Shown: positions 1 to 64,000, counted from the stretch's first letter. The stretch is DNA of 64,000 nt from Pirellulales bacterium (GCA_963733035.1 CAVTBU010000005.1:96001-160000); one strand, 5' to 3'. The notes: generated by a model not told the origin, from the letters alone. Made by a program: numbers and translations.

Positions 1-1507
1 TCTGGCGAGCGTTTGCTTCGGCCTCAGCTGCCTTCAAGTCGGCGCGCTCCTTTTCCTTTAGAGCGGCTTCGGCATTTATCTCAGATTCTTTGGCCTTTGT
101 GTCGGCGCGCTCTTTTTGGGCTAAGGCAGCCCGAGCGTTAGCTTCAGCTATCGCCGCCTGTTCATCCGCTCGCCGTTCTGCCCTCGTGGCCCGAATCGCC
201 TGCCAACTGCTGACGACCGTACCGAGAACTAGAGCAGCAATGAGCAGCGAAGCAGTCACAAGTGCCCCGCGATTTCGTCGGGCGAACTTACGGAAGCGGT
301 AGGCAGCCGATGGCGGACCAGCTTCCACGGGTTGGTCGGTCAGGTAACGGCTGATATCGCTGGCGAGGCTGTTGGCGGTTTCGTAGCGGCGGCTGCGGTC
401 CTTTTCCAGCGTCTTCATGACGATCCAGTCCAGGTCGCCGCGGATGAACTGGCTCAGGCGATTGGGATCGGCTTGGCGATGCGTTGCTACAGCAGTGCGA
501 GTTTCCCCCAGCGTGCTTATCATCGTGCTAGGACGAACGGGCTCTTCCTCGCGGATGATTCGTCGAATCTCATCAAACGTGGCTTTTCGAAACCGTTCCC
601 GGTCGAAAGGCGTTGTGCCAGTCAGCAATTCGTAGAGCAGCACGCCCAGTGAGTAGATGTCGGTTCTTGTATCAACATCCAGGCTGCTCATCTCGGCTTG
701 TTCGGGACTCATGTACAGCGGGGTCCCAACCATCGCCGCGAAGTTCGTGAAGAGCGTCTTCTCGGTGAGCTGCTGGTTGATTGCCTTGGCGACGCCAAAA
801 TCGATGACCTTGGGTACTGGCTTGCCATCGTTGAGCGTCACCAGCACATTCGACGGCTTGATGTCGCGATGGATAATGCCCTTTTGATGAGCGTGCTGAA
901 CGGCATGACAGACCTGGGCGAACAAGTCCAGACGGTCGCGCAGCGAAAGCTGGTTCAAATCACAGTATTCAGTAATAGGCACACCACGGACCAGTTCCAT
1001 CACGAAAAACGGTCGTCCCGAGTCGGTCGTACCAGCGTCGTAGACTCGGGCGATGTTGGGGTGGTCCATCATGGCCAGAGCCTGACGTTCGGCTTCAAAC
1101 CGAGCGACCACCTGCTTGGTATCGAGTCCCGGCTTGATCACCTTGAGCGCGACACGCCTCCGCAATGGCTCCTGCTGCTCGGCCATATAGACGGCGCCCA
1201 TCCCGCCTTCGCCGATGAGTTCCAGCAGCTTGTAGGGTCCGATTGTGGTGCCCGCCAGGTCGGTCGTATCGTCGCTCGCACCCTCGCCGTTCCCAACTGG
1301 CGAAACACCCGCGGTCGGAAGGAGCCCGCTCGGCGGCAGTTCCAAGAAATCACCAGCTTTAGCGTGGGCTGCCAACAGCCTTTCGGCCGCCTGACGCAGT
1401 TCGGGTGAATCGGCGCAAACTTCGTTTAGATAGGCAGTCCGTTCTTCCGCCGTATGCTTCTCGAGCGCGGCACAGAAAACATCTTCAACACGGGAAGGAT
1501 CGGACAT
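1..1507 (-). CDS. Ser/Thr protein kinase (Hanks type), 3' end runs off the window
   Basis: Minus-strand frame starting [16 protein letters not shown] with [34 protein letters not shown] and [10 protein letters not shown] motifs, followed by a hydrophobic segment. Not in the ORF track because it has no stop in the window. Confidence 0.93.
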
Positions 1508-1510
1508 GGG

Positions 1511-2092
1511 TCAGTTCTCTGTGATTACTCCAAGGTCGTCGTTCAATTCGGCATACAGCCAACTGCGGGCATAAGCCCAGTGCCGCTCCGCGGTAGCGAC
1601 CGAGATTCCCAGGGCTTCGGCAGCTTCGCGCGTGGTGAACCCAGCAAAGTAACGCAGCTTGACCAGCTCCGCCTTGGCAGGTGCTCGGGAAGCCAGCCGA
1701 TCCAGTGCTTCGTCGAGGGCGAGCAGGTCCGTGGCGGGAGCATCGTCGGCAAGCGAGCAGGCGGCTTCCAAGTCCACGCGCTTTCGTCCACCGCCATGCT
1801 TGTATGCATTTCGGCGACGGGCTTTATCGACCAAGATGCGCCGCATGGCTTCTGCCGCCGCAGCAAAGAAATGGTTGCGACCTTGCCACGAATGGTGATT
1901 GTCTCCACCAGCCAGCTTCAAATAGGCTTCATGTACCAAGCCGGTCGCATCGAGGGTTTGTCCCGGTCGCTCTTGGGACAGTTTCCGCGCAGCCAGCCGT
2001 CTCAATTCACCGTACACCAGCGGCAACAACTGATCCGCCGCCAAGGCGTTGCCTTGTTCGATCTGAAGCAGTAGTTGCGTTACTTCTGACAT
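1511..2092 (-). CDS. ECF sigma factor (planctomycete kinase-associated type)
   Basis: MSEVTQLL, LLPLVYGELRRLA, TLDATGLVHEAYLKL, LVKLRYFAG and C-terminal HTH. Abuts the kinase gene. Confidence 0.92.
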   Translation of the reverse strand: MSEVTQLLLQIEQGNALAADQLLPLVYGELRRLAARKLSQERPGQTLDATGLVHEAYLKLAGGDNHHSWQGRNHFFAAAAEAMRRILVDKARRRNAYKHGGGRKRVDLEAACSLADDAPATDLLALDEALDRLASRAPAKAELVKLRYFAGFTTREAAEALGISVATAERHWAYARSWLYAELNDDLGVITEN

Positions 2093-2225
2093 ACGGCAAG
2101 CCGCCTGCGAATCGAGGGGTTCATGACCGCCCATTCTAATGTCAACTCGGCGACCGATTGAAGTTTTCGCGATGGACTGCAGAATGCATTTTGGATGAGC
2201 CAAAAATGCGGAACCCGAAGGATCG

Positions 2226-2945
2226 CTACTTCGAAGTTAGCGATTCAGACATGTTGAGCTCGAGCTTAGCGAAGCCGGGTTTCGGTCCTTTGCTTCCTTG
2301 GTCCATGGTCGCGACCTGGGCGGACAGGCGATCACGGAATACGTATCCGCTGTATTTGCGGCTCCGTGCCTCGCCGATGATCATGTTGCCGGTTTGCATT
2401 TCGATCTGGCAGCCTTGATATTCTCCACTCACCTTGACCCGCGCCGGTCTGCCGAAACGACCGATCTCGATCAGTTCTCCCTCGAAGCCAAGTTTTCGAG
2501 CTTTGGTGATGTGCAACTCGACCTGCACGGCTCCGACCTTGGTGTCCATCGTCCCCGACCACCTGGCTCCAGTAACAAACCGGTTCCGCCCGCCCAACAC
2601 GCGCGTGACCTTACGCTCCACAGTGTTTAGGCGGTGCATCTCGGGATGATCGGCTGACAAACCCTTTCGCTCCAGTACCTGACGGCATTTGTCGATGCCC
2701 GCGAGAATCACCTCGAAGTTCTTAATCGCCGGCTCGATTTTGGCAAGGAACTCGTCCGAGGTGGGCAGCTCGCCCGAATGGTCAAAGGCAGCACGAGTTT
2801 GGAAATCCAGCTGCTTTCGGAGCATGTCGGTCGCCCGCTCGACCCTCTTTTCCAGTGTGGCAATCCGATCCGTCCCAGCGGCAGCCGAACTGGTGCTTAG
2901 TACGACCACCAGTCCCATCGCCAGCGCAATTTGAATCCTTTTCAT
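2226..2945 (-). CDS. Secreted hypothetical protein
   Basis: Signal-peptide-like start MKRIQIALAMGLVVVLSTSSAAA with GGGAG upstream. Confidence 0.7.
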   Translation of the reverse strand: MKRIQIALAMGLVVVLSTSSAAAGTDRIATLEKRVERATDMLRKQLDFQTRAAFDHSGELPTSDEFLAKIEPAIKNFEVILAGIDKCRQVLERKGLSADHPEMHRLNTVERKVTRVLGGRNRFVTGARWSGTMDTKVGAVQVELHITKARKLGFEGELIEIGRFGRPARVKVSGEYQGCQIEMQTGNMIIGEARSRKYSGYVFRDRLSAQVATMDQGSKGPKPGFAKLELNMSESLTSK

Positions 2946-2990
2946 TGGTTTGCTCCCCAGCGTCCTGTTTTTTTGCGTTCCTACTGCCGT

Positions 2991-3018
2991 ATGCGAGATT
3001 GCTGGGGAGAGTCCCTCA
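2991..3018 (-). promoter_or_regulatory. Possible ECF-dependent promoter TGAGGG-N16-TCGCAT
   Basis: Bipartite motif about 45 bp upstream of the secreted gene that precedes the ECF sigma. The assignment is inference. Confidence 0.3.
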
Positions 3019-3566
3019 TCGAAGGCGGATCTTTTCTTGGGGAATTGACGGTTGGAGGGGGGCGGGTGTGGGGCGAGTGGCCGTGCCGATGGCGGGAAAT
3101 GTCGAATGGACGGCATTGAAGGCTTACCTATTTTGACTCGATTCGACACTGTGTCGGAAAATTGCCGGTGAACTTGGGCATGCGCAGGCCGGGTCGTTGG
3201 TCATCAGCCGCGAAGTCATTCGGGCAACCGTGTCAACACTTGGTAGTTGGAGGATGTCGTTTCCTGCCTTACAAACCATGCAGGACAAGCCCAGGGCATT
3301 GATATACTCAAGTCGCGCACTGGACGTTTTCGAGTCATCGCTCCGCCTTGTCGCATTCGTTGGGGCGAAGTCCTGCACTCGGCGGATCCAACGCGTACTC
3401 ATGCGTGTGGTATGATGCCCGCGTCTTTTCGGCTGGCGTGAGCTTTTGGATCGTGAACCAGTAGGGACAAGAAGTCGAAACCGTGAATGTGCGCCCTTGC
3501 TTGTCGCCACCGTTGTCGCTTCAGCACCGTGGGCAAATCGGCTGCGATTGAATGGGCGGAACTGAT

Positions 3567-4100
3567 TCACTCGCACGGCCAATCTGTCCCCGCCTCAATC
3601 GTCAGCACGTCCCAATCGGGAACGATTTCATCGTCCTGCCGGCGATAGTGCCAAACGCCATTCGGACTGATGATCCGATAGAACCCGTTGGGCACGCGGT
3701 CGCGCAGATGAGCTACAACCCCTTCTTTAGTCCCAGTGGTGATCACGTGCCCAGATTGGTCTTGGAGCACGTATTGCGATTTTGAATCAACGGCGACCCA
3801 CTCCTGATTCTTCGCGGCATCCAGTCCGTCCGACGTGACCTTCACCAATGGATACACTTTGAACCGTTCAATTTCAGATTCAGGCTCGACCACGTTGCAT
3901 TCGTCGGCGACAACACCATCAGAATAATCGACCTCCCAAGGCACGTTTTCCTCATCGGCAAGTTCTTCAAGATAATTGCACACGCTGTAATTCTCAAGTT
4001 CTTCGACATCCATGTCGTCGGGGATTTCAACATAGAAACGCCGACAGAGGCGTAATCCTTCCTCTCCAAATTGCTCGATCAAAACCCTTTTCATCATCAT
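3567..4100 (-). CDS. Acidic hypothetical protein
   Basis: 177-aa ORF with GAGG RBS. N-terminus is paralogous to the 5066-5590 product. Confidence 0.7.
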   Translation of the reverse strand: MMMKRVLIEQFGEEGLRLCRRFYVEIPDDMDVEELENYSVCNYLEELADEENVPWEVDYSDGVVADECNVVEPESEIERFKVYPLVKVTSDGLDAAKNQEWVAVDSKSQYVLQDQSGHVITTGTKEGVVAHLRDRVPNGFYRIISPNGVWHYRRQDDEIVPDWDVLTIEAGTDWPCE

Positions 4101-4191
4101 TTCCTCATTTCAATGCTCCAAACATTTAACGGCTCGTTCGGTAGCCCACGACGAGCACACCACCGAAGTCGAGCCATCGTGTCACGATCTG

Positions 4192-5079
4192 TTACATCCC
4201 ATCTGCCGGTTCAAAGTTCATCCAGACCCGCTCAGTCATACGCGGCTTGTCCGCTTTTCCGCTGGCGTGGTTCGGCAGTTCGAAATCCACATGATGCCAG
4301 CCGTGCGTTCTTGCAGCCTGATCGTAGAGATCGGACGGATAGCCCGAGAGTAAGAACTTGCCTTGGCAGCCGGCGAGAGCCTCCAATAACTCTCGGTGTT
4401 GCTCCTCAGACATTTCGTGTTGGTATACACCCGTGCTTGTGCGCGTCTCGAATAGGTATGGCGGATCCAAGTAGAACAACGTCTTGTCGCCATCCTGCTG
4501 CTTGACTACTTCCACTGCATCACGATTGAGAATTACAACCCGTTTCAGGCGTGCGTACACCTCAGACAGACCTTCCACGCACGTCAGCCATGCACTGGCT
4601 TGCTCGTTCATGCCGCGCCGAGTTCGGTTTCGGCTCAGTGGAGCAAAATTCTGGAACGACCCTGCCCGAGATTGACGACAGCGGATGAAGAACCCGACCG
4701 CGCGTAAAACAATGTCGGCGTCACAGCTCAACTTCGCTGCGATGTGCCACATTGCTTTAGAGAATGGCACTGCCTGGATGATCCTTTCGAACCTACGGAA
4801 TGAATGTGGATCCTGAAGCACAGTCCAGGAGTTCATCAACTCGCGATGCAGGTCGTTGACCACCTCGCTGCATCCCTTTTGATACGACGGCAAGGGCTCT
4901 CCATCGTCGAGCCAATCACGATTCGGATCGCGCTCCAGCAGTACGGCAAGACTGCCGGCATAGGGTTCGACGTAGCACAAGTGGGGCGGCATCAGAGCGA
5001 TGATCTTCTTCGCGAGATAGTGCTTGCCTCCATGCCATTTCAGTGGCGATGACGGCGCCTGGTAATCAACCGTTGGCAT
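4192..5079 (-). CDS. DNA adenine methyltransferase (Dam/D12 class)
   Basis: PLKWHGGK, YVEPYAGS (motif I), VVNDL and FYLDPPY (motif IV). GGAG RBS before MPTVDY. Confidence 0.92.
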   Translation of the reverse strand: MPTVDYQAPSSPLKWHGGKHYLAKKIIALMPPHLCYVEPYAGSLAVLLERDPNRDWLDDGEPLPSYQKGCSEVVNDLHRELMNSWTVLQDPHSFRRFERIIQAVPFSKAMWHIAAKLSCDADIVLRAVGFFIRCRQSRAGSFQNFAPLSRNRTRRGMNEQASAWLTCVEGLSEVYARLKRVVILNRDAVEVVKQQDGDKTLFYLDPPYLFETRTSTGVYQHEMSEEQHRELLEALAGCQGKFLLSGYPSDLYDQAARTHGWHHVDFELPNHASGKADKPRMTERVWMNFEPADGM

Positions 5080-5590
5080 TGGCGGCTCCTTCACTCCTGG
5101 CTTGCTCGTCCGAGTCGCCCACAGTGGAACGAGACTCCGCGTCATGGCTACCGGATAACGTCGTAACGATGGTGACCCGCGACAGATCCTCCCAGACGTA
5201 CGGACCGATAACTGCTTCCCCCAATTCGCTTGCACTTGGATCGTCCACTGCACTTTGCAGACCGCAATGCTCGCACCCGACCATCAACCAGCATCCGTCA
5301 AGGTATGTTTCGAACTCGTGATTGCAGCACCGAACACGCTCCAGTTCCTCCGCCAAATCAACCACTGGCAAGACTGAATTTGGCTCGGCGGCGTGCGACA
5401 CAAAGTGCCGGATCGGCGTGATGTGGAATTCCTCGCGTGTCACCCAATTTGTCTCCCTGTCCAGCTTCAGGTCTTCGAGCCGCACACACTCAATCAATTC
5501 CTCAGGACAGTCATCGGGAACCTCGACGACAAACTCCCTGATGTATTCCACCTCCGATACTCCCACCTGCTTTATTACGACACGTTTCAT
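5066..5590 (-). CDS. Hypothetical protein with C-terminal Cys/His (Zn-finger-like) domain
   Basis: CCNHEF...CEHC...VDDP...PYVWEDLSRVT. Overlaps the dam start. Confidence 0.72.
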   Translation of the reverse strand: MKRVVIKQVGVSEVEYIREFVVEVPDDCPEELIECVRLEDLKLDRETNWVTREEFHITPIRHFVSHAAEPNSVLPVVDLAEELERVRCCNHEFETYLDGCWLMVGCEHCGLQSAVDDPSASELGEAVIGPYVWEDLSRVTIVTTLSGSHDAESRSTVGDSDEQARSEGAANANG

Positions 5591-5713
5591 CTTCCAATCC
5601 CCTTACTTGCGTGTGGCACATCGCCGCACAGCACTTATCTAGTATTCTTTAAACGAGCCGCACCGTGGGACGACCCGCGACGAGCGAGCCTCCCACCAGT
5701 GCAGCCATTGCTG

Positions 5714-6553
5714 TTACGCTTGCTTCGAGACTTCTTTGACTTCCAGGCACAGATCGTCATGCACTCGGAGCTGTTCCACCAAGTCAGGATGAATGACCTC
5801 GTCGTCCGCATTCTCGTACCAGCCGAAACCGTCCCGAAACCAGCCAACCCTTTCACAGACGAACCAGTCGTCGATGGAGTCATATACGGATCGCATCGCA
5901 GGAATTGCGCAAACATCTTCGTCCGTTTTCAGTACTCTGTGGGCTTTCGGTGTCAATCGTGCTCGAAAGTTTCGGTCTCTCTCGCACATGACGGCATAGC
6001 GCGGGTCCGACCACAAGAACCGAAGCAGCGACAGGCTGAGCGTATTGACCTCAATGGGCTTGCTGGTGCAGATGACCCGATAGCCTGCGTACGTCGTGTA
6101 GATACGATAGGATTGCGGTTTGAAATCGCTGCCAGCAAGCTCATCCAAGATCGACAAGCTCTCAAAAATGCACTCTAAAGGACTCATCCACGAGTATTTG
6201 CCCAGCAGCGCCCCGTCGTCCAAATCACCGTCGATGTCTGCGATAAACAGATTCCGGCTGTTCAGACAAACTGCCCCCCGTGAATTGACCGTCAGGCTTG
6301 CACTGCCCAGTTGGTAAGCGCCTGCGGTGTCGAGCACTGGCTCTCCGCCCTCAATTTCGTCGAGCGCAATCTCTTGCTCATTCCACACAAGCGCCCTGGC
6401 TCGTTTGAGCACTTCTAGGCGAGCAGGATTTTCCAGGCGACGCCGTAATTCCGCAGCTCGCATCGCAGCACGCTCCTTTTCTCGCTTTTCCCACACCTCA
6501 AATGAAATGGGAGCTGCCACACTTCGTAACTTTTCCAAAAACGTATCAGTCAT
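5714..6553 (-). CDS. Conserved-looking hypothetical protein, possible AEP (primase-polymerase)-like fold
   Basis: LFIADID, YRIYTTYAGYRV and DPRY...FRARLTPK motifs. AAGGA RBS. Confidence 0.6.
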   Translation of the reverse strand: MTDTFLEKLRSVAAPISFEVWEKREKERAAMRAAELRRRLENPARLEVLKRARALVWNEQEIALDEIEGGEPVLDTAGAYQLGSASLTVNSRGAVCLNSRNLFIADIDGDLDDGALLGKYSWMSPLECIFESLSILDELAGSDFKPQSYRIYTTYAGYRVICTSKPIEVNTLSLSLLRFLWSDPRYAVMCERDRNFRARLTPKAHRVLKTDEDVCAIPAMRSVYDSIDDWFVCERVGWFRDGFGWYENADDEVIHPDLVEQLRVHDDLCLEVKEVSKQA

Positions 6554-6844
6554 AATTCGTATTCCTTAGACGCCGACGGCGCATCGCCGCGGCGTAGTTG
6601 TTCTGAAAGTTCGCCCACAAAATGCAGTCCAACGAAGACTGCGGTGGGCATCCCAGCACTCGAGCGAGAGGATGGGGGCGTCCGAGAGAGCGGACACTCA
6701 GTAGAGAGAAAGTTCTTTCAACGTTGCGGTTACTTTAGCATGAGTCGAAGTCGCATGCAACACCAACTTTTTGCGCGCGACGGTTTGTTTTGCGATTTTC
6801 AAAAACCAGTTTCCAAAACTGCAACACTCCACCGATGCAAATGC

Positions 6845-7060
6845 TCACTGAGGTGTATCGTCATTGTTACTGGCTCTGTCCATCGTGAGCTTGAGCTTCT
6901 CTGAAATCGGCACGATCTCCTCGGCAGTCCAGACTCTACGGCTACCAACTCGCAGCCGAGGCTCCGGAACCTGCCCCGTAGCCAGAAGATAATGGATCTT
7001 GTAGGGCGCAACGCGCAGCAACTCTGCCACGTCGCCGAGCGAATAAAATTGTTTGGTCAT
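6845..7060 (-). CDS. Small HTH DNA-binding protein (excisionase/MerR-like)
   Basis: YSLGDVAELLRV...GQVPEP...RRVWTAEEI. Strong GGAGGTG RBS. Confidence 0.8.
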   Translation of the reverse strand: MTKQFYSLGDVAELLRVAPYKIHYLLATGQVPEPRLRVGSRRVWTAEEIVPISEKLKLTMDRASNNDDTPQ

Positions 7061-7756
7061 TTATCACCTCCACGGTATCTATGCAGAAGAGCATCATATT
7101 TTCATTGTGACGACAGGAAATTCTTTCCCGGCGCGAAGAAATCGTTCCAAGGGCGAGTGAGAAGAAAGAACCTCGACAGTCAAGATCCGAGTTGGTCCGC
7201 GACCGGTTCAAAGCGACGGAATCGCTGAACTGTCCTGGGTTTTGCCCGCGCACTGTTTTCGGCGCCTGCATCTCTGGCGCCCTATCGGATCATTTTGAAA
7301 AACAAGTTTTTCAAAATCCCAAAGACCACGAAAATAACGGATCGACTTCGTCGCCTGCTTGGTATGCATCAACGTCTTTCCGAGTCGAAGGCGATTCCAT
7401 AGATGCTCGCTCGAAATCGCCTGAATCCTGCCTTTTTTGGCGGGAGCCAAACGCAGCACGCACTGACGGGAAATCGAAGATACGTTGGATTTCGAAGCGA
7501 TTTGTGGGCACTCGTCGCTGGGTCGTTGAATCACAACCCAGATTGAGCTGCCTGTGAGTAGACTCTGAGGCGCCGCGGCGCGAAATGATCGGGACTCAGC
7601 CGACCGGAGATGCCTCGATACCACACAGGTTCTCTGCATCCCGTCGGTCAAAGTGGACCAGTATCCACCGGGCACTTCCTTGCATGACGCCGCAGCCTCG
7701 TGGTATCGTTTCGGCGTCGGCAACCGATGTCGTGTTGACTAACTCGGGAGAAGCTA

Positions 7757-9100
7757 GTGAATCGCATCGACCTTCGTATCAGACCAACATTGCTTATCTT
7801 CGTCATTGGACTGATTCAGTCCTCACGGATCTTGGCGGATCCGGTTTCCTGGAATCAAGAGGCGCAAATCTCGTATGGCACGGACAGTGCGCAGTTCGGG
7901 GCTACGGTGGCGGCGCAAGGAGATCGGATCCTAGTCGGTGCCTTACAGGGTGACGGCGTCGTGGCTGATTCCGGGGCTGCCTATATTTACGAGCGTTCTG
8001 CTGGAAGCTGGAACCGAGTAGCCACTCTCGCAGCCAACGATGGAACCCAATTTGCGAATTTCGGCGGAGCCGTCTCCTTAGACAACAACCGCGCGGTCGT
8101 CGGTGCCCGGGATGCCAGTCGCCCTGGCTTGCAATATGCCGGCTCGGCGTACGTCTATGACGCGGTCGGCAGTTCGTGGACCCAATCGGCACGACTTTCC
8201 GCACAGGACGCCATGGCGTCGGACAGTTTCGGAGCCGCCGTTAGTCTGCTCGGTAATCGGGTCGTTGTCGGTGCAACGAAAGATGACTATTCAACCTTTT
8301 CGGATGCTGGCTCCGCCTACGTCTTCGATCGGGATTCCAACGGAAATTGGCTACAGTCCGCTAAACTGACGCCGTTGGATCCTCAGTCGGATGCGGAGTT
8401 CGGCTTCAGTGCCGCGCAATTGATTGGTGAGGCGGTCATTGGCGCACCGTACCTCAGTCTACCCAACAGCTACCGCAATGGTGCCGTCTACGTTTTTGAC
8501 GAGCACGCCACCTCCTGGGATCAAACTGCCCGTCTTACCGCATCCGATGCCGGCTTCGATGATCGGTTCGGCTATTCCGTGGCGATGTCGGGGGACCGCA
8601 TGATCATCGGTGCCCCTGACGCTTCTCTGCCCGGTGGTCAGCGGGCTGGAGCCGCCTACATTTTTGACAAACTCAACGGCATCTGGACGGAAACCGCCAA
8701 ATTGATCGAACCGATCGTCAATGCAGACGACAATTTTGGGTTTTCGGTCGCACTCGATGGGGACAGGGCGATCATTGGCAGTCCCGTATATACAACTGCC
8801 ACGGGAAGTAAAGGTGCGGCATTTGTTTTCGATCTAGTTGACGGCAGTTGGCAGAATACGGCGATGGTCACGGCAAGTGACGCGACATCGAACGATGCGT
8901 TCGGCGAAGCTGTAGCCGTGACAGGCACTCGCGCAGTCGTTGGTGCAAGGCTTGCCGATACTCTAGCCGGCACGAATGCTGGTGCCGCCTATGTCTATTC
9001 AATTCCCGAGCCGACGGGCGCGGCGCTAGCTACCATCGGGCTGACCCTCTTTGCCGTGTTTGGATCCTGTCGGCGCCTGTCCATTTACGCCGCGAAGTGA
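7757..9100 (+). CDS. FG-GAP repeat beta-propeller with PEP-CTERM sorting signal
   Basis: Signal peptide, about seven FG.sV...GA....AG.AY[VI]F repeats, and C-terminal IPEP + transmembrane helix + RR. Confidence 0.9.
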   Translation: MNRIDLRIRPTLLIFVIGLIQSSRILADPVSWNQEAQISYGTDSAQFGATVAAQGDRILVGALQGDGVVADSGAAYIYERSAGSWNRVATLAANDGTQFANFGGAVSLDNNRAVVGARDASRPGLQYAGSAYVYDAVGSSWTQSARLSAQDAMASDSFGAAVSLLGNRVVVGATKDDYSTFSDAGSAYVFDRDSNGNWLQSAKLTPLDPQSDAEFGFSAAQLIGEAVIGAPYLSLPNSYRNGAVYVFDEHATSWDQTARLTASDAGFDDRFGYSVAMSGDRMIIGAPDASLPGGQRAGAAYIFDKLNGIWTETAKLIEPIVNADDNFGFSVALDGDRAIIGSPVYTTATGSKGAAFVFDLVDGSWQNTAMVTASDATSNDAFGEAVAVTGTRAVVGARLADTLAGTNAGAAYVYSIPEPTGAALATIGLTLFAVFGSCRRLSIYAAK

Positions 9101-9328
9101 ACCACGCAGGTGTATACCCGAGCTCACGATACCAGTGCTTTCAATCAACAGCGTTGTCGCCCCTTTCGCGACCGCCGCTGACATTCTCGCAGCACGACCG
9201 TTGCAAGCCACGGCTCGGTAAGGCGTCATTCGAGCCGCCGCGGGCGCGCAGATTGCTTGAACCAACGAATCCGCACCGATAGGTTCAACTTCCAGGGCTC
9301 ACAAACACTCAGTCCTGGAGGTTTGACC

Positions 9329-11185
9329 ATGGCACCGGCACTCAACCATCTCGCCGTCGCTTACATTCGCATGTCGAGCGACGACCAAGACCGAAGTCCA
9401 TCGCAGCAGCGTTCTCAGATCTTGGCTCTAGCGGCGAAGCGAAATCTTACCATCGTGCGATGGTATGAAGACCTTGGCATCTCCGGAGACGACATCAAGC
9501 GCCGCAAGTCTTTCCGTCAAATGGTCGCAGACGCAAGTTCCAAGGGGGACTTCAAGTGGATTCTATGCTGGTCCCAAGACCGCTTCGGGCGATTTGATTC
9601 CCTTGAAGCGGGTGAATGGGTGACGCCCCTGCGTCGAGCCGGAGTTTGCCTGGTTACCGTTGCCGAAGGGGAAATCGATTGGACCGAGGCAGCCGGAAGA
9701 ATCGTTTACACAATACAGCAAGAAGGCAAGAACGCGTTCCTCCTTGATCTGGCGCGCAACACGACACGCGGTCGCCTTGAGGCAGCAAAACGGATTGGAT
9801 TCGTCGGAGGACTACCACCGTATGGCTACGATCGAATAATTGTTGATGATCGAGGTAAATTCCACAGGCGCGTCCTCCGGCATGAGTTCTTCAGAACGCC
9901 GCCGGACTGGACAGCAAAGATTGTACCGAGCAAAACCGAGAGCGTGGTCGTCAAGCGAATCTTCGCCGAGTATGCGCGAGGCAAGTCCGCGCTGTCGATT
10001 GCCAGTGACTTGAACCAGCGTGGTATTCCCTCTCCTGGTCGGAAGGCATGGTACCTCATCACGATTCGGAATATCTTGCGCAACCCGGTGTATGTTGGCG
10101 ATCAGGTGTGGAATCGCAGGCACTCAGGAAAATACTTTTCGATCGTCGGAACTGAAGTCGTCACAGAAAAAATACGATGCAAAAAGCATGGTGAGCGAAC
10201 GACGAATGCCTGTATGAATCCGCCGGAAGAATGGGTTGTCATTCCGAATGCCCACCCCGCGATTGTATCGCGACGAACATTCGTTCAAGCTCAGTCGCGC
10301 ATCAAACAGAGACGTGGTCGCAATTATCAGTGTCCCGGGCTTCCGCTAACCGGACTGCTGCGTTGCGGACACTGCGGCTCGAAAATGACACACCGAGTTC
10401 GGCGATTTCAATACAACGGATCGGAGTATCGGTATTGGATCATTCTCTGTCCGACTCCGATCCGGAACGGCGGACAACTCTGCAAGCATCGAACCGCCAG
10501 TGAGGCACAAATCCGCGAGTTCGTCGTCTCCAGGCTCAACGACCTTATCGGCGATGGCTTTGAACAAACACTTCGGAAGCAGCTCTGCGACGATCTTGGT
10601 GGCAAGTATGCTCCCAAATCGAGAGACAAATTGCAAAGACGTGCGGATCAACTTGCACGAAAGATTGAAAAGGGTGCCGAAAACCTTCTGTTAGCCAAAC
10701 GAACGGATCTGCAAGCGGCGACCGCAAGACTCGACAGTTGGCAGCACGAACTGCTGGAAACGCATTCGCAGATCGCGGCGATTGACCAGGGTTCACCGGC
10801 GAACATCGAGGCAAGCGTAAAGACGATTATGTCGGAGATTCGATGCCTGCGTTTCGGATTGAAGTCGGGGGATCGCGCGCTACTCCATCACACCCTTCAG
10901 CGTTTACTCTCGCAAGTCACGCTGGTTTTTGAGCCAGATCCCAGGAAGCCGGGCTGTGGTCGCCTTAAGGAAGGAATCATCGAGGCGCGCACTCCATATT
11001 TGGGTGAACGCACGACTCCGGTCAAGTTACCGTTCACCCGCGACGAATTGGAGCGGCAAGTTCCTCGATCAAACTTTTGGCGAGTACGCAAGAAAGTCAT
11101 TAAGCGACCTCTACCCGGTCGCTCCAAAGTCCGAACGACATCTCGTTTCTCACAACTCCATTCAGAATTGCCGGCGTTGCGCTGA
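9329..11185 (+). CDS. Large serine recombinase (integrase)
   Basis: AYIRMS catalytic Ser, DLGISG, DRFGR, PPYGY, NPVYVG, HPAIVS and zinc ribbon LRCGHCG. GGAGG RBS. Confidence 0.93.
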   Translation: MAPALNHLAVAYIRMSSDDQDRSPSQQRSQILALAAKRNLTIVRWYEDLGISGDDIKRRKSFRQMVADASSKGDFKWILCWSQDRFGRFDSLEAGEWVTPLRRAGVCLVTVAEGEIDWTEAAGRIVYTIQQEGKNAFLLDLARNTTRGRLEAAKRIGFVGGLPPYGYDRIIVDDRGKFHRRVLRHEFFRTPPDWTAKIVPSKTESVVVKRIFAEYARGKSALSIASDLNQRGIPSPGRKAWYLITIRNILRNPVYVGDQVWNRRHSGKYFSIVGTEVVTEKIRCKKHGERTTNACMNPPEEWVVIPNAHPAIVSRRTFVQAQSRIKQRRGRNYQCPGLPLTGLLRCGHCGSKMTHRVRRFQYNGSEYRYWIILCPTPIRNGGQLCKHRTASEAQIREFVVSRLNDLIGDGFEQTLRKQLCDDLGGKYAPKSRDKLQRRADQLARKIEKGAENLLLAKRTDLQAATARLDSWQHELLETHSQIAAIDQGSPANIEASVKTIMSEIRCLRFGLKSGDRALLHHTLQRLLSQVTLVFEPDPRKPGCGRLKEGIIEARTPYLGERTTPVKLPFTRDELERQVPRSNFWRVRKKVIKRPLPGRSKVRTTSRFSQLHSELPALR

Positions 11186-11412
11186 GGTGTTGAGGCAGCT
11201 CGATGGTTAGGAGAAGCGATCTGTCGTTGGCTTTGCGACACTTAGATTCTGGCCACGTAGGGCACCCAAAACTGGGAAACCGAACCGCAGGCTCAAGCAA
11301 GACGAAGCCTCACCGCTCATCAAAGCGGCTAGCTTACGGTCGCGCTGCACAGCAATTGCTTCCTTCTCGCCGGCTGATGTGGCATAATCCCCGAGGTTCA
11401 GGAGCAATTCTC

Positions 11413-14103
11413 ATGGTGCCTCACGCTGAGCTATTCATCAGGCTAACCCCCGGTTGGCTACCGCCACGAGTAGGCGAATGTCGACTGAATGCCACTTATG
11501 GCGGTCCAGAAACTCTCCTGAATTGGATCGAGACACAACTTGGTTTGCAGTCCCTCCGGACCGATGCCTCGTCGCGAGCCACGGAATACATAAACGCCCT
11601 CGAACGATGCTCAGACGCGTCGTTTTCACGGAGCCTCGCCTCGGACCGCTGGGCTACTGGGGTCCGCCTACTTGGGCTTCGCGACGAACTCACTCTTGCC
11701 GGATGGAATGAACTGGAGGACCCGTCGTGCCCACCTCTTGTTCGTGATATGGCCCGTGCCGCCGAAGGGCATACGTTTACTCATGCGGGCGAACCGCAGC
11801 GACTCGCCCGTATTCTCGCCGCGCTCTCTGACGGTCAAACATTGCCGCCGCACCGTTGCATCCTGTCGGACCCACTCGATGCTTGGCCTTCACTTTGGCG
11901 ATCTGTACTGGATCGGCTCTCAATAGAGAACGCGGAAGAATACCGGTCCTGCGCATCCGATGGCTCGGCACTAAGGACTGCACAAGATGTTGTCCGCGGC
12001 AGGTCCAACGGTCCAATCGTCCCTGATACGTCATTTCGCTATTTGTCCACCCGGAGCGAGACCACAGCCTGTGAATACATTGCCCACGCGCTCGCCCGAG
12101 ATTGTGAATCACTGCCTCGTACAATTGTCTATTGCGAAGACGACTCACTGGCGATGCGTTTGGATGCCTGCCTCCGTCGACATGGTCTGCCCACGATGGG
12201 CTCATCAAGGCTCTCGCCCGCGCACCCAGTAATGCAGGTGCTGCCGATCCTCCTAAATCTTTTGTGGGAACCCGTTGACCCACAGGTTCTTCTCGACTTT
12301 TTGACACTTCCCGTCTGTCCTATCCCGAAGGGCGCTGCTTATCGATTGGCAGACAGCCTGACGGATCAACCTGGTCTTGGAAGCCAGGCATGGCAGGAAG
12401 CGCTCACTTCCTTGGTGGCTCCGGAAAATGACCCCGAAGGGACGCTCAAACAACGAATCGACGCGTGGCTCTTGAATAGCCGCATCACAAGAGGCAGTCT
12501 CGCTCCTACATCGGATGTGCGCGGACGGTGTAGTTTGGTTGCTCAATGGGCAGCGGGTCGCGTCCAGAAGATGCTCGACGACCCGAGTGAGCGCGAGGAA
12601 CTAATCCTTGCTTTGCAGGCCGCTGCTCACCACGCCTCAGTTCTTGGAGAACTCGTAGAGATTCAAGGCTCAGAAATAAGCGAGCCCCAGTTATCACGGT
12701 TGCTCGAAGAAACACTCGGCGGCGGTGTCGAGGCGACCTCCGCCGCCGAACATGCACTGGGTCCGATGCGTGTCCGGTCACTTGCCGAGATCATTTCGCC
12801 CTGCAAACGACTTGTCTGGCTCGGATTGGGAACTGCCGACGCTACGCTATCTCCCTGGTCGCACTTCGACCGAACTCTTTTGACTGAGGCAGGCATCGAG
12901 CTCGACGACGGCAGTAAGAGTGTCGCCTCCCTCCGCCGTGCCGAAGCCAAAGGCTTGGCGCTTGTCGATGACTCCCTGCTTGCCGTACTTTTGCCTACGG
13001 ACACTACACGCCGCTGGCACCCACTATGGCTCGCCATCCGAAACGCGTTGGGCGATGCAAACGAACCGATTCGGCTTGAAGATGTCGTTGCGGCAGAGAA
13101 CTTTGCAACTGTATTGCCATTCGATGTGCTGCTGTCGTCACACACAATTGAGCCTCCTCCCAAGGAACGATTACTCTGGCATGTCCCCGAGGGCATACTT
13201 CGGGACCGCGCGACGTCGTCCGCGTCAGAACTTCAGACCCGCCTGACCTGCCCTGTCAAATGGACCCTGACATATCAGGCCCGGCTTTACCCCAGCGTCA
13301 TCGCTCAGCTGCCAAACAGTTTCCTTCTCAAAGGTTCCTTTTGTCATAGTATCCTGCAGCGAGTTTTTGGGGATGGGGGCGAATTGCCCACATCGAGCGA
13401 CGCTGTGAAAACTGTCGCCGCTGAGTTCGATGCACGCTTGTCACTCGACGCCGCTCCACTTGCACAGCCAAACATGGCTAGCGAACAACGTCGCTTACGG
13501 CACGAGTTGTGCCGCGCGACGGAGACACTCGTCGACGCTCTATCCGCTGGGGGCTATCGCATCGCTGGCATCGAAACTGAGGTTCGGGCAGAAGCACTTG
13601 GTAAACAATTAACTGGCAGGATCGACTGTCTCGCGGCCCGGCAAGATGGTAAAGAAGCCATCGTCGACTTTAAGTACGCTGGTCACGACAAGTATCGCCG
13701 CTTATTGGTTGACGGGCGTGCGGTGCAGCTTGCGACTTACGCACACGCCCGCGCACAGACTTCAGCAGCCAACGGTTCCTATCCGGCTGTCGCGTATCTG
13801 GTATTGGCTGAAGGACAGTTATTCACGCCGCGCGGTAGTGCTCTGGATGGCGGCACCGCGTGTTCAGTTGTCGATGGGGCGGACATCCAAACCGTGTGGT
13901 CACAATTTGCAGCGGCAATCGAACATGCGAATGACTGGCTCGATGGCGATGCTGATATTCCTGCTCGGCCTCTTCAAACGCCCGATTCCTGGCCGAACGG
14001 TGCTGAAATCACCCTAACTGCCAATCTTGGACAGGATGAACTCCAGGAGGCATGTCGCTACTGCGACTATCCGACCCTTTGCGGACTTCGGAGGCTAACA
14101 TGA
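11413..14103 (+). CDS. AddB/RexB-like protein with C-terminal PD-(D/E)XK nuclease and Fe-S cysteines
   Basis: TCPVKW, GRIDC, IVDFKY, QLATY and C-terminal CRYCDYPTLC. Stop overlaps the helicase ATG. Confidence 0.85.
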   Translation: MVPHAELFIRLTPGWLPPRVGECRLNATYGGPETLLNWIETQLGLQSLRTDASSRATEYINALERCSDASFSRSLASDRWATGVRLLGLRDELTLAGWNELEDPSCPPLVRDMARAAEGHTFTHAGEPQRLARILAALSDGQTLPPHRCILSDPLDAWPSLWRSVLDRLSIENAEEYRSCASDGSALRTAQDVVRGRSNGPIVPDTSFRYLSTRSETTACEYIAHALARDCESLPRTIVYCEDDSLAMRLDACLRRHGLPTMGSSRLSPAHPVMQVLPILLNLLWEPVDPQVLLDFLTLPVCPIPKGAAYRLADSLTDQPGLGSQAWQEALTSLVAPENDPEGTLKQRIDAWLLNSRITRGSLAPTSDVRGRCSLVAQWAAGRVQKMLDDPSEREELILALQAAAHHASVLGELVEIQGSEISEPQLSRLLEETLGGGVEATSAAEHALGPMRVRSLAEIISPCKRLVWLGLGTADATLSPWSHFDRTLLTEAGIELDDGSKSVASLRRAEAKGLALVDDSLLAVLLPTDTTRRWHPLWLAIRNALGDANEPIRLEDVVAAENFATVLPFDVLLSSHTIEPPPKERLLWHVPEGILRDRATSSASELQTRLTCPVKWTLTYQARLYPSVIAQLPNSFLLKGSFCHSILQRVFGDGGELPTSSDAVKTVAAEFDARLSLDAAPLAQPNMASEQRRLRHELCRATETLVDALSAGGYRIAGIETEVRAEALGKQLTGRIDCLAARQDGKEAIVDFKYAGHDKYRRLLVDGRAVQLATYAHARAQTSAANGSYPAVAYLVLAEGQLFTPRGSALDGGTACSVVDGADIQTVWSQFAAAIEHANDWLDGDADIPARPLQTPDSWPNGAEITLTANLGQDELQEACRYCDYPTLCGLRRLT

Positions 14104-17100
14104 GCGGAATCCTGGAGGTCGTCCGAGCTGGTGCAGGCTCCGGAAAGACCACCGACCTCTGCAACATTGTCGCCGCCGCTGTCGAGGAAGGCCTTGACCC
14201 CGCTCGAATCCTGGCGACAACTTTTACTCGAAAAGCCGCTGTCCAACTCAAAGGGCGAGTCCAAGCCCGGCTACTGCGAAGCGATGGCACGGAGCCTGCC
14301 ACTGCCCATTTCAGAGCCGACCGCCTGGAGCTCGCCGCCATCGGTACTGTCCATAGCGTCGCTCACCAACTCATCACCCGTTACGCGATCGCGATGGGGC
14401 TTTCTCCGAGGCTCACCGTTTTGGACGAGTACGGCAGTGACCGGGCACTGAATAACCTGTTGGGCGAAATGGCTGAGCAAGACTGGGAGGATCTATACAG
14501 CCTGGCAGATTCGCTGTCACTCGATGGCGTGACCCGGCTCATTCTAGATCTACTCGCGCTACAGCGCGGCAATCGAATCAGCGACGACGAATTTCGACAA
14601 CACCTCGCATTGAGTGCCGATCGGCTTTGTCAACTGGTGGCTGCTGATGTAGACGATGACGGGGTAACGTTTGACCGACTTTATGAACTGGTTAACGATG
14701 CCCTGCAGCAGATAGAAGCCCTGACCAATGATTCGACGCAAACAACACAAAAAGCAGCACAGCAGCTTCGACGCCTCGCCGCACAGCGTTCTCACACTTG
14801 GAAGTGCCACGTTCTCGCGTTGTCGATCACTGCCGGGAAACGCTCTGGTGCAGATGTTCTGCTAAACCCACTTCGCCAGGAAGCGGCTCGTGTTCGGAGC
14901 CACCCCGAACTTCATGAACATATCCGCGCGTTTTCCAACCAGATTGGACAACGAACCGTTGAACTTGGGCAGCGTTACCTTACCTATAAGCAGGAGCGTG
15001 GGTTGGTTGACTTCACTGACCTCGAAGTTCTGTTGCTGCAGCTCCTAGAGAACGAAGAACTCGCTCCGAGCCTAAAGTCGGAATTTGACCTTGTCCTTGT
15101 CGATGAGTTTCAAGACACCAATCCGCTTCAACTAGCAATTTTTCAACGCTTCAGAGACCTCGCGCCTCGCAATCGTTGGGTCGGGGACCCCAAGCAGGCT
15201 ATTTACGGTTTCCGCGACACCGACCCCGAATTAGTCAATTCTGTCTGGACCAACGCGCCTGAGACACAGAGAACATCACTTCCAAAGAACTACCGTGCTC
15301 AAAAGGGGCTTGTTGACCTCGTTGGTCAGCTATTTTCACCTGTCTTCGGCAAAGAAGCCAAGCAAGAGCATCATCACGATGGTTCCCCCTGCGGAATTGA
15401 GCGGTGGCTGCTTGACGCCAGAAACCAATTCGATGAGACCACGTCTACCTGCTGCGGTATCGCGAAGCTAAAAGCAGAGGGCTGGCAATATCGAGACATC
15501 GCCATACTCGCTCGAACCAATCATCAACTCGTTCAAATCGCCGCCGCGATGGACGACCTCGGCATTCCATACTTACTGCAGAGTCCTGGCTTACTAGCAA
15601 CCCGTGAAGGGACCATCGTTCTTGCCGGACTTCGCCTCGTTGCCGACCGCGGTGACTCGCTCGCGGCAGCAACCATCTTGCACCTCCTGGAAGACCCGAA
15701 CGCCGACACACCCAATTGGTTTGCCGAACGACTAACCGCGCTTCGGACGCAGCTGGACTCCGAAGACGGCAATTCAACTTACACAAATCCATGGCAGGAC
15801 AATTCGAAACTTGCCCCACTTGAAACCATCGATTCCCAAACCCTTCCGCCCGCGGCAGTCATGCAGCAAGTAATTGAAGCGCTGAGAGTGCCGGAGCTCG
15901 TCGCCAACTGGGGAGATCCTTCGCGAAGAAGTGCACACCTCGACTCACTTCTACAGCATGCCTCCGAATACGAGCAGACCGCTCTCGATGAAGGCCGCGC
16001 CGCAACACTGACTGGACTCATCATCCACCTGGAGAACCTTGAAGGAGACAAGAAGGATTTCCGCCATGCACCTCTCGGGCACAACGCGGTGGCGCTCTTA
16101 CCTACCACACGTCGAAGGGACTTGAGTGGCCCGTTGTTGTGCTCACGGGCTTAGATTATGGTCGCAGCTCGGATGTCTGGTCGCCCGTTGTCGTTGCTGG
16201 CGAGAACAATAACAACGATCCGCTTCTTGGCCGATCGGTCCGCCACTGGTGCTGGCCCTTTGGATTAACTGACGGCGAGTATGCGCGTCTCGTTAAGGGA
16301 AGCGGGCTGGAGGATGATGCCATCAACTCACCCGAAGGTCAGACCAAACTGCAAAGCGAACTTGATGAGGGACTACGTCTTCTCTATGTTGGCTTCACCC
16401 GGGCACAAACCAAAATAGTCTTAGCACATCGCGCCAACAAATATTCATGGCTAGCTCAGCTAACGAACATTGACACTCTGCTTCCGCCTGCTCTTCAGGA
16501 AGGCGAGCACGCGGTTGACGGAATCGATACGACCCTCGTAGTCCGAGAGTTAAACCCGCAGGAGGCTGATGCTTGTAGATGTCCCCGTTCCGCCAATGAG
16601 ACATGGTTTGCTCCAGCAATGTCTCAACCCACTGCCGATATTGTCGAGCGATACCATCGTCCAAGTGCCGTGATCGCACCCACAAATGATGCGACATTCG
16701 AAATAGTCGATATCTCCGAGACGCCCTACTTTCCATCAGGTGCGGACGAATCCAACTATGCAGCAATTGGCGACGCCGTCCATGCCTACTTCGCCGGACT
16801 TCCGTCTCTACCATCTGCAACCCAGGACCTCAAGTTGAGCGTCGCGAGACGATGCATCGAAGGGTACGGCGCGTCAGCCTATCTCACTCCCGATGTTCTC
16901 GTCGCCAAGGGAGAGAGCTTTCGCTCCTGGATAAACTTGCACTACCCTGGAGCAACGTGGCACACAGAAGTGCCCGTATCTGCGCCGCGGCTCGCCGGCG
17001 GTCAATGGGTGGGGACGATCGATCTCATCATTGAAACGCCAGATGGCAAAATTGCCATCATCGACCACAAGAGCGCACCGCTTCGACGAGAACACTGCCA

Positions 17101-17239
17101 GCAGAAGGCAGCAACCTTTAACGGTCAATTGTTGGCATATCGCGAAATACTTTCCACGAGCGGAATCACCGTCAGTTCGCTCTATATACATTTTCCACTT
17201 GCGGGCGTCGCGTGTCGTCTGCAGCTTCGGGATTCATGA
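14100..17239 (+). CDS. AddA/UvrD-like SF1A helicase-nuclease, frameshifted near 16100
   Basis: AGAGSGKT, DEFQD, GDPKQAIYGFR, NYRA. Motif V TYHTSKGLEW reads only after a 1-nt frame correction at ~16100. Then LYVGFTRA and nuclease GTIDL/IDHKS/QLLAY. Confidence 0.88.
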
Positions 17240-17519
17240 TCGGGAAGGGCTTTTCCCCTGCAAATCAGTTTTTCTCGTCTTCCGGCTACTCTCAGCATCT
17301 TAATTGCCTCGACATGCTGTAGTTTAGATTTCCGCCGTTTTCGATCATGTAGAGTGTGACGTGTTGGAAATCCGCATCGGCCCCCAACGTTTGCCACCTA
17401 CCCTGAAAAAATTTCTTCACCATCACTATATTATTCTGCGGAATCATGGCGGCTCGGCACGGCGCTGGGCTGTTTACCGCACCAACCCTCAAGGAGACAT
17501 ATATCGAAAGACTTGCAAG

Positions 17520-18356
17520 ATGATCGCAACCAACAAGAAGAATTTCATCCTATGGCTCTGTTCCCACCAGGAATCACCCCTCACTTTTTCCGACAACCTG
17601 CTCTATTCGTATTTGGCATGGCGTCCTGGAGGTAGCCTGCGTCAAATCGCTCAAGCAACTGGGCTAGATCGCAGCAAGTCAGTCGCTCCCGCCGTTAATC
17701 GGCTGCAGGATTTTGGACTTGTATCGGAAAACGACTATGAAGCGCTGCCGCCTCCAGCGGGCTGGTTTATCCCCAGACGATACACGGATGCCGACTGGCG
17801 AAAACAGTTTCGCTATTTTCCAATCGCCATCCGTCAAACTGAACTCACCGCGCGGCAGAACGCCCTCTATGCTGCCATCAAATGGAAACCGGCAAAGAAA
17901 CTGTCGTGGTATGCTGCGTGCTTGAAACTCAATCGCTCGGGCGCGTACAAGACCGCTGGAGAACTGCGACGGAAACAGTTCGTCGCCGCCGACAGTCTGA
18001 CCGTGCAGCCGACTGCCAAGGATATCTGGCAAGACAGAGAAGACGCCACGTTCGTGACCGACGCGCTCAAGGCGAAGTTCCCTCCTGGCTATGAACCACT
18101 CATCGCCTGGGAAGTGTCTGATCTATGGCGGAAGGTGGAGGAAGGCTCTGAGAAGTTGCTCGAACGCACGAACTGGTATAACCGCAAATACGTCCAGGGT
18201 TATTGGGAACGGGTGACAAAGATGCTGCTTACCCCTGAGCAAATTGAAGCGTTCATCTGGGAGTTTGGCAAACTATTGGACTACGTATTGGTTCGCGGCA
18301 AAGACTGGTGGGTTTCTCACCTCAACCACGAGCATCGTCTGCGCACAGATCAATAG
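17520..18356 (+). CDS. Tandem-HTH protein, putative replication initiator
   Basis: Two wHTH-like segments (SLRQIAQATGLDRSKSVAPAVNRLQDFGLV and LSWYAACLKLNRSGAYKTAGELRRK). Followed by repeats and an A-rich tract. C-terminus may be frameshifted. Confidence 0.55.
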   Translation: MIATNKKNFILWLCSHQESPLTFSDNLLYSYLAWRPGGSLRQIAQATGLDRSKSVAPAVNRLQDFGLVSENDYEALPPPAGWFIPRRYTDADWRKQFRYFPIAIRQTELTARQNALYAAIKWKPAKKLSWYAACLKLNRSGAYKTAGELRRKQFVAADSLTVQPTAKDIWQDREDATFVTDALKAKFPPGYEPLIAWEVSDLWRKVEEGSEKLLERTNWYNRKYVQGYWERVTKMLLTPEQIEAFIWEFGKLLDYVLVRGKDWWVSHLNHEHRLRTDQ

Positions 18357-18430
18357 AATGTGGCACCAGAAACTTCCTGGCAGTCACTTCTATTGGAGTT
18401 TCGAACCGACGACTTTGGGGAAGTTTTAGG

Positions 18431-18575
18431 TGGTCGCTTTGGCGACAGTCGCTGGCTGCTTTTGCAACAGGCGAATGAAAATGTGGTTGCTTTTGCAACA
18501 GCACGGTGACCGAATGGTTGCTTTTGCGTGACAAAGATTAAAAGAGATACAAATAAGAAGAGAATGAATAATCTC
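18431..18575. repeat. Four 18-bp imperfect direct repeats with palindromic core plus A-rich tract (iteron/origin-like)
   Basis: TGGTCGCTTTGGCGACAG (18431), TGGCTGCTTTTGCAACAG (18453), TGGTTGCTTTTGCAACAG (18484), TGGTTGCTTTTGCGTGAC (18515). Confidence 0.75.
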
Positions 18576-18927
18576 AAGCCCTGCGGGCTGAGGTCACTGA
18601 AAAGCCGCCTTCGGCGGGTCGAAGTTGCCGTTGTCTCGCCAAAGCATGGCGCAGGTCCAACCTGGAACGTGCGTCAGGATAGTTGGAAGCACTCCAGAGT
18701 CAAAATTTGGGGCACTTTGTCCCGTGCAGAGCAACGACGCTACCAGACTGCCCGTTCTTGGTATCAAATCCGCCAAAATCTTGGCGATTGAGACCACACG
18801 AGGGTGATTTGAGGTCGAGAGTTGATTTCGGCGATTTTGAAACGTTCTTGCAGTGGTCGTTGTGACTTCCAAAGTCCCCTGCCAGTGAAGGGCAACATCG
18901 CCAGCCATCTGGCTTCCTCTGGTGGAG

Positions 18928-19191
18928 TCATTCGCCCAGGTCTTGCAGCAGACTCAAGAAGTCATCGTCGTCCTCGTCACGGGAAACATCTTCCGGGGTC
19001 AGTGCCTCAAGTTCACGAAGTGCTGATTGGAATTCTTCGTCCAGACTATGTTGGCGATCTGCATACCATTGACGCAGATTGGCAATGGCAATCTGCTTCG
19101 CAGACTCAAAGTTGTAACTCGGGCGAGCCACCGCGATATGGCGACCCTCAACCGAATAGTGCACCTGATTCGTTGGTTGGTAGTATCGCAT
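18928..19191 (-). CDS. Small hypothetical protein with acidic tail
   Basis: 87-aa ORF with GAGGAG RBS. Confidence 0.65.
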   Translation of the reverse strand: MRYYQPTNQVHYSVEGRHIAVARPSYNFESAKQIAIANLRQWYADRQHSLDEEFQSALRELEALTPEDVSRDEDDDDFLSLLQDLGE

Positions 19192-19251
19192 TCGTTCTCC
19201 TCGATGGATTGGTTATGGGGGTTGATAGACTTCGCTGGACTTCGTAATTGT

Positions 19252-19450
19252 CTAGGGGCAATCTTCGTCCAGCCTGACACGCTCTTTTGCTGCCGCAGAT
19301 TGCTGCTCCAGCGCCGCGAGAATCCGCCACGCTTAATTCTCGTCGAGCACCCAGGCAATTACCTCACCGTTTGAGTCGAGCACCTCGTAGCCGTCGCCAG
19401 TGCTACGCGCGGCGACCTGTAAGAGGTGCGGTAGAATCGAAACTACTCAT
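19252..19450 (-). pseudogene. Degraded small gene
   Basis: ATG overlaps the upstream stop. The protein-like frame GDGYEVLDSNGEVIAWVLDEN*AWRILAALE needs a frameshift and has an internal TAA. Confidence 0.3.
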
Positions 19451-19733
19451 CACCTTCAAGCAGATTCAACGATTCACGAATCTCTTGCATTTGCAGCGCC
19501 AAGAAGACGGCACACGCCAATACCTGTTCGGTTTCGCTCGCGAAATGGGTATTGTCCCAAACCGTTTTCCCCGTCGCGGTCCAGCGAGGTTTGCCATCCG
19601 GCCCGATCTTGACCTTGCCGTGTCTTACTAGGTCACTAAGGATCTTGTCGATCGCCGCGGCGTCGAGCGAACGATCATGGCAAAAACGCACCGTCGAACT
19701 CAATTCGTAAGAACCTTTCTCGCTCTCAACCAT
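19443..19733 (-). CDS. Hypothetical protein
   Basis: 96-aa ORF with AAGGA RBS, co-oriented in the operon. Confidence 0.6.
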   Translation of the reverse strand: MVESEKGSYELSSTVRFCHDRSLDAAAIDKILSDLVRHGKVKIGPDGKPRWTATGKTVWDNTHFASETEQVLACAVFLALQMQEIRESLNLLEGDE

Positions 19734-19824
19734 TTTGTGCTTCCTTTAGATGTGCATGTTTCTGGAGGCATGGTTCCGTGATGGGTGGTGACAAGGCGAA
19801 CGCTCTTGAACTTATTGCTCACCG

Positions 19825-20422
19825 TCAGGCTTCGTCGTCGTGTCCGAAGAACGGAAGAATATGGCTTTCGGCGTCACCTAAACATCCCCGGACAGTGACC
19901 CTCGACTTGTCGGACCACGTGTAGGGATCAGAGGGCGCGTAGAACGCTTGGTTCCACTCGTCCGCGTCCGGATCATCAACGCTGCCGTGCGCACCGCAGC
20001 AGATGCACCTCAGAATCAACCACACTTCTGCCACGCGCTGTCGAGCAGACGACCCATTTGTGGTCGCACTGGCGGATTCGATTCAGATCAGCCGGAGCAA
20101 GGGGTTGGGCAACACAGAGATTTTCACCACCCGGCAAGACTCCGCGGTCTTCATCCGCCTCCGCCTTGAGAACATCGCTTACGGCGACTCTAAGGACTCG
20201 CCCGCCATGCTCAACGACCACTGGAAGACTGTCGCTTGGCTTGAGTCCCAAGTACGACGAGTTGTCGTGGTCGTCGTCATTCAGGTCCAATACGCGGAGC
20301 GGAGAACCTAATTTTAAACGGGACAGATACTGCAGCCGCGGATCGTCTTGGTTTGCTGCCCAGTCTTGACCCTGCGCGAACTGTTTCTTGCTGGGTTCTT
20401 TTTTCTTCGATTTCTTAGCCAT
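19825..20422 (-). CDS. Hypothetical protein with Cys/His domain, frameshifted near 20035
   Basis: ORF 20422 (AAGGAG RBS) reaches QCDHKWVVCSTA. The adjacent frame continues AEVWLILRCICCG...VDDP...PYTWSDKSRVT, matching the 5066-5590 domain. Confidence 0.68.
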
Positions 20423-20467
20423 TTGGATCTCCTTAGGTACCTCGTACTTCCGACGTAATGGCGATTG

Positions 20468-20962
20468 CTAGGCACTGGCTCTGAGCCGCAGTCCCGGCAA
20501 GCGGCTCAAGCGTTTCAACTGAATCGGAGTGACTTCCCCGTAAATCAGAAAACACACACCTTTCGTATTTCCAGGCGATCGCAGTTCGCACGGCGGTTCG
20601 AAATTAATACGCCGGTCCGGAACAAAGATCATCTGCGGTGGATCGTCGTGAACGGCGCGGGCCGTCAACGCGTTCATAGGCCAGACGACCACTGCAAGTT
20701 CTGCGTTCGAAGCCGCGGGCAAGAACCTTCCCGCGCCCGAGAACGGTGGGTTGCAGTAGACCCGCTCGCCTTCCCATGACTGCAGGGCCGCATCCTCTTC
20801 CACAGTCCAGTAGCGTTCGAGCAACGCATCCGCTTCGCTCGCGCACGCATCGATCGTAAACAGAAAGATATTGTCGAGAACCTCGAACACTGCTCGGGGT
20901 GTTCTCCAGCATTGACGAGCATCGCTTGGCTGGGTTTCAACAAACATTGAATTCCTTCTCAC
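20468..20962 (-). CDS. Phage-type DNA N6-adenine methyltransferase
   Basis: WRTP, FTIDACAS, W...VYCNPPFS and RRINF. Confidence 0.85.
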   Translation of the reverse strand: MRRNSMFVETQPSDARQCWRTPRAVFEVLDNIFLFTIDACASEADALLERYWTVEEDAALQSWEGERVYCNPPFSGAGRFLPAASNAELAVVVWPMNALTARAVHDDPPQMIFVPDRRINFEPPCELRSPGNTKGVCFLIYGEVTPIQLKRLSRLPGLRLRASA

Positions 20963-21819
20963 TACTGAATGTCAGGTTTCTGGTTCGGTGGTTCCGACTG
21001 CCCGTCTAGCCGTTGTTGTCGCTCCCATTTAGCCCACTCGACGCGCGCTTGCGCGAGTTCGACGTACGGCTTATGGATCTCGAAGCCGAGAAACCGGCGA
21101 TAGTTGAGCAGTGCCATGACCGCCGTTGTGCCCGAGCCCGCCAGCGGGTCGAGCACCAAATCACCTGGGCGGCTGAACGTAATGATCAAATCCTCTGCCA
21201 TTGCCTCGGGCATGACGGCTGGATGGCGATCAAATACGTACTTCGACTTACTCGAATTGTTGAAACCTGCGTTGTAGCGCCAGACGCAGCTCCGACGCCC
21301 GAAGGGCGGCACGACCTTGCCGGTTCTTTTTTGATAGGTCAGGTGCCCTGCCCGATTGCGGACGCTGTGTTGGATACGATCGCCAGCGGTAATGTTTGGT
21401 TTGTCTCGGATGATGTGGACCGTTTTCGGGGTACCCTTGGAGTAGACCATCGCAAATTCGGGCGTCCCTGGATGCCGTTGCGGCGGGCAGCGATGTCCCG
21501 CTCTTTCCATCACGAGCGGCACCACCAAGTCGAAGCCGCTATCTCGCGCCATTTCAAAATGCGTGAATACGCTTTGGGAGCAACGTCCCTGTTGGACTTG
21601 GTCTTGTTCCACCCACACGACGACGCCACCGGGTTCGACAATTCGCTCGAGCTCGTCGAAGACGAGTTCCGAATCGAAACTGTGCCCCCCATAGTTGCGC
21701 ATCTTGCCGTATGCCGGCGACGTCACCACGAGCGAAATGCACTCGTCCGGGAGCCGACGCATCAAGTCAACGCAGTCGCCATGGATAATCTCATCGATCC
21801 AAGGAATCTCACTCGACAT
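20962..21819 (-). CDS. N4-C/N6-A DNA methyltransferase (beta class)
   Basis: IIHGDC, VVTSPAY (motif IV), HPAVMPE, VLDPLAGSGTT (motif I) and GFEI. Confidence 0.9.
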   Translation of the reverse strand: MSSEIPWIDEIIHGDCVDLMRRLPDECISLVVTSPAYGKMRNYGGHSFDSELVFDELERIVEPGGVVVWVEQDQVQQGRCSQSVFTHFEMARDSGFDLVVPLVMERAGHRCPPQRHPGTPEFAMVYSKGTPKTVHIIRDKPNITAGDRIQHSVRNRAGHLTYQKRTGKVVPPFGRRSCVWRYNAGFNNSSKSKYVFDRHPAVMPEAMAEDLIITFSRPGDLVLDPLAGSGTTAVMALLNYRRFLGFEIHKPYVELAQARVEWAKWERQQRLDGQSEPPNQKPDIQ

Positions 21820-22497
21820 CAAGTCCCTCGATAACGTTTGCAATTTGCTTTGCAGCCTGCCTTGCCATTTCCAACCAATGCTTCCGCTCCTCGTCGTCTG
21901 GCTCGTTGTCTTGGAGGTTTTCGGCGAGCCATTCCCGCGGCTAACCATCTGCGCAAGACGCATCCCGAAGCTATCTGGATCCTCTTTGGGAGGGGCGGGT
22001 AATGTGGCTTTGGTTTCACCGTTTTTGCTGTTGCGGTCGCGGTTCGCGCTCGTGTCACTTGAGCGATCGGGCTTCTCCGGCTTCTCTTTGCCGGTTGGAA
22101 TGTCAAATCGCTCGTACGCCTGCTGGATCGTCAGTCCCTCGATTTCCGATTCCGACGAAGCGCGTTCGAACAACTGGCGCGCACGACAATCTGTAGCCGC
22201 GCTGACATTCAGCCTTTTTAGAAAAGATGCCCACTCGCCGTGTTTGACTTTCTTCCGCGCGAAGGCGAGTGCTCGCCCAAGGCGGTAGGTATGAACCGCC
22301 AACCGTTTTTCGTAGCTGAACACGGCTTGGTGCTCGTGTGTGATCTCGGTTTCCAGGTCTTCGAGCGACCATGTGTCGTCGGGGACAAATCTTTCAGCGT
22401 GAAACGTTTTCGGTTTCGTCCTTTTTGTTTTCGCAATCATTCCATTTCCGTTTCGAGAAGTGGCATTTGCTAACGGTGCGGGTTTCGCCATGCTCAA
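21809..22497 (-). CDS. DUF3102-like phage/ICE protein, probably frameshifted near 21935
   Basis: LGRALAFARKKVKHGEWASFL resembles DUF3102. The alternative frame EWLAENLQ...IANVIEGLDVE* ends overlapping the MTase ATG. Confidence 0.55.
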
Positions 22498-22586
22498 TTT
22501 CCGTTCACCGAGAGGGGCTCTCCCTGTCAGGGAACGGTTGATCCAATCCTTTTCGGCTAGATCGCTGAGATTGGTTCCGACGGTTG

Positions 22587-23117
22587 CTAACCATCGATTG
22601 CTACCGCCTGACTGACCTTTTGCTCTGCATCGAGTGCCGCGGATTCCTTGATTCGCTCCACGCGGTCTTCGGTCTGCTCAAGCAAGCGATACCGGAAGCC
22701 ACCAAATTCACCGCCAACGTGCCGCTCTCGGCTTTTAGAAATCCATCCAAGGACCACTAGTTCTTGTAGAGCGGCTCCAGCAGTGTTGCGATTGCAGCCA
22801 CACGCACGAGCGAGCGCGCCTACGGTCCAAACTGCCTGCAGCGCAGTTACGCGATCGCCGTGGATTTCCTCGCGTTTCGTCGCCCTTGGCTCTATGGAAG
22901 AGTGCGGTTCGCTCTCCTCGCATTCCGCAGGGCCAGCGACGGCGTGGACTGTCTCGGACCCGCAGGAGTCAACCGTCAAAGAGGCGCGTGGAACGCCGAA
23001 TCTGATGGCGTGCTGGAGCAGAGCGATCAGCACTTGAAAGATTCGAGGCGACGCTAAGTTGAAGCCGGGCGTGCCCGGCTTCGGCAAGTAGCATAGAACA
23101 TTCGACGGCGAGCGCAT
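22587..23117 (-). CDS. Winged-HTH protein (regulator or replication protein)
   Basis: WTVGALARACGCNRNTAGAALQELVVLGWI...YRL. GGGAGG RBS. Confidence 0.7.
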   Translation of the reverse strand: MRSPSNVLCYLPKPGTPGFNLASPRIFQVLIALLQHAIRFGVPRASLTVDSCGSETVHAVAGPAECEESEPHSSIEPRATKREEIHGDRVTALQAVWTVGALARACGCNRNTAGAALQELVVLGWISKSRERHVGGEFGGFRYRLLEQTEDRVERIKESAALDAEQKVSQAVAIDG

Positions 23118-23118
23118 G

Positions 23119-23156
23119 AAAAAAGACCTCCCATTGCAGTGGTGGGGGAGGTCTTT
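23119..23156 (-). terminator. Terminator-like hairpin containing the RBS of the downstream gene
   Basis: Minus strand AAAGACCTCCC-N13-GGGAGGTC-TTTTTT-C-ATG. Confidence 0.65.
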
Positions 23157-23910
23157 GTTAGGTCGATATTCAGATATTTAGTCGATATTACGCTTATTGG
23201 CAGTCACGGTCCGAACAAGAAATCAGGACACCGGAGGGCAGGAAAATAATATCGACCTCGCCCGTATCAGATTGTGGTGCCGATGACGTTCGGCGACGTT
23301 GTTGTACCTCAGCGGTTGACCATCGATTCGTTCACTTCGATAGCAATTATATGCCAATTTTTTCGATTGTAAAGTGAACCAAGCGTTTTTCCATCTACCA
23401 TGCACAATTGGCTGTGCACCGCCAACGACAAAACAGTGAGGAGGCATCCTCGCTGCGACTGGCTATGATACGTGAACCAAGCATTGCATCCGACGCGTAG
23501 TGGTGCGCCAATCAAGGCATCTCCATGCGCATGATAGCGTGCGTGGTGATCTGGCGAACCTAACGTCGAGATGTTTAGCGAGCGCCACCACAATTGGAGA
23601 CACTGGCATCCAATCGCGGTCGCGGCGCCTCACGATGAAACGGTCGTGGTCGTCGGATGACGCGACTCCAGTTGTGATCTGTTCCGCCGACCTCGGTGTC
23701 CATTGTGTTACAACGGCAGGACTGGTCACGGCAATCGCCGCGATCTGAAAACAACTTTTCGGAATGTCATCTTTAGCGCGGTAATATTTCTGGCCAGCCA
23801 ATCGACATGCTCATCCGACGTAGCGAGCCCCAACCGACGATGGGCCGCTGAGGAATCAAGTTGTCGTTGGTCGGCGAAGCTCGGGATCCCTATCGGAGAT
23901 AAGTCGACCT

Positions 23911-23977
23911 TGTCAGGTCTTTCTCACGCCAGTGTCAGGTACGGTGTCAGGTATTCGGTGACCGCAGATCCTGACAC
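23911..23977. repeat. TGTCAGGT x3 plus one inverted copy (possible integrase arm-type sites)
   Basis: Copies at 23911, 23933 and 23945, and CCTGACAC at 23970. Confidence 0.6.
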
Positions 23978-24037
23978 GTTCTGTAAGTGACTGAAGCGAC
24001 ACATGTTAAGGAGTCAACGGAAGCGACCTCTCGGAGA

Positions 24038-24051
24038 CCCGCCGCCTCCAC
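24038..24051 (+). other. tmRNA-like 3'-end fragment, putative attR
   Basis: CCCGC-CGCCTCC-A-C fits a T-stem strand, an acceptor strand with U70 of the Ala identity pair and discriminator A. There is no TTCGA T-loop upstream. Confidence 0.55.
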
Positions 24052-24075
24052 TTTTTGGCAGTTTTTCCGCCAGAT

Positions 24076-24125
24076 GACACCGAGTGCTCCTCGGTGTCGT
24101 AACCCCTGTCAGAGCAGGGGTTTTT
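24076..24125 (+). terminator. Twin hairpins, the second an intrinsic terminator
   Basis: GACACCGAG-N5-CTCGGTGTC, then AACCCCTG-N6-CAGGGGTT running into a T tract. Confidence 0.65.
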
Positions 24126-24401
24126 CGTTCACGCAGTCGCGTGCGATTGCTGCGCGGCCTCTCGGGTCGCTTGTGACGACCACATCCTCGCCCACCTGCG
24201 CTTGCCAAGTATCCCGTTTCGTACGCAGCCCGGCCCAAACTAACTGCAACAACAAAGCGTCGTTTAGACCCCACAGCGCGAGCGAGAGTCGCGCCGTTTT
24301 TCCACCGCAAGTTACTTCGACGCAGTTATCGGCTTTCCAGAACAGCCACTCCTGGACGACGCCGTTTCTGTTGCAAGAGAATCGCAGCCAGGGCTGAGGA
24401 C

Positions 24402-25403
24402 CTACGCCGTCACCCTTTCAGCCTCTTGCCAGCGAACGGCGAGCGTTGCCCACAAGCGCCACACGCTTGGGTCGCGGCGAATCATGCACTCGATCGCGAT
24501 ACCGATCATTAACGCCGCAAGCGAACGTGCCGCGTCGCTTTTCGAATCCATGTCATCGAAGGGCAGCGGGCGTCCAAACTGAACCCGAACTTCGCCGTCG
24601 TCTAGCGGCCATTTCCGGGCGACGGTGACAGGAACCACTGCGGCCCCCGTCCGCAAGGCGAGCGAGACGGCGGCGCTGGCGATCAGGATCGGACCTCCGA
24701 GCAACGTCGACAAGATGCCGGGTGTGCCGGGATAGAGAAAGTCCGCATAGATTGCCACGCACCCACCCGAACTCAATCGCGTCAACATCGGTCGTAAGGC
24801 GGCGGCAGTCGTTGGCAGCAGTTCCACGCGATCTCGCAATCCGTCCAACAACAGTGAGCTGTGTGGTGCGCTGCGATCGCCCAGATTGGCCACGGCACTT
24901 AGCCCTAGCCGTTTCCACGCGCCGTGCATAAAGCCGAACCCGGGGTGACTTTGATGCACCGACAGGGCAATAACGCCGCGCCCGCGGTCGAGCGCCTTGC
25001 GCAAATGCGTTTCGCCAGCAACCGTCACGTTGTCCCACGGATGGCCGTCCCTGGCGTATCGAAAATCCACGACATCCGACAAGTTTACAAACAGCGATTG
25101 CGTATGACGTCGCAGTATCTCGGCCAATTCGGCATCCGACCAGACGTGGTCCAGGCCTTGCGTGTTCGCGCGTAAGAACGACGCATATCCTCCGCAATCG
25201 CTATCGAAAGCGGCGGCTCCCAACTCGGCCAGCCAGGCGCGACGCTCCACGGCCGGCATCGCGCGACTCGCCGCGAGCCAATCCTCGTCGACGAGCCAAT
25301 TCCACAACAGCCGAGGCAGCGCATTCATGGCGTCCGCCGAACTGAGATTGGCAAGATCGCACCGCACGCGCCGGTCGACCCGCTCACTCGTGCCGTTCTG
25401 CAT
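24402..25403 (-). CDS. LPLAT-superfamily (LpxL/HtrB-like) acyltransferase
   Basis: GETHLRKALDRGRGVIALSVH, VAIYAD, LALRTGAAVVPV and IRRDPSVWRLW. Overlaps the rSAM stop by 20 bp. Confidence 0.85.
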   Translation of the reverse strand: MQNGTSERVDRRVRCDLANLSSADAMNALPRLLWNWLVDEDWLAASRAMPAVERRAWLAELGAAAFDSDCGGYASFLRANTQGLDHVWSDAELAEILRRHTQSLFVNLSDVVDFRYARDGHPWDNVTVAGETHLRKALDRGRGVIALSVHQSHPGFGFMHGAWKRLGLSAVANLGDRSAPHSSLLLDGLRDRVELLPTTAAALRPMLTRLSSGGCVAIYADFLYPGTPGILSTLLGGPILIASAAVSLALRTGAAVVPVTVARKWPLDDGEVRVQFGRPLPFDDMDSKSDAARSLAALMIGIAIECMIRRDPSVWRLWATLAVRWQEAERVTA

Positions 25404-26796
25404 ATCGTATTAGCCGATCTGACGCCGCGAGGCGGCGGAAAATTTCCGGAAATAACGCCAGCGAAAGCGAGCATGTCACCGGGTCAACACTATCCAGGCT
25501 CGCGCGTGCCAGGCATGTTCCACCGCAGAAGACACGCCAATCGCAATCGCGACATTGTGTCAGCGAGTCCGCGCTACGAGCCCGGATGGAGGCCGCCCGG
25601 TCCGACGAAAGGCTCGCCGCCAAACCACCGGCGCGGATGTGTCCCAGATCCAACGTGCGATCCTTGATGCAATCGCACGACCTCACTGTCCCGTCGGCGG
25701 CCACCGAAACCAGATCGGCGGCGGCTCCACAGCCGTTGCGCAAACAAAAGCTTTCGCGCCGGTACGACAATACGTTGCGCAAATAGCGTAGCACCGGGCG
25801 AACGGCCAAGTCGTCGAACTCGCCCTGTTCCACGGCATCCAGTAACTTCAGATGCGCGGCGATCAACTCGTTGTCGTCCGGTGCGTAATCTTCGGGCCCT
25901 GTGGCCCCTCGCCCGCCCGCGTCAAACATCGTGGCGTCCCATTGGCGCACACCAAGGTCGCGCACATAGTGGGCAACGTCGATCAGGTGCTCGACATTTG
26001 CTCGCGTGATGGTCGTCAGAACGCCGATTTTCGGAACCAGCTCCGGAAAATCACGTAGGGCCTGTTCGATTGACTCGTGACTTCCTTGGCCGGCGTGATC
26101 GACCCGCCATCGATCATTCAACTCGGCCGGTCCGTCGAGCGATATCCCAACGCCAATCTTCTCCCGGAGAAGGAAGTCGACCGTCTCGCGCGTAAATCGC
26201 GTACCGTTTGTTTGCAAGCTGAAACCAACGGTCTTGCCGCGCTGGGCCGCGGCACGGCGTGCGTATTCCGTCAGATGCACCAGTTCCGGGAACGCTAGCA
26301 GAGGTTCGCCGCCGTGGTACAAGAGCGTCAATTGCTCGCCGGCCAAATCAAGCGCCTCATCGATCGCCCGCTCGGCGACCTCAATGGGAAGCTTGTGGTG
26401 ATACGTGTCTGGGTCGAAGTCATAACAATAGGCGCAAGCCAGATTGCAGTACCCAACCAGTTTCAACAACAGCGTCTGGAGCGGGCCGCCCGTATGCACG
26501 AAGCGCGCTTCGGTAAACGCCGTGCGTCCGTCGCGCTCCAGCAACCCACTTTCGAACAGTCTGCCCAGCAAAGGTTCGTGGGCGGGCTGGCGGTCGTCCA
26601 TCAGCCCAAGTTCAACCGCCTGCACCAATCCGATAAACTCCGGCATTTTCTCCTGCGGAAGAATTGCCCACGACCCACTGGGAGGGTGTAGCAACAAAAC
26701 CTGGCCGCCGGGAATCGCGCGACGACGTATCGGGCGAACAAATCGCCAGCGCGCCTTCCGCGCCAAGGACTCCCACGGTACAAACGCGACAGCCAT
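25384..26796 (-). CDS. Radical SAM/SPASM maturase with RRE-like N-terminus
   Basis: CNLACAYC, YHGGEPLL, LQTNG, GISLDG, and SPASM CLRNGCGA...CDC...CRDCDWRVFCGGTC...C. The ~85-aa N-terminal extension ends LLGRLFESGLL. Confidence 0.92.
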   Translation of the reverse strand: MAVAFVPWESLARKARWRFVRPIRRRAIPGGQVLLLHPPSGSWAILPQEKMPEFIGLVQAVELGLMDDRQPAHEPLLGRLFESGLLERDGRTAFTEARFVHTGGPLQTLLLKLVGYCNLACAYCYDFDPDTYHHKLPIEVAERAIDEALDLAGEQLTLLYHGGEPLLAFPELVHLTEYARRAAAQRGKTVGFSLQTNGTRFTRETVDFLLREKIGVGISLDGPAELNDRWRVDHAGQGSHESIEQALRDFPELVPKIGVLTTITRANVEHLIDVAHYVRDLGVRQWDATMFDAGGRGATGPEDYAPDDNELIAAHLKLLDAVEQGEFDDLAVRPVLRYLRNVLSYRRESFCLRNGCGAAADLVSVAADGTVRSCDCIKDRTLDLGHIRAGGLAASLSSDRAASIRARSADSLTQCRDCDWRVFCGGTCLARASLDSVDPVTCSLSLALFPEIFRRLAASDRLIRYAERHE

Positions 26797-26798
26797 GG

Positions 26799-27089
26799 TC
26801 AGCCCTCGCACAGCTTCCAATAGCCCGCCTTGCGGGACAGATCGCTGTCTTTCTTCTTCAGCTTATTGATGTCCGCTGCTTTCAGCGTGCCCTGCGTGAA
26901 CACCACATGGGTCATGTCGTACTCACCGTCGTGTCCAAACACAGCGCGCACCGTGTCGTCGAGGAACTTCTGGTCGGTTGCCTTGACCGCCATCACCCGG
27001 TTGTAGAGGTCACTGGGCAATTTAATCTCGATCGTGGATTCAACCTTCGGTTGGGAGGATCGTTTTGGCGATTTCTTCTTTTTCCCCAT
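26799..27089 (-). CDS. Putative RiPP precursor peptide (96 aa)
   Basis: Lys-rich ORF ending KAGYWKLCEG. Stop lies 2 bp before the rSAM ATG. AAAGGGA RBS and promoter upstream. Confidence 0.7.
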   Translation of the reverse strand: MGKKKKSPKRSSQPKVESTIEIKLPSDLYNRVMAVKATDQKFLDDTVRAVFGHDGEYDMTHVVFTQGTLKAADINKLKKKDSDLSRKAGYWKLCEG

Positions 27090-27136
27090 TGCGGGCATCC
27101 CTTTCATAGACAAAACCATCGGGAGTGGTAGGACAA

Positions 27137-27191
27137 CGGGCCCCTCTGCAAGGGCCCGCTAAGTGTGGGGTAGCAACCAGCCCGATGTCAA
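27137..27191 (-). promoter_or_regulatory. Sigma70-like promoter and 5' leader hairpin
   Basis: TTGACA (27191-27186), 18-nt spacer, CACACT (27167-27162), then CGGGCCC-N8-GGGCCCG. Confidence 0.55.
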
Positions 27192-27240
27192 GCAATTTCT
27201 TTTGAGGCCGCTGCTCGCGGGAAGCAACTCGGCTGCGTGC

Positions 27241-29793
27241 CTACCGCCCGGGCGGCGGCGATTGCCCCAACACCTCGGCCGCTTCGCCGTACAGGCGGCG
27301 GATCTGCCGCAAATGACGCGGCGCTTGAGCCCATTGGCTGCCCCGTGAATACCAGTCGAGGGCCTCGTCGCGACTGCCCAGCTGCCAGAGCGACATTGCC
27401 AGGTAGAACCAGTCCCAAGCATCGCCACCTTCCCGCAAGTCGATGCTTTTCCGAATTGCATCGACGGCGTCTTGCCACTGCCCCGACCGGTAATACGCCA
27501 CAGCCAGTGTGTTCCACGCTTCGGCGTCCCTGGGAGCCAGCTCGGTGGCCTGCCGGGCGAGTCGGCGTGCATCGTCCAGCCGGCGGACTTCGGGGTCCGC
27601 ATAGTTTGCCCAAAACCTCGCCGCGCGGTTGCATAGCTCGACGCTTTCGGGATATTCGGCCAGCGCGGCCGCGTAGATCGCCGCGGCCTCCTGGGGCTTG
27701 CTCGACTCCTCGTACATCTCGCCAACCGTACCAACGGCGATGGCCCACTCGTCGCGGTAAGTGGACGAGTCCGGGTGCGCGTCCATCAGGTCGTGCAACA
27801 GTTTCTCCGACTCTCGAACCTTTTCGATCGCTCGTTGACGGTCGCGCATCACCCACGTCGCCATGCCGAGGTAGTAGTCGAAACCGGCGAGGTCCTGGCG
27901 GAGCCCAGGAACTTCCGGCGCCCTTGAAACGAGCTGTTCCCAGATTTCGGCACCCCTGCGAATCGCCCTGAAGGATGCCAACGGATTGGACGGTGGCGCG
28001 GCACTTCGGCGGTTATACCGCGGTCCTCGAAATACACCACCAACCCAACTCGAGATTTGAGCGGCATCCACGCCGGATTCAAGTGATTGTTCCACCAGGT
28101 CCAAGCCCTGATTCAGCGATGCCAAGGAATCATCGCTGCGACCCAGCGTCATTTGTACTTGCGACAGCCGCAAATAAGCCGAGGCCACCTCGGCCTTGAC
28201 CACCGGATCATCCCCCTGCGTTTCGAGGAATTCCCTGTAATACCGCAAGGCTTGTTCCAATAGTTCATTGCGCAGCGGTTGTAGTTCTGGTTCGCCGAGC
28301 AACCGACTCTCACTGACGGTCGTCATATAGTCGTCCACGGCTCGGCGTGCGCGTTCGAAGTGCGCCTTGGCCCGAGTTCGTTCCTGCGAGGCGACTTCTC
28401 GTTGGCGAGCCTCGCGCGACAAGGCAAGTTGAGCCTCATTGCGTCGCTCGTCCGCTTCCTTCCTCGCCGCCGTTTCACGAACCAAGGCGGCCTGTGCTCG
28501 TTGATAGGCCAGCGACGACACGATGGTGCCGGAAACGAGCGCGGTGACCGTCAAACCGATCAGCAAGGCGAGGACGGGGTTGCGCCGCACCCAGCGCCAT
28601 GCGCGGCCCACGGAACCGACGGGCCGAGCCGCGATGGCGCGTCCTGCGAGAAACCGGCGCAAATCATCAGCCAGCTCTTGCGCCGTCTGGTAGCGCCGTG
28701 CGGCGTCCTTCTCCAGGCACTTCAGCACAATCGTTTCCAGATCGCGGGGGATCGTTCGATTGATGTTGCGCGGCGACGGCGCCTCGTCGTGGATAATCTG
28801 GTAGCTAACCGTTGCGGCGTCGCCGTGGAAAGGGCACTCGCCGGTCAGCATCTCGTACAGCGTGACTCCCAACGAGTAAACATCGGTGCGTCGGTCGGCC
28901 GACGCCGCTTGCCCTTTTGCCTGTTCGGGAGACATGTAGGAGGGCGTCCCGAGCAGTTCGCCATCGAGGGTCATCGTGCGACTGTCGTCCGCCCATTTGG
29001 CCAAGCCAAAGTCGGTGATATGCGGTTGATTGGCTTCATCCATGATGATGTTGCGCGGCTTTAGGTCGCGATGGACGACCCCACGTTGGTGCGCATGATC
29101 GAGCGCAACGGCGAGCTGCCGGCAGAGTTCAGCCGCGTCGCGCGGAGTCAACGGCGTCTTTGCCAGCCAGTCGCGCAAATTCTCACCGGCGATGTAAGCA
29201 GAGACGATGTAGGCCATCGCCCCGTCTCGCCCCACCTCATAGACCGGTACGATTCTTGGATGAGAAAGTTGCGCCGCGGCTCGACCTTCGCGCAGGAAAC
29301 GGTTTAGCTCATCGTCAGACAGGTAATGGGCTCGGGGAATCTTGATTGCAACGGTCCGCTGCAGTCGAGGGTCATTAGCCCGCCACACTTCGCCCGCCGC
29401 GCCGGCCCCAAGCAGCTCGAGCAGCTCGAAATGAGCGACCCTACGACGAACCGCTGGCGGCTCGGCGGCATCCGTGTTTTGGGACTCTGAAGCTACGGCG
29501 CGCTGCATGAACCTGGCTTGTTCGAGCTGCTCGGCAAACTCCGGAAACCGCGTCGAGTAGGCTTGCCATGCCCCTTCGTTGGTGCCGTTTTCACGCAACT
29601 CCATGTCGACTAGGACCAGCTCGACAAATAGGCGGCGGCGGTCGCCAGGATCGGATGCCGCGAGATACGCCGCCAGATCTGGCGCATCACCGGCCCGAAT
29701 CTGCCGTTCAAATCGGTCGCATAGGAGGTCAATGCGATCGTCGACCGTCAGCACGGACTGTTGCTCATTTCGTATCGAGGTCTCGTTCTGCAC
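27241..29793 (-). CDS. Ser/Thr protein kinase with transmembrane helix and TPR domain
   Basis: GAGAAGEVW, VAIKIPR, HRDLKPRN, DFGLAK, GTPSYMSPEQ, hydrophobic helix and TPR-like repeats. Confidence 0.94.
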   Translation of the reverse strand: MQNETSIRNEQQSVLTVDDRIDLLCDRFERQIRAGDAPDLAAYLAASDPGDRRRLFVELVLVDMELRENGTNEGAWQAYSTRFPEFAEQLEQARFMQRAVASESQNTDAAEPPAVRRRVAHFELLELLGAGAAGEVWRANDPRLQRTVAIKIPRAHYLSDDELNRFLREGRAAAQLSHPRIVPVYEVGRDGAMAYIVSAYIAGENLRDWLAKTPLTPRDAAELCRQLAVALDHAHQRGVVHRDLKPRNIIMDEANQPHITDFGLAKWADDSRTMTLDGELLGTPSYMSPEQAKGQAASADRRTDVYSLGVTLYEMLTGECPFHGDAATVSYQIIHDEAPSPRNINRTIPRDLETIVLKCLEKDAARRYQTAQELADDLRRFLAGRAIAARPVGSVGRAWRWVRRNPVLALLIGLTVTALVSGTIVSSLAYQRAQAALVRETAARKEADERRNEAQLALSREARQREVASQERTRAKAHFERARRAVDDYMTTVSESRLLGEPELQPLRNELLEQALRYYREFLETQGDDPVVKAEVASAYLRLSQVQMTLGRSDDSLASLNQGLDLVEQSLESGVDAAQISSWVGGVFRGPRYNRRSAAPPSNPLASFRAIRRGAEIWEQLVSRAPEVPGLRQDLAGFDYYLGMATWVMRDRQRAIEKVRESEKLLHDLMDAHPDSSTYRDEWAIAVGTVGEMYEESSKPQEAAAIYAAALAEYPESVELCNRAARFWANYADPEVRRLDDARRLARQATELAPRDAEAWNTLAVAYYRSGQWQDAVDAIRKSIDLREGGDAWDWFYLAMSLWQLGSRDEALDWYSRGSQWAQAPRHLRQIRRLYGEAAEVLGQSPPPGR

Positions 29794-30399
29794 GGATAAG
29801 TTCCCTGGTCCATGCGTCGCGAATTAATTGCAACTTGCGCTGGATCGACCGTGTGCTCAGCGCCAAACCCGCGGCAATCTCAGACACGGTGTATCCCTCG
29901 ATCCGGGACACCGCGATTTTCCGCAATTCGTCGTCGCGTAGCAAACCCATCAGGCGGCGGCTCTCTTCCGCAAACGCAACCAAATACTCCGGTGTTAGAG
30001 AATCCCCAATTAGTTGATCGAGACGTTGGCCATTCCCCGTGTGACTACCATCGACGAGTGCGGACTCAGAATGCACTTTACCGCCGCCGCGTTTCTTCGC
30101 CTTCTCTCGCCGAATAAGGTCGATGCTCTTTTGCCGTGTCATCGCCAACATTAGCCACCACAATTCATCGCGGTTTCTCACATCCTCAAAGCGGCCTGCC
30201 GCGGCGCCGCGACAAAGGCTGAAAAAGACGTTTTGGGCCACGTCCTCCTCATCGGCGACACTTTTTCGCGCGCGAGCCAACTCCGACATTGCGCCTCGAT
30301 CAACGGTGCGCGATACCTATCCCAGATTTTCTGAACTGCGTCCAACTCGCCTGCTTTGAGCGAGGCGATCCATTGACTGACCGAGTGCTGCGTTGGCAT
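29765..30399 (-). CDS. ECF sigma factor (kinase-associated), frameshifted near 30290
   Basis: MPTQHSVSQWIASLKAGE...QKIWDRY in one frame, and ADEEDVAQ...EGYTVSEIA...RSIQRKLQLIR in another. Confidence 0.85.
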
Positions 30400-30619
30400 C
30401 GATAACCGAATTGTACCGGGGGTTGGAACTTGGTGCTGGAAACGCGATCGCACCTAGTTTATAGAGCCGAACAACAATCGTCCAATTTCGGCCGAAACGT
30501 GGCGTCGGGCGTCTTTTCGAACACAATCATGCGAACGCTCCGGGGGCCGTTTTCAGGACCGGATCGCCTCCACCGGTCATCTTCTTGCCATTCACAGTTG
30601 TTGGAGAAAGCTCCCCCCG

Positions 30620-30925
30620 CTAAGGCTTCCCTCCCACGGACTGGACCGAGGCGAGCGAAAAACGCAATAGGACGACGCGAATGATAAAGAAACCCACAAG
30701 AGACGCGGCCAACGACAGCCAATCGAAGAAGAGATGCACCAGATAGAAGCCAAGTAACACGATCAACGCTCGAAGTACCATGCTACCGGTATAAATGGCG
30801 ATCGGATGGCTTGCCTGGGATATTCGACGCACGGTCCACCAAAGGCCGCCGAAGAATAATCCCCCCAAGAACAGCCCAAAGAGCAGACCCACGCCCAGCC
30901 TTATCGCTCCGACCGCGTCAAGCAT
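30620..30925 (-). CDS. N-ATPase AtpR-like small membrane protein (orphan)
   Basis: GLFLGGLFFGGLWWTVRR...MVLR...SLVGFFIIR with three hydrophobic helices. Confidence 0.7.
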   Translation of the reverse strand: MLDAVGAIRLGVGLLFGLFLGGLFFGGLWWTVRRISQASHPIAIYTGSMVLRALIVLLGFYLVHLFFDWLSLAASLVGFFIIRVVLLRFSLASVQSVGGKP

Positions 30926-30936
30926 GAAAACTCTTC

Positions 30937-31006
30937 TCAATTAGCGGATAAATTCTCATCATGCTCCTGGGTCTCGCGCTGTACTCACCACCGGGCGTTC
31001 AAGCCG
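30937..31006 (-). pseudogene. Remnant of the AtpZ/AtpQ-like gene 3' end
   Basis: Reads GLNARW*VQRETQEHDE, like the GCLNAW.WV.RE end of N-ATPase gene-1 proteins. Lies directly upstream of the atpR-like gene. Confidence 0.4.
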
Positions 31007-31097
31007 CGAGCTCGGCGTCCGGGCCGCGCGTCGAACCTAGGGCAATGCAACGAACCGCCTGAGGGCCCGATCGAGCAGGCAACATCGACAACAAGTG

Positions 31098-31664
31098 TCA
31101 CTTCGGCCAGTTGGCCAGGGGATCAAAATTAATCGTTGGCTCTGCGGGACGGTTGGGCACTTGCGGCCGTAGAAACGGCTTGTCGGCCGCCTTGTGGCAA
31201 GCATAACACGTTTCGATCGAGAACTTGTAGGCCGCGACGAATTCGTCGTGGTTCTGGCGGGTAATGGAATCGTGCAGTTGCTTGAAAGGCGTGCTCTCCA
31301 TCGCGTCAAGAATCTCCACGAGCTTGATTTCGCGGCCAGCATCATCTTTGCGTATCGGAATGATCCGAACCGCCCACCGGAGGTGCGATCGTGTTTCGTT
31401 CCAGTAGAACTGCGCCAACGACCAATTCCTTGCCTCGGCGGCAAACCACATGTTATTGAAGTGATAGGCGACGCTGACCATGGCGTGCGCCTGGTCGGCC
31501 GCCTTGTCATTCAGCCGCTGCACGTCCGCGTGGCTTGGCGGTGCCTCGTCCACCAGTTGATCCGCACGAGTCGATCGTATTGGATCACTTCTCACACCCC
31601 ACAGAGTCGCAATCACCGCGGCGATCGTAAACGCTAATGCCAAGGCTCTCGACCGGTTCATCAT
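31098..31664 (-). CDS. Exported monoheme cytochrome c-like protein
   Basis: N-terminal hydrophobic segment and C-terminal CYACH. Confidence 0.75.
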   Translation of the reverse strand: MMNRSRALALAFTIAAVIATLWGVRSDPIRSTRADQLVDEAPPSHADVQRLNDKAADQAHAMVSVAYHFNNMWFAAEARNWSLAQFYWNETRSHLRWAVRIIPIRKDDAGREIKLVEILDAMESTPFKQLHDSITRQNHDEFVAAYKFSIETCYACHKAADKPFLRPQVPNRPAEPTINFDPLANWPK

Positions 31665-31937
31665 CTGTGCCTCCGTTTTGGGGTACCACAATTCTCTGGT
31701 CACTGCTGCAAACCGCGCAGCCTGGACGTCTGCAAGCTACTGCAACGCTGCAACACCGTGGTCGACCAATGCTGGGCCGTACGACCGCCGGCTGCTTTGT
31801 GGTCGCACCCGGATGACAACACTTCGCGATGACGACGCCGACAAACGGCTTGTCCACTTCGTTTGTGCTGTAGGGGGGACACGAAGGCCACGACGTCGTA
31901 ATTGCGGGGGACTTCACCAAGTCTCGAACCGAGGTGA

Positions 31938-33440
31938 CTATTCGCCCTCCGTCGCGACGCAGAACAGCTTGTCACGAGTTCGAATGAATAGGGCACCGTC
32001 GGCAATGGCGGGCGTCGCCACAACGCTTGCGCCCATATCGTTGATCGCGAGTACTTCGTAGTCCGCATCGTCCTTCAGCACGGTAATCATGCCATTTTCG
32101 CCAGCCACATAGATCTTTCCATTCCCGGAAACCGGCGAGGCGAAATAATCGCTGGCGCTGGCGATGCGTTTTGGACCTCGTAGTGGCTCGCCGGTGTGGA
32201 TGTCGAACACCGTCGTAATGCCACCCCCTTTCAGTAGCAGCATACGACCGTCGGAAATAAAGGGCGAGACAATATGGTCGGTGTACTTGGTCCGGTGTTT
32301 CCAGAGCACGTGTGAGTCGGTCACGTCTCCGCTACCTCCGCCGCGGACAGCCAGAATGAATTCGTCGGCGGCCGCATCGCCGCTCGACGTAAACGTAGCC
32401 CCCGCAAAGTTATCAGGATGCAAGAAGGCCGCGTCCAATTCAGCTCCTTCCAAGAAGCCGTCGTGGTTTGCATCGCCGCGGCCGAAAGTCTTCTCGAAAA
32501 ACGCTGCGGGAATTGGCATCTTGCCGACAAATGCCTGAACCTCTGCCTTGTCGATCTTGCCATCGCTGTTTCCGGTCTCTGCCTGGTCGACCGAGACCAA
32601 CCACTGATTTGCAATACCGCCACTTTGCACTGAAATATAGATGATGCCTTCCGAACAGACCGGCGTCGTCTTGATGTTTCGCAGCAGCGTCTTGGCATAC
32701 CAACGGCGTTGGCCGTTCCGCGGATCATAACCGATCAACAGGCCCGTTCCCGCAACCACGATCTCATCGCGTCCGTCGACGGTATTGATGACGGGATGCG
32801 AGTAGTTCACCGCCATGTCGATCCGCTCGTCCTTCCATCGCAACGCGCCACTCCGCCGATCAAACGCGTACATTGCCGGATTAAGATCATCGTCTTGGCA
32901 AAACAACAGCATGTCGCGATAGATGACTGGAGACATTCCAGCGCCCCACTTGAAAACGAAGAACGGCACAGGAAGCGGTTGCTGCCAAACATCGGAACCC
33001 GAGCGCGCGTCGACCGCGAGCATGCCGAGCGAGCTGAAATAGAAATAGACACGCTCGCCATCCGCGGCGGGGGTTGAACTCGCGTGGCTGTTGGTCTGAT
33101 GTACCTCTGGCAGTTCGCCGCTCGGCCAGTCTCGGCGCCAGAGTTTCTTACCCGTCTCGGCGTCAAACGCGAAGAGGCTGATGGTTTGCTCGCCGGTCAT
33201 GCCACTAACAAACACCCGGCCGTCGACCACAATTGCTCCGCCCACGCCATCGCCCACGGGGACAGACCAGCGCACATTTTCGGTACCCGAAAACTCCACG
33301 GGCAGCGCCTCGGAGGTGGCTGAAATACCGGTGCAATTGGGGCCGCGAAATTGCGGCCAGTCGTCGGCTCGCGATGAGAGAACGCCACACGACAAACCCA
33401 TCAGCATCAAGGCCAAAACGACGCGACTTTGGTGGACCAT
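31938..33440 (-). CDS. PQQ-like/BamB-type beta-propeller with EF-hand-like insert
   Basis: DWPQFRGP, ASSTPA, ASPVSG and ATPAIADG repeats, plus DANHDGFLE. Confidence 0.88.
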   Translation of the reverse strand: MVHQSRVVLALMLMGLSCGVLSSRADDWPQFRGPNCTGISATSEALPVEFSGTENVRWSVPVGDGVGGAIVVDGRVFVSGMTGEQTISLFAFDAETGKKLWRRDWPSGELPEVHQTNSHASSTPAADGERVYFYFSSLGMLAVDARSGSDVWQQPLPVPFFVFKWGAGMSPVIYRDMLLFCQDDDLNPAMYAFDRRSGALRWKDERIDMAVNYSHPVINTVDGRDEIVVAGTGLLIGYDPRNGQRRWYAKTLLRNIKTTPVCSEGIIYISVQSGGIANQWLVSVDQAETGNSDGKIDKAEVQAFVGKMPIPAAFFEKTFGRGDANHDGFLEGAELDAAFLHPDNFAGATFTSSGDAAADEFILAVRGGGSGDVTDSHVLWKHRTKYTDHIVSPFISDGRMLLLKGGGITTVFDIHTGEPLRGPKRIASASDYFASPVSGNGKIYVAGENGMITVLKDDADYEVLAINDMGASVVATPAIADGALFIRTRDKLFCVATEGE

Positions 33441-33574
33441 CCGGACATCCCAATTGCGCTGGTGGTCAATTTTGGTAAGCGTCATGCCGCGTCTCCCGTA
33501 AACTGGGGCCAAGGTGTTTGCGATCAGTCAGATCCTCCCTGCCGTTCTAAGTGTCGTTCATCCCGTAGCCGACT

Positions 33575-34276
33575 TCAACCAGGCACAGATTCTTCCAGCG
33601 CGGCACGAAATTGCAGGCGGATCATGGAACGCGCACGTTCGATGTCGCGGTCGCGAATCGCGTGAAACAGTTCGCGATGTTCCCAAATGATCCGTTCGGA
33701 CGAAGCGGACGATTTCTCACCGTAGGGAACAATTTGGAAAAACTGGACCAGGACCTGCTGCATCCCTGCGATCATTCGCGAACCGGTCATCCGCAGGATT
33801 TCCGCATGAAACTCCAGATCCAGCGCCACGGCATGGGCCGATTGATAGTCTTCACGCAGCGCATGCTCCATCTGGCTGGCGATCTCTTCCAAACGCTCGA
33901 TTTGTTTGTCGGTCGCGTTACGGGTGGCAAGTTCGATCGCACCAACTTCCAGCGCGTAGCGAAGTTGGGCCAGCTCGCGCCAATCGTCGGGCGCGGCGGC
34001 AAGCGACGGTAAACTACTCGACAATAGACGTAGCGGATCAGGATGCCGCACAAGCAAACCCTTGCGTTTACGGCCCTCGAGGATGCCCAAGGCCTGCAAA
34101 CGGCTCACGGCCTCGCGTGCGACCGTGCGCGAAACGCCGTATTCCGCTGCAAGTTGAGTCTCGGTCATGAAGAAGCTACCGTCGGCCAATTGCTCTCGTT
34201 GGACGCGTCGGCGAATCGTCTCGGCAAGTTCCTCCGCCTGAGGCGCGAGACGCGAGACCTGAACAGTTGCGTTCAT
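33575..34276 (-). CDS. GntR/FadR family regulator
   Basis: TETQLAAEYGVSRTVAREAV HTH, and FCD domain (DLEFH, EHREL). Confidence 0.93.
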   Translation of the reverse strand: MNATVQVSRLAPQAEELAETIRRRVQREQLADGSFFMTETQLAAEYGVSRTVAREAVSRLQALGILEGRKRKGLLVRHPDPLRLLSSSLPSLAAAPDDWRELAQLRYALEVGAIELATRNATDKQIERLEEIASQMEHALREDYQSAHAVALDLEFHAEILRMTGSRMIAGMQQVLVQFFQIVPYGEKSSASSERIIWEHRELFHAIRDRDIERARSMIRLQFRAALEESVPG

Positions 34277-34397
34277 TTAATCATTACCTCCGATCAGCAA
34301 TCGTACCGATTTGACGATGATTTTGCCAATAAGTAGGATTTGTTTCCACCTGAGCACCTGGCATAACGCCAGGCGATGCGTATTCCAGGAGACAATC

Positions 34398-35954
34398 ATG
34401 AAACGTCTGTTGTGCGTCGCCTTGCTCACAAGCGCCTGTGGGACAGTATCCGCCGACGAGTTGGTCGATGTTGCGAAAATTGACTCCCGGCGCGAGCTAC
34501 TAGTCGACGATTGGCTTGTTAAAGACTTAACCGGCGGTGCGGAGTTGCGATTACATCACCCGACACCTCGAAACGTTGCTCTGGTTACCGGCGAGCCTTG
34601 GGAAGGGAATGCGACCAATTATGTGACCGTGTTCCAAGACGGCGACAAGTACAGGATGTACTACCGAGGCAGCCACGCTTCGTATCTCGACGGGAAGGAT
34701 CGCCCGAACACGCGCGATGTCTATTGCTATGCCGAAAGTCCGGACGGAATCCGTTGGACAAAACCCGACCTGGGGCTATTTGAGTGGGACGGGTCGAAGC
34801 GCAACAACATCGTGTGGGATGGCGTCGGTTCTCACGCATTCGTACCTTTTCGCGATACAAATCCCGAGTGTTCGGCAGATGCAAAGTACAAGGCGCTCGG
34901 CGTCGGCGGCAAACACGGCCTATACGTATTTAAATCGCCCGACGCGATCCACTGGGCGTTGATGCAGCCGGAGCCTGTCATTACCAAGGGCGCTTTCGAC
35001 TCCCAGAACCTTGCGTTCTGGGACGCGCAGCGCGGCGAGTATCGCGAATTCCACCGAGACTTTCGCGAAGGTCGCGATATCCGTACGGCCACGTCCAAAG
35101 ATTTCTTGCATTGGACAGAGCCTGAGTTTCTGAGCTATTCGGCAAACGTTCATCCGGGCCATCGCGACCGTCTGCCGGATGACGTCAAGGATCCCGTCGG
35201 AGCCAAGTATCCGCCCGGCCGGGTAAGTGAGCTTTATACCAATCAAATTGCTCCTTACTTTCGCGCACCGCACATCTTGCTGGGCTTTCCAACGCGGTAC
35301 ATCGACCGAGGCTGGACCGAGTCGGCCAAAGCCCTGCCGCGTTACGAATATCGCCAGATTCGCGCCAAGCGCTCCACGCGTGAAGGAACCGCCTTGACCG
35401 ATGGCATGCTGATCACCAGTCGCGACCGGATACATTTCTCGGTCTGGCCCGAGTCGTTCCTGCGGCCGGGCTTGCGAACGCGAGATAGTTGGTTTTACGG
35501 CGACACTTACCAAAACTGGGGGTTGCTGGAAACCAAATCCGACATCGAAGACGCGCCGCGCGAGCTCTCCCTCTTCGTTACCGAACGAACGCTGCAGGAA
35601 ACTGGCGGTGTGCTGCGGCGCTACACGTTGCGCATAGACGGCTTCGTGTCGCTACATGCGCCGCTGCTCGGAGGCACGATGACAACGCGGCCTCTATCGT
35701 TTTCCGGCAAGGAGCTCTCGCTGAATGTCGCAACTTCCGCCGCGGGCGCCGTCCGCGTCGAAATTCAAGATGCCCAAGGCCAACCGTTTCCCGACCTCGC
35801 GCTGGCCGACTGCGATGAAGTCTATGGCGATGACCTGGATCGTACCGTGACATGGAAAGGGAATTCGGACGTGGCTGGCCTGAGCGGTCGGGCCGTGCGG
35901 CTGGTATTTGAGGTCAAAGATGCCGACTTGTACGCATTTCAATTTCACGATTGA
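34398..35954 (+). CDS. Secreted five-bladed-propeller glycosidase-like protein
   Basis: Signal peptide, RELLVDD, EPWEG, YAESPDGIRWTKP, FDSQN and LRIDGF. Confidence 0.8.
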   Translation: MKRLLCVALLTSACGTVSADELVDVAKIDSRRELLVDDWLVKDLTGGAELRLHHPTPRNVALVTGEPWEGNATNYVTVFQDGDKYRMYYRGSHASYLDGKDRPNTRDVYCYAESPDGIRWTKPDLGLFEWDGSKRNNIVWDGVGSHAFVPFRDTNPECSADAKYKALGVGGKHGLYVFKSPDAIHWALMQPEPVITKGAFDSQNLAFWDAQRGEYREFHRDFREGRDIRTATSKDFLHWTEPEFLSYSANVHPGHRDRLPDDVKDPVGAKYPPGRVSELYTNQIAPYFRAPHILLGFPTRYIDRGWTESAKALPRYEYRQIRAKRSTREGTALTDGMLITSRDRIHFSVWPESFLRPGLRTRDSWFYGDTYQNWGLLETKSDIEDAPRELSLFVTERTLQETGGVLRRYTLRIDGFVSLHAPLLGGTMTTRPLSFSGKELSLNVATSAAGAVRVEIQDAQGQPFPDLALADCDEVYGDDLDRTVTWKGNSDVAGLSGRAVRLVFEVKDADLYAFQFHD

Positions 35955-35978
35955 CGATTGACTACCTGAGGTGACTGG

Positions 35979-37757
35979 ATGCGACGTTTACTGTTGCTGG
36001 CCCTGCTGATACTGAATGCGGGTTCGGTTCTTGGCCAGGAGCAAGCCAGGCTAATTGAAGTTCGCAAGATCTGGGATGCCGCGCCCCACAACGCTTTCAC
36101 CGACCTGATTCGCTTTCGGGATCATTGGTATTGCGTTTTTAGAGAAGGTGCGGGGCACGTCTCGCCGGACGGCGCCTTGCGCGTCATCACGTCGGCCGAC
36201 GGCAAGAAATGGGAATCGGCAGCGCTCGTCACTTCTCCGAGTTCGGATCTGCGCGACGCCAAAATCTCAATCACTCCCGACGGTCAACTCATGCTGAGTG
36301 GTGCCGGAGCACTGCACGACAAGTCCGAACATACGCACCAGTCATTGGCGTGGTTTTCGAAAGACGGCCACACCTGGAGCGAGGCCCACGCCATCGGAGA
36401 TCCCGATTTCTGGCTCTGGCGCGTGACCTGGCACAAAGGCAAGGCCTACGGCATTGGCTATAGCTGCGGCGAGGACCGTTCGGTACGACTCTACTCCAGT
36501 AGCGATGGCAAGTCGTTCGATACGCTCGTGAAACGTCTACATGACGTGGGCTATCCCAACGAAACATCGCTCGTGTTTGCAGGGGACACCTGCTACTGCC
36601 TGCTGCGGCGCAACGCGCAGCCTAACACCGGCCTGCTGGGAATTTCAGAGCCCCCTTACACCAAGTGGGAGTGGAAAGATTTGGGCGTACGCATTGGCGG
36701 ACCTCATATGATTCGCTTGCCCGACGGAAGGTTCGTCGCGGCCGTGCGGCTTTACGATGGCAAAACGCGAACCTCGCTCGCCTGGGTCGATCCCAATTCC
36801 GGCAAGCTTACCGAGTTCCTCAAGCTGCCATCGGGTGGCGACACAAGTTACGCCGGACTGGTTCTCCACGAGGGCCTGCTGTGGGTCAGCTATTACTCAT
36901 CGCACGAGGGCAAGACCAGCATCTATCTGGCAAAGGTGCAATTGCCTCCGGCCGAATCGCTCTCGCTTGCTCCCGATGTGCGACAGCGCTGCATGAACAC
37001 GTTGCGGAATGCGCTCGACTCGGAGGAGTTCTGGCCGGCTATGCACGCCGCCGAGGCACTGACGCTGGCCGGTGCGGGCGACAACGTCGTGGCGGCACTG
37101 GCCGACCGACTGCCGGTGGAACGAGACGACCAGCACCGCTGTGGCCTGGCTCGCGAACTCGTCCGCGCTGGCGACCGCAGTAAGCTGCCAGTTCTGTTCG
37201 ATATTCTGGGCGATGCCAATTCCTCGGGCCGAGTCCACGCGGCGGAAAGTCTCTACAAGATCGCCGAATCAGGCGACGGCACGCAGTTGCGCGCCGCATT
37301 CTCACAAACGCAAGACCCAAAACTCCGACTCATGGCTGCCGCTGCCCTGGCACGAGCGGGCGATGTGGGCGCACTTGAATTCCTGCGTAAGCAACTGCGG
37401 TCCGAGGATCGATCGTCGCGCAATTTGGCTGCATTTGCATTGGCGCGTTTAGGTGACGACTCCGACGTCGGGCCGCTAAACGTCGCCCTCCAGCGCGAAG
37501 CGGACGATATGGGGCGGGCCTTTCTTATCAGTGCACTGACAAGCCTGGGGAATGCAAAGGGGCGTGAGGAATTGGGGCGCAATCTTGACTCGGCGGATCC
37601 CGCCGCGCGAGCATTGTTGGTGGAGTCCGTCGGGTACGGTCGATGCCCGGAATGTCGAGCTGCGCTCGTACGGCTCCTCGATGACCCTGTGCTCGATGTT
37701 CGGGTACGCGCCGCGCAGTCGCTTCTTGCTCTGTCGCTTTCCGCCACGCAACAGTGA
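35979..37757 (+). CDS. BNR/sialidase-like propeller fused to HEAT repeats
   Basis: APHNAFTDL, SADGKKW/SKDGHTW Asp boxes and GGDTSY. C-terminal helical repeats (VRVRAAQSL). Confidence 0.82.
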   Translation: MRRLLLLALLILNAGSVLGQEQARLIEVRKIWDAAPHNAFTDLIRFRDHWYCVFREGAGHVSPDGALRVITSADGKKWESAALVTSPSSDLRDAKISITPDGQLMLSGAGALHDKSEHTHQSLAWFSKDGHTWSEAHAIGDPDFWLWRVTWHKGKAYGIGYSCGEDRSVRLYSSSDGKSFDTLVKRLHDVGYPNETSLVFAGDTCYCLLRRNAQPNTGLLGISEPPYTKWEWKDLGVRIGGPHMIRLPDGRFVAAVRLYDGKTRTSLAWVDPNSGKLTEFLKLPSGGDTSYAGLVLHEGLLWVSYYSSHEGKTSIYLAKVQLPPAESLSLAPDVRQRCMNTLRNALDSEEFWPAMHAAEALTLAGAGDNVVAALADRLPVERDDQHRCGLARELVRAGDRSKLPVLFDILGDANSSGRVHAAESLYKIAESGDGTQLRAAFSQTQDPKLRLMAAAALARAGDVGALEFLRKQLRSEDRSSRNLAAFALARLGDDSDVGPLNVALQREADDMGRAFLISALTSLGNAKGREELGRNLDSADPAARALLVESVGYGRCPECRAALVRLLDDPVLDVRVRAAQSLLALSLSATQQ

Positions 37758-37863
37758 ATCTAGCGAGCAGTGTTTCAAATCGTATCTAGCCAAACAGCAA
37801 TCTCCATGCGAACGTTCGCGAGCTCGTCGCCGATCGAAAACGAAGCCAGGACAACAAACGGCA

Positions 37864-39015
37864 ATGTTCGCGCTTGAAGAACAGGGAACGATCTTCAACG
37901 CTGCCGACCAACCCCGGGAGCACCGGATCGCGTATTTTACGTCGCTGTGTGTTCTCCGCTGCGGGACCATCCTGGCGGGCTTTCAAAACGGCCCAGAAAA
38001 GCACGCCCCGACCGGCACCATTCGATTGTGCCGTTCCGTGGACGGGGGCCGGACTTGGGACTTGCTGCCCTTTGAATTCGAGACACGGCTCGATGGCGTT
38101 CCAGGCTCACTGGCAACCGTCGAACTTGTCGAGAGCGAGCCTGGGAGGTTGCTTTTGTTTGCCACCTGGTTTGACCGCAGCGATCCCGATCGCCCCCTTT
38201 TTGACCCGATCACCGAGGGGATCCTGAAATCGAAGCAACTACTTTCCGCTTCCACAGACAACGGCTCGACATGGTGTGGCTGGCGCGAGCTATCAACCGG
38301 CCGCCTCAAGGGATGCTCGATAACCGGCCCGGTTCTGCGCTGGGATGACGGCACACTCGCGCTGGCTTTCGAGAGCTTCAAGGAATTTGACGATCCACGG
38401 CCTGGAAGTCATGCGGTATGGCTGCTTGTCTCGCGCGATGGCGGCGAGTCGTTCGGTTCGCCGGTGCTCGTCGCACAGCATCCAGAGAACAAAATCTACT
38501 ACTGGGATCAGCGACTATGCGCGGGGCAAGAGCCCGGTGAGTTCACGGCGCTATTCTGGACCCACGACCTCGCTCAGAAGCGCGATCTCAACGTTCATCT
38601 GCGACATGGCTTTGTCAGGGAGGGTGCGATCGTGGCCAGTCCCATCCGCGCCACCACGATTCCCGGCCAGATCGCCGCGCCGGTAGAGCTTGACGATGGT
38701 CGTAAATTGGCTTTTGTAGTGAATCGCGGGCGCCCCGGAACGATGACGCTGTGGTATTCGCCTGACCGGGGCGAAACCTGGCCAGCGGCCGATCGGCAAA
38801 TAGTCTACACCCACGAGGAACGTGCGGCCATCACGCAAGGCTCGGAGGACATCGACTTCAAACAATACTGGGAAGACATGGGCAAATGGAGCTTCGGGCA
38901 TCCAGCCATCCGCCTGCTCGGTGATCGTCGCTTGCTGCTGGCCTGGTACGCCGGATCGCCCGATTGCATGAGCCTGCGTTGGGCTCGCATGCTTCTCCAA
39001 ACGAGGGCCGAGTAA
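37864..39015 (+). CDS. Cytoplasmic BNR/sialidase-family protein
   Basis: Asp boxes SVDGGRTW, STDNGSTW, SRDGGESF and SPDRGETW. No signal peptide. Confidence 0.82.
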   Translation: MFALEEQGTIFNAADQPREHRIAYFTSLCVLRCGTILAGFQNGPEKHAPTGTIRLCRSVDGGRTWDLLPFEFETRLDGVPGSLATVELVESEPGRLLLFATWFDRSDPDRPLFDPITEGILKSKQLLSASTDNGSTWCGWRELSTGRLKGCSITGPVLRWDDGTLALAFESFKEFDDPRPGSHAVWLLVSRDGGESFGSPVLVAQHPENKIYYWDQRLCAGQEPGEFTALFWTHDLAQKRDLNVHLRHGFVREGAIVASPIRATTIPGQIAAPVELDDGRKLAFVVNRGRPGTMTLWYSPDRGETWPAADRQIVYTHEERAAITQGSEDIDFKQYWEDMGKWSFGHPAIRLLGDRRLLLAWYAGSPDCMSLRWARMLLQTRAE

Positions 39016-40019
39016 TGGCTGACTGGCTCGTCACAGACACCGATCGCGACTTGTTCGACCGCGAACTCGATGATTTTGTTCCACCGACCGTTTTTGACGC
39101 GCACGCTCACTGGTACCGCGCCGATCACTTTCCAGTCGACTCGGCCCCGGCCCTCGTGAAGTCGGGACCGGCCGTGGCGGGAAGCGACGCTTTCGACAAC
39201 GCGATCGAGCAGTTGATTCCGAATCGTCGCACGGAGGGCCTTTTCTTTCCCCTGCCCGACGAGCACGTGGAAGTCGACGCGGCTAATGAGTTTCTGTTTC
39301 AGCAATGTCGCCAGCGGACGAAATCGCGCGGACAAATGCTAGTGACTCCTACCCAGGATCCCGAATTCATTCGAGAAACAGTGCGTCGCTGCGGTTTCGT
39401 GGGCCTCAAGTGCTACCACGTTTTTTCGTCACGCCGTCCTACTTTTGAGTCCTTGATCGAAGATTTCCTCCCAGAATCGCACGTCGCCGTTGCGCACGAC
39501 GAAGGCCTGATGATCACGCTGCACATGGTCCGCTCGCGAGCGTTGGCGGACGAGGCCAATCAGCAAACGATTCGCCGCTACTGCAATCGTTATCCGAACA
39601 TGCGGCTGATCCTGGCCCATGCCGCGCGGGGATTTAATCCTCATCACACGATTCTGGGCATTGAATCATTGCGCGGCCTCGGAAACGTCTGGTTCGATAC
39701 CTCGGCCGTCACCGACTCCGGCGCCATTGAGGCGATCATTCTCGCCCTTGGTCACAAACGCGTGCTCTACGGGTCGGACTTTCCCGTGTCGCATGTGCGA
39801 GGCCGTTGCGTTTCGCTCGGCGATAGCTTCTTCTGGATTTCAGACTCGAATACCGACCTCAATGTCCCCTACGCCGACTTGCAACTCGGCCTTGTGGGTC
39901 ACGAGTCGCTCCGCACGCTAAAAATCGCGGCGATGTCGCTACGCCTGACAGATCAGCAGATTGAAGACATTTTCCACCGCAACGCGACGCGACTTCTTGG
40001 TCTGGCAGATATGGCGTGA
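39015..40019 (+). CDS. Amidohydrolase-2 family metal hydrolase
   Basis: DAHAH, GLKCYH, ILAHAA, FDTS and YGSDFP. TAATG coupling with the upstream gene. Confidence 0.88.
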   Translation: MADWLVTDTDRDLFDRELDDFVPPTVFDAHAHWYRADHFPVDSAPALVKSGPAVAGSDAFDNAIEQLIPNRRTEGLFFPLPDEHVEVDAANEFLFQQCRQRTKSRGQMLVTPTQDPEFIRETVRRCGFVGLKCYHVFSSRRPTFESLIEDFLPESHVAVAHDEGLMITLHMVRSRALADEANQQTIRRYCNRYPNMRLILAHAARGFNPHHTILGIESLRGLGNVWFDTSAVTDSGAIEAIILALGHKRVLYGSDFPVSHVRGRCVSLGDSFFWISDSNTDLNVPYADLQLGLVGHESLRTLKIAAMSLRLTDQQIEDIFHRNATRLLGLADMA

Positions 40020-40140
40020 CGTCATCAATCGCTTCCCGCCAGCGATGAATTCATTTGGTTGCGACGCCGGCACCGCGGGGATACGATTGACTGCGCTACC
40101 GCGTGGCAATGCAGCTTGACGTCGAGGAGTTTTCATTCGC

Positions 40141-41757
40141 ATGGTCCGTTCGAAGCTAGCCGACAGAATTCAGCCGAATGTCGAACCTCGTGCGGGCGGC
40201 GTCAGAGCGTCAGGCTTACACCGTGCATGCTGTCGGCCAGTGTTGGTCTTGCTGGTCGCTATTATGCCGTTGATGGCGCGAAGCGAGGAAACGGACGCCG
40301 GCCGAAACATGTTGGACATCGGCTCGCAGCGCGAGCTATTTGTCGATGACTTTCTGATCGAACGGTTGAGCGACGATGCGCGGCTGCAGCTCCATCATCC
40401 GACACCGCGCGAAATAGCACTTGTGCACGATGCCCCCTGGGAAGGAACTGGCAGCGGCTACCACAGTGTGTTTCGAGACGGCGACCGCTACCGCATGTAC
40501 TACAAGGCCTGGCACCTCAACGTCCAACAGGGGAAACTCGACACCGGCCGCCATCCTCTGTACTGCTGCTACGCCGAAAGCCACGACGGAAGACACTGGC
40601 GAAAACCCGACTTAGCCCTGTACGAGATTGAAGGCTCAACGAAAAACAACGTCGTTATGGTCAGCGGAACAGAGGGTCCGCTGAGCGTCGATGCCGGTCA
40701 CCCTGCAGTCTTCAAGGACGACAATCCCAACGCATCGCCCGATGCACGGTACAAAGCAATCTTTCGTTCTTCCGGCACCAGTGGCTTGCTCCCCTTCAAG
40801 TCGCCAGATGGCATCCATTGGTCTCCCATGAGTTCGGCACCGATCCTTGGCGGGCTCGGCGCATTCGACTCACAAAACCTCGCATTCTGGGACACCTCCC
40901 TCGGCCAGTATCGCGCGTACTGGCGCATCTTCACCGATGGCGTACGCGCCATTCGAACAGCGACGTCCAACGATCTGCTTCAGTGGAGTGAGCCGCACGA
41001 CTTAACCTACGTCGATTCGCCACCCGAGCACCTCTACACCAACCAGGTCAAGCCATACTACCGCGCCCCGCACCTATTGATCGGGTTCCCCACGCGCTAT
41101 GTCGACCGTGGTTGGTCGGACTCCATGAAGGCACTGCCCGAATTGGAACATCGGCGCTTGCGCTCCTCGTCGACCGAACGATACGGAACCGCGATCACCG
41201 AAGGATTGCTGATGGCCGGGCGCGACGGCGTGAGATTCAAACGCTGGAACGAAGCGTTTCTACGCCCGGGAATTGAACGACCTGGCACGTGGAACTACGG
41301 AAACCAATACATCGCCTGGCACGTCGTCGAAACAGAGTCCGCATTGGAAGGCGCTCCGAACGAGCTTTCGCTTTATGCCACGGAGAGCTATTGGACCGGC
41401 AAAGGCAGTGCGCTGCGCCGCTACACGTTGCGCCTAGACGGTTTCGTATCGGTCAATGCCCCCATGAGCGGCGGGGAGCTTGTGACAAAACTCTTCCGCT
41501 TTGACGGCCGGCGGTTGTGTTTGAATTTTGCAACCTCGGCTGCCGGCGGCCTCCGCGTCGAAATCCAACGACCAGACGGTCAGCCCGTCCCAGGATTCGC
41601 TTTGGCAGACTGTAGCGAAGTGTTCGGCGATTCACTGGATCGAGCCGTGACCTGGAAGAATGGAACGGATGTCAGTTCCTTGAGCGGTCAGCCCGTGCGG
41701 CTGCGGTTCGTGCTAAAGGACGCGGACCTTTACGCTTTGCAGTTCGCAAAAGACTAA
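40141..41757 (+). CDS. Five-bladed-propeller glycosidase-like protein, paralog of 34398-35954
   Basis: RELFVDD, PWEG, FDSQNLAFWD, GFPTRY and LRLDGF are shared. Start codon uncertain. Confidence 0.8.
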   Translation: MVRSKLADRIQPNVEPRAGGVRASGLHRACCRPVLVLLVAIMPLMARSEETDAGRNMLDIGSQRELFVDDFLIERLSDDARLQLHHPTPREIALVHDAPWEGTGSGYHSVFRDGDRYRMYYKAWHLNVQQGKLDTGRHPLYCCYAESHDGRHWRKPDLALYEIEGSTKNNVVMVSGTEGPLSVDAGHPAVFKDDNPNASPDARYKAIFRSSGTSGLLPFKSPDGIHWSPMSSAPILGGLGAFDSQNLAFWDTSLGQYRAYWRIFTDGVRAIRTATSNDLLQWSEPHDLTYVDSPPEHLYTNQVKPYYRAPHLLIGFPTRYVDRGWSDSMKALPELEHRRLRSSSTERYGTAITEGLLMAGRDGVRFKRWNEAFLRPGIERPGTWNYGNQYIAWHVVETESALEGAPNELSLYATESYWTGKGSALRRYTLRLDGFVSVNAPMSGGELVTKLFRFDGRRLCLNFATSAAGGLRVEIQRPDGQPVPGFALADCSEVFGDSLDRAVTWKNGTDVSSLSGQPVRLRFVLKDADLYALQFAKD

Positions 41758-41774
41758 GCGGGAGGAGTGACGGC

Positions 41775-42011
41775 GTGAAACACTTGAATCTTCTGGCGGT
41801 CACGTGCCTGCTGATCTCGACCGCGGTTCCGGCAGCCTGCTTGGCCGAGAAGGCACTCTGGATTCATCCGAATTGCAAGCCCCTGCCGACCGACAAGCTT
41901 GGTCCCTTTGTACACACAAGCCGCGGCGTGCTGGCCATTGACACCCGATCAAGCTATGTCAGTGACGACGGCGGTCGAACCTGGTCGGAGCCAGGAAAGC
42001 CGGCTCGATGA
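41775..42011 (+). pseudogene. Truncated sialidase-like gene
   Basis: GGAGGAG RBS, signal peptide, one Asp box SDDGGRTW, then stop. Confidence 0.6.
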
Positions 42012-42043
42012 GATGCAACGGCCAGTCTATCAAGAGACGGATC

Positions 42044-43303
42044 ATGTCACTCCGAAACCAACTCCTGGCCCTGCTTAGCTGCTTGTTGCTCAACATAGTG
42101 TCGACGTCGGCAAACGCGTTCGAGCCCCCTGCCGAGAACCGACAGTCGCTCACGTTGCTTAAATTCGACGTAAAGCTCGAAACCGTCCTTGCGCACGACG
42201 ATGGAAAATGGATTTGGTTTCATCCCCGCGTGGCAGCAATTCCCCAAGGTAAAGATCAGTGCCCTCTGGTTGTGATGGCACTGCAGAAGCATCTGCAAAT
42301 CTCCGACTATTATTCCGGGTTGAGTCTGATGCAAACGCGCGATCTGGGACAAACCTGGACCGAGCCAAACCCGCGTGCGGAGCTCGCCTGGGAAGAGCAC
42401 GAAAACGGCGTCACGATTGCCGTGGCCGATGTCACGCCAGGCTGGCACTCGCCAACGGGAAAGGTGCTGCTCATCGGCGCGCGCGTGCGCTACAGCAAAA
42501 ACGGCCGCCAATTGGAAGACCAGACCCGCGCGCATCAAACCGCCTATGCCGTCTACAATCCTCAATCGGGCGACTGCTCGAAGTGGCGCATCTTGGAAAT
42601 GCCTCCCGACGAGAAATTCAATTTCGCCCGCAGCGCCTGTGCCCAGTGGCTCGTTCAGCCAGACGGAACGCTTCTGCTGCCGTTTTACTTCTCTGCCTCG
42701 GCCACTGTGCCTCACTCGGTCACGGTCGTGCAGTGCACGTTCGATGGAAGCGACGTGCGATACGCGCGGCACGGAGACGAGATCGCGCTAGACGTCGAGC
42801 GGGGTTTGGTCGAGCCCTCAATTGCGCGCTACCACGACGACTACTTTCTGACCCTCCGCAACGACCGCACAGCTTATGTGACTCACGGCTCCGACGGGCT
42901 TCACTTCGAACCGATCAAACCGTGGACGTTTGACGACGACCAGCAGCTCGGCAGTTACAACACGCAGCAGCATTGGCTCGTGCACAGTCAGGGTTTGTTT
43001 CTGGTCTACACACGCCGCGGAGCCAACAACGATCACATCGTTCGCCACCGGGCGCCCCTGTTCATGGCGCAGGTCGATCCTGTTAAGCTCCAGGTGATTC
43101 GCGAAACAGAACGCGTCGTCGTGCCCGAACGGGGGGCAACGCTCGGCAATTTTGGTGCCGCGGACATCAATGCCCACGAATCTTGGGTGACCGTCGCCGA
43201 AGGTGTTTGGAACGACAAAGCGCGCGAGCGAGGCGCAACAGGAGCCGTGTTTGTGGCCCGCATTCTCTGGTCCCAGCCAAATGAGCTGGAGCCTGCACAG
43301 TAG
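42044..43303 (+). CDS. Secreted BNR/sialidase-like protein
   Basis: Signal peptide, TRDLGQTW, EPSI, GSYNTQQHW and LGNF. Confidence 0.8.
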   Translation: MSLRNQLLALLSCLLLNIVSTSANAFEPPAENRQSLTLLKFDVKLETVLAHDDGKWIWFHPRVAAIPQGKDQCPLVVMALQKHLQISDYYSGLSLMQTRDLGQTWTEPNPRAELAWEEHENGVTIAVADVTPGWHSPTGKVLLIGARVRYSKNGRQLEDQTRAHQTAYAVYNPQSGDCSKWRILEMPPDEKFNFARSACAQWLVQPDGTLLLPFYFSASATVPHSVTVVQCTFDGSDVRYARHGDEIALDVERGLVEPSIARYHDDYFLTLRNDRTAYVTHGSDGLHFEPIKPWTFDDDQQLGSYNTQQHWLVHSQGLFLVYTRRGANNDHIVRHRAPLFMAQVDPVKLQVIRETERVVVPERGATLGNFGAADINAHESWVTVAEGVWNDKARERGATGAVFVARILWSQPNELEPAQ

Positions 43304-43306
43304 CGG

Positions 43307-44296
43307 CTATTGCGTGGCTGGCTCGTCGACGCTGTCGCGCATTATGTCGACGCTGTCGCGCATTATACCGGTCCGACTTCCGGCCGTTTCCAACACCACG
43401 CCCACACTCTCTCCTTCCGCGACGCGAGAACAGGTCCGCAGCACTAGCACGATGCCGGCAAGTTGCGAATGGACCTCATGTGCGGTATTGCCCGTGGAGT
43501 CCGTCACCGTCCCGAGAAGATCTCCCGCTCCGACACTTTGACCGAGCTTTACCGCCGGCTCAAAGAAGCCCGTGATCGGCGATGGATTACAGATTTGCAT
43601 GTGGCCCGAGTCCGGCCTTGGATCCTCGATGGCAAGTTCAATCCGGCACGTCGGCGCGGGCAGGTCGATCATCTTCAGCAGCCGCATGATATTCAGGCAG
43701 CCGTGGAAATAGGCATCAACCCCCTCGCTGTCGCATAACCCCGAACCATGATACTCGGCATAGATCGCCGGCACTCTCGCATCGCGTGCCACCGAAAGCG
43801 ATCGCCCTTCCAACGTGCTGGCCGTGCCCCAGACGATTGGCAAATTAATTGCCTCTGCCATTCTTCGCTGCCAGTCGAGGACTTGAGCGTCCGCATGCAG
43901 CATGTATCCGCTCATTGGGAGCACCGAAAACGCGGTTCCGCCGGAGTGCAAATCGACGTAGAAGTCGGCGGAGCGAATCAACTCGCTTAGGGCGTGCGCG
44001 GTACGTTCCGTCACGGTTCCGTCCGGCTTGCCAGGGCACACCCGAGCCAGGTCCAATCCGTCCTCGGCCGTGCGTGCCCCGCGCAGAAACGCCGCCTCGT
44101 TCACGACCGGAACCAGGGTCAGCGTTCCCCTTTTTAACCGACTGTTTGCATCACCCGCGGTGAAGTTTCGGATCAGCCGCCGAATCGCCGCCATTGGTTC
44201 GAACTCATCGCCGTGCACGCCCCCGGTAACTAATAGGTGCGGTCCTGGCGCACGGGCCGAAAGCCGTACCCTCGGAATCTCGGTCTTGCCGGACAT
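43307..44296 (-). CDS. Succinylglutamate desuccinylase/aspartoacylase (M14) family deacylase
   Basis: GGVHGDE, DLAR and VDLHSG. Confidence 0.9.
   Translation of the reverse strand: MSGKTEIPRVRLSARAPGPHLLVTGGVHGDEFEPMAAIRRLIRNFTAGDANSRLKRGTLTLVPVVNEAAFLRGARTAEDGLDLARVCPGKPDGTVTERTAHALSELIRSADFYVDLHSGGTAFSVLPMSGYMLHADAQVLDWQRRMAEAINLPIVWGTASTLEGRSLSVARDARVPAIYAEYHGSGLCDSEGVDAYFHGCLNIMRLLKMIDLPAPTCRIELAIEDPRPDSGHMQICNPSPITGFFEPAVKLGQSVGAGDLLGTVTDSTGNTAHEVHSQLAGIVLVLRTCSRVAEGESVGVVLETAGSRTGIMRDSVDIMRDSVDEPATQ
43325..43366. repeat. Perfect 21-bp tandem duplication
   Basis: GTCGACGCTGTCGCGCATTAT x2, encoding IMRDSVD twice. Confidence 0.9.
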
Positions 44297-44299
44297 TGC

Positions 44300-45088
44300 T
44301 CAGCCTCGCGACGGAATCTGGGCAGCGGACCGACAATCCTTGAAGCGAAATCCACCGTCGACCGGTAGCACCGCACCCGTGATATAGTCCGCGGCGTCCG
44401 ATGTCAGAAAGACGGCGGCCAGACCGACGTCTTGCGAAGTGCCCAGCCTGCCCCACGGCAACTTTGCGCCTTCCTCCCGAATCGTTGACGCATCGAACAC
44501 TTCATGCTCCCCGGGAGTATCGGTCCAACCCGGTTCAATGACATTGACGTTGATGCGGTGGTTTGACAACTCAACCGACATAACTCGGGCCATGTGATTC
44601 AATCCGGCCTTGGCTGCACAATAGGCGACGCTCTGCGCCAACGGCATTTCGGCCATTACGCTGGAGATGAACACGATCTTTCCACCGCGGCCCCGGTCGA
44701 CCTGATGTTTGGCAACACGTTGGCTTACATGAAAGCCACTGATGAGCGTGGCCTGGATCACTTTTTCGAAGTCATCGGGGTCGTATTCAAGAAAATCGCG
44801 CCTGACACCAAATGCGGGATTACTGATCAAGATGTCGATTCCGTCGGCAACTCGTAGCGCGTCGGCCACGAGCGTATCGCAACCAGACCGCGAAAACACA
44901 TCGGCCTCGACGACGTAGCACTTTCGACCAAGGGCGCGAAGCTCTTCGGCGGTCGCGGCAAGGTCGGCACTTCCCGGACGATCGTTGACGACCACGTCGG
45001 CCCCTTCACGTGCCAGCTCCAATGCACACCCTTTACCGATGCCGCGGCCCGCGCCGGTGACCAGTGCCGTTTTGCCAAGTAGCTTCAT
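44300..45088 (-). CDS. SDR oxidoreductase
   Basis: TGAGRGIG, YCAAK, PGWTDT and VDGG. Confidence 0.93.
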   Translation of the reverse strand: MKLLGKTALVTGAGRGIGKGCALELAREGADVVVNDRPGSADLAATAEELRALGRKCYVVEADVFSRSGCDTLVADALRVADGIDILISNPAFGVRRDFLEYDPDDFEKVIQATLISGFHVSQRVAKHQVDRGRGGKIVFISSVMAEMPLAQSVAYCAAKAGLNHMARVMSVELSNHRINVNVIEPGWTDTPGEHEVFDASTIREEGAKLPWGRLGTSQDVGLAAVFLTSDAADYITGAVLPVDGGFRFKDCRSAAQIPSRG

Positions 45089-45107
45089 TGCTATAGACCT
45101 CTCGCGA

Positions 45108-45947
45108 CTAGGAACCATAGACGGCATCCAGCTCCGCCGAGCGGTTCTTCAGCATCTCCATGAACGCCCCAAAATCGCCGCCGTAGGCAATCAATTGGGC
45201 ACCCTGCCCATGGAGCTCTTGCACCTGCTGGCTGGTCGACGCCGGACAACCCCAAGCAATGCCGTGACGTTTCGCCGCAGTCGCCACTCGTCGCAGGGCA
45301 TTCTCCAAAGTCAGGTCGGTCTCGGTGCGTCGAATTCGCATCCCCAGATCGCCGGGCCCGACGAATAGCCCGTCAACGCCTTTGATTGCCGCGATTTCTT
45401 CCACATTTTCGACGGCCTGCGGCGTTTCGATTTGCACAACAAGAAACGTCTCTCGATTCGCGGCATCCACAAACTCGTCGCCGCCTTGCAAATAGAAGTC
45501 GGCGTCCAACCCCGCCCCGTCAAGTCCTCGGTCTCCTAGCGGTGGAAATTTTACGGCCCGTACCAGACTGCGGGCTTCATCGGCCGTCGAAACTCGCGGG
45601 ATCATTAGGCCCGTCGCGCCGTCTTCCAGGTATCGATACAACTTCGCGTTTTCCAGGGTCGGCGCACGGAGCATACAGTCGATATCACTCAGATGAAAAT
45701 ACGCTAACAACGACTGCACCTCCCGCTGGCTCATCGCGCGGTGCTCCAGGTCGAGCCAGATACAGTCGTAGCCAAAATGGCTCGCGAGACGGATATAGGC
45801 GGGAATGAAGTGCCCCAGCGAACACATCCGAACGGGCTTTCCAGTCCGCAGCTTTGTCAAAGTTTTGCTGGTGCGCAAGGTCGGTCCTTTCGAAGGATGA
45901 TGCAACGACGGCGGGGCTGGAGCCTGCTCCAACCGATTCTGCTTCAA
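45108..45947 (-). CDS. HpcH/HpaI class II aldolase
   Basis: WLDLEH, FPPLGDRG, VQIET and FVGPGDL. Confidence 0.9.
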   Translation of the reverse strand: MKQNRLEQAPAPPSLHHPSKGPTLRTSKTLTKLRTGKPVRMCSLGHFIPAYIRLASHFGYDCIWLDLEHRAMSQREVQSLLAYFHLSDIDCMLRAPTLENAKLYRYLEDGATGLMIPRVSTADEARSLVRAVKFPPLGDRGLDGAGLDADFYLQGGDEFVDAANRETFLVVQIETPQAVENVEEIAAIKGVDGLFVGPGDLGMRIRRTETDLTLENALRRVATAAKRHGIAWGCPASTSQQVQELHGQGAQLIAYGGDFGAFMEMLKNRSAELDAVYGS

Positions 45948-46133
45948 TTGAAATCACTGATTGCCCGATTCTGTTGATCGGCAATGTGGGGTATCATCCA
46001 CCGGATGACGGCGCGCGGTCAAGAACGGCGGGCGATTTTGGCAGCGAGCGGGCGTTTTTGGCCGGACGAAGTCGCCGAGGCAAAACAGATTTCGCGCATC
46101 GTTTGAACTCACCTGAATTGACGGGACCGCATC

Positions 46134-47051
46134 ATGCCATCGCGACAAGTCTATCTATCAGGCGAGATGTTGGCGGAAGAGGATGCCAAGATCTCGATTT
46201 TCGACAGCGCGGTACTGTTAGGCGACACCGTGACGGAATCCACTCGCACGTTCGCCCACAAACCGTTTAAGCTCGAAGCGCACGTCGAACGCCTGTTCAA
46301 ATCACTTAAAGTGACGCGGATCGATCCCGGGTGCGACGCAGCGGCGATGGTGCGAATCTCTCGCGAGGTCCTGGACGCCAATCTTGCGAGCTCGGCTCCC
46401 CACGAAGATTGCTGGTTGGTTCACAACATCTCTCGAGGGATCAGCGTGACCGGGCCTGATCCGACCGTCCAACGCGGACCGGCCACCGTCATGATTTACA
46501 CGTTGCCGATGGATCTTCGTGGCTGGGCCGCGTTCTACCAGCAAGGCTGCCATGCAGTGACGTCAATGAGCCGCATCATCCCGTCGCAGTCGCTGGATGC
46601 ACGAATCAAGAACCGCAGCCGCATGGCATACACGCTGGCCGAAATCGAAGTCAAGCTCGTCGACCCGGACGCACAGGGTATCTTACTCGACATTCACGGC
46701 AACGTGGCTGAGAACAAGGGGGGCAACGTGTTTCTGGTTTCCGACGGTCAGCTGAAGACTCCCGATGCCTCCAATTGTCTGGCAGGGATCAGCCGCGAAA
46801 CCGTTCTGGAGCTGGCGGCCGAGTTGAATATCACGACCTGTGAAACGCATCTGCAGCCATACGACTTGTATACGGCTGACGAGGTTTTTTTCACGAGTAC
46901 GCCGTACTGCATCATGCCGGCAACAAAATTCAATGGACTTCCGGTCGGCGACGGCGCGGTCGGCCCCATCACGCGGCGATTGTTAACCGCTTGGAGCAAA
47001 CTCGTTGGTGTCGACATCGTACGTCAGGCACTAGATCAGTTGAAATCGTAA
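46134..47051 (+). CDS. Class IV PLP aminotransferase
   Basis: ESTRT, LDARIKNRSR, LAGISR and ADEVFFTST. Confidence 0.9.
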   Translation: MPSRQVYLSGEMLAEEDAKISIFDSAVLLGDTVTESTRTFAHKPFKLEAHVERLFKSLKVTRIDPGCDAAAMVRISREVLDANLASSAPHEDCWLVHNISRGISVTGPDPTVQRGPATVMIYTLPMDLRGWAAFYQQGCHAVTSMSRIIPSQSLDARIKNRSRMAYTLAEIEVKLVDPDAQGILLDIHGNVAENKGGNVFLVSDGQLKTPDASNCLAGISRETVLELAAELNITTCETHLQPYDLYTADEVFFTSTPYCIMPATKFNGLPVGDGAVGPITRRLLTAWSKLVGVDIVRQALDQLKS

Positions 47052-47063
47052 CCGACGACGAAT

Positions 47064-48863
47064 GTGCCTGCCAGGCGCTCGCCATGGCGAGTCATGGGTA
47101 GATATGGGACTTTGCACCGCAACCGACTACTTGCTGAAGATCACGCGGTGCGCGACGCCGTCTCTCGCGCAAATTCCAGGCGAGTGTTGCTTGTTGCCGC
47201 CTACCTCGTCCTGGCCGGCGGAACAGCCACTGCAGCGGAAGTGGGTGGCGCTGCTCCCAATTCCAACCCACGCCCGCTCGGGCTGCAGCCGCTCGACTGG
47301 GCGATTGTCGCAATTTATGCGCTCTCCACGATTGCCCTGGGCGTCTACTTCAGTCGACGGCAGCGCTCGACAGAAGAGTATTTCATTGGTAGCGGCAACA
47401 TGAATCCGCTGCTAATCGGCGTCTCCTTGTTCGCGACGCTGTTGAGCACAATTTCGTATTTGTCGATGCCTGGCGAAGCAGCCGGCAAAGGACCGGTTCA
47501 CTTGCTGGGGCTGATTTCGATGCCGCTGGTGTTTTTGGTGGTCGCGGTGTGGCTAATTCCCGTGTACATGAAAAATCGAGCCAACAGTGCGTATGAACTG
47601 CTCGAAGCGCGTCTGGGCCTGAGCGTGCGTCTGTTGGGGGCGACCATGTTCCTCATGCTTAGGCTCGTTTGGATGACCTTGTTGGTCTATCTGGCCGGCA
47701 AAGCACTCGCAGACATGATGCACGTCAGTGCCTCTTGGGTACCCCTCATTGTCGCCGTCACCGGCGGCGTCTCCCTGATCTATACGACGATGGGCGGGCT
47801 GCGAGCGGTGGTCATTACCGATTTCATGCAGACCATTCTGCTTTTCGGTGGAGCACTGCTGGTAATCGCGACGGTCACCTGGGATTTCGGCGGATTCGGC
47901 TGGTTTCCCACCACGTGGCAACCGAACTGGGATACGCAACCGGTCTTCAGTACCGACCCGAAGACTCGAGTTACCGTCGTGGGGACTCTCATTTCCATAC
48001 TGATCTGGTACGTGGCCACGGTCGGCGGCGATCAAACTTCGGTACAAAGATTCATGGCGACCCGCGACGCGAATGCGGCCCGTTGGGCACTCGCAACGCA
48101 ACTGACTGTCGGCGCAATCGTGAATGTTACGTTGTTTGCCGTCGGCTTCGCCCTGCTAGGCTACTACGAGGCGAACCCCGGCCAACTCCGACCGAACCTG
48201 ACCGTCAGCCAAAATGCCGATCAGCTGTTTCCCATATTCATCTCGGATCAACTCCCCGTGGGAATTTCCGGTCTAGTCGTCGCGGCCATGTTCGCCGCGG
48301 CCATGTCGAGTATCGATTCGGGCGTAAATTCGATCACCGCGGTGGTAATGACCGACTTTCTCGACCGTTTTGGCCTCAAGCCGAAGACCGAAAAAGGACA
48401 CGTACGCGTCGCACGGTTGCTGGCCTTCGGGATTGGCGCCGTGGTCGTCCTCGGAAGTTCATTCGTCGAGTACATCGAAGGAAATATCACGGTCGTCACG
48501 AACAAAACCGCCAACCTCCTGACAACTCCTATTTTCGCACTGTTTGTCTTCGCCATCTTCATCAAACGCGCGACGCCGTTCGGAGCGTGGGTCGGTGCGT
48601 TTTTCGGCACGTTGACCGCTGCGGCGATCGCATTCTCAGGACCGCTGGTCTATCTGGCACATGCGCAGTTTGGCTTGGATCCGACGTCGTTCGGTGTCGA
48701 GTTGATTCGAAAAACCGACCCCGTCAGCGGACAAACCTGGATGACCGCCGAGGATCCAATTAGCTTTCAGTGGATTGCCCCGGTCGCCCTGGCCGTCAAT
48801 CTTTTCACTGGATACGTTGCCTGCCGCCTGTTCCCGCGAGTCGGTACGAATGACGAAGATTGA
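47064..48863 (+). CDS. Sodium:solute symporter
   Basis: SLFATLLSTISY, GGLRAVVITD, DQTSVQR, AAAMSSIDS and many transmembrane helices. Confidence 0.93.
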   Translation: MPARRSPWRVMGRYGTLHRNRLLAEDHAVRDAVSRANSRRVLLVAAYLVLAGGTATAAEVGGAAPNSNPRPLGLQPLDWAIVAIYALSTIALGVYFSRRQRSTEEYFIGSGNMNPLLIGVSLFATLLSTISYLSMPGEAAGKGPVHLLGLISMPLVFLVVAVWLIPVYMKNRANSAYELLEARLGLSVRLLGATMFLMLRLVWMTLLVYLAGKALADMMHVSASWVPLIVAVTGGVSLIYTTMGGLRAVVITDFMQTILLFGGALLVIATVTWDFGGFGWFPTTWQPNWDTQPVFSTDPKTRVTVVGTLISILIWYVATVGGDQTSVQRFMATRDANAARWALATQLTVGAIVNVTLFAVGFALLGYYEANPGQLRPNLTVSQNADQLFPIFISDQLPVGISGLVVAAMFAAAMSSIDSGVNSITAVVMTDFLDRFGLKPKTEKGHVRVARLLAFGIGAVVVLGSSFVEYIEGNITVVTNKTANLLTTPIFALFVFAIFIKRATPFGAWVGAFFGTLTAAAIAFSGPLVYLAHAQFGLDPTSFGVELIRKTDPVSGQTWMTAEDPISFQWIAPVALAVNLFTGYVACRLFPRVGTNDED

Positions 48864-49278
48864 ATCCTGCCACGAGTGTTCGAATTCCCGGCCGATCAAC
48901 GTGGAGGACTTCTGCGCCATCGTCTATCACGCGATATGGCCGGAAGCTCGACGACTTGCTGATCGCCACGTCCAGCCGTGCCGTTCACCGGCCATCCGGT
49001 GGCGAGGTGCTGCCGCGTTGCCTTAGCGACGCAGGCACGCGTGGGCGGGCGGGCAATTGTTCGTGGCCCGCTCGCGTAAGATCATCGCGGTCATCGTAAG
49101 AATCTCGGTCAATCCACGAGAATTGTGCAAGCTGCCCCTGTCCTATCGGCCGCCGTTTTGCCGGGATCTTGGTCTATTTACAAACTTTACCCGGCGCTGC
49201 GACAGGATTACACTTGTAGTTCATTCCCGCCCGAGTTCTTCCCGCCTATTTTGCCCCTCCTTGCCGGAGTGCGTTCTG

Positions 49279-52200
49279 ATGCACGCCTACCAACCCAGGC
49301 TGATTATCCTTGCATCCTTGCTGATTTCTCTGGCGACGGCCATCCCGGTCGCCGCGCAGCCGGCACCGGCCGAGTCACCGCCGGCCGCTGCCGCCGAGAC
49401 TCCACCTCCCGCCGAAAGTCAACCCAAGGCCGAACCCAAACTGCGGTTCAACTTCCGTTTCCAGCGCTGGTCCGATGTTCTGGACTGGTTTGCCGAACAA
49501 GCCGGCCTGTCGCTGGTTCTCGACGCGCCGCCGCCCGGCACGTTCAACTATTCGGACAACCGCGATTACTCTGTCGCCGAATCTCTCGACTTGCTCAACG
49601 GCGTGCTACTGACCAAAGGTTATACGCTTGTACGCCGCGAGCGAATGTTGATCCTGGTCGATCTCTCGCAAGGATTGCCCGAAACCCTAGTGCCGCGCGT
49701 CACGCTCGACGAGCTCGACAAACGTGGCCGATTTGAAATCGTCAGCGTGATGTTTCCCGTCGGCAATCGCAGCGCGGCGGACGTGGTGACCGAGATTGCG
49801 CCACTCTTGGGTCCGCGAGGCAAGAGTCAGGCGCTATCGCAAACTGGCCAGGTTTTGGTCACCGATACGGCCGGCGTCATGCCGGCAATCAACGCCGTGA
49901 TTGAGTCGATTCCAGAGCCCAAGCAGGCCGCGCCGAGCACGCCCGAGAAACCCCAACTTTCAGTCTACCCGCTCAAGTCGGCCGATCCCGATGCAGCGGT
50001 CAAAGTTCTTGAAGCGCTGATGCCGGATGCGAAATTCGTGCGAGATCCGGGCGCAAACCAACTGAGTGCCTATGCCACGCCCACGCAACAGGCGGCGGTC
50101 AAGAACGTCATCGAGCAAATGCAGGCGACCGAAGGGCCGCCGGAAAGTCGCTCGCGATTCGAAGTTTATCTGCTCGACAACGTCGATCCGGCAGGAGCCC
50201 TGGAAACGTTGCAGCCATTGGTGCCGGCGGCGCGGTTGAGCGTTGATCCGCAAAGCAAGAAACTCGCCGCCTGGGGCTCGCCCGCCGATCACGAAATCTT
50301 GAAAAAGGCAGTCAATCAGCTCGTGTCCGGCGTCGCTGGCGCCGACGATCGACAGGTCGAAGTTTATCGGCTCAACAAAGCGGACCCGGCATCGGTAGCG
50401 GCGATGCTGCCCAATGTGGTGCCGCGCACGGATTGCCGTGGATCCTCCGACCAAGAGCCTCGTCGTTTTGGCGACCCTTGCGGACCAAAAATCCGTTCGT
50501 GCCACCATCGACCAGATCGAATCTCAAAAACCGATGGCCGGAGCCGTTGAAATGCGGTTGTATCCTCTGGGAAACACCCCGTCGACTTCCATCACCACGG
50601 TGTTGCAAACGTTGGTGCCGCGGGCGACCGTCACGGTCGATGCCGCCCACCGACGGTTAGCCGTCGCGGCCACTCCCGACGATCAAGCAATCGTCAAACA
50701 GGCGATCGACGAGTATCTCAGCGCGGCGCCGAGCAGTGACCAGCGTAAGCTGGAACTGTACACGGTGACGCCGGCCGAACGGAAGCGATTTCAGGTTCTG
50801 CTGGCCGAGCTTGCGGCCGATTTTCCGAACGTCAAGGTGGTAACCGACGCGGAGCCCGGCGAGTTGGCCGTGTGGGCAACGCCCACGGAACACGAGGTCA
50901 TCGTCGGAATTATTGAGCAACTCAAACAAGCGACGCCGGCCGACGAGGCTTATCGCCTGGTCGCTTATCCGATTCATGTCGCCGACCCGACGAGTGTGCG
51001 GAACGTGTTGCAGGAGTTGTTTCCCAACACCAAGTTGGTGCTCGACCCCAAGACGCGTCGCTTGGTGGCCTGGACGCGGCCCAGCGAACAAGAGGCAATC
51101 AAGTCGCTGGTCGAGCAGATGGATTCCGATCAGGGGGGTGATCTGCAAAACCAACTGATGACCTATCCGGTCAACGGCTTCGACCCGAACACGGCCATTG
51201 CCACTCTCCGGACCCTGGTTCCAGATGCGACGGTTTCGCACGACGCCACTGCCAAGACCCTCGTTGCCTTCGGACGCAAGCTGGATCAGGACAAGATTGT
51301 CAAGGCACTCAAGCAGATGCGGCCCAGCGATGATCCGAACTTGCGGCCACACGTGGTCTCGTATCCGGTCGGCACGGCCGACCCGAACACGCTCACTCCG
51401 CTGATCACGGCGCTGGTGCCTACGGCGCGCGTCGCTGCCAACGCAGCCGACGGCACGATTGCGGTGTGGGCAGAACCAACGGACCACGTGACGATCAAAA
51501 ACGCAATCGAGGAGATGACCGCCACGGCGGCGGATTCGACCGCACCAAAAGTAGTCGTTTACTCGCTGCAGGAAGCGACTGCGGCGGGCGTGGCGACCGC
51601 GCTTCAGACCGCCGTGCCCCAGGCCCGCATCGGCACCGGACAGAATCCTCGAAAACTGGTCGTCTGGGCTCGCCCGGCCGAACACGCCACCATCCGAGCC
51701 ACGCTCGACGAGCTCGATAAGGAGGAATTTGGCGGACAGGGCAACGTGCTCAAGGCCTACCAGATCAAAATGGCCGAACCAGGCACGTTGCTGACCAACC
51801 TCAATACTTTGTTTGCCACCCGACCCACCGTTCGACTTTCGCTCGACAGCAAGAATCGCAAGATCATTGCCATGGCGACCGAAAGCGAACATGAGATGAT
51901 TCAGCACGTGATTGACGAAGTAGAAGCTGGGTCGCCACTCGATGCCGATTCCAAGCTCGAAGTACATCGCCTGGACAGTGCCGATTCCTCCGTCGTGGTG
52001 TCCGTCCTGACGAATCTGTTCAAAAACGACGCTCGCGTCGTGCTCTCAACGGACGCCCAGGGCGAGAATCTCGTCGCAGTTGCCACGCCCGAACAGCACG
52101 AGTCCATTCGCGATGCGATCAAACAGCTGCAAAGCACCACGCGCGAACTAGAGGTGTTTCAATTGGACGTCGTCGAAGCACAGGCCGCCGAAGTGGCAAT

Positions 52201-53524
52201 TCAGCGGCTATTTGCCAGTGGTGCGCGGCGACGGGGCAGAGGCAACGACGCGCCAATCGTCGAAGCCGACAACAATACGGCTCGGCTCTATGTGCGAGCC
52301 AACCGGGAAGACATTGAAGAGATTCGCGACCTGCTGGTAAAGATGGGCGAAACCCGGCTGGCACGACAAAACAGTTCCGGCAACAACCTGCGGACGATTC
52401 CGTTTACCGGCGATACTCGTGCGGCACTTGCGGAAATCGAGAGAATCTGGCCTCAGTTGAGCAAGAACCCGCTTCGTGTGCTGCGGTCTTCGCACCATGT
52501 TCGCGACGCGCTTTCGAGCCCGCCAATCGAGCCGCGAAAGCTTCCGATCAAGCCCGATGTCGAACGTCCCGCGCCGCCAGCCCCCGACCGGAAGCAAGAC
52601 GAATCAACAGAACGGCCAGCCCCTGGCGCCACCTCACGAGACAAGACGCCCGAAGTGAAGACCGCCATTCAGGAAGATGGAGCGTCGCAGGAGGAGCCGG
52701 AACCGCCGTCCAACGAAACGGCAGGCAAGCAGCCAACGTCGCCCGCGCCGATCATCGTTTCTCCGGGAGACGATAAGATTACGATCATGTCCGACGATCC
52801 GAAGGCCATCGAGCAACTCGAGGCACTCCTGCGTTCACTCTCCCCAACCACCGGCTCAGGTGGACGCAGCATCTCGGTTTACCCGTTGCGGAGCGCCGAT
52901 AGCGTCACCATTGCGGAACTCCTGAACCGTGTGTTCCGCCAGGGAACCTTTGACTTTGGCCGCGCTTCGACACCCACGATCGAACCAGACGAACGGCTCA
53001 ACGCGATCGTGGTGTATGCCAGCCGGCAGGATCGCGCTGTGATTGAACAGTTGCTAGAAGTGCTCGACACCGACCAGGTACCCGAGTCCTTGGCGGCGAA
53101 TCAGCCGTTGCGGATACCCGTGCGCAATACCGACGCGGACAGCATCGAACGAGTCCTGCGCGATCTTTACCAGACACAGCTTTCCAGCGGCGCACGGTCC
53201 AAGCCGATTCCGATTCCCAGCGGGGCAAGCCGCGACGTGGCCGCCGTCATTCAGCAGATCAACACCGCCGCCTCGGGCCCGCTAATGACACTGGGTGTCG
53301 ATGGGGCGACGAACTCGATCGTTGTGATGGCCCCCCGACCCTTGGCCGAAGAGGTCGCCGAACTCGTGGGCGAACTCGACGACGCGGCGCTCCATGAGAA
53401 CTCACGCTCGGTGAAGGTCGTCAAGCTGAAGAGCGCCAGTGCCGACCAAGTCAAGCAAGTGCTCGACCGCTTGATCCGCGACGCCACGCAACGACAATCC
53501 TCCGGCCGGCGCGGGCGACGCTAG
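49279..53524 (+). CDS. Large secretin-N (NolW-like) repeat protein, frameshifted near 50428
   Basis: LRFNFRFQRWSDVL...PPGTFNY, then many repeats of YxL..AD.........L....P......D.....L.V.A. No secretin barrel domain seen. Confidence 0.8.
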
Positions 53525-53577
53525 TCGCGTCGAAGATACCGCCGCTCGTGTGATAAACATACACCGCTGCTGCGATG

Positions 53578-54264
53578 CTAGGGAGTCGTGGGAGTGTTGC
53601 CCGCAGGCGAACCTGGTACGGCCTTCGACGCGCCTCGCGTCAACTCGGCGGCGGTCAACAGGCCGTCTCCGTTGGTATCGTAGCGCTTGAATTCAGCGAC
53701 TTCCGGCGCTCGCAGACGGGGCGAGTATTCCGTGAGCGTGAGCTGCGCGTCCCCGTCGGCATCGCGTTCAATAAACCACCCGGGTGTGCCACTTGGCAGT
53801 GGTGCGAAGTAACGCAAATCGCGACGCCGATCGAGCTCGGTGGGGGTCGTGACATTGTCGGACGTACCATCGGCGGCGCCCGCGACCTCGGCACCAGTCG
53901 GCGCATCGGTTGCTCCCTCGGAACGAGTCGAGAGACGAATCCGGCGACCGGCTCCGTAGTTTGCGGCGTACCGTGCGAACTCGTCCGAGGTGATTCGGCC
54001 GTCGCCGTCTAAGTCAGCGGCGGCTGGCTGGCCGTGCATGGCAGTCCATTCGTCGGAATCGAGATGGCCGTCACCGTTTGCATCGTAGCGATGGACAACC
54101 CGCTCGCAGTAGCGAAGCAACTTGGCGGTCACGCCGCCGGTCGGCGTGCTCTTCGGCAACTCATTCTGAGCGACGGCGGATACGCCGACGAGCAGCAATC
54201 CGGTTGCAAAGATTCCCCCAGAAAGCATCCCGATGCGCAATTTCGGCGTCTGACGACGCCACAT
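53578..54264 (-). CDS. Secreted EF-hand protein
   Basis: DANGDGHLDSDE, DLDGDGRITSDE, DADGDAQLTLTE and DTNGDGLLTAAE. Confidence 0.85.
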   Translation of the reverse strand: MWRRQTPKLRIGMLSGGIFATGLLLVGVSAVAQNELPKSTPTGGVTAKLLRYCERVVHRYDANGDGHLDSDEWTAMHGQPAAADLDGDGRITSDEFARYAANYGAGRRIRLSTRSEGATDAPTGAEVAGAADGTSDNVTTPTELDRRRDLRYFAPLPSGTPGWFIERDADGDAQLTLTEYSPRLRAPEVAEFKRYDTNGDGLLTAAELTRGASKAVPGSPAGNTPTTP

Positions 54265-54700
54265 TGCATGGCACCGCGCGGGCTTGGCACGAGATCGAGT
54301 CGAAGACCCCAAAGTCTTTATACCTGTGTGAGATACAGCCGAAACGCGCAATCGAATTCTAACGATCCGGCTATTGACAGCCGACCATCGCATCACCTAC
54401 AGTACATATGTTCGCAACCGGGCGGGTTGTGGTCAACCTGCCTTTCGACCCGCCCGCCCACGCCCTACCTACCTTCGAACCCTGCACGCCGAATTTTCAA
54501 TGACGCCCCGGAGCGGTCGTCGGAGAAGTGTTTTGAGAGCTTAAGCGTACCAGCGGAGAATTGTCCGCGCTGCTAGCTGGAACGATATCCCGGCAGTGCG
54601 GCATAGTTCGGACACCTGCCAACGTCTGGAAAGGAGTTCCAGACTCGGTCCCTCGCCTTGCCCCCTGCCTGCCGCCGTTTGCCCTCCTGGATTTCCCGCC

Positions 54701-56395
54701 ATGATTGCCGGCCAACCCCCTGTTAAACGGGGAATCGACAACGATCACCAGCTTGCCCAGTTGCACAACGCGCTGGCCGCTGGGCGGCCCTTGGATCAAC
54801 TCGTGGGCGAACTGGAACTCGCCGGTGAGGAGGACGCGCTGGCGGTGATCGCCGAGGCACTTGGCCTCGAGACCATCGACCTGGCCCATACCGAGATCGA
54901 TCGCAGTCTGCTCGAAAAATTTCCGATCAAACTAATCCACCAGCATCGAGTATTTCCTGTCGCCTGGCAGGCCGACTCGCTAGTACTGGCCACGGGCGAT
55001 CCCTACGATCTGCATGCCCTCGATGCCGTCAGTGCGGCGACCGGCTGGAGCGTGACACCCGTGCTTGCGCCGCCGGCCGAGCTGGCCAAGCTGATCAAAT
55101 CGCACCTGGGTGTTGGCGCCGAGACAGTCGACGGGTTGCTCGCGCAGCGCGAGGAGGAAAGCGGCGTCGAGGTACTCGATGATCTCGATTGGGACTCTTC
55201 CGAAGCCTCGGAGATGGCCCAAGAAGCTTCCGTGGTACGGCTCGTCAACGAGATCCTTAGCGAAGCGGTCGAGGCCCGCGCGAGCGATATTCACATCGAA
55301 TCGCAAGCCGCGGGCATCAAGATCCGCTATCGAGTCGACGGTGTATTACAGCCGCAACCGATGCCGCCTGAAATCAATCGCTTTCAGGCCGCGATCATCA
55401 GCCGCCTGAAGATCATGGCAAAGCTGAACATCGCCGAAAAACGAGTTCCTCAGGACGGACGCATCAAGCTGAAGGTCTCGGGGCGCGAGATCGACATTCG
55501 CTTGTCGATCATTCCCATGCTCCATGGCGAAGGTATCGTGATGCGTATCCTTGATAAGGATCGCATGAACTTTTCGCTGCGTGGCGTTGGCATGGACCAG
55601 GACGTCTACGAAGAGTTCGGCAAGTTGATCAAGCTGCCGCACGGCATCATTCTGGTCACCGGGCCGACCGGTTCCGGCAAGACGACTAGCCTTTACAGCG
55701 CGCTGAGCGAGATCAAGAACGAGGAAATCAAGATCGTCACGACCGAGGATCCCGTCGAATATCAATTGGACGGCATCAACCAGATCCAGGTGCACACCAA
55801 AGTAGGACTGACGTTTGCGGCGAGCCTGCGGAGCATTCTGCGGCACGACCCCGACGTGGTGCTGGTGGGCGAAATCCGCGACTTGGAAACGGCCGAAAAT
55901 GCCATCCAAGCGTCGCTCACGGGCCACTTGGTCTTCAGCACGCTGCATACCAACGATGCTGCGGGGGCCTTCATGCGGATCGTCGACATGGGCGTTGAAC
56001 CGTTCCTGGTCTCCAGCACGGTTGCCGGGGTGATGGCCCAACGACTGGTTCGCGTGCTGTGCACCGAATGTCGTCAGCCGTATGAGCCCAAGCCGGACGA
56101 AGTGCCGGCGGATTTTCCGCTGAACGAAATGCGCGATCGCGGACAGACTCTGTACAAACCGGCCGGGTGCCGCCGCTGCCGAGGCAAGGGTTATACCGGC
56201 CGTTTAGGTTTGTTCGAACTGCTGGTAGCCAACGACCAGATTCGCCACCTGGCCGGCGAGCGAGTTCCGTCGCACGAACTAAAGAAAGTCGCCGTCCAAG
56301 CCGGCATGCGCACGCTGCGGCAGGACGGCTGGCGCAAGGTCGCCAACGGACTCACCACGATTGACGAAGTGATGCGCGTAACGGGCGCTGACTGA
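54701..56395 (+). CDS. gspE: Type II secretion ATPase
   Basis: ASDIHIE, PQDGR, GPTGSGKT, EDPVEY, LRHDPD and STLHTN. Confidence 0.95.
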   Translation: MIAGQPPVKRGIDNDHQLAQLHNALAAGRPLDQLVGELELAGEEDALAVIAEALGLETIDLAHTEIDRSLLEKFPIKLIHQHRVFPVAWQADSLVLATGDPYDLHALDAVSAATGWSVTPVLAPPAELAKLIKSHLGVGAETVDGLLAQREEESGVEVLDDLDWDSSEASEMAQEASVVRLVNEILSEAVEARASDIHIESQAAGIKIRYRVDGVLQPQPMPPEINRFQAAIISRLKIMAKLNIAEKRVPQDGRIKLKVSGREIDIRLSIIPMLHGEGIVMRILDKDRMNFSLRGVGMDQDVYEEFGKLIKLPHGIILVTGPTGSGKTTSLYSALSEIKNEEIKIVTTEDPVEYQLDGINQIQVHTKVGLTFAASLRSILRHDPDVVLVGEIRDLETAENAIQASLTGHLVFSTLHTNDAAGAFMRIVDMGVEPFLVSSTVAGVMAQRLVRVLCTECRQPYEPKPDEVPADFPLNEMRDRGQTLYKPAGCRRCRGKGYTGRLGLFELLVANDQIRHLAGERVPSHELKKVAVQAGMRTLRQDGWRKVANGLTTIDEVMRVTGAD

Positions 56396-56429
56396 CGCGA
56401 ACCTGACATACGACACAGACCAACTCAAT

Positions 56430-57638
56430 ATGCCTGAATTTGCCTACACAGCGCGAAATCACGCGGGAGGCGACGTGGCCGGCACGATTTCTGCCGGCAG
56501 TCGTCGCGAAGCCCTCTGCGCCCTGGGCGATCGGCAGCTGTTTCCACTGACCGTTACCGACGCCAAAGCGGCCGCGGTCAGTTGGAATCGTCCTCGGCGG
56601 ATCAAAACGGCCGCGCTCGCGCAAACGCTCACGCAATTGGCCGATTTACTACAGAGCGGCGTGCCGCTGATGCGTTCGCTCGATGTGTTGGCCGAGCAAG
56701 CGGTGCATCCGACGTTGGCCGAAGTGCTCGCCGACGTCCGCAACCAGGTTGCCGAGGGCACGCCGCTGGACGAAGCGATGTTGCGCCATCCGAACGTCTT
56801 CAGCGAATTGACAATCAGTATGGTACGCGCCGGTAGCGAGGGGGCGTTTCTGGAAGACGCGCTCAAGCGAACCGCTGACTTTCTCGAAAAGCAAGAAGCG
56901 CTGCGCAACAAGGTCGTCGGGGCGATGACCTACCCGGCCATCCTGGCGGGCGCCGGCGTATTGATCACCGTGGTGTTGGTCGTGTTTTTCGTGCCCAAAT
57001 TCTCCGATCTTTTCAAGAGCCTGGAGGAACGCGGCGGATTGCCGATTGCTACCACCTTGCTACTGGCACTGAGCGATCTACTAGGCAAGTACGGCATCTT
57101 TGTCGCCGCCGCGATCGCAGGCCTGGTGTACTGGGTGCGCAAACAATTGGCGACCGAGAGTGGCCGCCTGTTTGCCGATCGTGCCAAATTGAAGATTCCG
57201 ATCGCTGGCAAGATCTTTCTCGGCTATGCCATTTCGCGGTTTTGCCGCGTACTTGGCACCTTGTTGCGAAACGGTGTTCCACTGCTCAAATCGCTGGAGA
57301 TCTCCAGCGACTCGACCGGCAACCGCGTATTGGCACAGGCGATTCGCCAGTCGGCCGAGAACGTGTCGTCCGGCGAAACACTGGCCACGCCGCTGGCCGA
57401 ATGCGGTCTGATTCCGCGTCCCGTAATGGCCATGATCAGCGTCGCCGAGGAATCGAACAACTTGGACAACGTGCTGGTGAACATCGCCGACGGCATCGAT
57501 CGGCAGACCAGCACACAACTGGACTTGATGGTGCGGCTGCTCGAGCCGCTCACCCTGTTGGTGATGGCCAGCGCGATTTTATTCGTGCTGGTCGCGCTGT
57601 TGTTACCCGTGTTTCAAATGAGCTCAACCGTCACCTGA
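56430..57638 (+). CDS. gspF: Type II secretion inner-membrane protein F
   Basis: QLADLLQSGVPL, AMTYPA and LLEPL. Confidence 0.94.
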   Translation: MPEFAYTARNHAGGDVAGTISAGSRREALCALGDRQLFPLTVTDAKAAAVSWNRPRRIKTAALAQTLTQLADLLQSGVPLMRSLDVLAEQAVHPTLAEVLADVRNQVAEGTPLDEAMLRHPNVFSELTISMVRAGSEGAFLEDALKRTADFLEKQEALRNKVVGAMTYPAILAGAGVLITVVLVVFFVPKFSDLFKSLEERGGLPIATTLLLALSDLLGKYGIFVAAAIAGLVYWVRKQLATESGRLFADRAKLKIPIAGKIFLGYAISRFCRVLGTLLRNGVPLLKSLEISSDSTGNRVLAQAIRQSAENVSSGETLATPLAECGLIPRPVMAMISVAEESNNLDNVLVNIADGIDRQTSTQLDLMVRLLEPLTLLVMASAILFVLVALLLPVFQMSSTVT

Positions 57639-57760
57639 TACGGGCCGCCGTTCGCAATGCGGCCAAGGGGACGAAACCGCTAACCGTATTCGCCGCTGAA
57701 AGAAACCGTTGCGAAGAATTTTTCCACTTACAAACTGATGGATGCAGGAGGGCAGTCAAC

Positions 57761-58225
57761 ATGAAATACCGAACGAGAAAGAACGCCAGGCGACAGGCTT
57801 TCACCTTGATGGAAGTGTTGCTCGTACTTGTGATTCTCGTAGTGCTGATGGGATTCGCGGTCCCCTCGCTACTAGGCAGCAAGAAAAAGGCCGACCTCGA
57901 CGCGGCCAAGACCCAGATCGGCCTGTTCCGCACCGCGTTGGAGAAGTACGCACTCGACATGAACACGTTTCCCTCGAGCGAAGCAGGGCTTGACGTGTTG
58001 GTCGTCGAGCCGAGCGACGTGGAAGAAGAGCAATTGGCCAACTGGGCCGGTCCCTATATCACGACCAGCGCCAAGGAAGCCCCGCGCGACCCGTGGGGCC
58101 AAAAGTACTACTACGCGTATCCCTCGACCCACGACAGCGAGTACCCGGACATTTGGTCCGCGGGCCCAGACACCAAGGAAGGGACCGAGGATGACGTCGT
58201 CAACTGGTCGAAGGATGAGGAATAA
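57761..58225 (+). CDS. gspG: Major pseudopilin
   Basis: AFTLMEVLLVL, DPWG and SAGPD. AGGAGG RBS. Confidence 0.93.
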   Translation: MKYRTRKNARRQAFTLMEVLLVLVILVVLMGFAVPSLLGSKKKADLDAAKTQIGLFRTALEKYALDMNTFPSSEAGLDVLVVEPSDVEEEQLANWAGPYITTSAKEAPRDPWGQKYYYAYPSTHDSEYPDIWSAGPDTKEGTEDDVVNWSKDEE

Positions 58226-58358
58226 ACGACAACGAGCGCTTGCGTCCTGGTACGAAATGGCGCGGACACCGCTTCCAGGACGTCTGGGAACCACGCGGAA
58301 CGGCAACGCTCCGCGTGCGTAATTCCGCTAGAGAACAGGCAACCTTTGAGGTGTCACC

Positions 58359-58949
58359 ATGAAGAGCTCCTCGACAACGCGTTGTGGGTACACGCTTTCA
58401 GAAGTACTGTTGGTGTTGGGAATCATTGCCGGAGTGGCGGCCTTGGCCCAGCCGGCGCTGCGCTCCTCGTTGGGGGACAGTCGCCTGCGGTCGGCCGCGC
58501 GGCAGCTTCGTGCGGAACTTGCCAAGACACGGTTGCGCGCCATGCAATCGGGCACGGCCCAGCGTTTTCGCTACCAGGTTGATTGCAACCGCTTTGAGAC
58601 TGCCCCAGCCAATTGCGACGCGGAGAACGATCGTTCTCTCAACGGCGAAATGACGGAACCATTGGCCGCCCTGGACGGTCAGGAGTCCGCGGCTCAAACT
58701 CGTGGTTCGCGATCAATCGTACAGGAACTCCCCGATGGCGTGAACTTTGAGCCCGTGGTCGAGCACCGCACGGCGTACGTTGACGAAGAGGGCTGGTCCG
58801 ACCCGATTGTGTTTTATCCCAACGGCCGAGCGGCCGATGCTACGATCCGCTTGCGTGGCGAACGGGATACGCTGGTTGACGTTTCGTTGCGCGGCCTAAC
58901 GGGTGTCGCCACGGCCGGTAAGCCTCGTCGCGAAAAGGCGCTCCAATGA
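58359..58949 (+). CDS. Minor pseudopilin (GspH/FimT-like)
   Basis: GYTLSEVL prepilin motif and FYPNG. Confidence 0.82.
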   Translation: MKSSSTTRCGYTLSEVLLVLGIIAGVAALAQPALRSSLGDSRLRSAARQLRAELAKTRLRAMQSGTAQRFRYQVDCNRFETAPANCDAENDRSLNGEMTEPLAALDGQESAAQTRGSRSIVQELPDGVNFEPVVEHRTAYVDEEGWSDPIVFYPNGRAADATIRLRGERDTLVDVSLRGLTGVATAGKPRREKALQ

Positions 58950-59395
58950 GACGCTCTCGTCGCCGTGGATTCTCGTTGCTCGAGGTACTGCTGGCGACGG
59001 GAATCTTGATCGGCTCCTCCATCGTTCTGATGGAATTGGCTTCCATTGGAATCCGACACGCGGCCGGTGCTCGCGATCTCGCACAAATGCAGCGGATTTG
59101 CCAGTCGAAACTAAATGAGATCGTCATCGGAGTAGCTCCGGCCGAAACCGTCCGCCCCATGCCCTGCGACGAAGTGCCGAGCTGGACGTATTGGGTGAAT
59201 CTACGCCCCACCGACCGTCCAGGCCTTGTCATGCTTGAAGTGGGTGTTTCCAAAGACATGAAATCGCGCCGTTCGACCAGCCGATTCACGCTTGTGCGCT
59301 GGATTCGCGATCCGAAGACCGACGACGAGTCACCATCGTCAATTCCCCTCGAAGCCGCCCCCCGGGACATCGCGCTGGGAGGACCGATGCCATGA
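58946..59395 (+). CDS. Minor pseudopilin (GspI-like)
   Basis: GFSLLEVL motif. ATGA overlap. Confidence 0.82.
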   Translation: MRRSRRRGFSLLEVLLATGILIGSSIVLMELASIGIRHAAGARDLAQMQRICQSKLNEIVIGVAPAETVRPMPCDEVPSWTYWVNLRPTDRPGLVMLEVGVSKDMKSRRSTSRFTLVRWIRDPKTDDESPSSIPLEAAPRDIALGGPMP

Positions 59396-60579
59396 CACAC
59401 CGTCACCGAATCCGCGCTGCCGGTTTCACGCTCGTCGAGGTCATGCTGACGACGGTTCTGGCAGCCGTGTTGCTGTTCGCCCTCTGGTCCCTGCTCAGCA
59501 TGTACTCCAAGACGTTCGAAGGTGGACAAGCCCGCACCGAGCAATCTCAGTTAGGCCGCGCGCTGTTGGAACAATTCTCGACGGACCTGCAAAATGTGCT
59601 AGTGACACCGGTGTTGCCGCCTCACCCCGTCCGAACCGTGCCCCCGCACGGCCCCTCCCCAGACTCGGGCACCGTCGGATCGCTGCCAAACCCATCAGGT
59701 GGCTTGGCAGCTACGTCCGCGCCGCCGTCATCGCCCCCGTTTGGCGCGCAAACCGGCGCGGTGTTTTCTGCTCCACCGGCGAATCCGGAACTTGCAATCG
59801 GCCTTCACGACGTCAGCACGTCGTCGCTACGGCCCGCCGGCCTGTTCGGCACAAGCACGTTCCTGCAAATCGATGTCGTGCAGCCGGCAATGCTCGTGTC
59901 AGCGCACCAGCCAGACGAATTCGTCGTCGACAGCTCAGAGGCATCACCCCGCGCCGAGGAGTTGAGGACCGTCGTCTATTCGTTCGAAGAATATCGGGAC
60001 CCGGCGAATCCCTCGACCGAGCCCGGAGCACGTCTGATTCGCCAAGAATTGACCTGGGCGCAGGTGCACTCGGCTCGCTATCAGGCCGCCCGCGCGGCCA
60101 CCGCGCGGGGCGACGAATTCCCTCCCAGCGACGTCGACGCGGAACCATTCGATGCCTTCAATTCCGCGTCGTCCGCCGAAATCTCCAGCGCGCAAGCGAT
60201 TGACGGTGAGGCGTTCGTTTCGCCATCGACAACGATCGTGCCCGAGGTTATCGAGTTTGCGCTGCGGTACTTCAATGGCACTGCGTGGAGCGAGCAGTGG
60301 GACAGCGTGGCACAACATGGGCTGCCGGCGGCAATCGAGATTTCATTGCGACTAAGATCGTTCGACGAAACGGACGGCCCGGTCGTGAATGATGTCACCA
60401 AAAAGCCAGGCGTCGATCAGACGAAAATCGCGGAATGGAGATATCCATTGCAGCGACTTTTGATTCCGTTGCCACTGGCTGCGCAAAAGCCTGGCGTGAA
60501 CAAGGGACAATCTATTTTGCCGCCCGAAGACACCGCAAACTTGGTGGGAGCAGGCGCAAATGGCAACCTCGATGAATAA
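59392..60579 (+). CDS. Minor pseudopilin (GspJ-like)
   Basis: GFTLVEVM and RYFNG...W...WDS...LPAAIEI. Confidence 0.82.
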   Translation: MTHRHRIRAAGFTLVEVMLTTVLAAVLLFALWSLLSMYSKTFEGGQARTEQSQLGRALLEQFSTDLQNVLVTPVLPPHPVRTVPPHGPSPDSGTVGSLPNPSGGLAATSAPPSSPPFGAQTGAVFSAPPANPELAIGLHDVSTSSLRPAGLFGTSTFLQIDVVQPAMLVSAHQPDEFVVDSSEASPRAEELRTVVYSFEEYRDPANPSTEPGARLIRQELTWAQVHSARYQAARAATARGDEFPPSDVDAEPFDAFNSASSAEISSAQAIDGEAFVSPSTTIVPEVIEFALRYFNGTAWSEQWDSVAQHGLPAAIEISLRLRSFDETDGPVVNDVTKKPGVDQTKIAEWRYPLQRLLIPLPLAAQKPGVNKGQSILPPEDTANLVGAGANGNLDE

Positions 60580-62152
60580 TACATCGCGACGGCCTGCCGG
60601 ACGCCGTCATCGCGCCGCGCTCGTGCTCGTGCTTGTATTGATCGTGGTGATGATGTTGGCACTCGCGGGCTTCACATTTGCCGAGCTTATGTTCACTGAG
60701 GCCAAGGCGACGCGTTTGCACGGCGATCAGTTGCGTTTGCAGCAGGCGATTCATAGCGGAGTCGCGCAGTTGAACCTGTTTTTAGAGCAGCCCCGCGCTG
60801 CGCAAGAAGCGGCCGGCGGCACGTTTTCAAACCCCGCCATGTTTCAAGCCGTGCCATTGGAACCAGAATTCCCCGGTACGACCACCTTGGTCAACCAGCT
60901 TCGATTTAGCGTGGTAACACCCGCGATGGAGACCTCCGAGGCAACAGATCCACGTGGAGTTCGCTTCGGCGTCGAAAATGAGTCGGGGCGTTTGCATTTA
61001 GCCGACGTGTTGCGATACGACCAGGAGATGGCTGGGGCCGGCTGCCAAACGCTCCTGAAGTTGCCAGGCATGACGGAGGAAGTAGCCGACGCAATCATGG
61101 ATTGGCTCGACCCCGATTCGGAACCGCGCCCGATGGGCGCTGAAGACGACTACTACGGCGGGTTACCAGAGCCCTACGCACCACGAAACGGCTTGCCCGA
61201 CTGCATCGAGGAATTGCTGCTGATAAAAGGAGTGACGCGCGAGTTGTTATTCGGCGCGGACGCCAATTACAATCGAATTCTGGAGCCGGGCGAGCTCGCC
61301 GCATCTGCTTCGACCTCCCGCCCCCAATCTTCCGCCCAAATCGTGCCCTGGAGTTGGCTCTTGACCTTGTACAGCGGACAACGCAATCGAGACTCACAAG
61401 GGCAACCTCGCATCAATCTGAACGGCCCGGATATGGCGGTGTTGCACCGGCGGTTGACGGAGGCCGTTGGGCCAGAAATCGCGTCCTTCGCCGTGGCCTA
61501 TCGACAGTCCGGCGAGGATGTCACCGGCGGAGCACCCATGGCTGGGCCAATACCCTTCAATCCACAATTCGCGCCAACCCATCCGGTGCGATCGGTATTA
61601 GACTTGGTCGATGCCAAGGTGGCAATTCAGGACAGCCCATCTGGAAGCAAACGCACGATCTACCAAAGTCCGTTGCAGGTGGGCACGCCCTCGTTCGAAA
61701 AGCAGCTCGCAGTGCTTATGGATATTGCAACGACCAATCCCGAGCCCGTTCGCCGAGGCGGCGTAAGTGTCAACGACGCGCCGGCAGTCATTTTGCAAAC
61801 GGTGCCCGGCATCGACGAGTCGCTTGCACAACAAATCATCTCGGCTCGTCAGAATCCTGCGCCGGGAGGTGAAGCCAGCCGCCGGCATCCAACGTGGCTA
61901 TTGACCGAGGGCGTCGTCGACCTGCAAACAATGAAACGCTTGCTGCCAAACCTGACAGGCAGCGGTGACGTCGTCCGAGCGCAAATCGTCGCGCATCAGG
62001 ATCAGCCCCAACTCTCAGCGCGCACGGAAGTCGTGATCGACGCCTCCGGCGGCGCGGCGCGGACGGTCCTCTGGCGGGACCTGCGTTTTTATGGCACCGG
62101 CTATCCCACCGAATGGCTCACCGCCGGCGCGCCACAAGGCCCGAGAAACTAA
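60560..62152 (+). CDS. gspK: Type II secretion protein K
   Basis: Hydrophobic N-terminus, ENESGRL, ADAIMDWLD, GAEDDYY and EELLLIKGV. Confidence 0.88.
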   Translation: MATSMNNTSRRPAGRRHRAALVLVLVLIVVMMLALAGFTFAELMFTEAKATRLHGDQLRLQQAIHSGVAQLNLFLEQPRAAQEAAGGTFSNPAMFQAVPLEPEFPGTTTLVNQLRFSVVTPAMETSEATDPRGVRFGVENESGRLHLADVLRYDQEMAGAGCQTLLKLPGMTEEVADAIMDWLDPDSEPRPMGAEDDYYGGLPEPYAPRNGLPDCIEELLLIKGVTRELLFGADANYNRILEPGELAASASTSRPQSSAQIVPWSWLLTLYSGQRNRDSQGQPRINLNGPDMAVLHRRLTEAVGPEIASFAVAYRQSGEDVTGGAPMAGPIPFNPQFAPTHPVRSVLDLVDAKVAIQDSPSGSKRTIYQSPLQVGTPSFEKQLAVLMDIATTNPEPVRRGGVSVNDAPAVILQTVPGIDESLAQQIISARQNPAPGGEASRRHPTWLLTEGVVDLQTMKRLLPNLTGSGDVVRAQIVAHQDQPQLSARTEVVIDASGGAARTVLWRDLRFYGTGYPTEWLTAGAPQGPRN

Positions 62153-62158
62153 CCACTG

Positions 62159-63719
62159 ATGGCACGATTCGTAGCAATCGACTGGGACAGCGGCGAGGCA
62201 CGCTACCTCGTGGCGGATGCCACTGGCAAGCATTTTGCCATCGAGGCGATCGGGGCCGTGCCAATGCCTGGCGACAAGGACACGGTTGGCTCGCGCGCAA
62301 CTCGGCGAGGCCCTTCAAGCGGAGTTGGCCGGTAAAGCCAGCCGTGCGACGACGCTGCTGTGCGTAGGCCGAAGCCAAATCGACGTGGTAACGCCAACGC
62401 TTCCCCCGGCTTCCGACCTGGAACTCCCCGAGATGGTGCGGAATCAGGCGATGCGCGACAACAATGCGATCGGGGAAGACGCGCTGCTCGATTTTCTTCC
62501 GCTCAGTGACGATCCTACGCAACCTCGTAAGATAACCGCCGTCGCCCTGTCGCACACTCGACTCGAGCAACTTCAAGAGGTCTTGCACGGCGCGGGCCTG
62601 ACAGCACAGGCGATAACGCCCCGTCCCTACGCAACGGCCGCGTTGGTGCTGGACGGGCTCGAAGACCGCAATGAAACATGCCTCGTCGTGCACCTCCTGG
62701 CCGAGGAAGTCGACTTGATCATTCTGTCTGGCGGGAAGGTGATGTTTTGGCGCACACTTCGCCAACCAAACGCATCGCACGATGACACCGCGGCCCGACG
62801 GTTAATATCGGAGATTCGGCGAACACTGCTCGTTGCGCAGCCACATCTGTCGGGCCAAACGGTCAAATCTCTGTATCTGTGCGGCGGGTTGCAAGAGCAC
62901 CCCAATCTGGAAGCGGCCTTACGCGAGGATTCGCAGTTGCCGATGCACCTCGTTGATCCGTTTGCCGCGCACGGCGGAGGCACCGAGGCCCCGAAAAACC
63001 CTGGCCGCTACGTGCCGCTCGTGGGCCTGTTGACGACTGCGGCCAGTGGCGAACCGCACGCGATCGATTTCCTGCATCCCCGGCGGCGCCCCTCACCACC
63101 CGACCGCCGCCGTATTTACACCTTGGCGGGCGCCGCTGCGGCACTGCTCGTCCTGCTCGGTGGATATCAGGTCTGGTCGAATTTCTCCACCGCCGACGAG
63201 AAGATTGCGGATCTGGGCAATGAGCTTGGGCGTTTAGGCGATCAACTAAAACAGGCCGAGCAACGGCAGAAGATCATTGTGGCCATCGATGAATGGTCGA
63301 AGGACGACATAAACTGGCTCGACGAGCTGCGCGATCTTTCGTTGCGATTTCCAGGCGGTCGCGATGCCGTCCTGTTGCGCATGGGGTTGAGCCATGGCCG
63401 TGAGTCCGGCGGAACCATTGATCTGGTAGGCATCGTGCGCGACCCAATCGTGGTCAGCCACATCGAGAATAGCCTCCGCGATGAATTTCACGAGATCAGC
63501 AGCCGCCACATGCAAGAACAGTCAAAGCAGAACAACTACACGTGGCACTTTGAGTCGACGATCGGCGTGACTCCACGCACTCCGCAGCAGTACGTCAGCC
63601 ACCTGCCACCGGAAGAGCAGCGGTTGCCGCCACGTCCCAAACCAAAATCAGCTTCCCGTGCGCCGGTTGGTCCCAAGGCGTCGCTTCGCTCACGGTCCAA
63701 GGGGCAGGTGTCGCCATGA
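62159..63719 (+). CDS. GspL/PilM-PilN-like protein, frameshifted near 62290
   Basis: MARFVAIDWD start in one frame, continuing LPPA...ELPEMVR, IDFLHPR and a transmembrane helix in the 62217 frame. Confidence 0.78.
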
Positions 63720-64000
63720 ACCAGCGCGAAAAACTCCTGGCGGCTGTCGTTGGGTCGGTTGCCGTCTTGTACGGGGGGAATTGGCTCTATCAAGCAAACT
63801 ATGTCGAACCGCTGCGCGCGCGAAGCCGATATTGACCGGCTCCGCGGCGACATCTCCAAACGCGAGCTCGAGATGGCTCGCTTTCGCAAGGCGAACCTGC
63901 GCCTCAAACGATGGCAGGCACAAAGTCTCCCCTCCGATCCGGAGATCGCCCGCAGTCTGTATCAGGCCTGGCTCGTGGGCCTCGTCAGCAGATCGCAATT
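63716..64000 (+). CDS. GspM/PilO-like protein, partial and frameshifted near 63820
   Basis: MNQREKLLA plus a hydrophobic helix. After the frameshift it reads SLPSDPEIARSLYQAWL. Confidence 0.65.

Follow-up and report, generated by a model that had tools for sequence, protein, structure and literature searches.

In the window, by which we mean the whole 64,000-nucleotide stretch of Pirellulales DNA analysed here, the gene for a 96-residue protein is tightly coupled to genes for a radical SAM/SPASM enzyme (rSAM) and an LpxL/PatA-family acyltransferase (LPLAT), which raises the question of what two such enzymes would do beside so small a protein. The module consists, in order, of a receptor-type Ser/Thr kinase with TPR repeats, the small protein, the rSAM/SPASM enzyme and the acyltransferase. 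Our favoured reading, to which we give a probability of roughly 0.58, is that the small protein is RiPP-like, would receive a Trp crosslink and would be acylated near a Cys. Comparison of related sequences suggests that its tail is crosslinked and fatty-acylated, the latter by a type of enzyme for which no lipidation of a ribosomal peptide has yet been reported.

Table 1 Features of the module and its surroundings, by position in the window
Feature	Position	Strand	Basis
ECF sigma factor gene	29765–30289	−	Pfam Sigma70_ECF, 1.9e-25
Ser/Thr protein kinase, 850 aa, C-terminal TPR region	27241–29793	−	Pfam Pkinase and TPR families
Promoter-like element	27162–27191	−	TTGACA (27191–27186), 18-nt spacer, CACACT (27167–27162)
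G+C-rich hairpin, GGGCCC / 8-nt loop / GGGCCC	27138–27157	−	Sequence reading
Small protein or precursor, 96 aa	26799–27089	−	HMM, profile search, AF2
Radical SAM/SPASM enzyme, 470 aa (ATG 26796) or 478 aa (TTG 26820)	25384–26796	−	Pfam
LpxL/LpxM/PatA-family acyltransferase (PF03279), 333 aa	24402–25403	−	Pfam

Organization of the locus

The ORF list and the sequence place the 96-aa ORF and the genes for the rSAM/SPASM enzyme and the LPLAT co-directionally on the minus strand (Table 1). The stop codon of the peptide gene ends at 26799 and the ATG of the rSAM gene is at 26796, so the gap between them is 2 bp; the rSAM and LPLAT genes overlap by 20 bp. The tight coupling of the three genes described in the initial annotation is therefore correct. 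That annotation also gave the trio its own promoter, a claim that stands in part. The 151-nt spacer between the kinase and peptide genes contains a promoter-like TTGACA/CACACT element, which in an alignment of nine kinase–peptide spacers falls on a TTGACA-N17-GACACT element kept in 7/8 relatives (L107–L113, not L104). A scan for the sigma-70 consensus, on the other side, returned 0 sites in 23900–27400 and left the element uncalled. The GGGCCC hairpin lies between this element and the start codon of the peptide gene and has no T-run; it is absent from the terminator-like list and shows no visible conservation across the nine aligned spacers.

The kinase (Pfam Pkinase, 4.2e-50, with matches to several TPR families) was overlooked in the initial annotation, yet it is conserved as part of the module. 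Orthologs with 57–58% identity over about 730 aa lie directly 5′ of the peptide gene in 6/6 long loci from the same order (L108–L113), and homologs at 37–40% identity occupy the same position in L087, L091 and L095. The kinase is thereby found directly 5′ of the peptide in the window and nine further loci, with a second copy in L085/L095; several rSAM loci (L089, L090, L093, L002 and L003) have no kinase directly 5′ of the module. The kinase may control the module or detect its product. A hydrophobic segment, judged by eye only, follows the kinase domain. The ECF sigma factor gene overlaps the start of the kinase gene, but is a neighbour in this genome only: tblastn (E ≤ 1e-5) found no homolog of it in 23 related loci.

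A domain scan of the neighbours agreed with the initial annotation that no protease or exporter adjoins the module in the window, and that no lipid A genes are near it; neither lipid A nor PIM genes were found among the scanned neighbours of the window and six related loci, in which the constant neighbours of the LPLAT are the peptide and the kinase. The absence of an adjacent protease and exporter is as compatible with a modified small protein as with a natural product that is released. Elsewhere, an S8 protease stands beside the module in L087, a PatG-like S8 protease in L086/L091 and an ABC transporter in L003.

A conserved family of small proteins

The reading frame at 26799–27119 would encode 106 residues; an internal ATG at 27089, which corresponds to the MAKKK at which homologs begin, gives the 96-aa product MGKKKK...GYWKLCEG, the length first proposed. 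The ORF has no Pfam or NCBIfam match, and a first word-based search found no homolog. A profile search with the small protein gave 55 matches at E ≤ 1e-3 among 1.84 billion representatives, 52 of which are 63–185 aa long; the other three are large repeat proteins and look spurious. An HMM built from eight other loci, with the window sequence left out, matched the window frame at E 6.1e-05, the next-best of 1302 frames reaching 0.65. The small protein belongs to a real, conserved family that is uncurated and undescribed.

The ORFs upstream of rSAM homologs share one architecture, which comprises in the window a Lys-rich N-terminus (residues 1–17), a beta-alpha-alpha-beta domain (18–66) and a disordered tail (67–96) ending in G-Y-W-K-L-C-E-G. 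The AF2 model has a mean pLDDT of 73.6, with blocks over residues 21–50 at 89–94 and the tail at about 52. The impression that the leader is neither Nif11 nor NHLP is borne out, as neither was found in the window peptide by Pfam or NCBIfam or in 50 family members (E ≤ 1). A folded domain of 50 residues is unusual in a leader, as is a Lys-rich N-terminus, and both count against the favoured reading.

The radical SAM/SPASM enzyme

The rSAM ORF (25384–26820) begins with a TTG; a start at the ATG of 26796 agrees with the starts of homologs and with the 470-aa database entry P0001. Pfam matches the product to Radical_SAM (3.8e-14, 53.6 bits versus a cut-off of 29.5) and SPASM (6.6e-06, 26.8 bits versus 21.5), and also to Fer4_12. 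Across 27 aligned sequences, the cysteines of the CX3CX2C radical SAM motif (C125, C129 and C132) are invariant, as are the SPASM cysteines C359, C364, C382, C423, C426, C432, C436 and C450, of which C423–C436 form a CX2CX5CX3C motif; C384 is nearly so.

The enzyme falls below the curated cut-off in all 25 listed NCBIfam maturase families, which include YhhB, XyeB, FxsB, GrrM/OscB and AmcB, so the type of reaction cannot be read from family membership. The best match is PapB (161.9 bits versus 340), followed by QhpD (140.9 versus 453), with DynA (136.1 versus 450), SCIFF (113.9 versus 425) and DarW (101 versus 650) further down.

In the AF2 model (pLDDT 90.9), residues 32–90 form three strands and then helices. 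Residues 28–468 superpose on chain 1–450 of CteB, the SCIFF thioether maturase (5wgg), with a Z score of 35.3 over 403 aligned residues, and residues 22–468 superpose on TigE (8vpo) with a Z score of 27.7; the value for anSME is 36.2. CteB and TigE are the closest solved full-length folds, N-terminal RRE domain included, and the family profile matches CteB at E 1.2e-42 in an alignment that begins at CteB residue 15. Pfam PqqD gave no match in the rSAM at E ≤ 0.01. These results support, at the level of predicted fold, an RRE-like N-terminal domain, as the initial annotation had it. The enzyme thus has the general features of RiPP rSAM/SPASM maturases, namely the cluster motif, the SPASM cysteines, a predicted RRE fold and an adjacent, conserved precursor gene. 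Identity to CteB and TigE is, however, only about 16–20%, and since some proposed substrates of this rSAM family contain no Cys (L091), shared thioether chemistry with CteB is unlikely.

Maturation of quinohemoprotein amine dehydrogenase offers a second comparison. In the QhpC/QhpD/QhpE system, the substrate that an rSAM/SPASM enzyme crosslinks is a small protein, which remains a protein and loses its leader to an S8 protease. The second-place rank of QhpD among the NCBIfam matches and the S8 proteases beside L087 and L086/L091 recall this system, but the QhpD cut-off is missed, no dehydrogenase subunits are nearby, and not every peptide here contains Cys, whereas QhpD makes Cys thioethers.

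The acyltransferase

The LPLAT matches Pfam Lip_A_acyltrans (PF03279) over residues 36–315 (3.9e-11, 43.1 bits versus a cut-off of 22.3) and has no GNAT match in Pfam. By profile it aligns with LpxM (5kn7/5knk), with E values of 5e-07 to 9e-07. It remains below equivalog level for NCBIfam PatA (37.7 versus 209) and misses the cut-offs of the lauroyl acyltransferase models (24.6 versus 248 and 18.1 versus 540). H153, in a Q-S-H-P-G stretch, is kept in 18/20 sequences covering that stretch, being missing from the LPLATs of L096 and L004, and D221 is kept in 21/21. The enzyme shares a Pfam family with PatA and LpxM/LpxL and matches LpxM by profile, and its conserved His and Asp align near the catalytic regions of LpxM and PatA. 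It differs from these enzymes in that the HX4(D/E) motif canonical for the family is absent, neither His being followed by an acid at +5, in that no N-terminal membrane anchor can be seen by eye, and in having a small protein as its genomic partner rather than lipid A or PIM genes. D221 aligns where the LpxM 'PDH' and what we take to be the E200 region of PatA fall. To our knowledge, the characterised members of PF03279 acylate hydroxyls of lipids or glycolipids, not peptides. These lipid substrates, the missing motif and the loss of H153 in two LPLATs all count against the favoured reading.

The initial annotation had cited the selidamides as a precedent for peptide acylation by the LPLAT family. 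This was wrong, because the selidamide acyltransferases belong to the GNAT superfamily (PMC8784127) and that of the window to PF03279; in the accessible part of that paper, GNAT is named 38 times, and LPLAT, lysophospholipid and LpxL 0 times. The acyltransferases of lipoavitide, lipolanthine and goadvionin are likewise described as GNATs in the accessible part of bioRxiv 10.1101/2023.10.25.564083. The likeness to selidamides, lipoavitides, goadvionins and lipolanthines is that a dedicated acyltransferase beside the precursor gene fatty-acylates a ribosomal peptide, as is proposed here; apart from the acyltransferase family, the window differs in a leader that is not NHLP or Nif11 and in a Cys within the motif that tracks the LPLAT.

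Gene order across relatives

A family peptide lies directly 5′ of the rSAM gene in 13/13 rSAM loci having upstream sequence (L002–L004 and L087–L096), all of them from lineages other than the window's order, and its ORF ends between 28 nt inside and 54 nt before the rSAM start. Of two predictions made from the window about rSAM homologs, that of an adjacent conserved small ORF with a W/K/C motif in its tail is supported. The other, that an LPLAT would accompany them, is true of 8/17 rSAM loci (3′ of the rSAM gene in L004, L087, L089, L090, L093, L094, L096 and L002, the last a remote homolog at E 1.6e-18); about half of the rSAM loci, eight of the 17, have no LPLAT, which counts against the favoured reading.

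The picture within the window's order is different in composition. An LPLAT homolog was found in 9/400 other genomes; in eight of the nine it stands directly behind a family peptide, with no rSAM between and at 45–67% identity to the window LPLAT, and in the ninth the contig begins partway through the LPLAT gene. With the peptide profile, matches were obtained in 6/390 other genomes of the order, all six LPLAT-positive. The rSAM was found in 0/400 other genomes of the order, which makes it an add-on in the window. In the phylum sample, both enzymes were found in 0/400 other genomes; three genomes of the same genus contained neither. The regular module within the order is kinase, peptide and LPLAT, around which no protease or transporter is conserved there. 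Synteny holds across more than 20 loci, and the comparison of genomes favours the view that the genes are functionally linked.

Tail motifs and their enzymes

A Trp follows the folded domain in 12/12 distinct rSAM-linked peptides and lies in W-x-[K/R] in 11 of them, the exception being the window, which has Y-W-K. A tail Trp occurs in only 1/8 LPLAT-only peptides (L113, which has Trp without an rSAM). The pattern [K/R]-x-C is present in 15/16 LPLAT-linked peptides (not in L090, which has an LPLAT) versus 0/4 from rSAM loci without LPLAT. The tail motifs therefore track the enzymes, W-x-[K/R] going with the rSAM and [K/R]-x-C with the LPLAT, with counts that overstate the support because all eight LPLAT-only loci belong to a single order and are not independent.

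The L091 peptide contains no Cys at all, so thioether formation cannot be the reaction common to the rSAM family. Lys and Arg interchange in the tail motif and Cys is constant; on this pattern, Lys is not an obvious acyl acceptor. The window tail lacks the W-x-[K/R] spacing of the other 11 rSAM-linked peptides, which counts against the favoured reading; its peptide has an aromatic residue two positions before Lys/Arg only if the Tyr of Y-W-K is the ring donor.

A proposed two-step modification

According to the accessible part of PMC9055067, DarE makes a Trp–Lys C–C link. [quoted passage not shown] Darobactin (DarA/DarE) and WprA/WprB share with the present loci an rSAM/SPASM enzyme and a peptide with Trp two positions before Lys/Arg, as in 11/12 peptides here. 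The window departs from both in an rSAM far under the DynA and DarW cut-offs, in a precursor with a folded 50-residue domain, a Lys-rich N-terminus and a Y-W-K motif, and in the attached kinase and LpxL-type acyltransferase.

On the favoured reading, in which we infer the two reactions and the order in which they occur, as well as the acyl donor and the product's fate and role, the small protein would be the shared substrate of the rSAM and the LPLAT. Its beta-alpha-alpha-beta domain would act in a leader-like way and be recognised by the RRE-like N-terminal domain of the rSAM, leaving the disordered C-terminal tail as the part that is modified. In the first step, the rSAM would bond the indole (or phenol) ring to the adjacent Lys/Arg through a side-chain carbon, giving a small cyclophane ring like those made by DarE at W-x-K and by WprB at W-P-R. 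In the second, the LPLAT, with a His153/Asp221 pair as in PatA, would transfer a fatty acyl group to the tail, probably from acyl-ACP or acyl-CoA. The likeliest acceptor would be the Cys thiol of [K/R]-x-C, and the Lys amine an alternative.

Alternative explanations

The constancy of the kinase–peptide pair, the most constant feature of all (the window, 6/6 long loci of the order, L087, L091 and L095, with a second pair in L085/L095), suggests a possible, although rather unlikely, alternative: a lipid-anchored small signalling protein in place of a natural product that is released. The 96-aa protein would remain whole inside the cell, where its LPLAT-acylated [K/R]-x-Cys tail, helped by the Lys-rich N-terminus, would tether it to the membrane as a partner or substrate of the membrane Ser/Thr kinase, the rSAM crosslink being optional. 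A confidently folded domain of 50 residues, the strict co-occurrence of peptide and LPLAT in the order without an rSAM and the lack of a conserved protease or transporter there are all consistent with this. However, the S8 proteases and the ABC transporter of other loci suit processing and export, five rSAM loci have no kinase directly upstream, and, should the hydrophobic segment span the membrane, the TPR region of the kinase would be placed outside the cytoplasm.

A bolder version, tentative and in our view unlikely, is a bacterial equivalent of protein palmitoylation that is coupled to a receptor kinase. An enzyme of the LpxL/PatA family would have been co-opted to acylate a C-terminal [K/R]-x-Cys motif, at its Cys or at the Lys nearby, in a small, folded, polybasic protein, and the membrane Ser/Thr TPR kinase would control or read the lipid switch, with the Trp crosslink made by the rSAM a lineage-specific addition. 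If so, the locus would encode a new kind of signalling device, not an antibiotic-type gene cluster.

The known substrates of PF03279 are lipids, and the assignment of the LPLAT to that family, with PatA as its best NCBIfam match and LpxM as its PDB match, prompts the improbable reading that its substrate is a lipid or glycolipid, like those of LpxL, LpxM and PatA. The small protein would then regulate or adapt the LPLAT or the kinase and be modified by the rSAM alone, giving a product that is crosslinked, not lipidated; the eight of 17 rSAM loci that manage without an LPLAT speak for this. Against this stand the adjacency and co-occurrence of LPLAT and peptide in the order (six of six peptide-positive genomes, 390 searched), the tracking of the LPLAT by [K/R]-x-C, the lack of lipid A or PIM genes among the scanned neighbours, and the 20-bp overlap of the LPLAT and rSAM genes, which argues for a shared function.

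The surroundings of the module call to mind kinase-based anti-phage defence or mobile-island cargo, with a RiPP-like look that is incidental. Its 3′ neighbours are a GajB/UvrD-like helicase, a PD-(D/E)XK nuclease and two DNA methyltransferases, its distribution in the phylum and genus samples is patchy, and the kinase domain matches the PADLOC PD-T4-6 models at E 3.9e-86. Any Hanks-type kinase domain is expected to match those models, however; the peptide and LPLAT have no PADLOC match, the rSAM has only weak viperin matches (5e-12), and the defence-like neighbours are not conserved in related loci, so we consider this reading highly improbable. Finally, the idea that the adjacency is due to chance and the 96-aa ORF spurious, to which the empty word-based, Pfam and NCBIfam searches had lent some colour, is refuted by the 55 profile matches, the independent HMM, the synteny across loci and the confident AF2 core.

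A peptide family upstream of the radical SAM enzyme

The initial annotation described three co-directional minus-strand genes, an arrangement that the ORF list and the sequence confirm. The small ORF runs for 106 amino acids from its first ATG; an internal ATG at 27089 gives a 96-residue product, MGKKKK...GYWKLCEG, and matches the equivalent MAKKK with which the homologs start. The ORF list has the gene of the radical SAM/SPASM enzyme (rSAM) starting with a TTG at 26820, and an ATG at 26796 agrees with the homolog N termini and with a 470-residue database entry (P0001). With the latter start, only 2 bp separate the peptide stop codon from the rSAM gene. The gene of the acyltransferase (LPLAT) overlaps the 3′ end of the rSAM gene by 20 bp.

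The small ORF has no Pfam match, and a word-based homolog search returned only the query itself. By contrast, a profile search against 1.84 billion representative proteins returned 55 matches at E ≤ 1e-3, of which six reach E ≤ 1e-10. Fifty-two of the 55 are 63–185 residues long; the remaining three, all large repeat proteins, seem spurious. A hidden Markov model built from eight ORFs of other loci, with the window left out, matched the window frame with E 6.1e-05 (runner-up among 1302 frames, 0.65), and the database protein P0140 (94 residues) shares 55% identity with the window peptide and an identical GYWKLCEG end. These three lines of evidence support homology within the family. No Pfam family is common to the 50 members scanned, and the family is without a Pfam or NCBIfam model. 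Its ORFs share one layout: a Lys-rich N terminus and a T-I-x-I-x-L-P-D-type strand, followed by a pair of helices, another strand, a variable linker and, at the C terminus, a motif enriched in W, K/R and C. In one ORF of the related locus L090 and in the database protein P0125, an N-terminal extension of about 100 residues with hydrophobic, membrane-like stretches replaces the Lys-rich tail.

AlphaFold2, run with the family alignment, predicts a β(18–24)–α(26–38)–α(40–51)–β(59–66) core, with pLDDT of 89–94 in blocks over residues 21–50, disordered ends and a tail near 52. Foldseek gave no match to this model below E 1, a wide VIA structure search gave no convincing match (best Z 3.5), and no score in a protein atlas search exceeded 0.81. 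A ribbon-helix-helix identity is not supported by the Foldseek, structure or Pfam searches: NikR, ParG, NikA, Arc and AmrZ reach only Z 2.0–2.4 in the wide structure search, and Pfam RHH_5 matches one of the 50 family members, with E 0.18.

Coordinates of the module, its surroundings and features of related loci (L-numbers)
Locus	Feature	Position	Strand	Remark
Window	UvrD/GajB-like helicase	14052-16154		just downstream of module
Window	PD-(D/E)XK nuclease	16139-17239		just downstream of module
Window	Dam methyltransferase	20468-20962		just downstream of module
Window	N6_N4 methyltransferase	20962-22497		just downstream of module; weak DUF3102 match
Window	Weak HTH protein	22587-23117		just downstream of module
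Window	LPLAT	24402-25403	-	
Window	rSAM	25384-26796	-	from ATG
Window	Small ORF	26799-27119	-	from first ATG
Window	G+C-rich hairpin	27138-27157		
Window	Promoter-like element	27191-27162	-	
Window	Kinase	27241-29793	-	
Window	ECF sigma factor	29765-30289		
Window	PQQ_2 beta-propeller	31938-33512		
L108	PQQ_2 beta-propeller	14082-15599		
L110	PQQ_2 beta-propeller	4566-6479		
L111	PQQ_2 beta-propeller	3929-5455		
L112	PQQ_2 beta-propeller	2909-4288		
L004	Ser/Thr kinase	1209-3296	-	Micromonospora mangrovi
L085	Tandem kinase-peptide pairs and third family ORF	1783-2037	-	
L085	Tandem kinase-peptide pairs and third family ORF	4536-4832	+	
L095	Tandem kinase-peptide pairs and third family ORF	5541-7940		
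L086 and L091	S8 protease with PatG domains	2726-4795	+	
L087	S8 protease	2397-3932	-	
L090	ORF with N-terminal extension	189-743	+	

The radical SAM enzyme and its loci

The rSAM carries the Pfam domains Radical_SAM, SPASM and Fer4_12. It resembles many peptide maturases (NCBIfam PapB, 161.9 bits; QhpD, 140.9; DynA, 136.1) and falls below every curated NCBIfam cut-off. The radical SAM and SPASM cysteines are invariant across 27 aligned sequences. The family profile aligns with CteB (5wgg) from chain residue 15, with E 1.2e-42. The AlphaFold2 model of the rSAM (mean pLDDT 90.9) superposes on CteB over residues 28–468 (Z 35.3, 403 residues aligned, r.m.s.d. 5.2) and on TigE over residues 22–468 (Z 27.7), whereas the match to anSME, an enzyme without this N-terminal domain, begins only at residue 113 (Z 36.2). 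An RRE-like extension had been proposed from the sequence; by these superpositions, the N-terminal extension of the predicted model has the place and fold of an RRE-type peptide-binding domain.

We collected 17 rSAM loci: L002–L004 from genome contigs, and 14 (L083–L096) from metagenome contigs by a family-specific DNA pattern. A scan of the genome contigs with the rSAM alignment gave mostly distant SPASM enzymes; of its matches only L002–L004, with 37–39% identity in the best segment, proved usable. A conserved small ORF with a C-terminal W/K/C motif had been anticipated beside rSAM homologs, and it is found in all 13 loci with upstream sequence, where its end lies at most 28 nt past the rSAM start and at most 54 nt short of it. 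The expected co-occurrence of an LPLAT holds in part: one lies downstream of the rSAM in eight of the 17 loci (L004, L087, L089, L090, L093, L094, L096 and L002, the last a remote homolog with E 1.6e-18), but none was found in eight others (L003, L083–L086, L091, L092 and L095), and the sequence of L088 stops too early to score. These synteny counts describe the collected loci, with neighbourhoods read for a minority of the 55 peptide matches and of about 57 close rSAM homologs.

Peptide and acyltransferase form the regular module in the order

The LPLAT matches Pfam Lip_A_acyltrans; its nearest NCBIfam model, PatA, scores 37.7 bits where the cut-off is 209. Its closest homologs (57–67% identity) come from Pirellulales and Planctomycetia metagenome-assembled genomes. 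The contigs of these homologs differ in length from those with rSAM matches, except for a single length of 5803 bp common to P0108 and P0005. Among 400 other genomes sampled across the phylum, neither an LPLAT nor an rSAM homolog was found; among 400 other genomes of the order, nine have an LPLAT homolog and none an rSAM homolog. Three genomes of the same genus in the order sample have neither LPLAT, rSAM nor peptide. The peptide profile matched six of 390 order genomes, all six LPLAT-positive, and two more LPLAT-positive genomes encode diverged peptides recognized by eye. Eight of the nine genomes with an LPLAT (L104, L107–L113) have a family peptide directly 5′ of it and no intervening rSAM; the contig of the remaining one (L106) begins inside the LPLAT gene. 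Because the two genes adjoin without an rSAM throughout these loci, peptide plus LPLAT is the regular module of the lineage and the rSAM of the window is an addition. Family peptides are thus accompanied by an LPLAT alone, by an rSAM alone or by both enzymes.

The LPLAT family profile matches LpxM (5kn7/5knk) with E 5e-07 to 9e-07, and the LPLAT lacks the canonical HX4(D/E) motif. Of the 20 sequences that span its position, 18 retain H153 (Q-S-H-P-G), those of L096 and L004 being the exceptions; D221 (Y-x-D-[F/Y]-x-[Y/F]) is invariant (21 of 21), and H150 is frequently Tyr or Phe among homologs. D221 aligns with the 'PDH' of LpxM, and the segment alignable with PatA starts a few residues after it. 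We take the H153/D221 arrangement to be reminiscent of the His and distant Glu pair of PatA. Catalytic activity is plausible but not assured.

Tail motifs track the enzyme sets

We compared the tails of 12 distinct rSAM-linked peptides (window, L002, L003, L004, L087, L088/L092, L089, L090, L091, L093/L094, L095 and L096) with those of the LPLAT-only loci. A Trp follows the folded domain in all 12, as W-x-[K/R] in 11 and as Y-W-K in the window, versus one of the eight LPLAT-only peptides (L113). Conversely, [K/R]-x-C occurs in 8/8 LPLAT-only peptides, which are not independent because all come from one order, and in 15 of all 16 LPLAT-linked peptides, the exception being L090 (WRRSG). Within the rSAM-linked set, [K/R]-x-C depends on the presence of an LPLAT: the loci without one (L003, L091, L092 and L095) have Trp and W-x-[K/R] in 4/4 and [K/R]-x-C in 0/4. 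Judged from these sequences, and with small counts, the tail motifs track the enzyme sets.

Without exception, the order peptides have a tail of K-[L/V]-C-[E/D/Q] or R-K-C. Because Lys and Arg exchange before a constant Cys, the Cys is more likely than the Lys to be the acyl acceptor. The L091 peptide contains no Cys at all, which excludes thioether formation as the shared rSAM reaction.

Proposed modification

The folded domain of the peptide would serve as the recognition element, bound by the rSAM through its RRE-like domain. The rSAM may then form a crosslink from Trp (or Tyr) to Lys/Arg in the tail, and the LPLAT would acylate the [K/R]-x-C site, perhaps after and perhaps before the rSAM step; what follows for the product is likewise conjecture. 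The crosslink has precedents in DarE, which forms a Trp–Lys bond (PMC9055067), and in WprB, which joins Trp-C5 to Arg-Cγ at WPR (PMC11851443).

The initial annotation had invoked LPLAT enzymes as the makers of selidamides. This is incorrect: selidamide acyltransferases are GNATs (PMC8784127), as are those of lipoavitide, goadvionin and lipolanthine (bioRxiv 10.1101/2023.10.25.564083), and these sources name no RiPP fatty acyltransferase outside the GNATs, whereas the module here has an LpxL/PatA-type LPLAT. A separate route of RiPP lipidation uses the lipoprotein pathway (PMC13056109). Searches of open-access text yielded no PF03279 enzyme or Ser/Thr kinase tied to an rSAM RiPP cluster, and the papers retrieved on RiPPs and radical SAM enzymes in Planctomycetes, judged by title and abstract, describe no such module. 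The interpretation as a lipidated RiPP stands in part, without its selidamide precedent, and is extended by the kinase, the peptide–LPLAT core and the pairing of motifs with enzymes. The module would belong to the rSAM-modified ribosomal peptides, with a type of putative lipidation enzyme that is unreported for peptides in the searchable literature. If an LpxL/PatA-type enzyme acylates a ribosomal peptide, this would be a new peptide lipidation chemistry, and a well-known lipid enzyme family would gain a substrate class. Three enzyme sets with one peptide family amount to a natural experiment, in which the role of each enzyme is directly testable.

The upstream kinase and alternative readings

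Directly upstream of the peptide, the window carries the gene of a Ser/Thr kinase that has TPR repeats (Pfam). Orthologs with 57–58% identity over about 730 residues hold this position in all six long order loci, and homologs with 37–40% identity do so in L087, L091 and L095; L096 has kinase fragments upstream. No kinase lies directly upstream in L089, L090, L093, L002 or L003. In L004, the peptide–rSAM–LPLAT trio is preceded at a distance of about 2 kb by a Ser/Thr kinase on the opposite strand, with 33% identity to the kinase domain of the window. A second kinase–peptide pair occurs in L085/L095, one metagenome lineage in which two tandem pairs surround the rSAM; a third, truncated-looking family ORF lies there on the opposite strand.

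The kinase–peptide spacer contains TTGACA-N17-GACACT in seven of eight relatives and a promoter-like TTGACA-N18-CACACT in the window, where a σ70 consensus scan over 23900–27400 called no sites and left this element uncalled. Between it and the peptide start codon lies a hairpin without a T-run, not visibly conserved in relatives. The ECF sigma factor gene overlaps the kinase start by 29 nt; it was rejected as a conserved partner, with a homolog beside the kinase in 0/23 related loci searched.

As had been noted from the sequence, no protease or exporter adjoins the module in the window, and none lies next to it in the order relatives. This would be compatible with a small, modified protein acting together with the kinase. 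The constant kinase and the missing protease in the order would also fit a small protein that is a lipid-anchored signalling partner of the kinase, an unlikely reading that nonetheless merits some weight. Elsewhere, L086 and L091, which have no LPLAT, encode a 689-residue protease (Peptidase_S8, PatG_D and PatG_C) convergent to the rSAM, L087 has a plain S8 protease after the LPLAT, and L003 has an ABC transporter nearby, which suggests processing and export in some lineages. The constant receptor-type kinase would tie the modification of peptides in soil bacteria, planctomycete-like and other, to Ser/Thr signalling, a link of which our searches of open-access text found no description.

Known substrates of the LPLAT family would fit a lipid as the substrate here, with the peptide as a regulator, but the strict peptide–LPLAT pairing and the Cys motif disfavour this, and we consider it improbable. 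The genes at 14052–23117, taken together, resemble a defence or mobile island, and no tRNA gene lies in the window. Carriage of the module as defence-island cargo would accord with these neighbours and with generic kinase matches to PD-T4-6; it is very improbable, since the defence-like neighbours are not kept in other loci. Chance adjacency is refuted and deserves practically no credence.

Sequencing runs with parts of the stretch are soil-metagenome DNA only, with no RNA run listed. In the window and in four of six related order loci, the module has a PQQ_2 beta-propeller gene within a few kilobases, which may reflect residual synteny or a functional neighbour.
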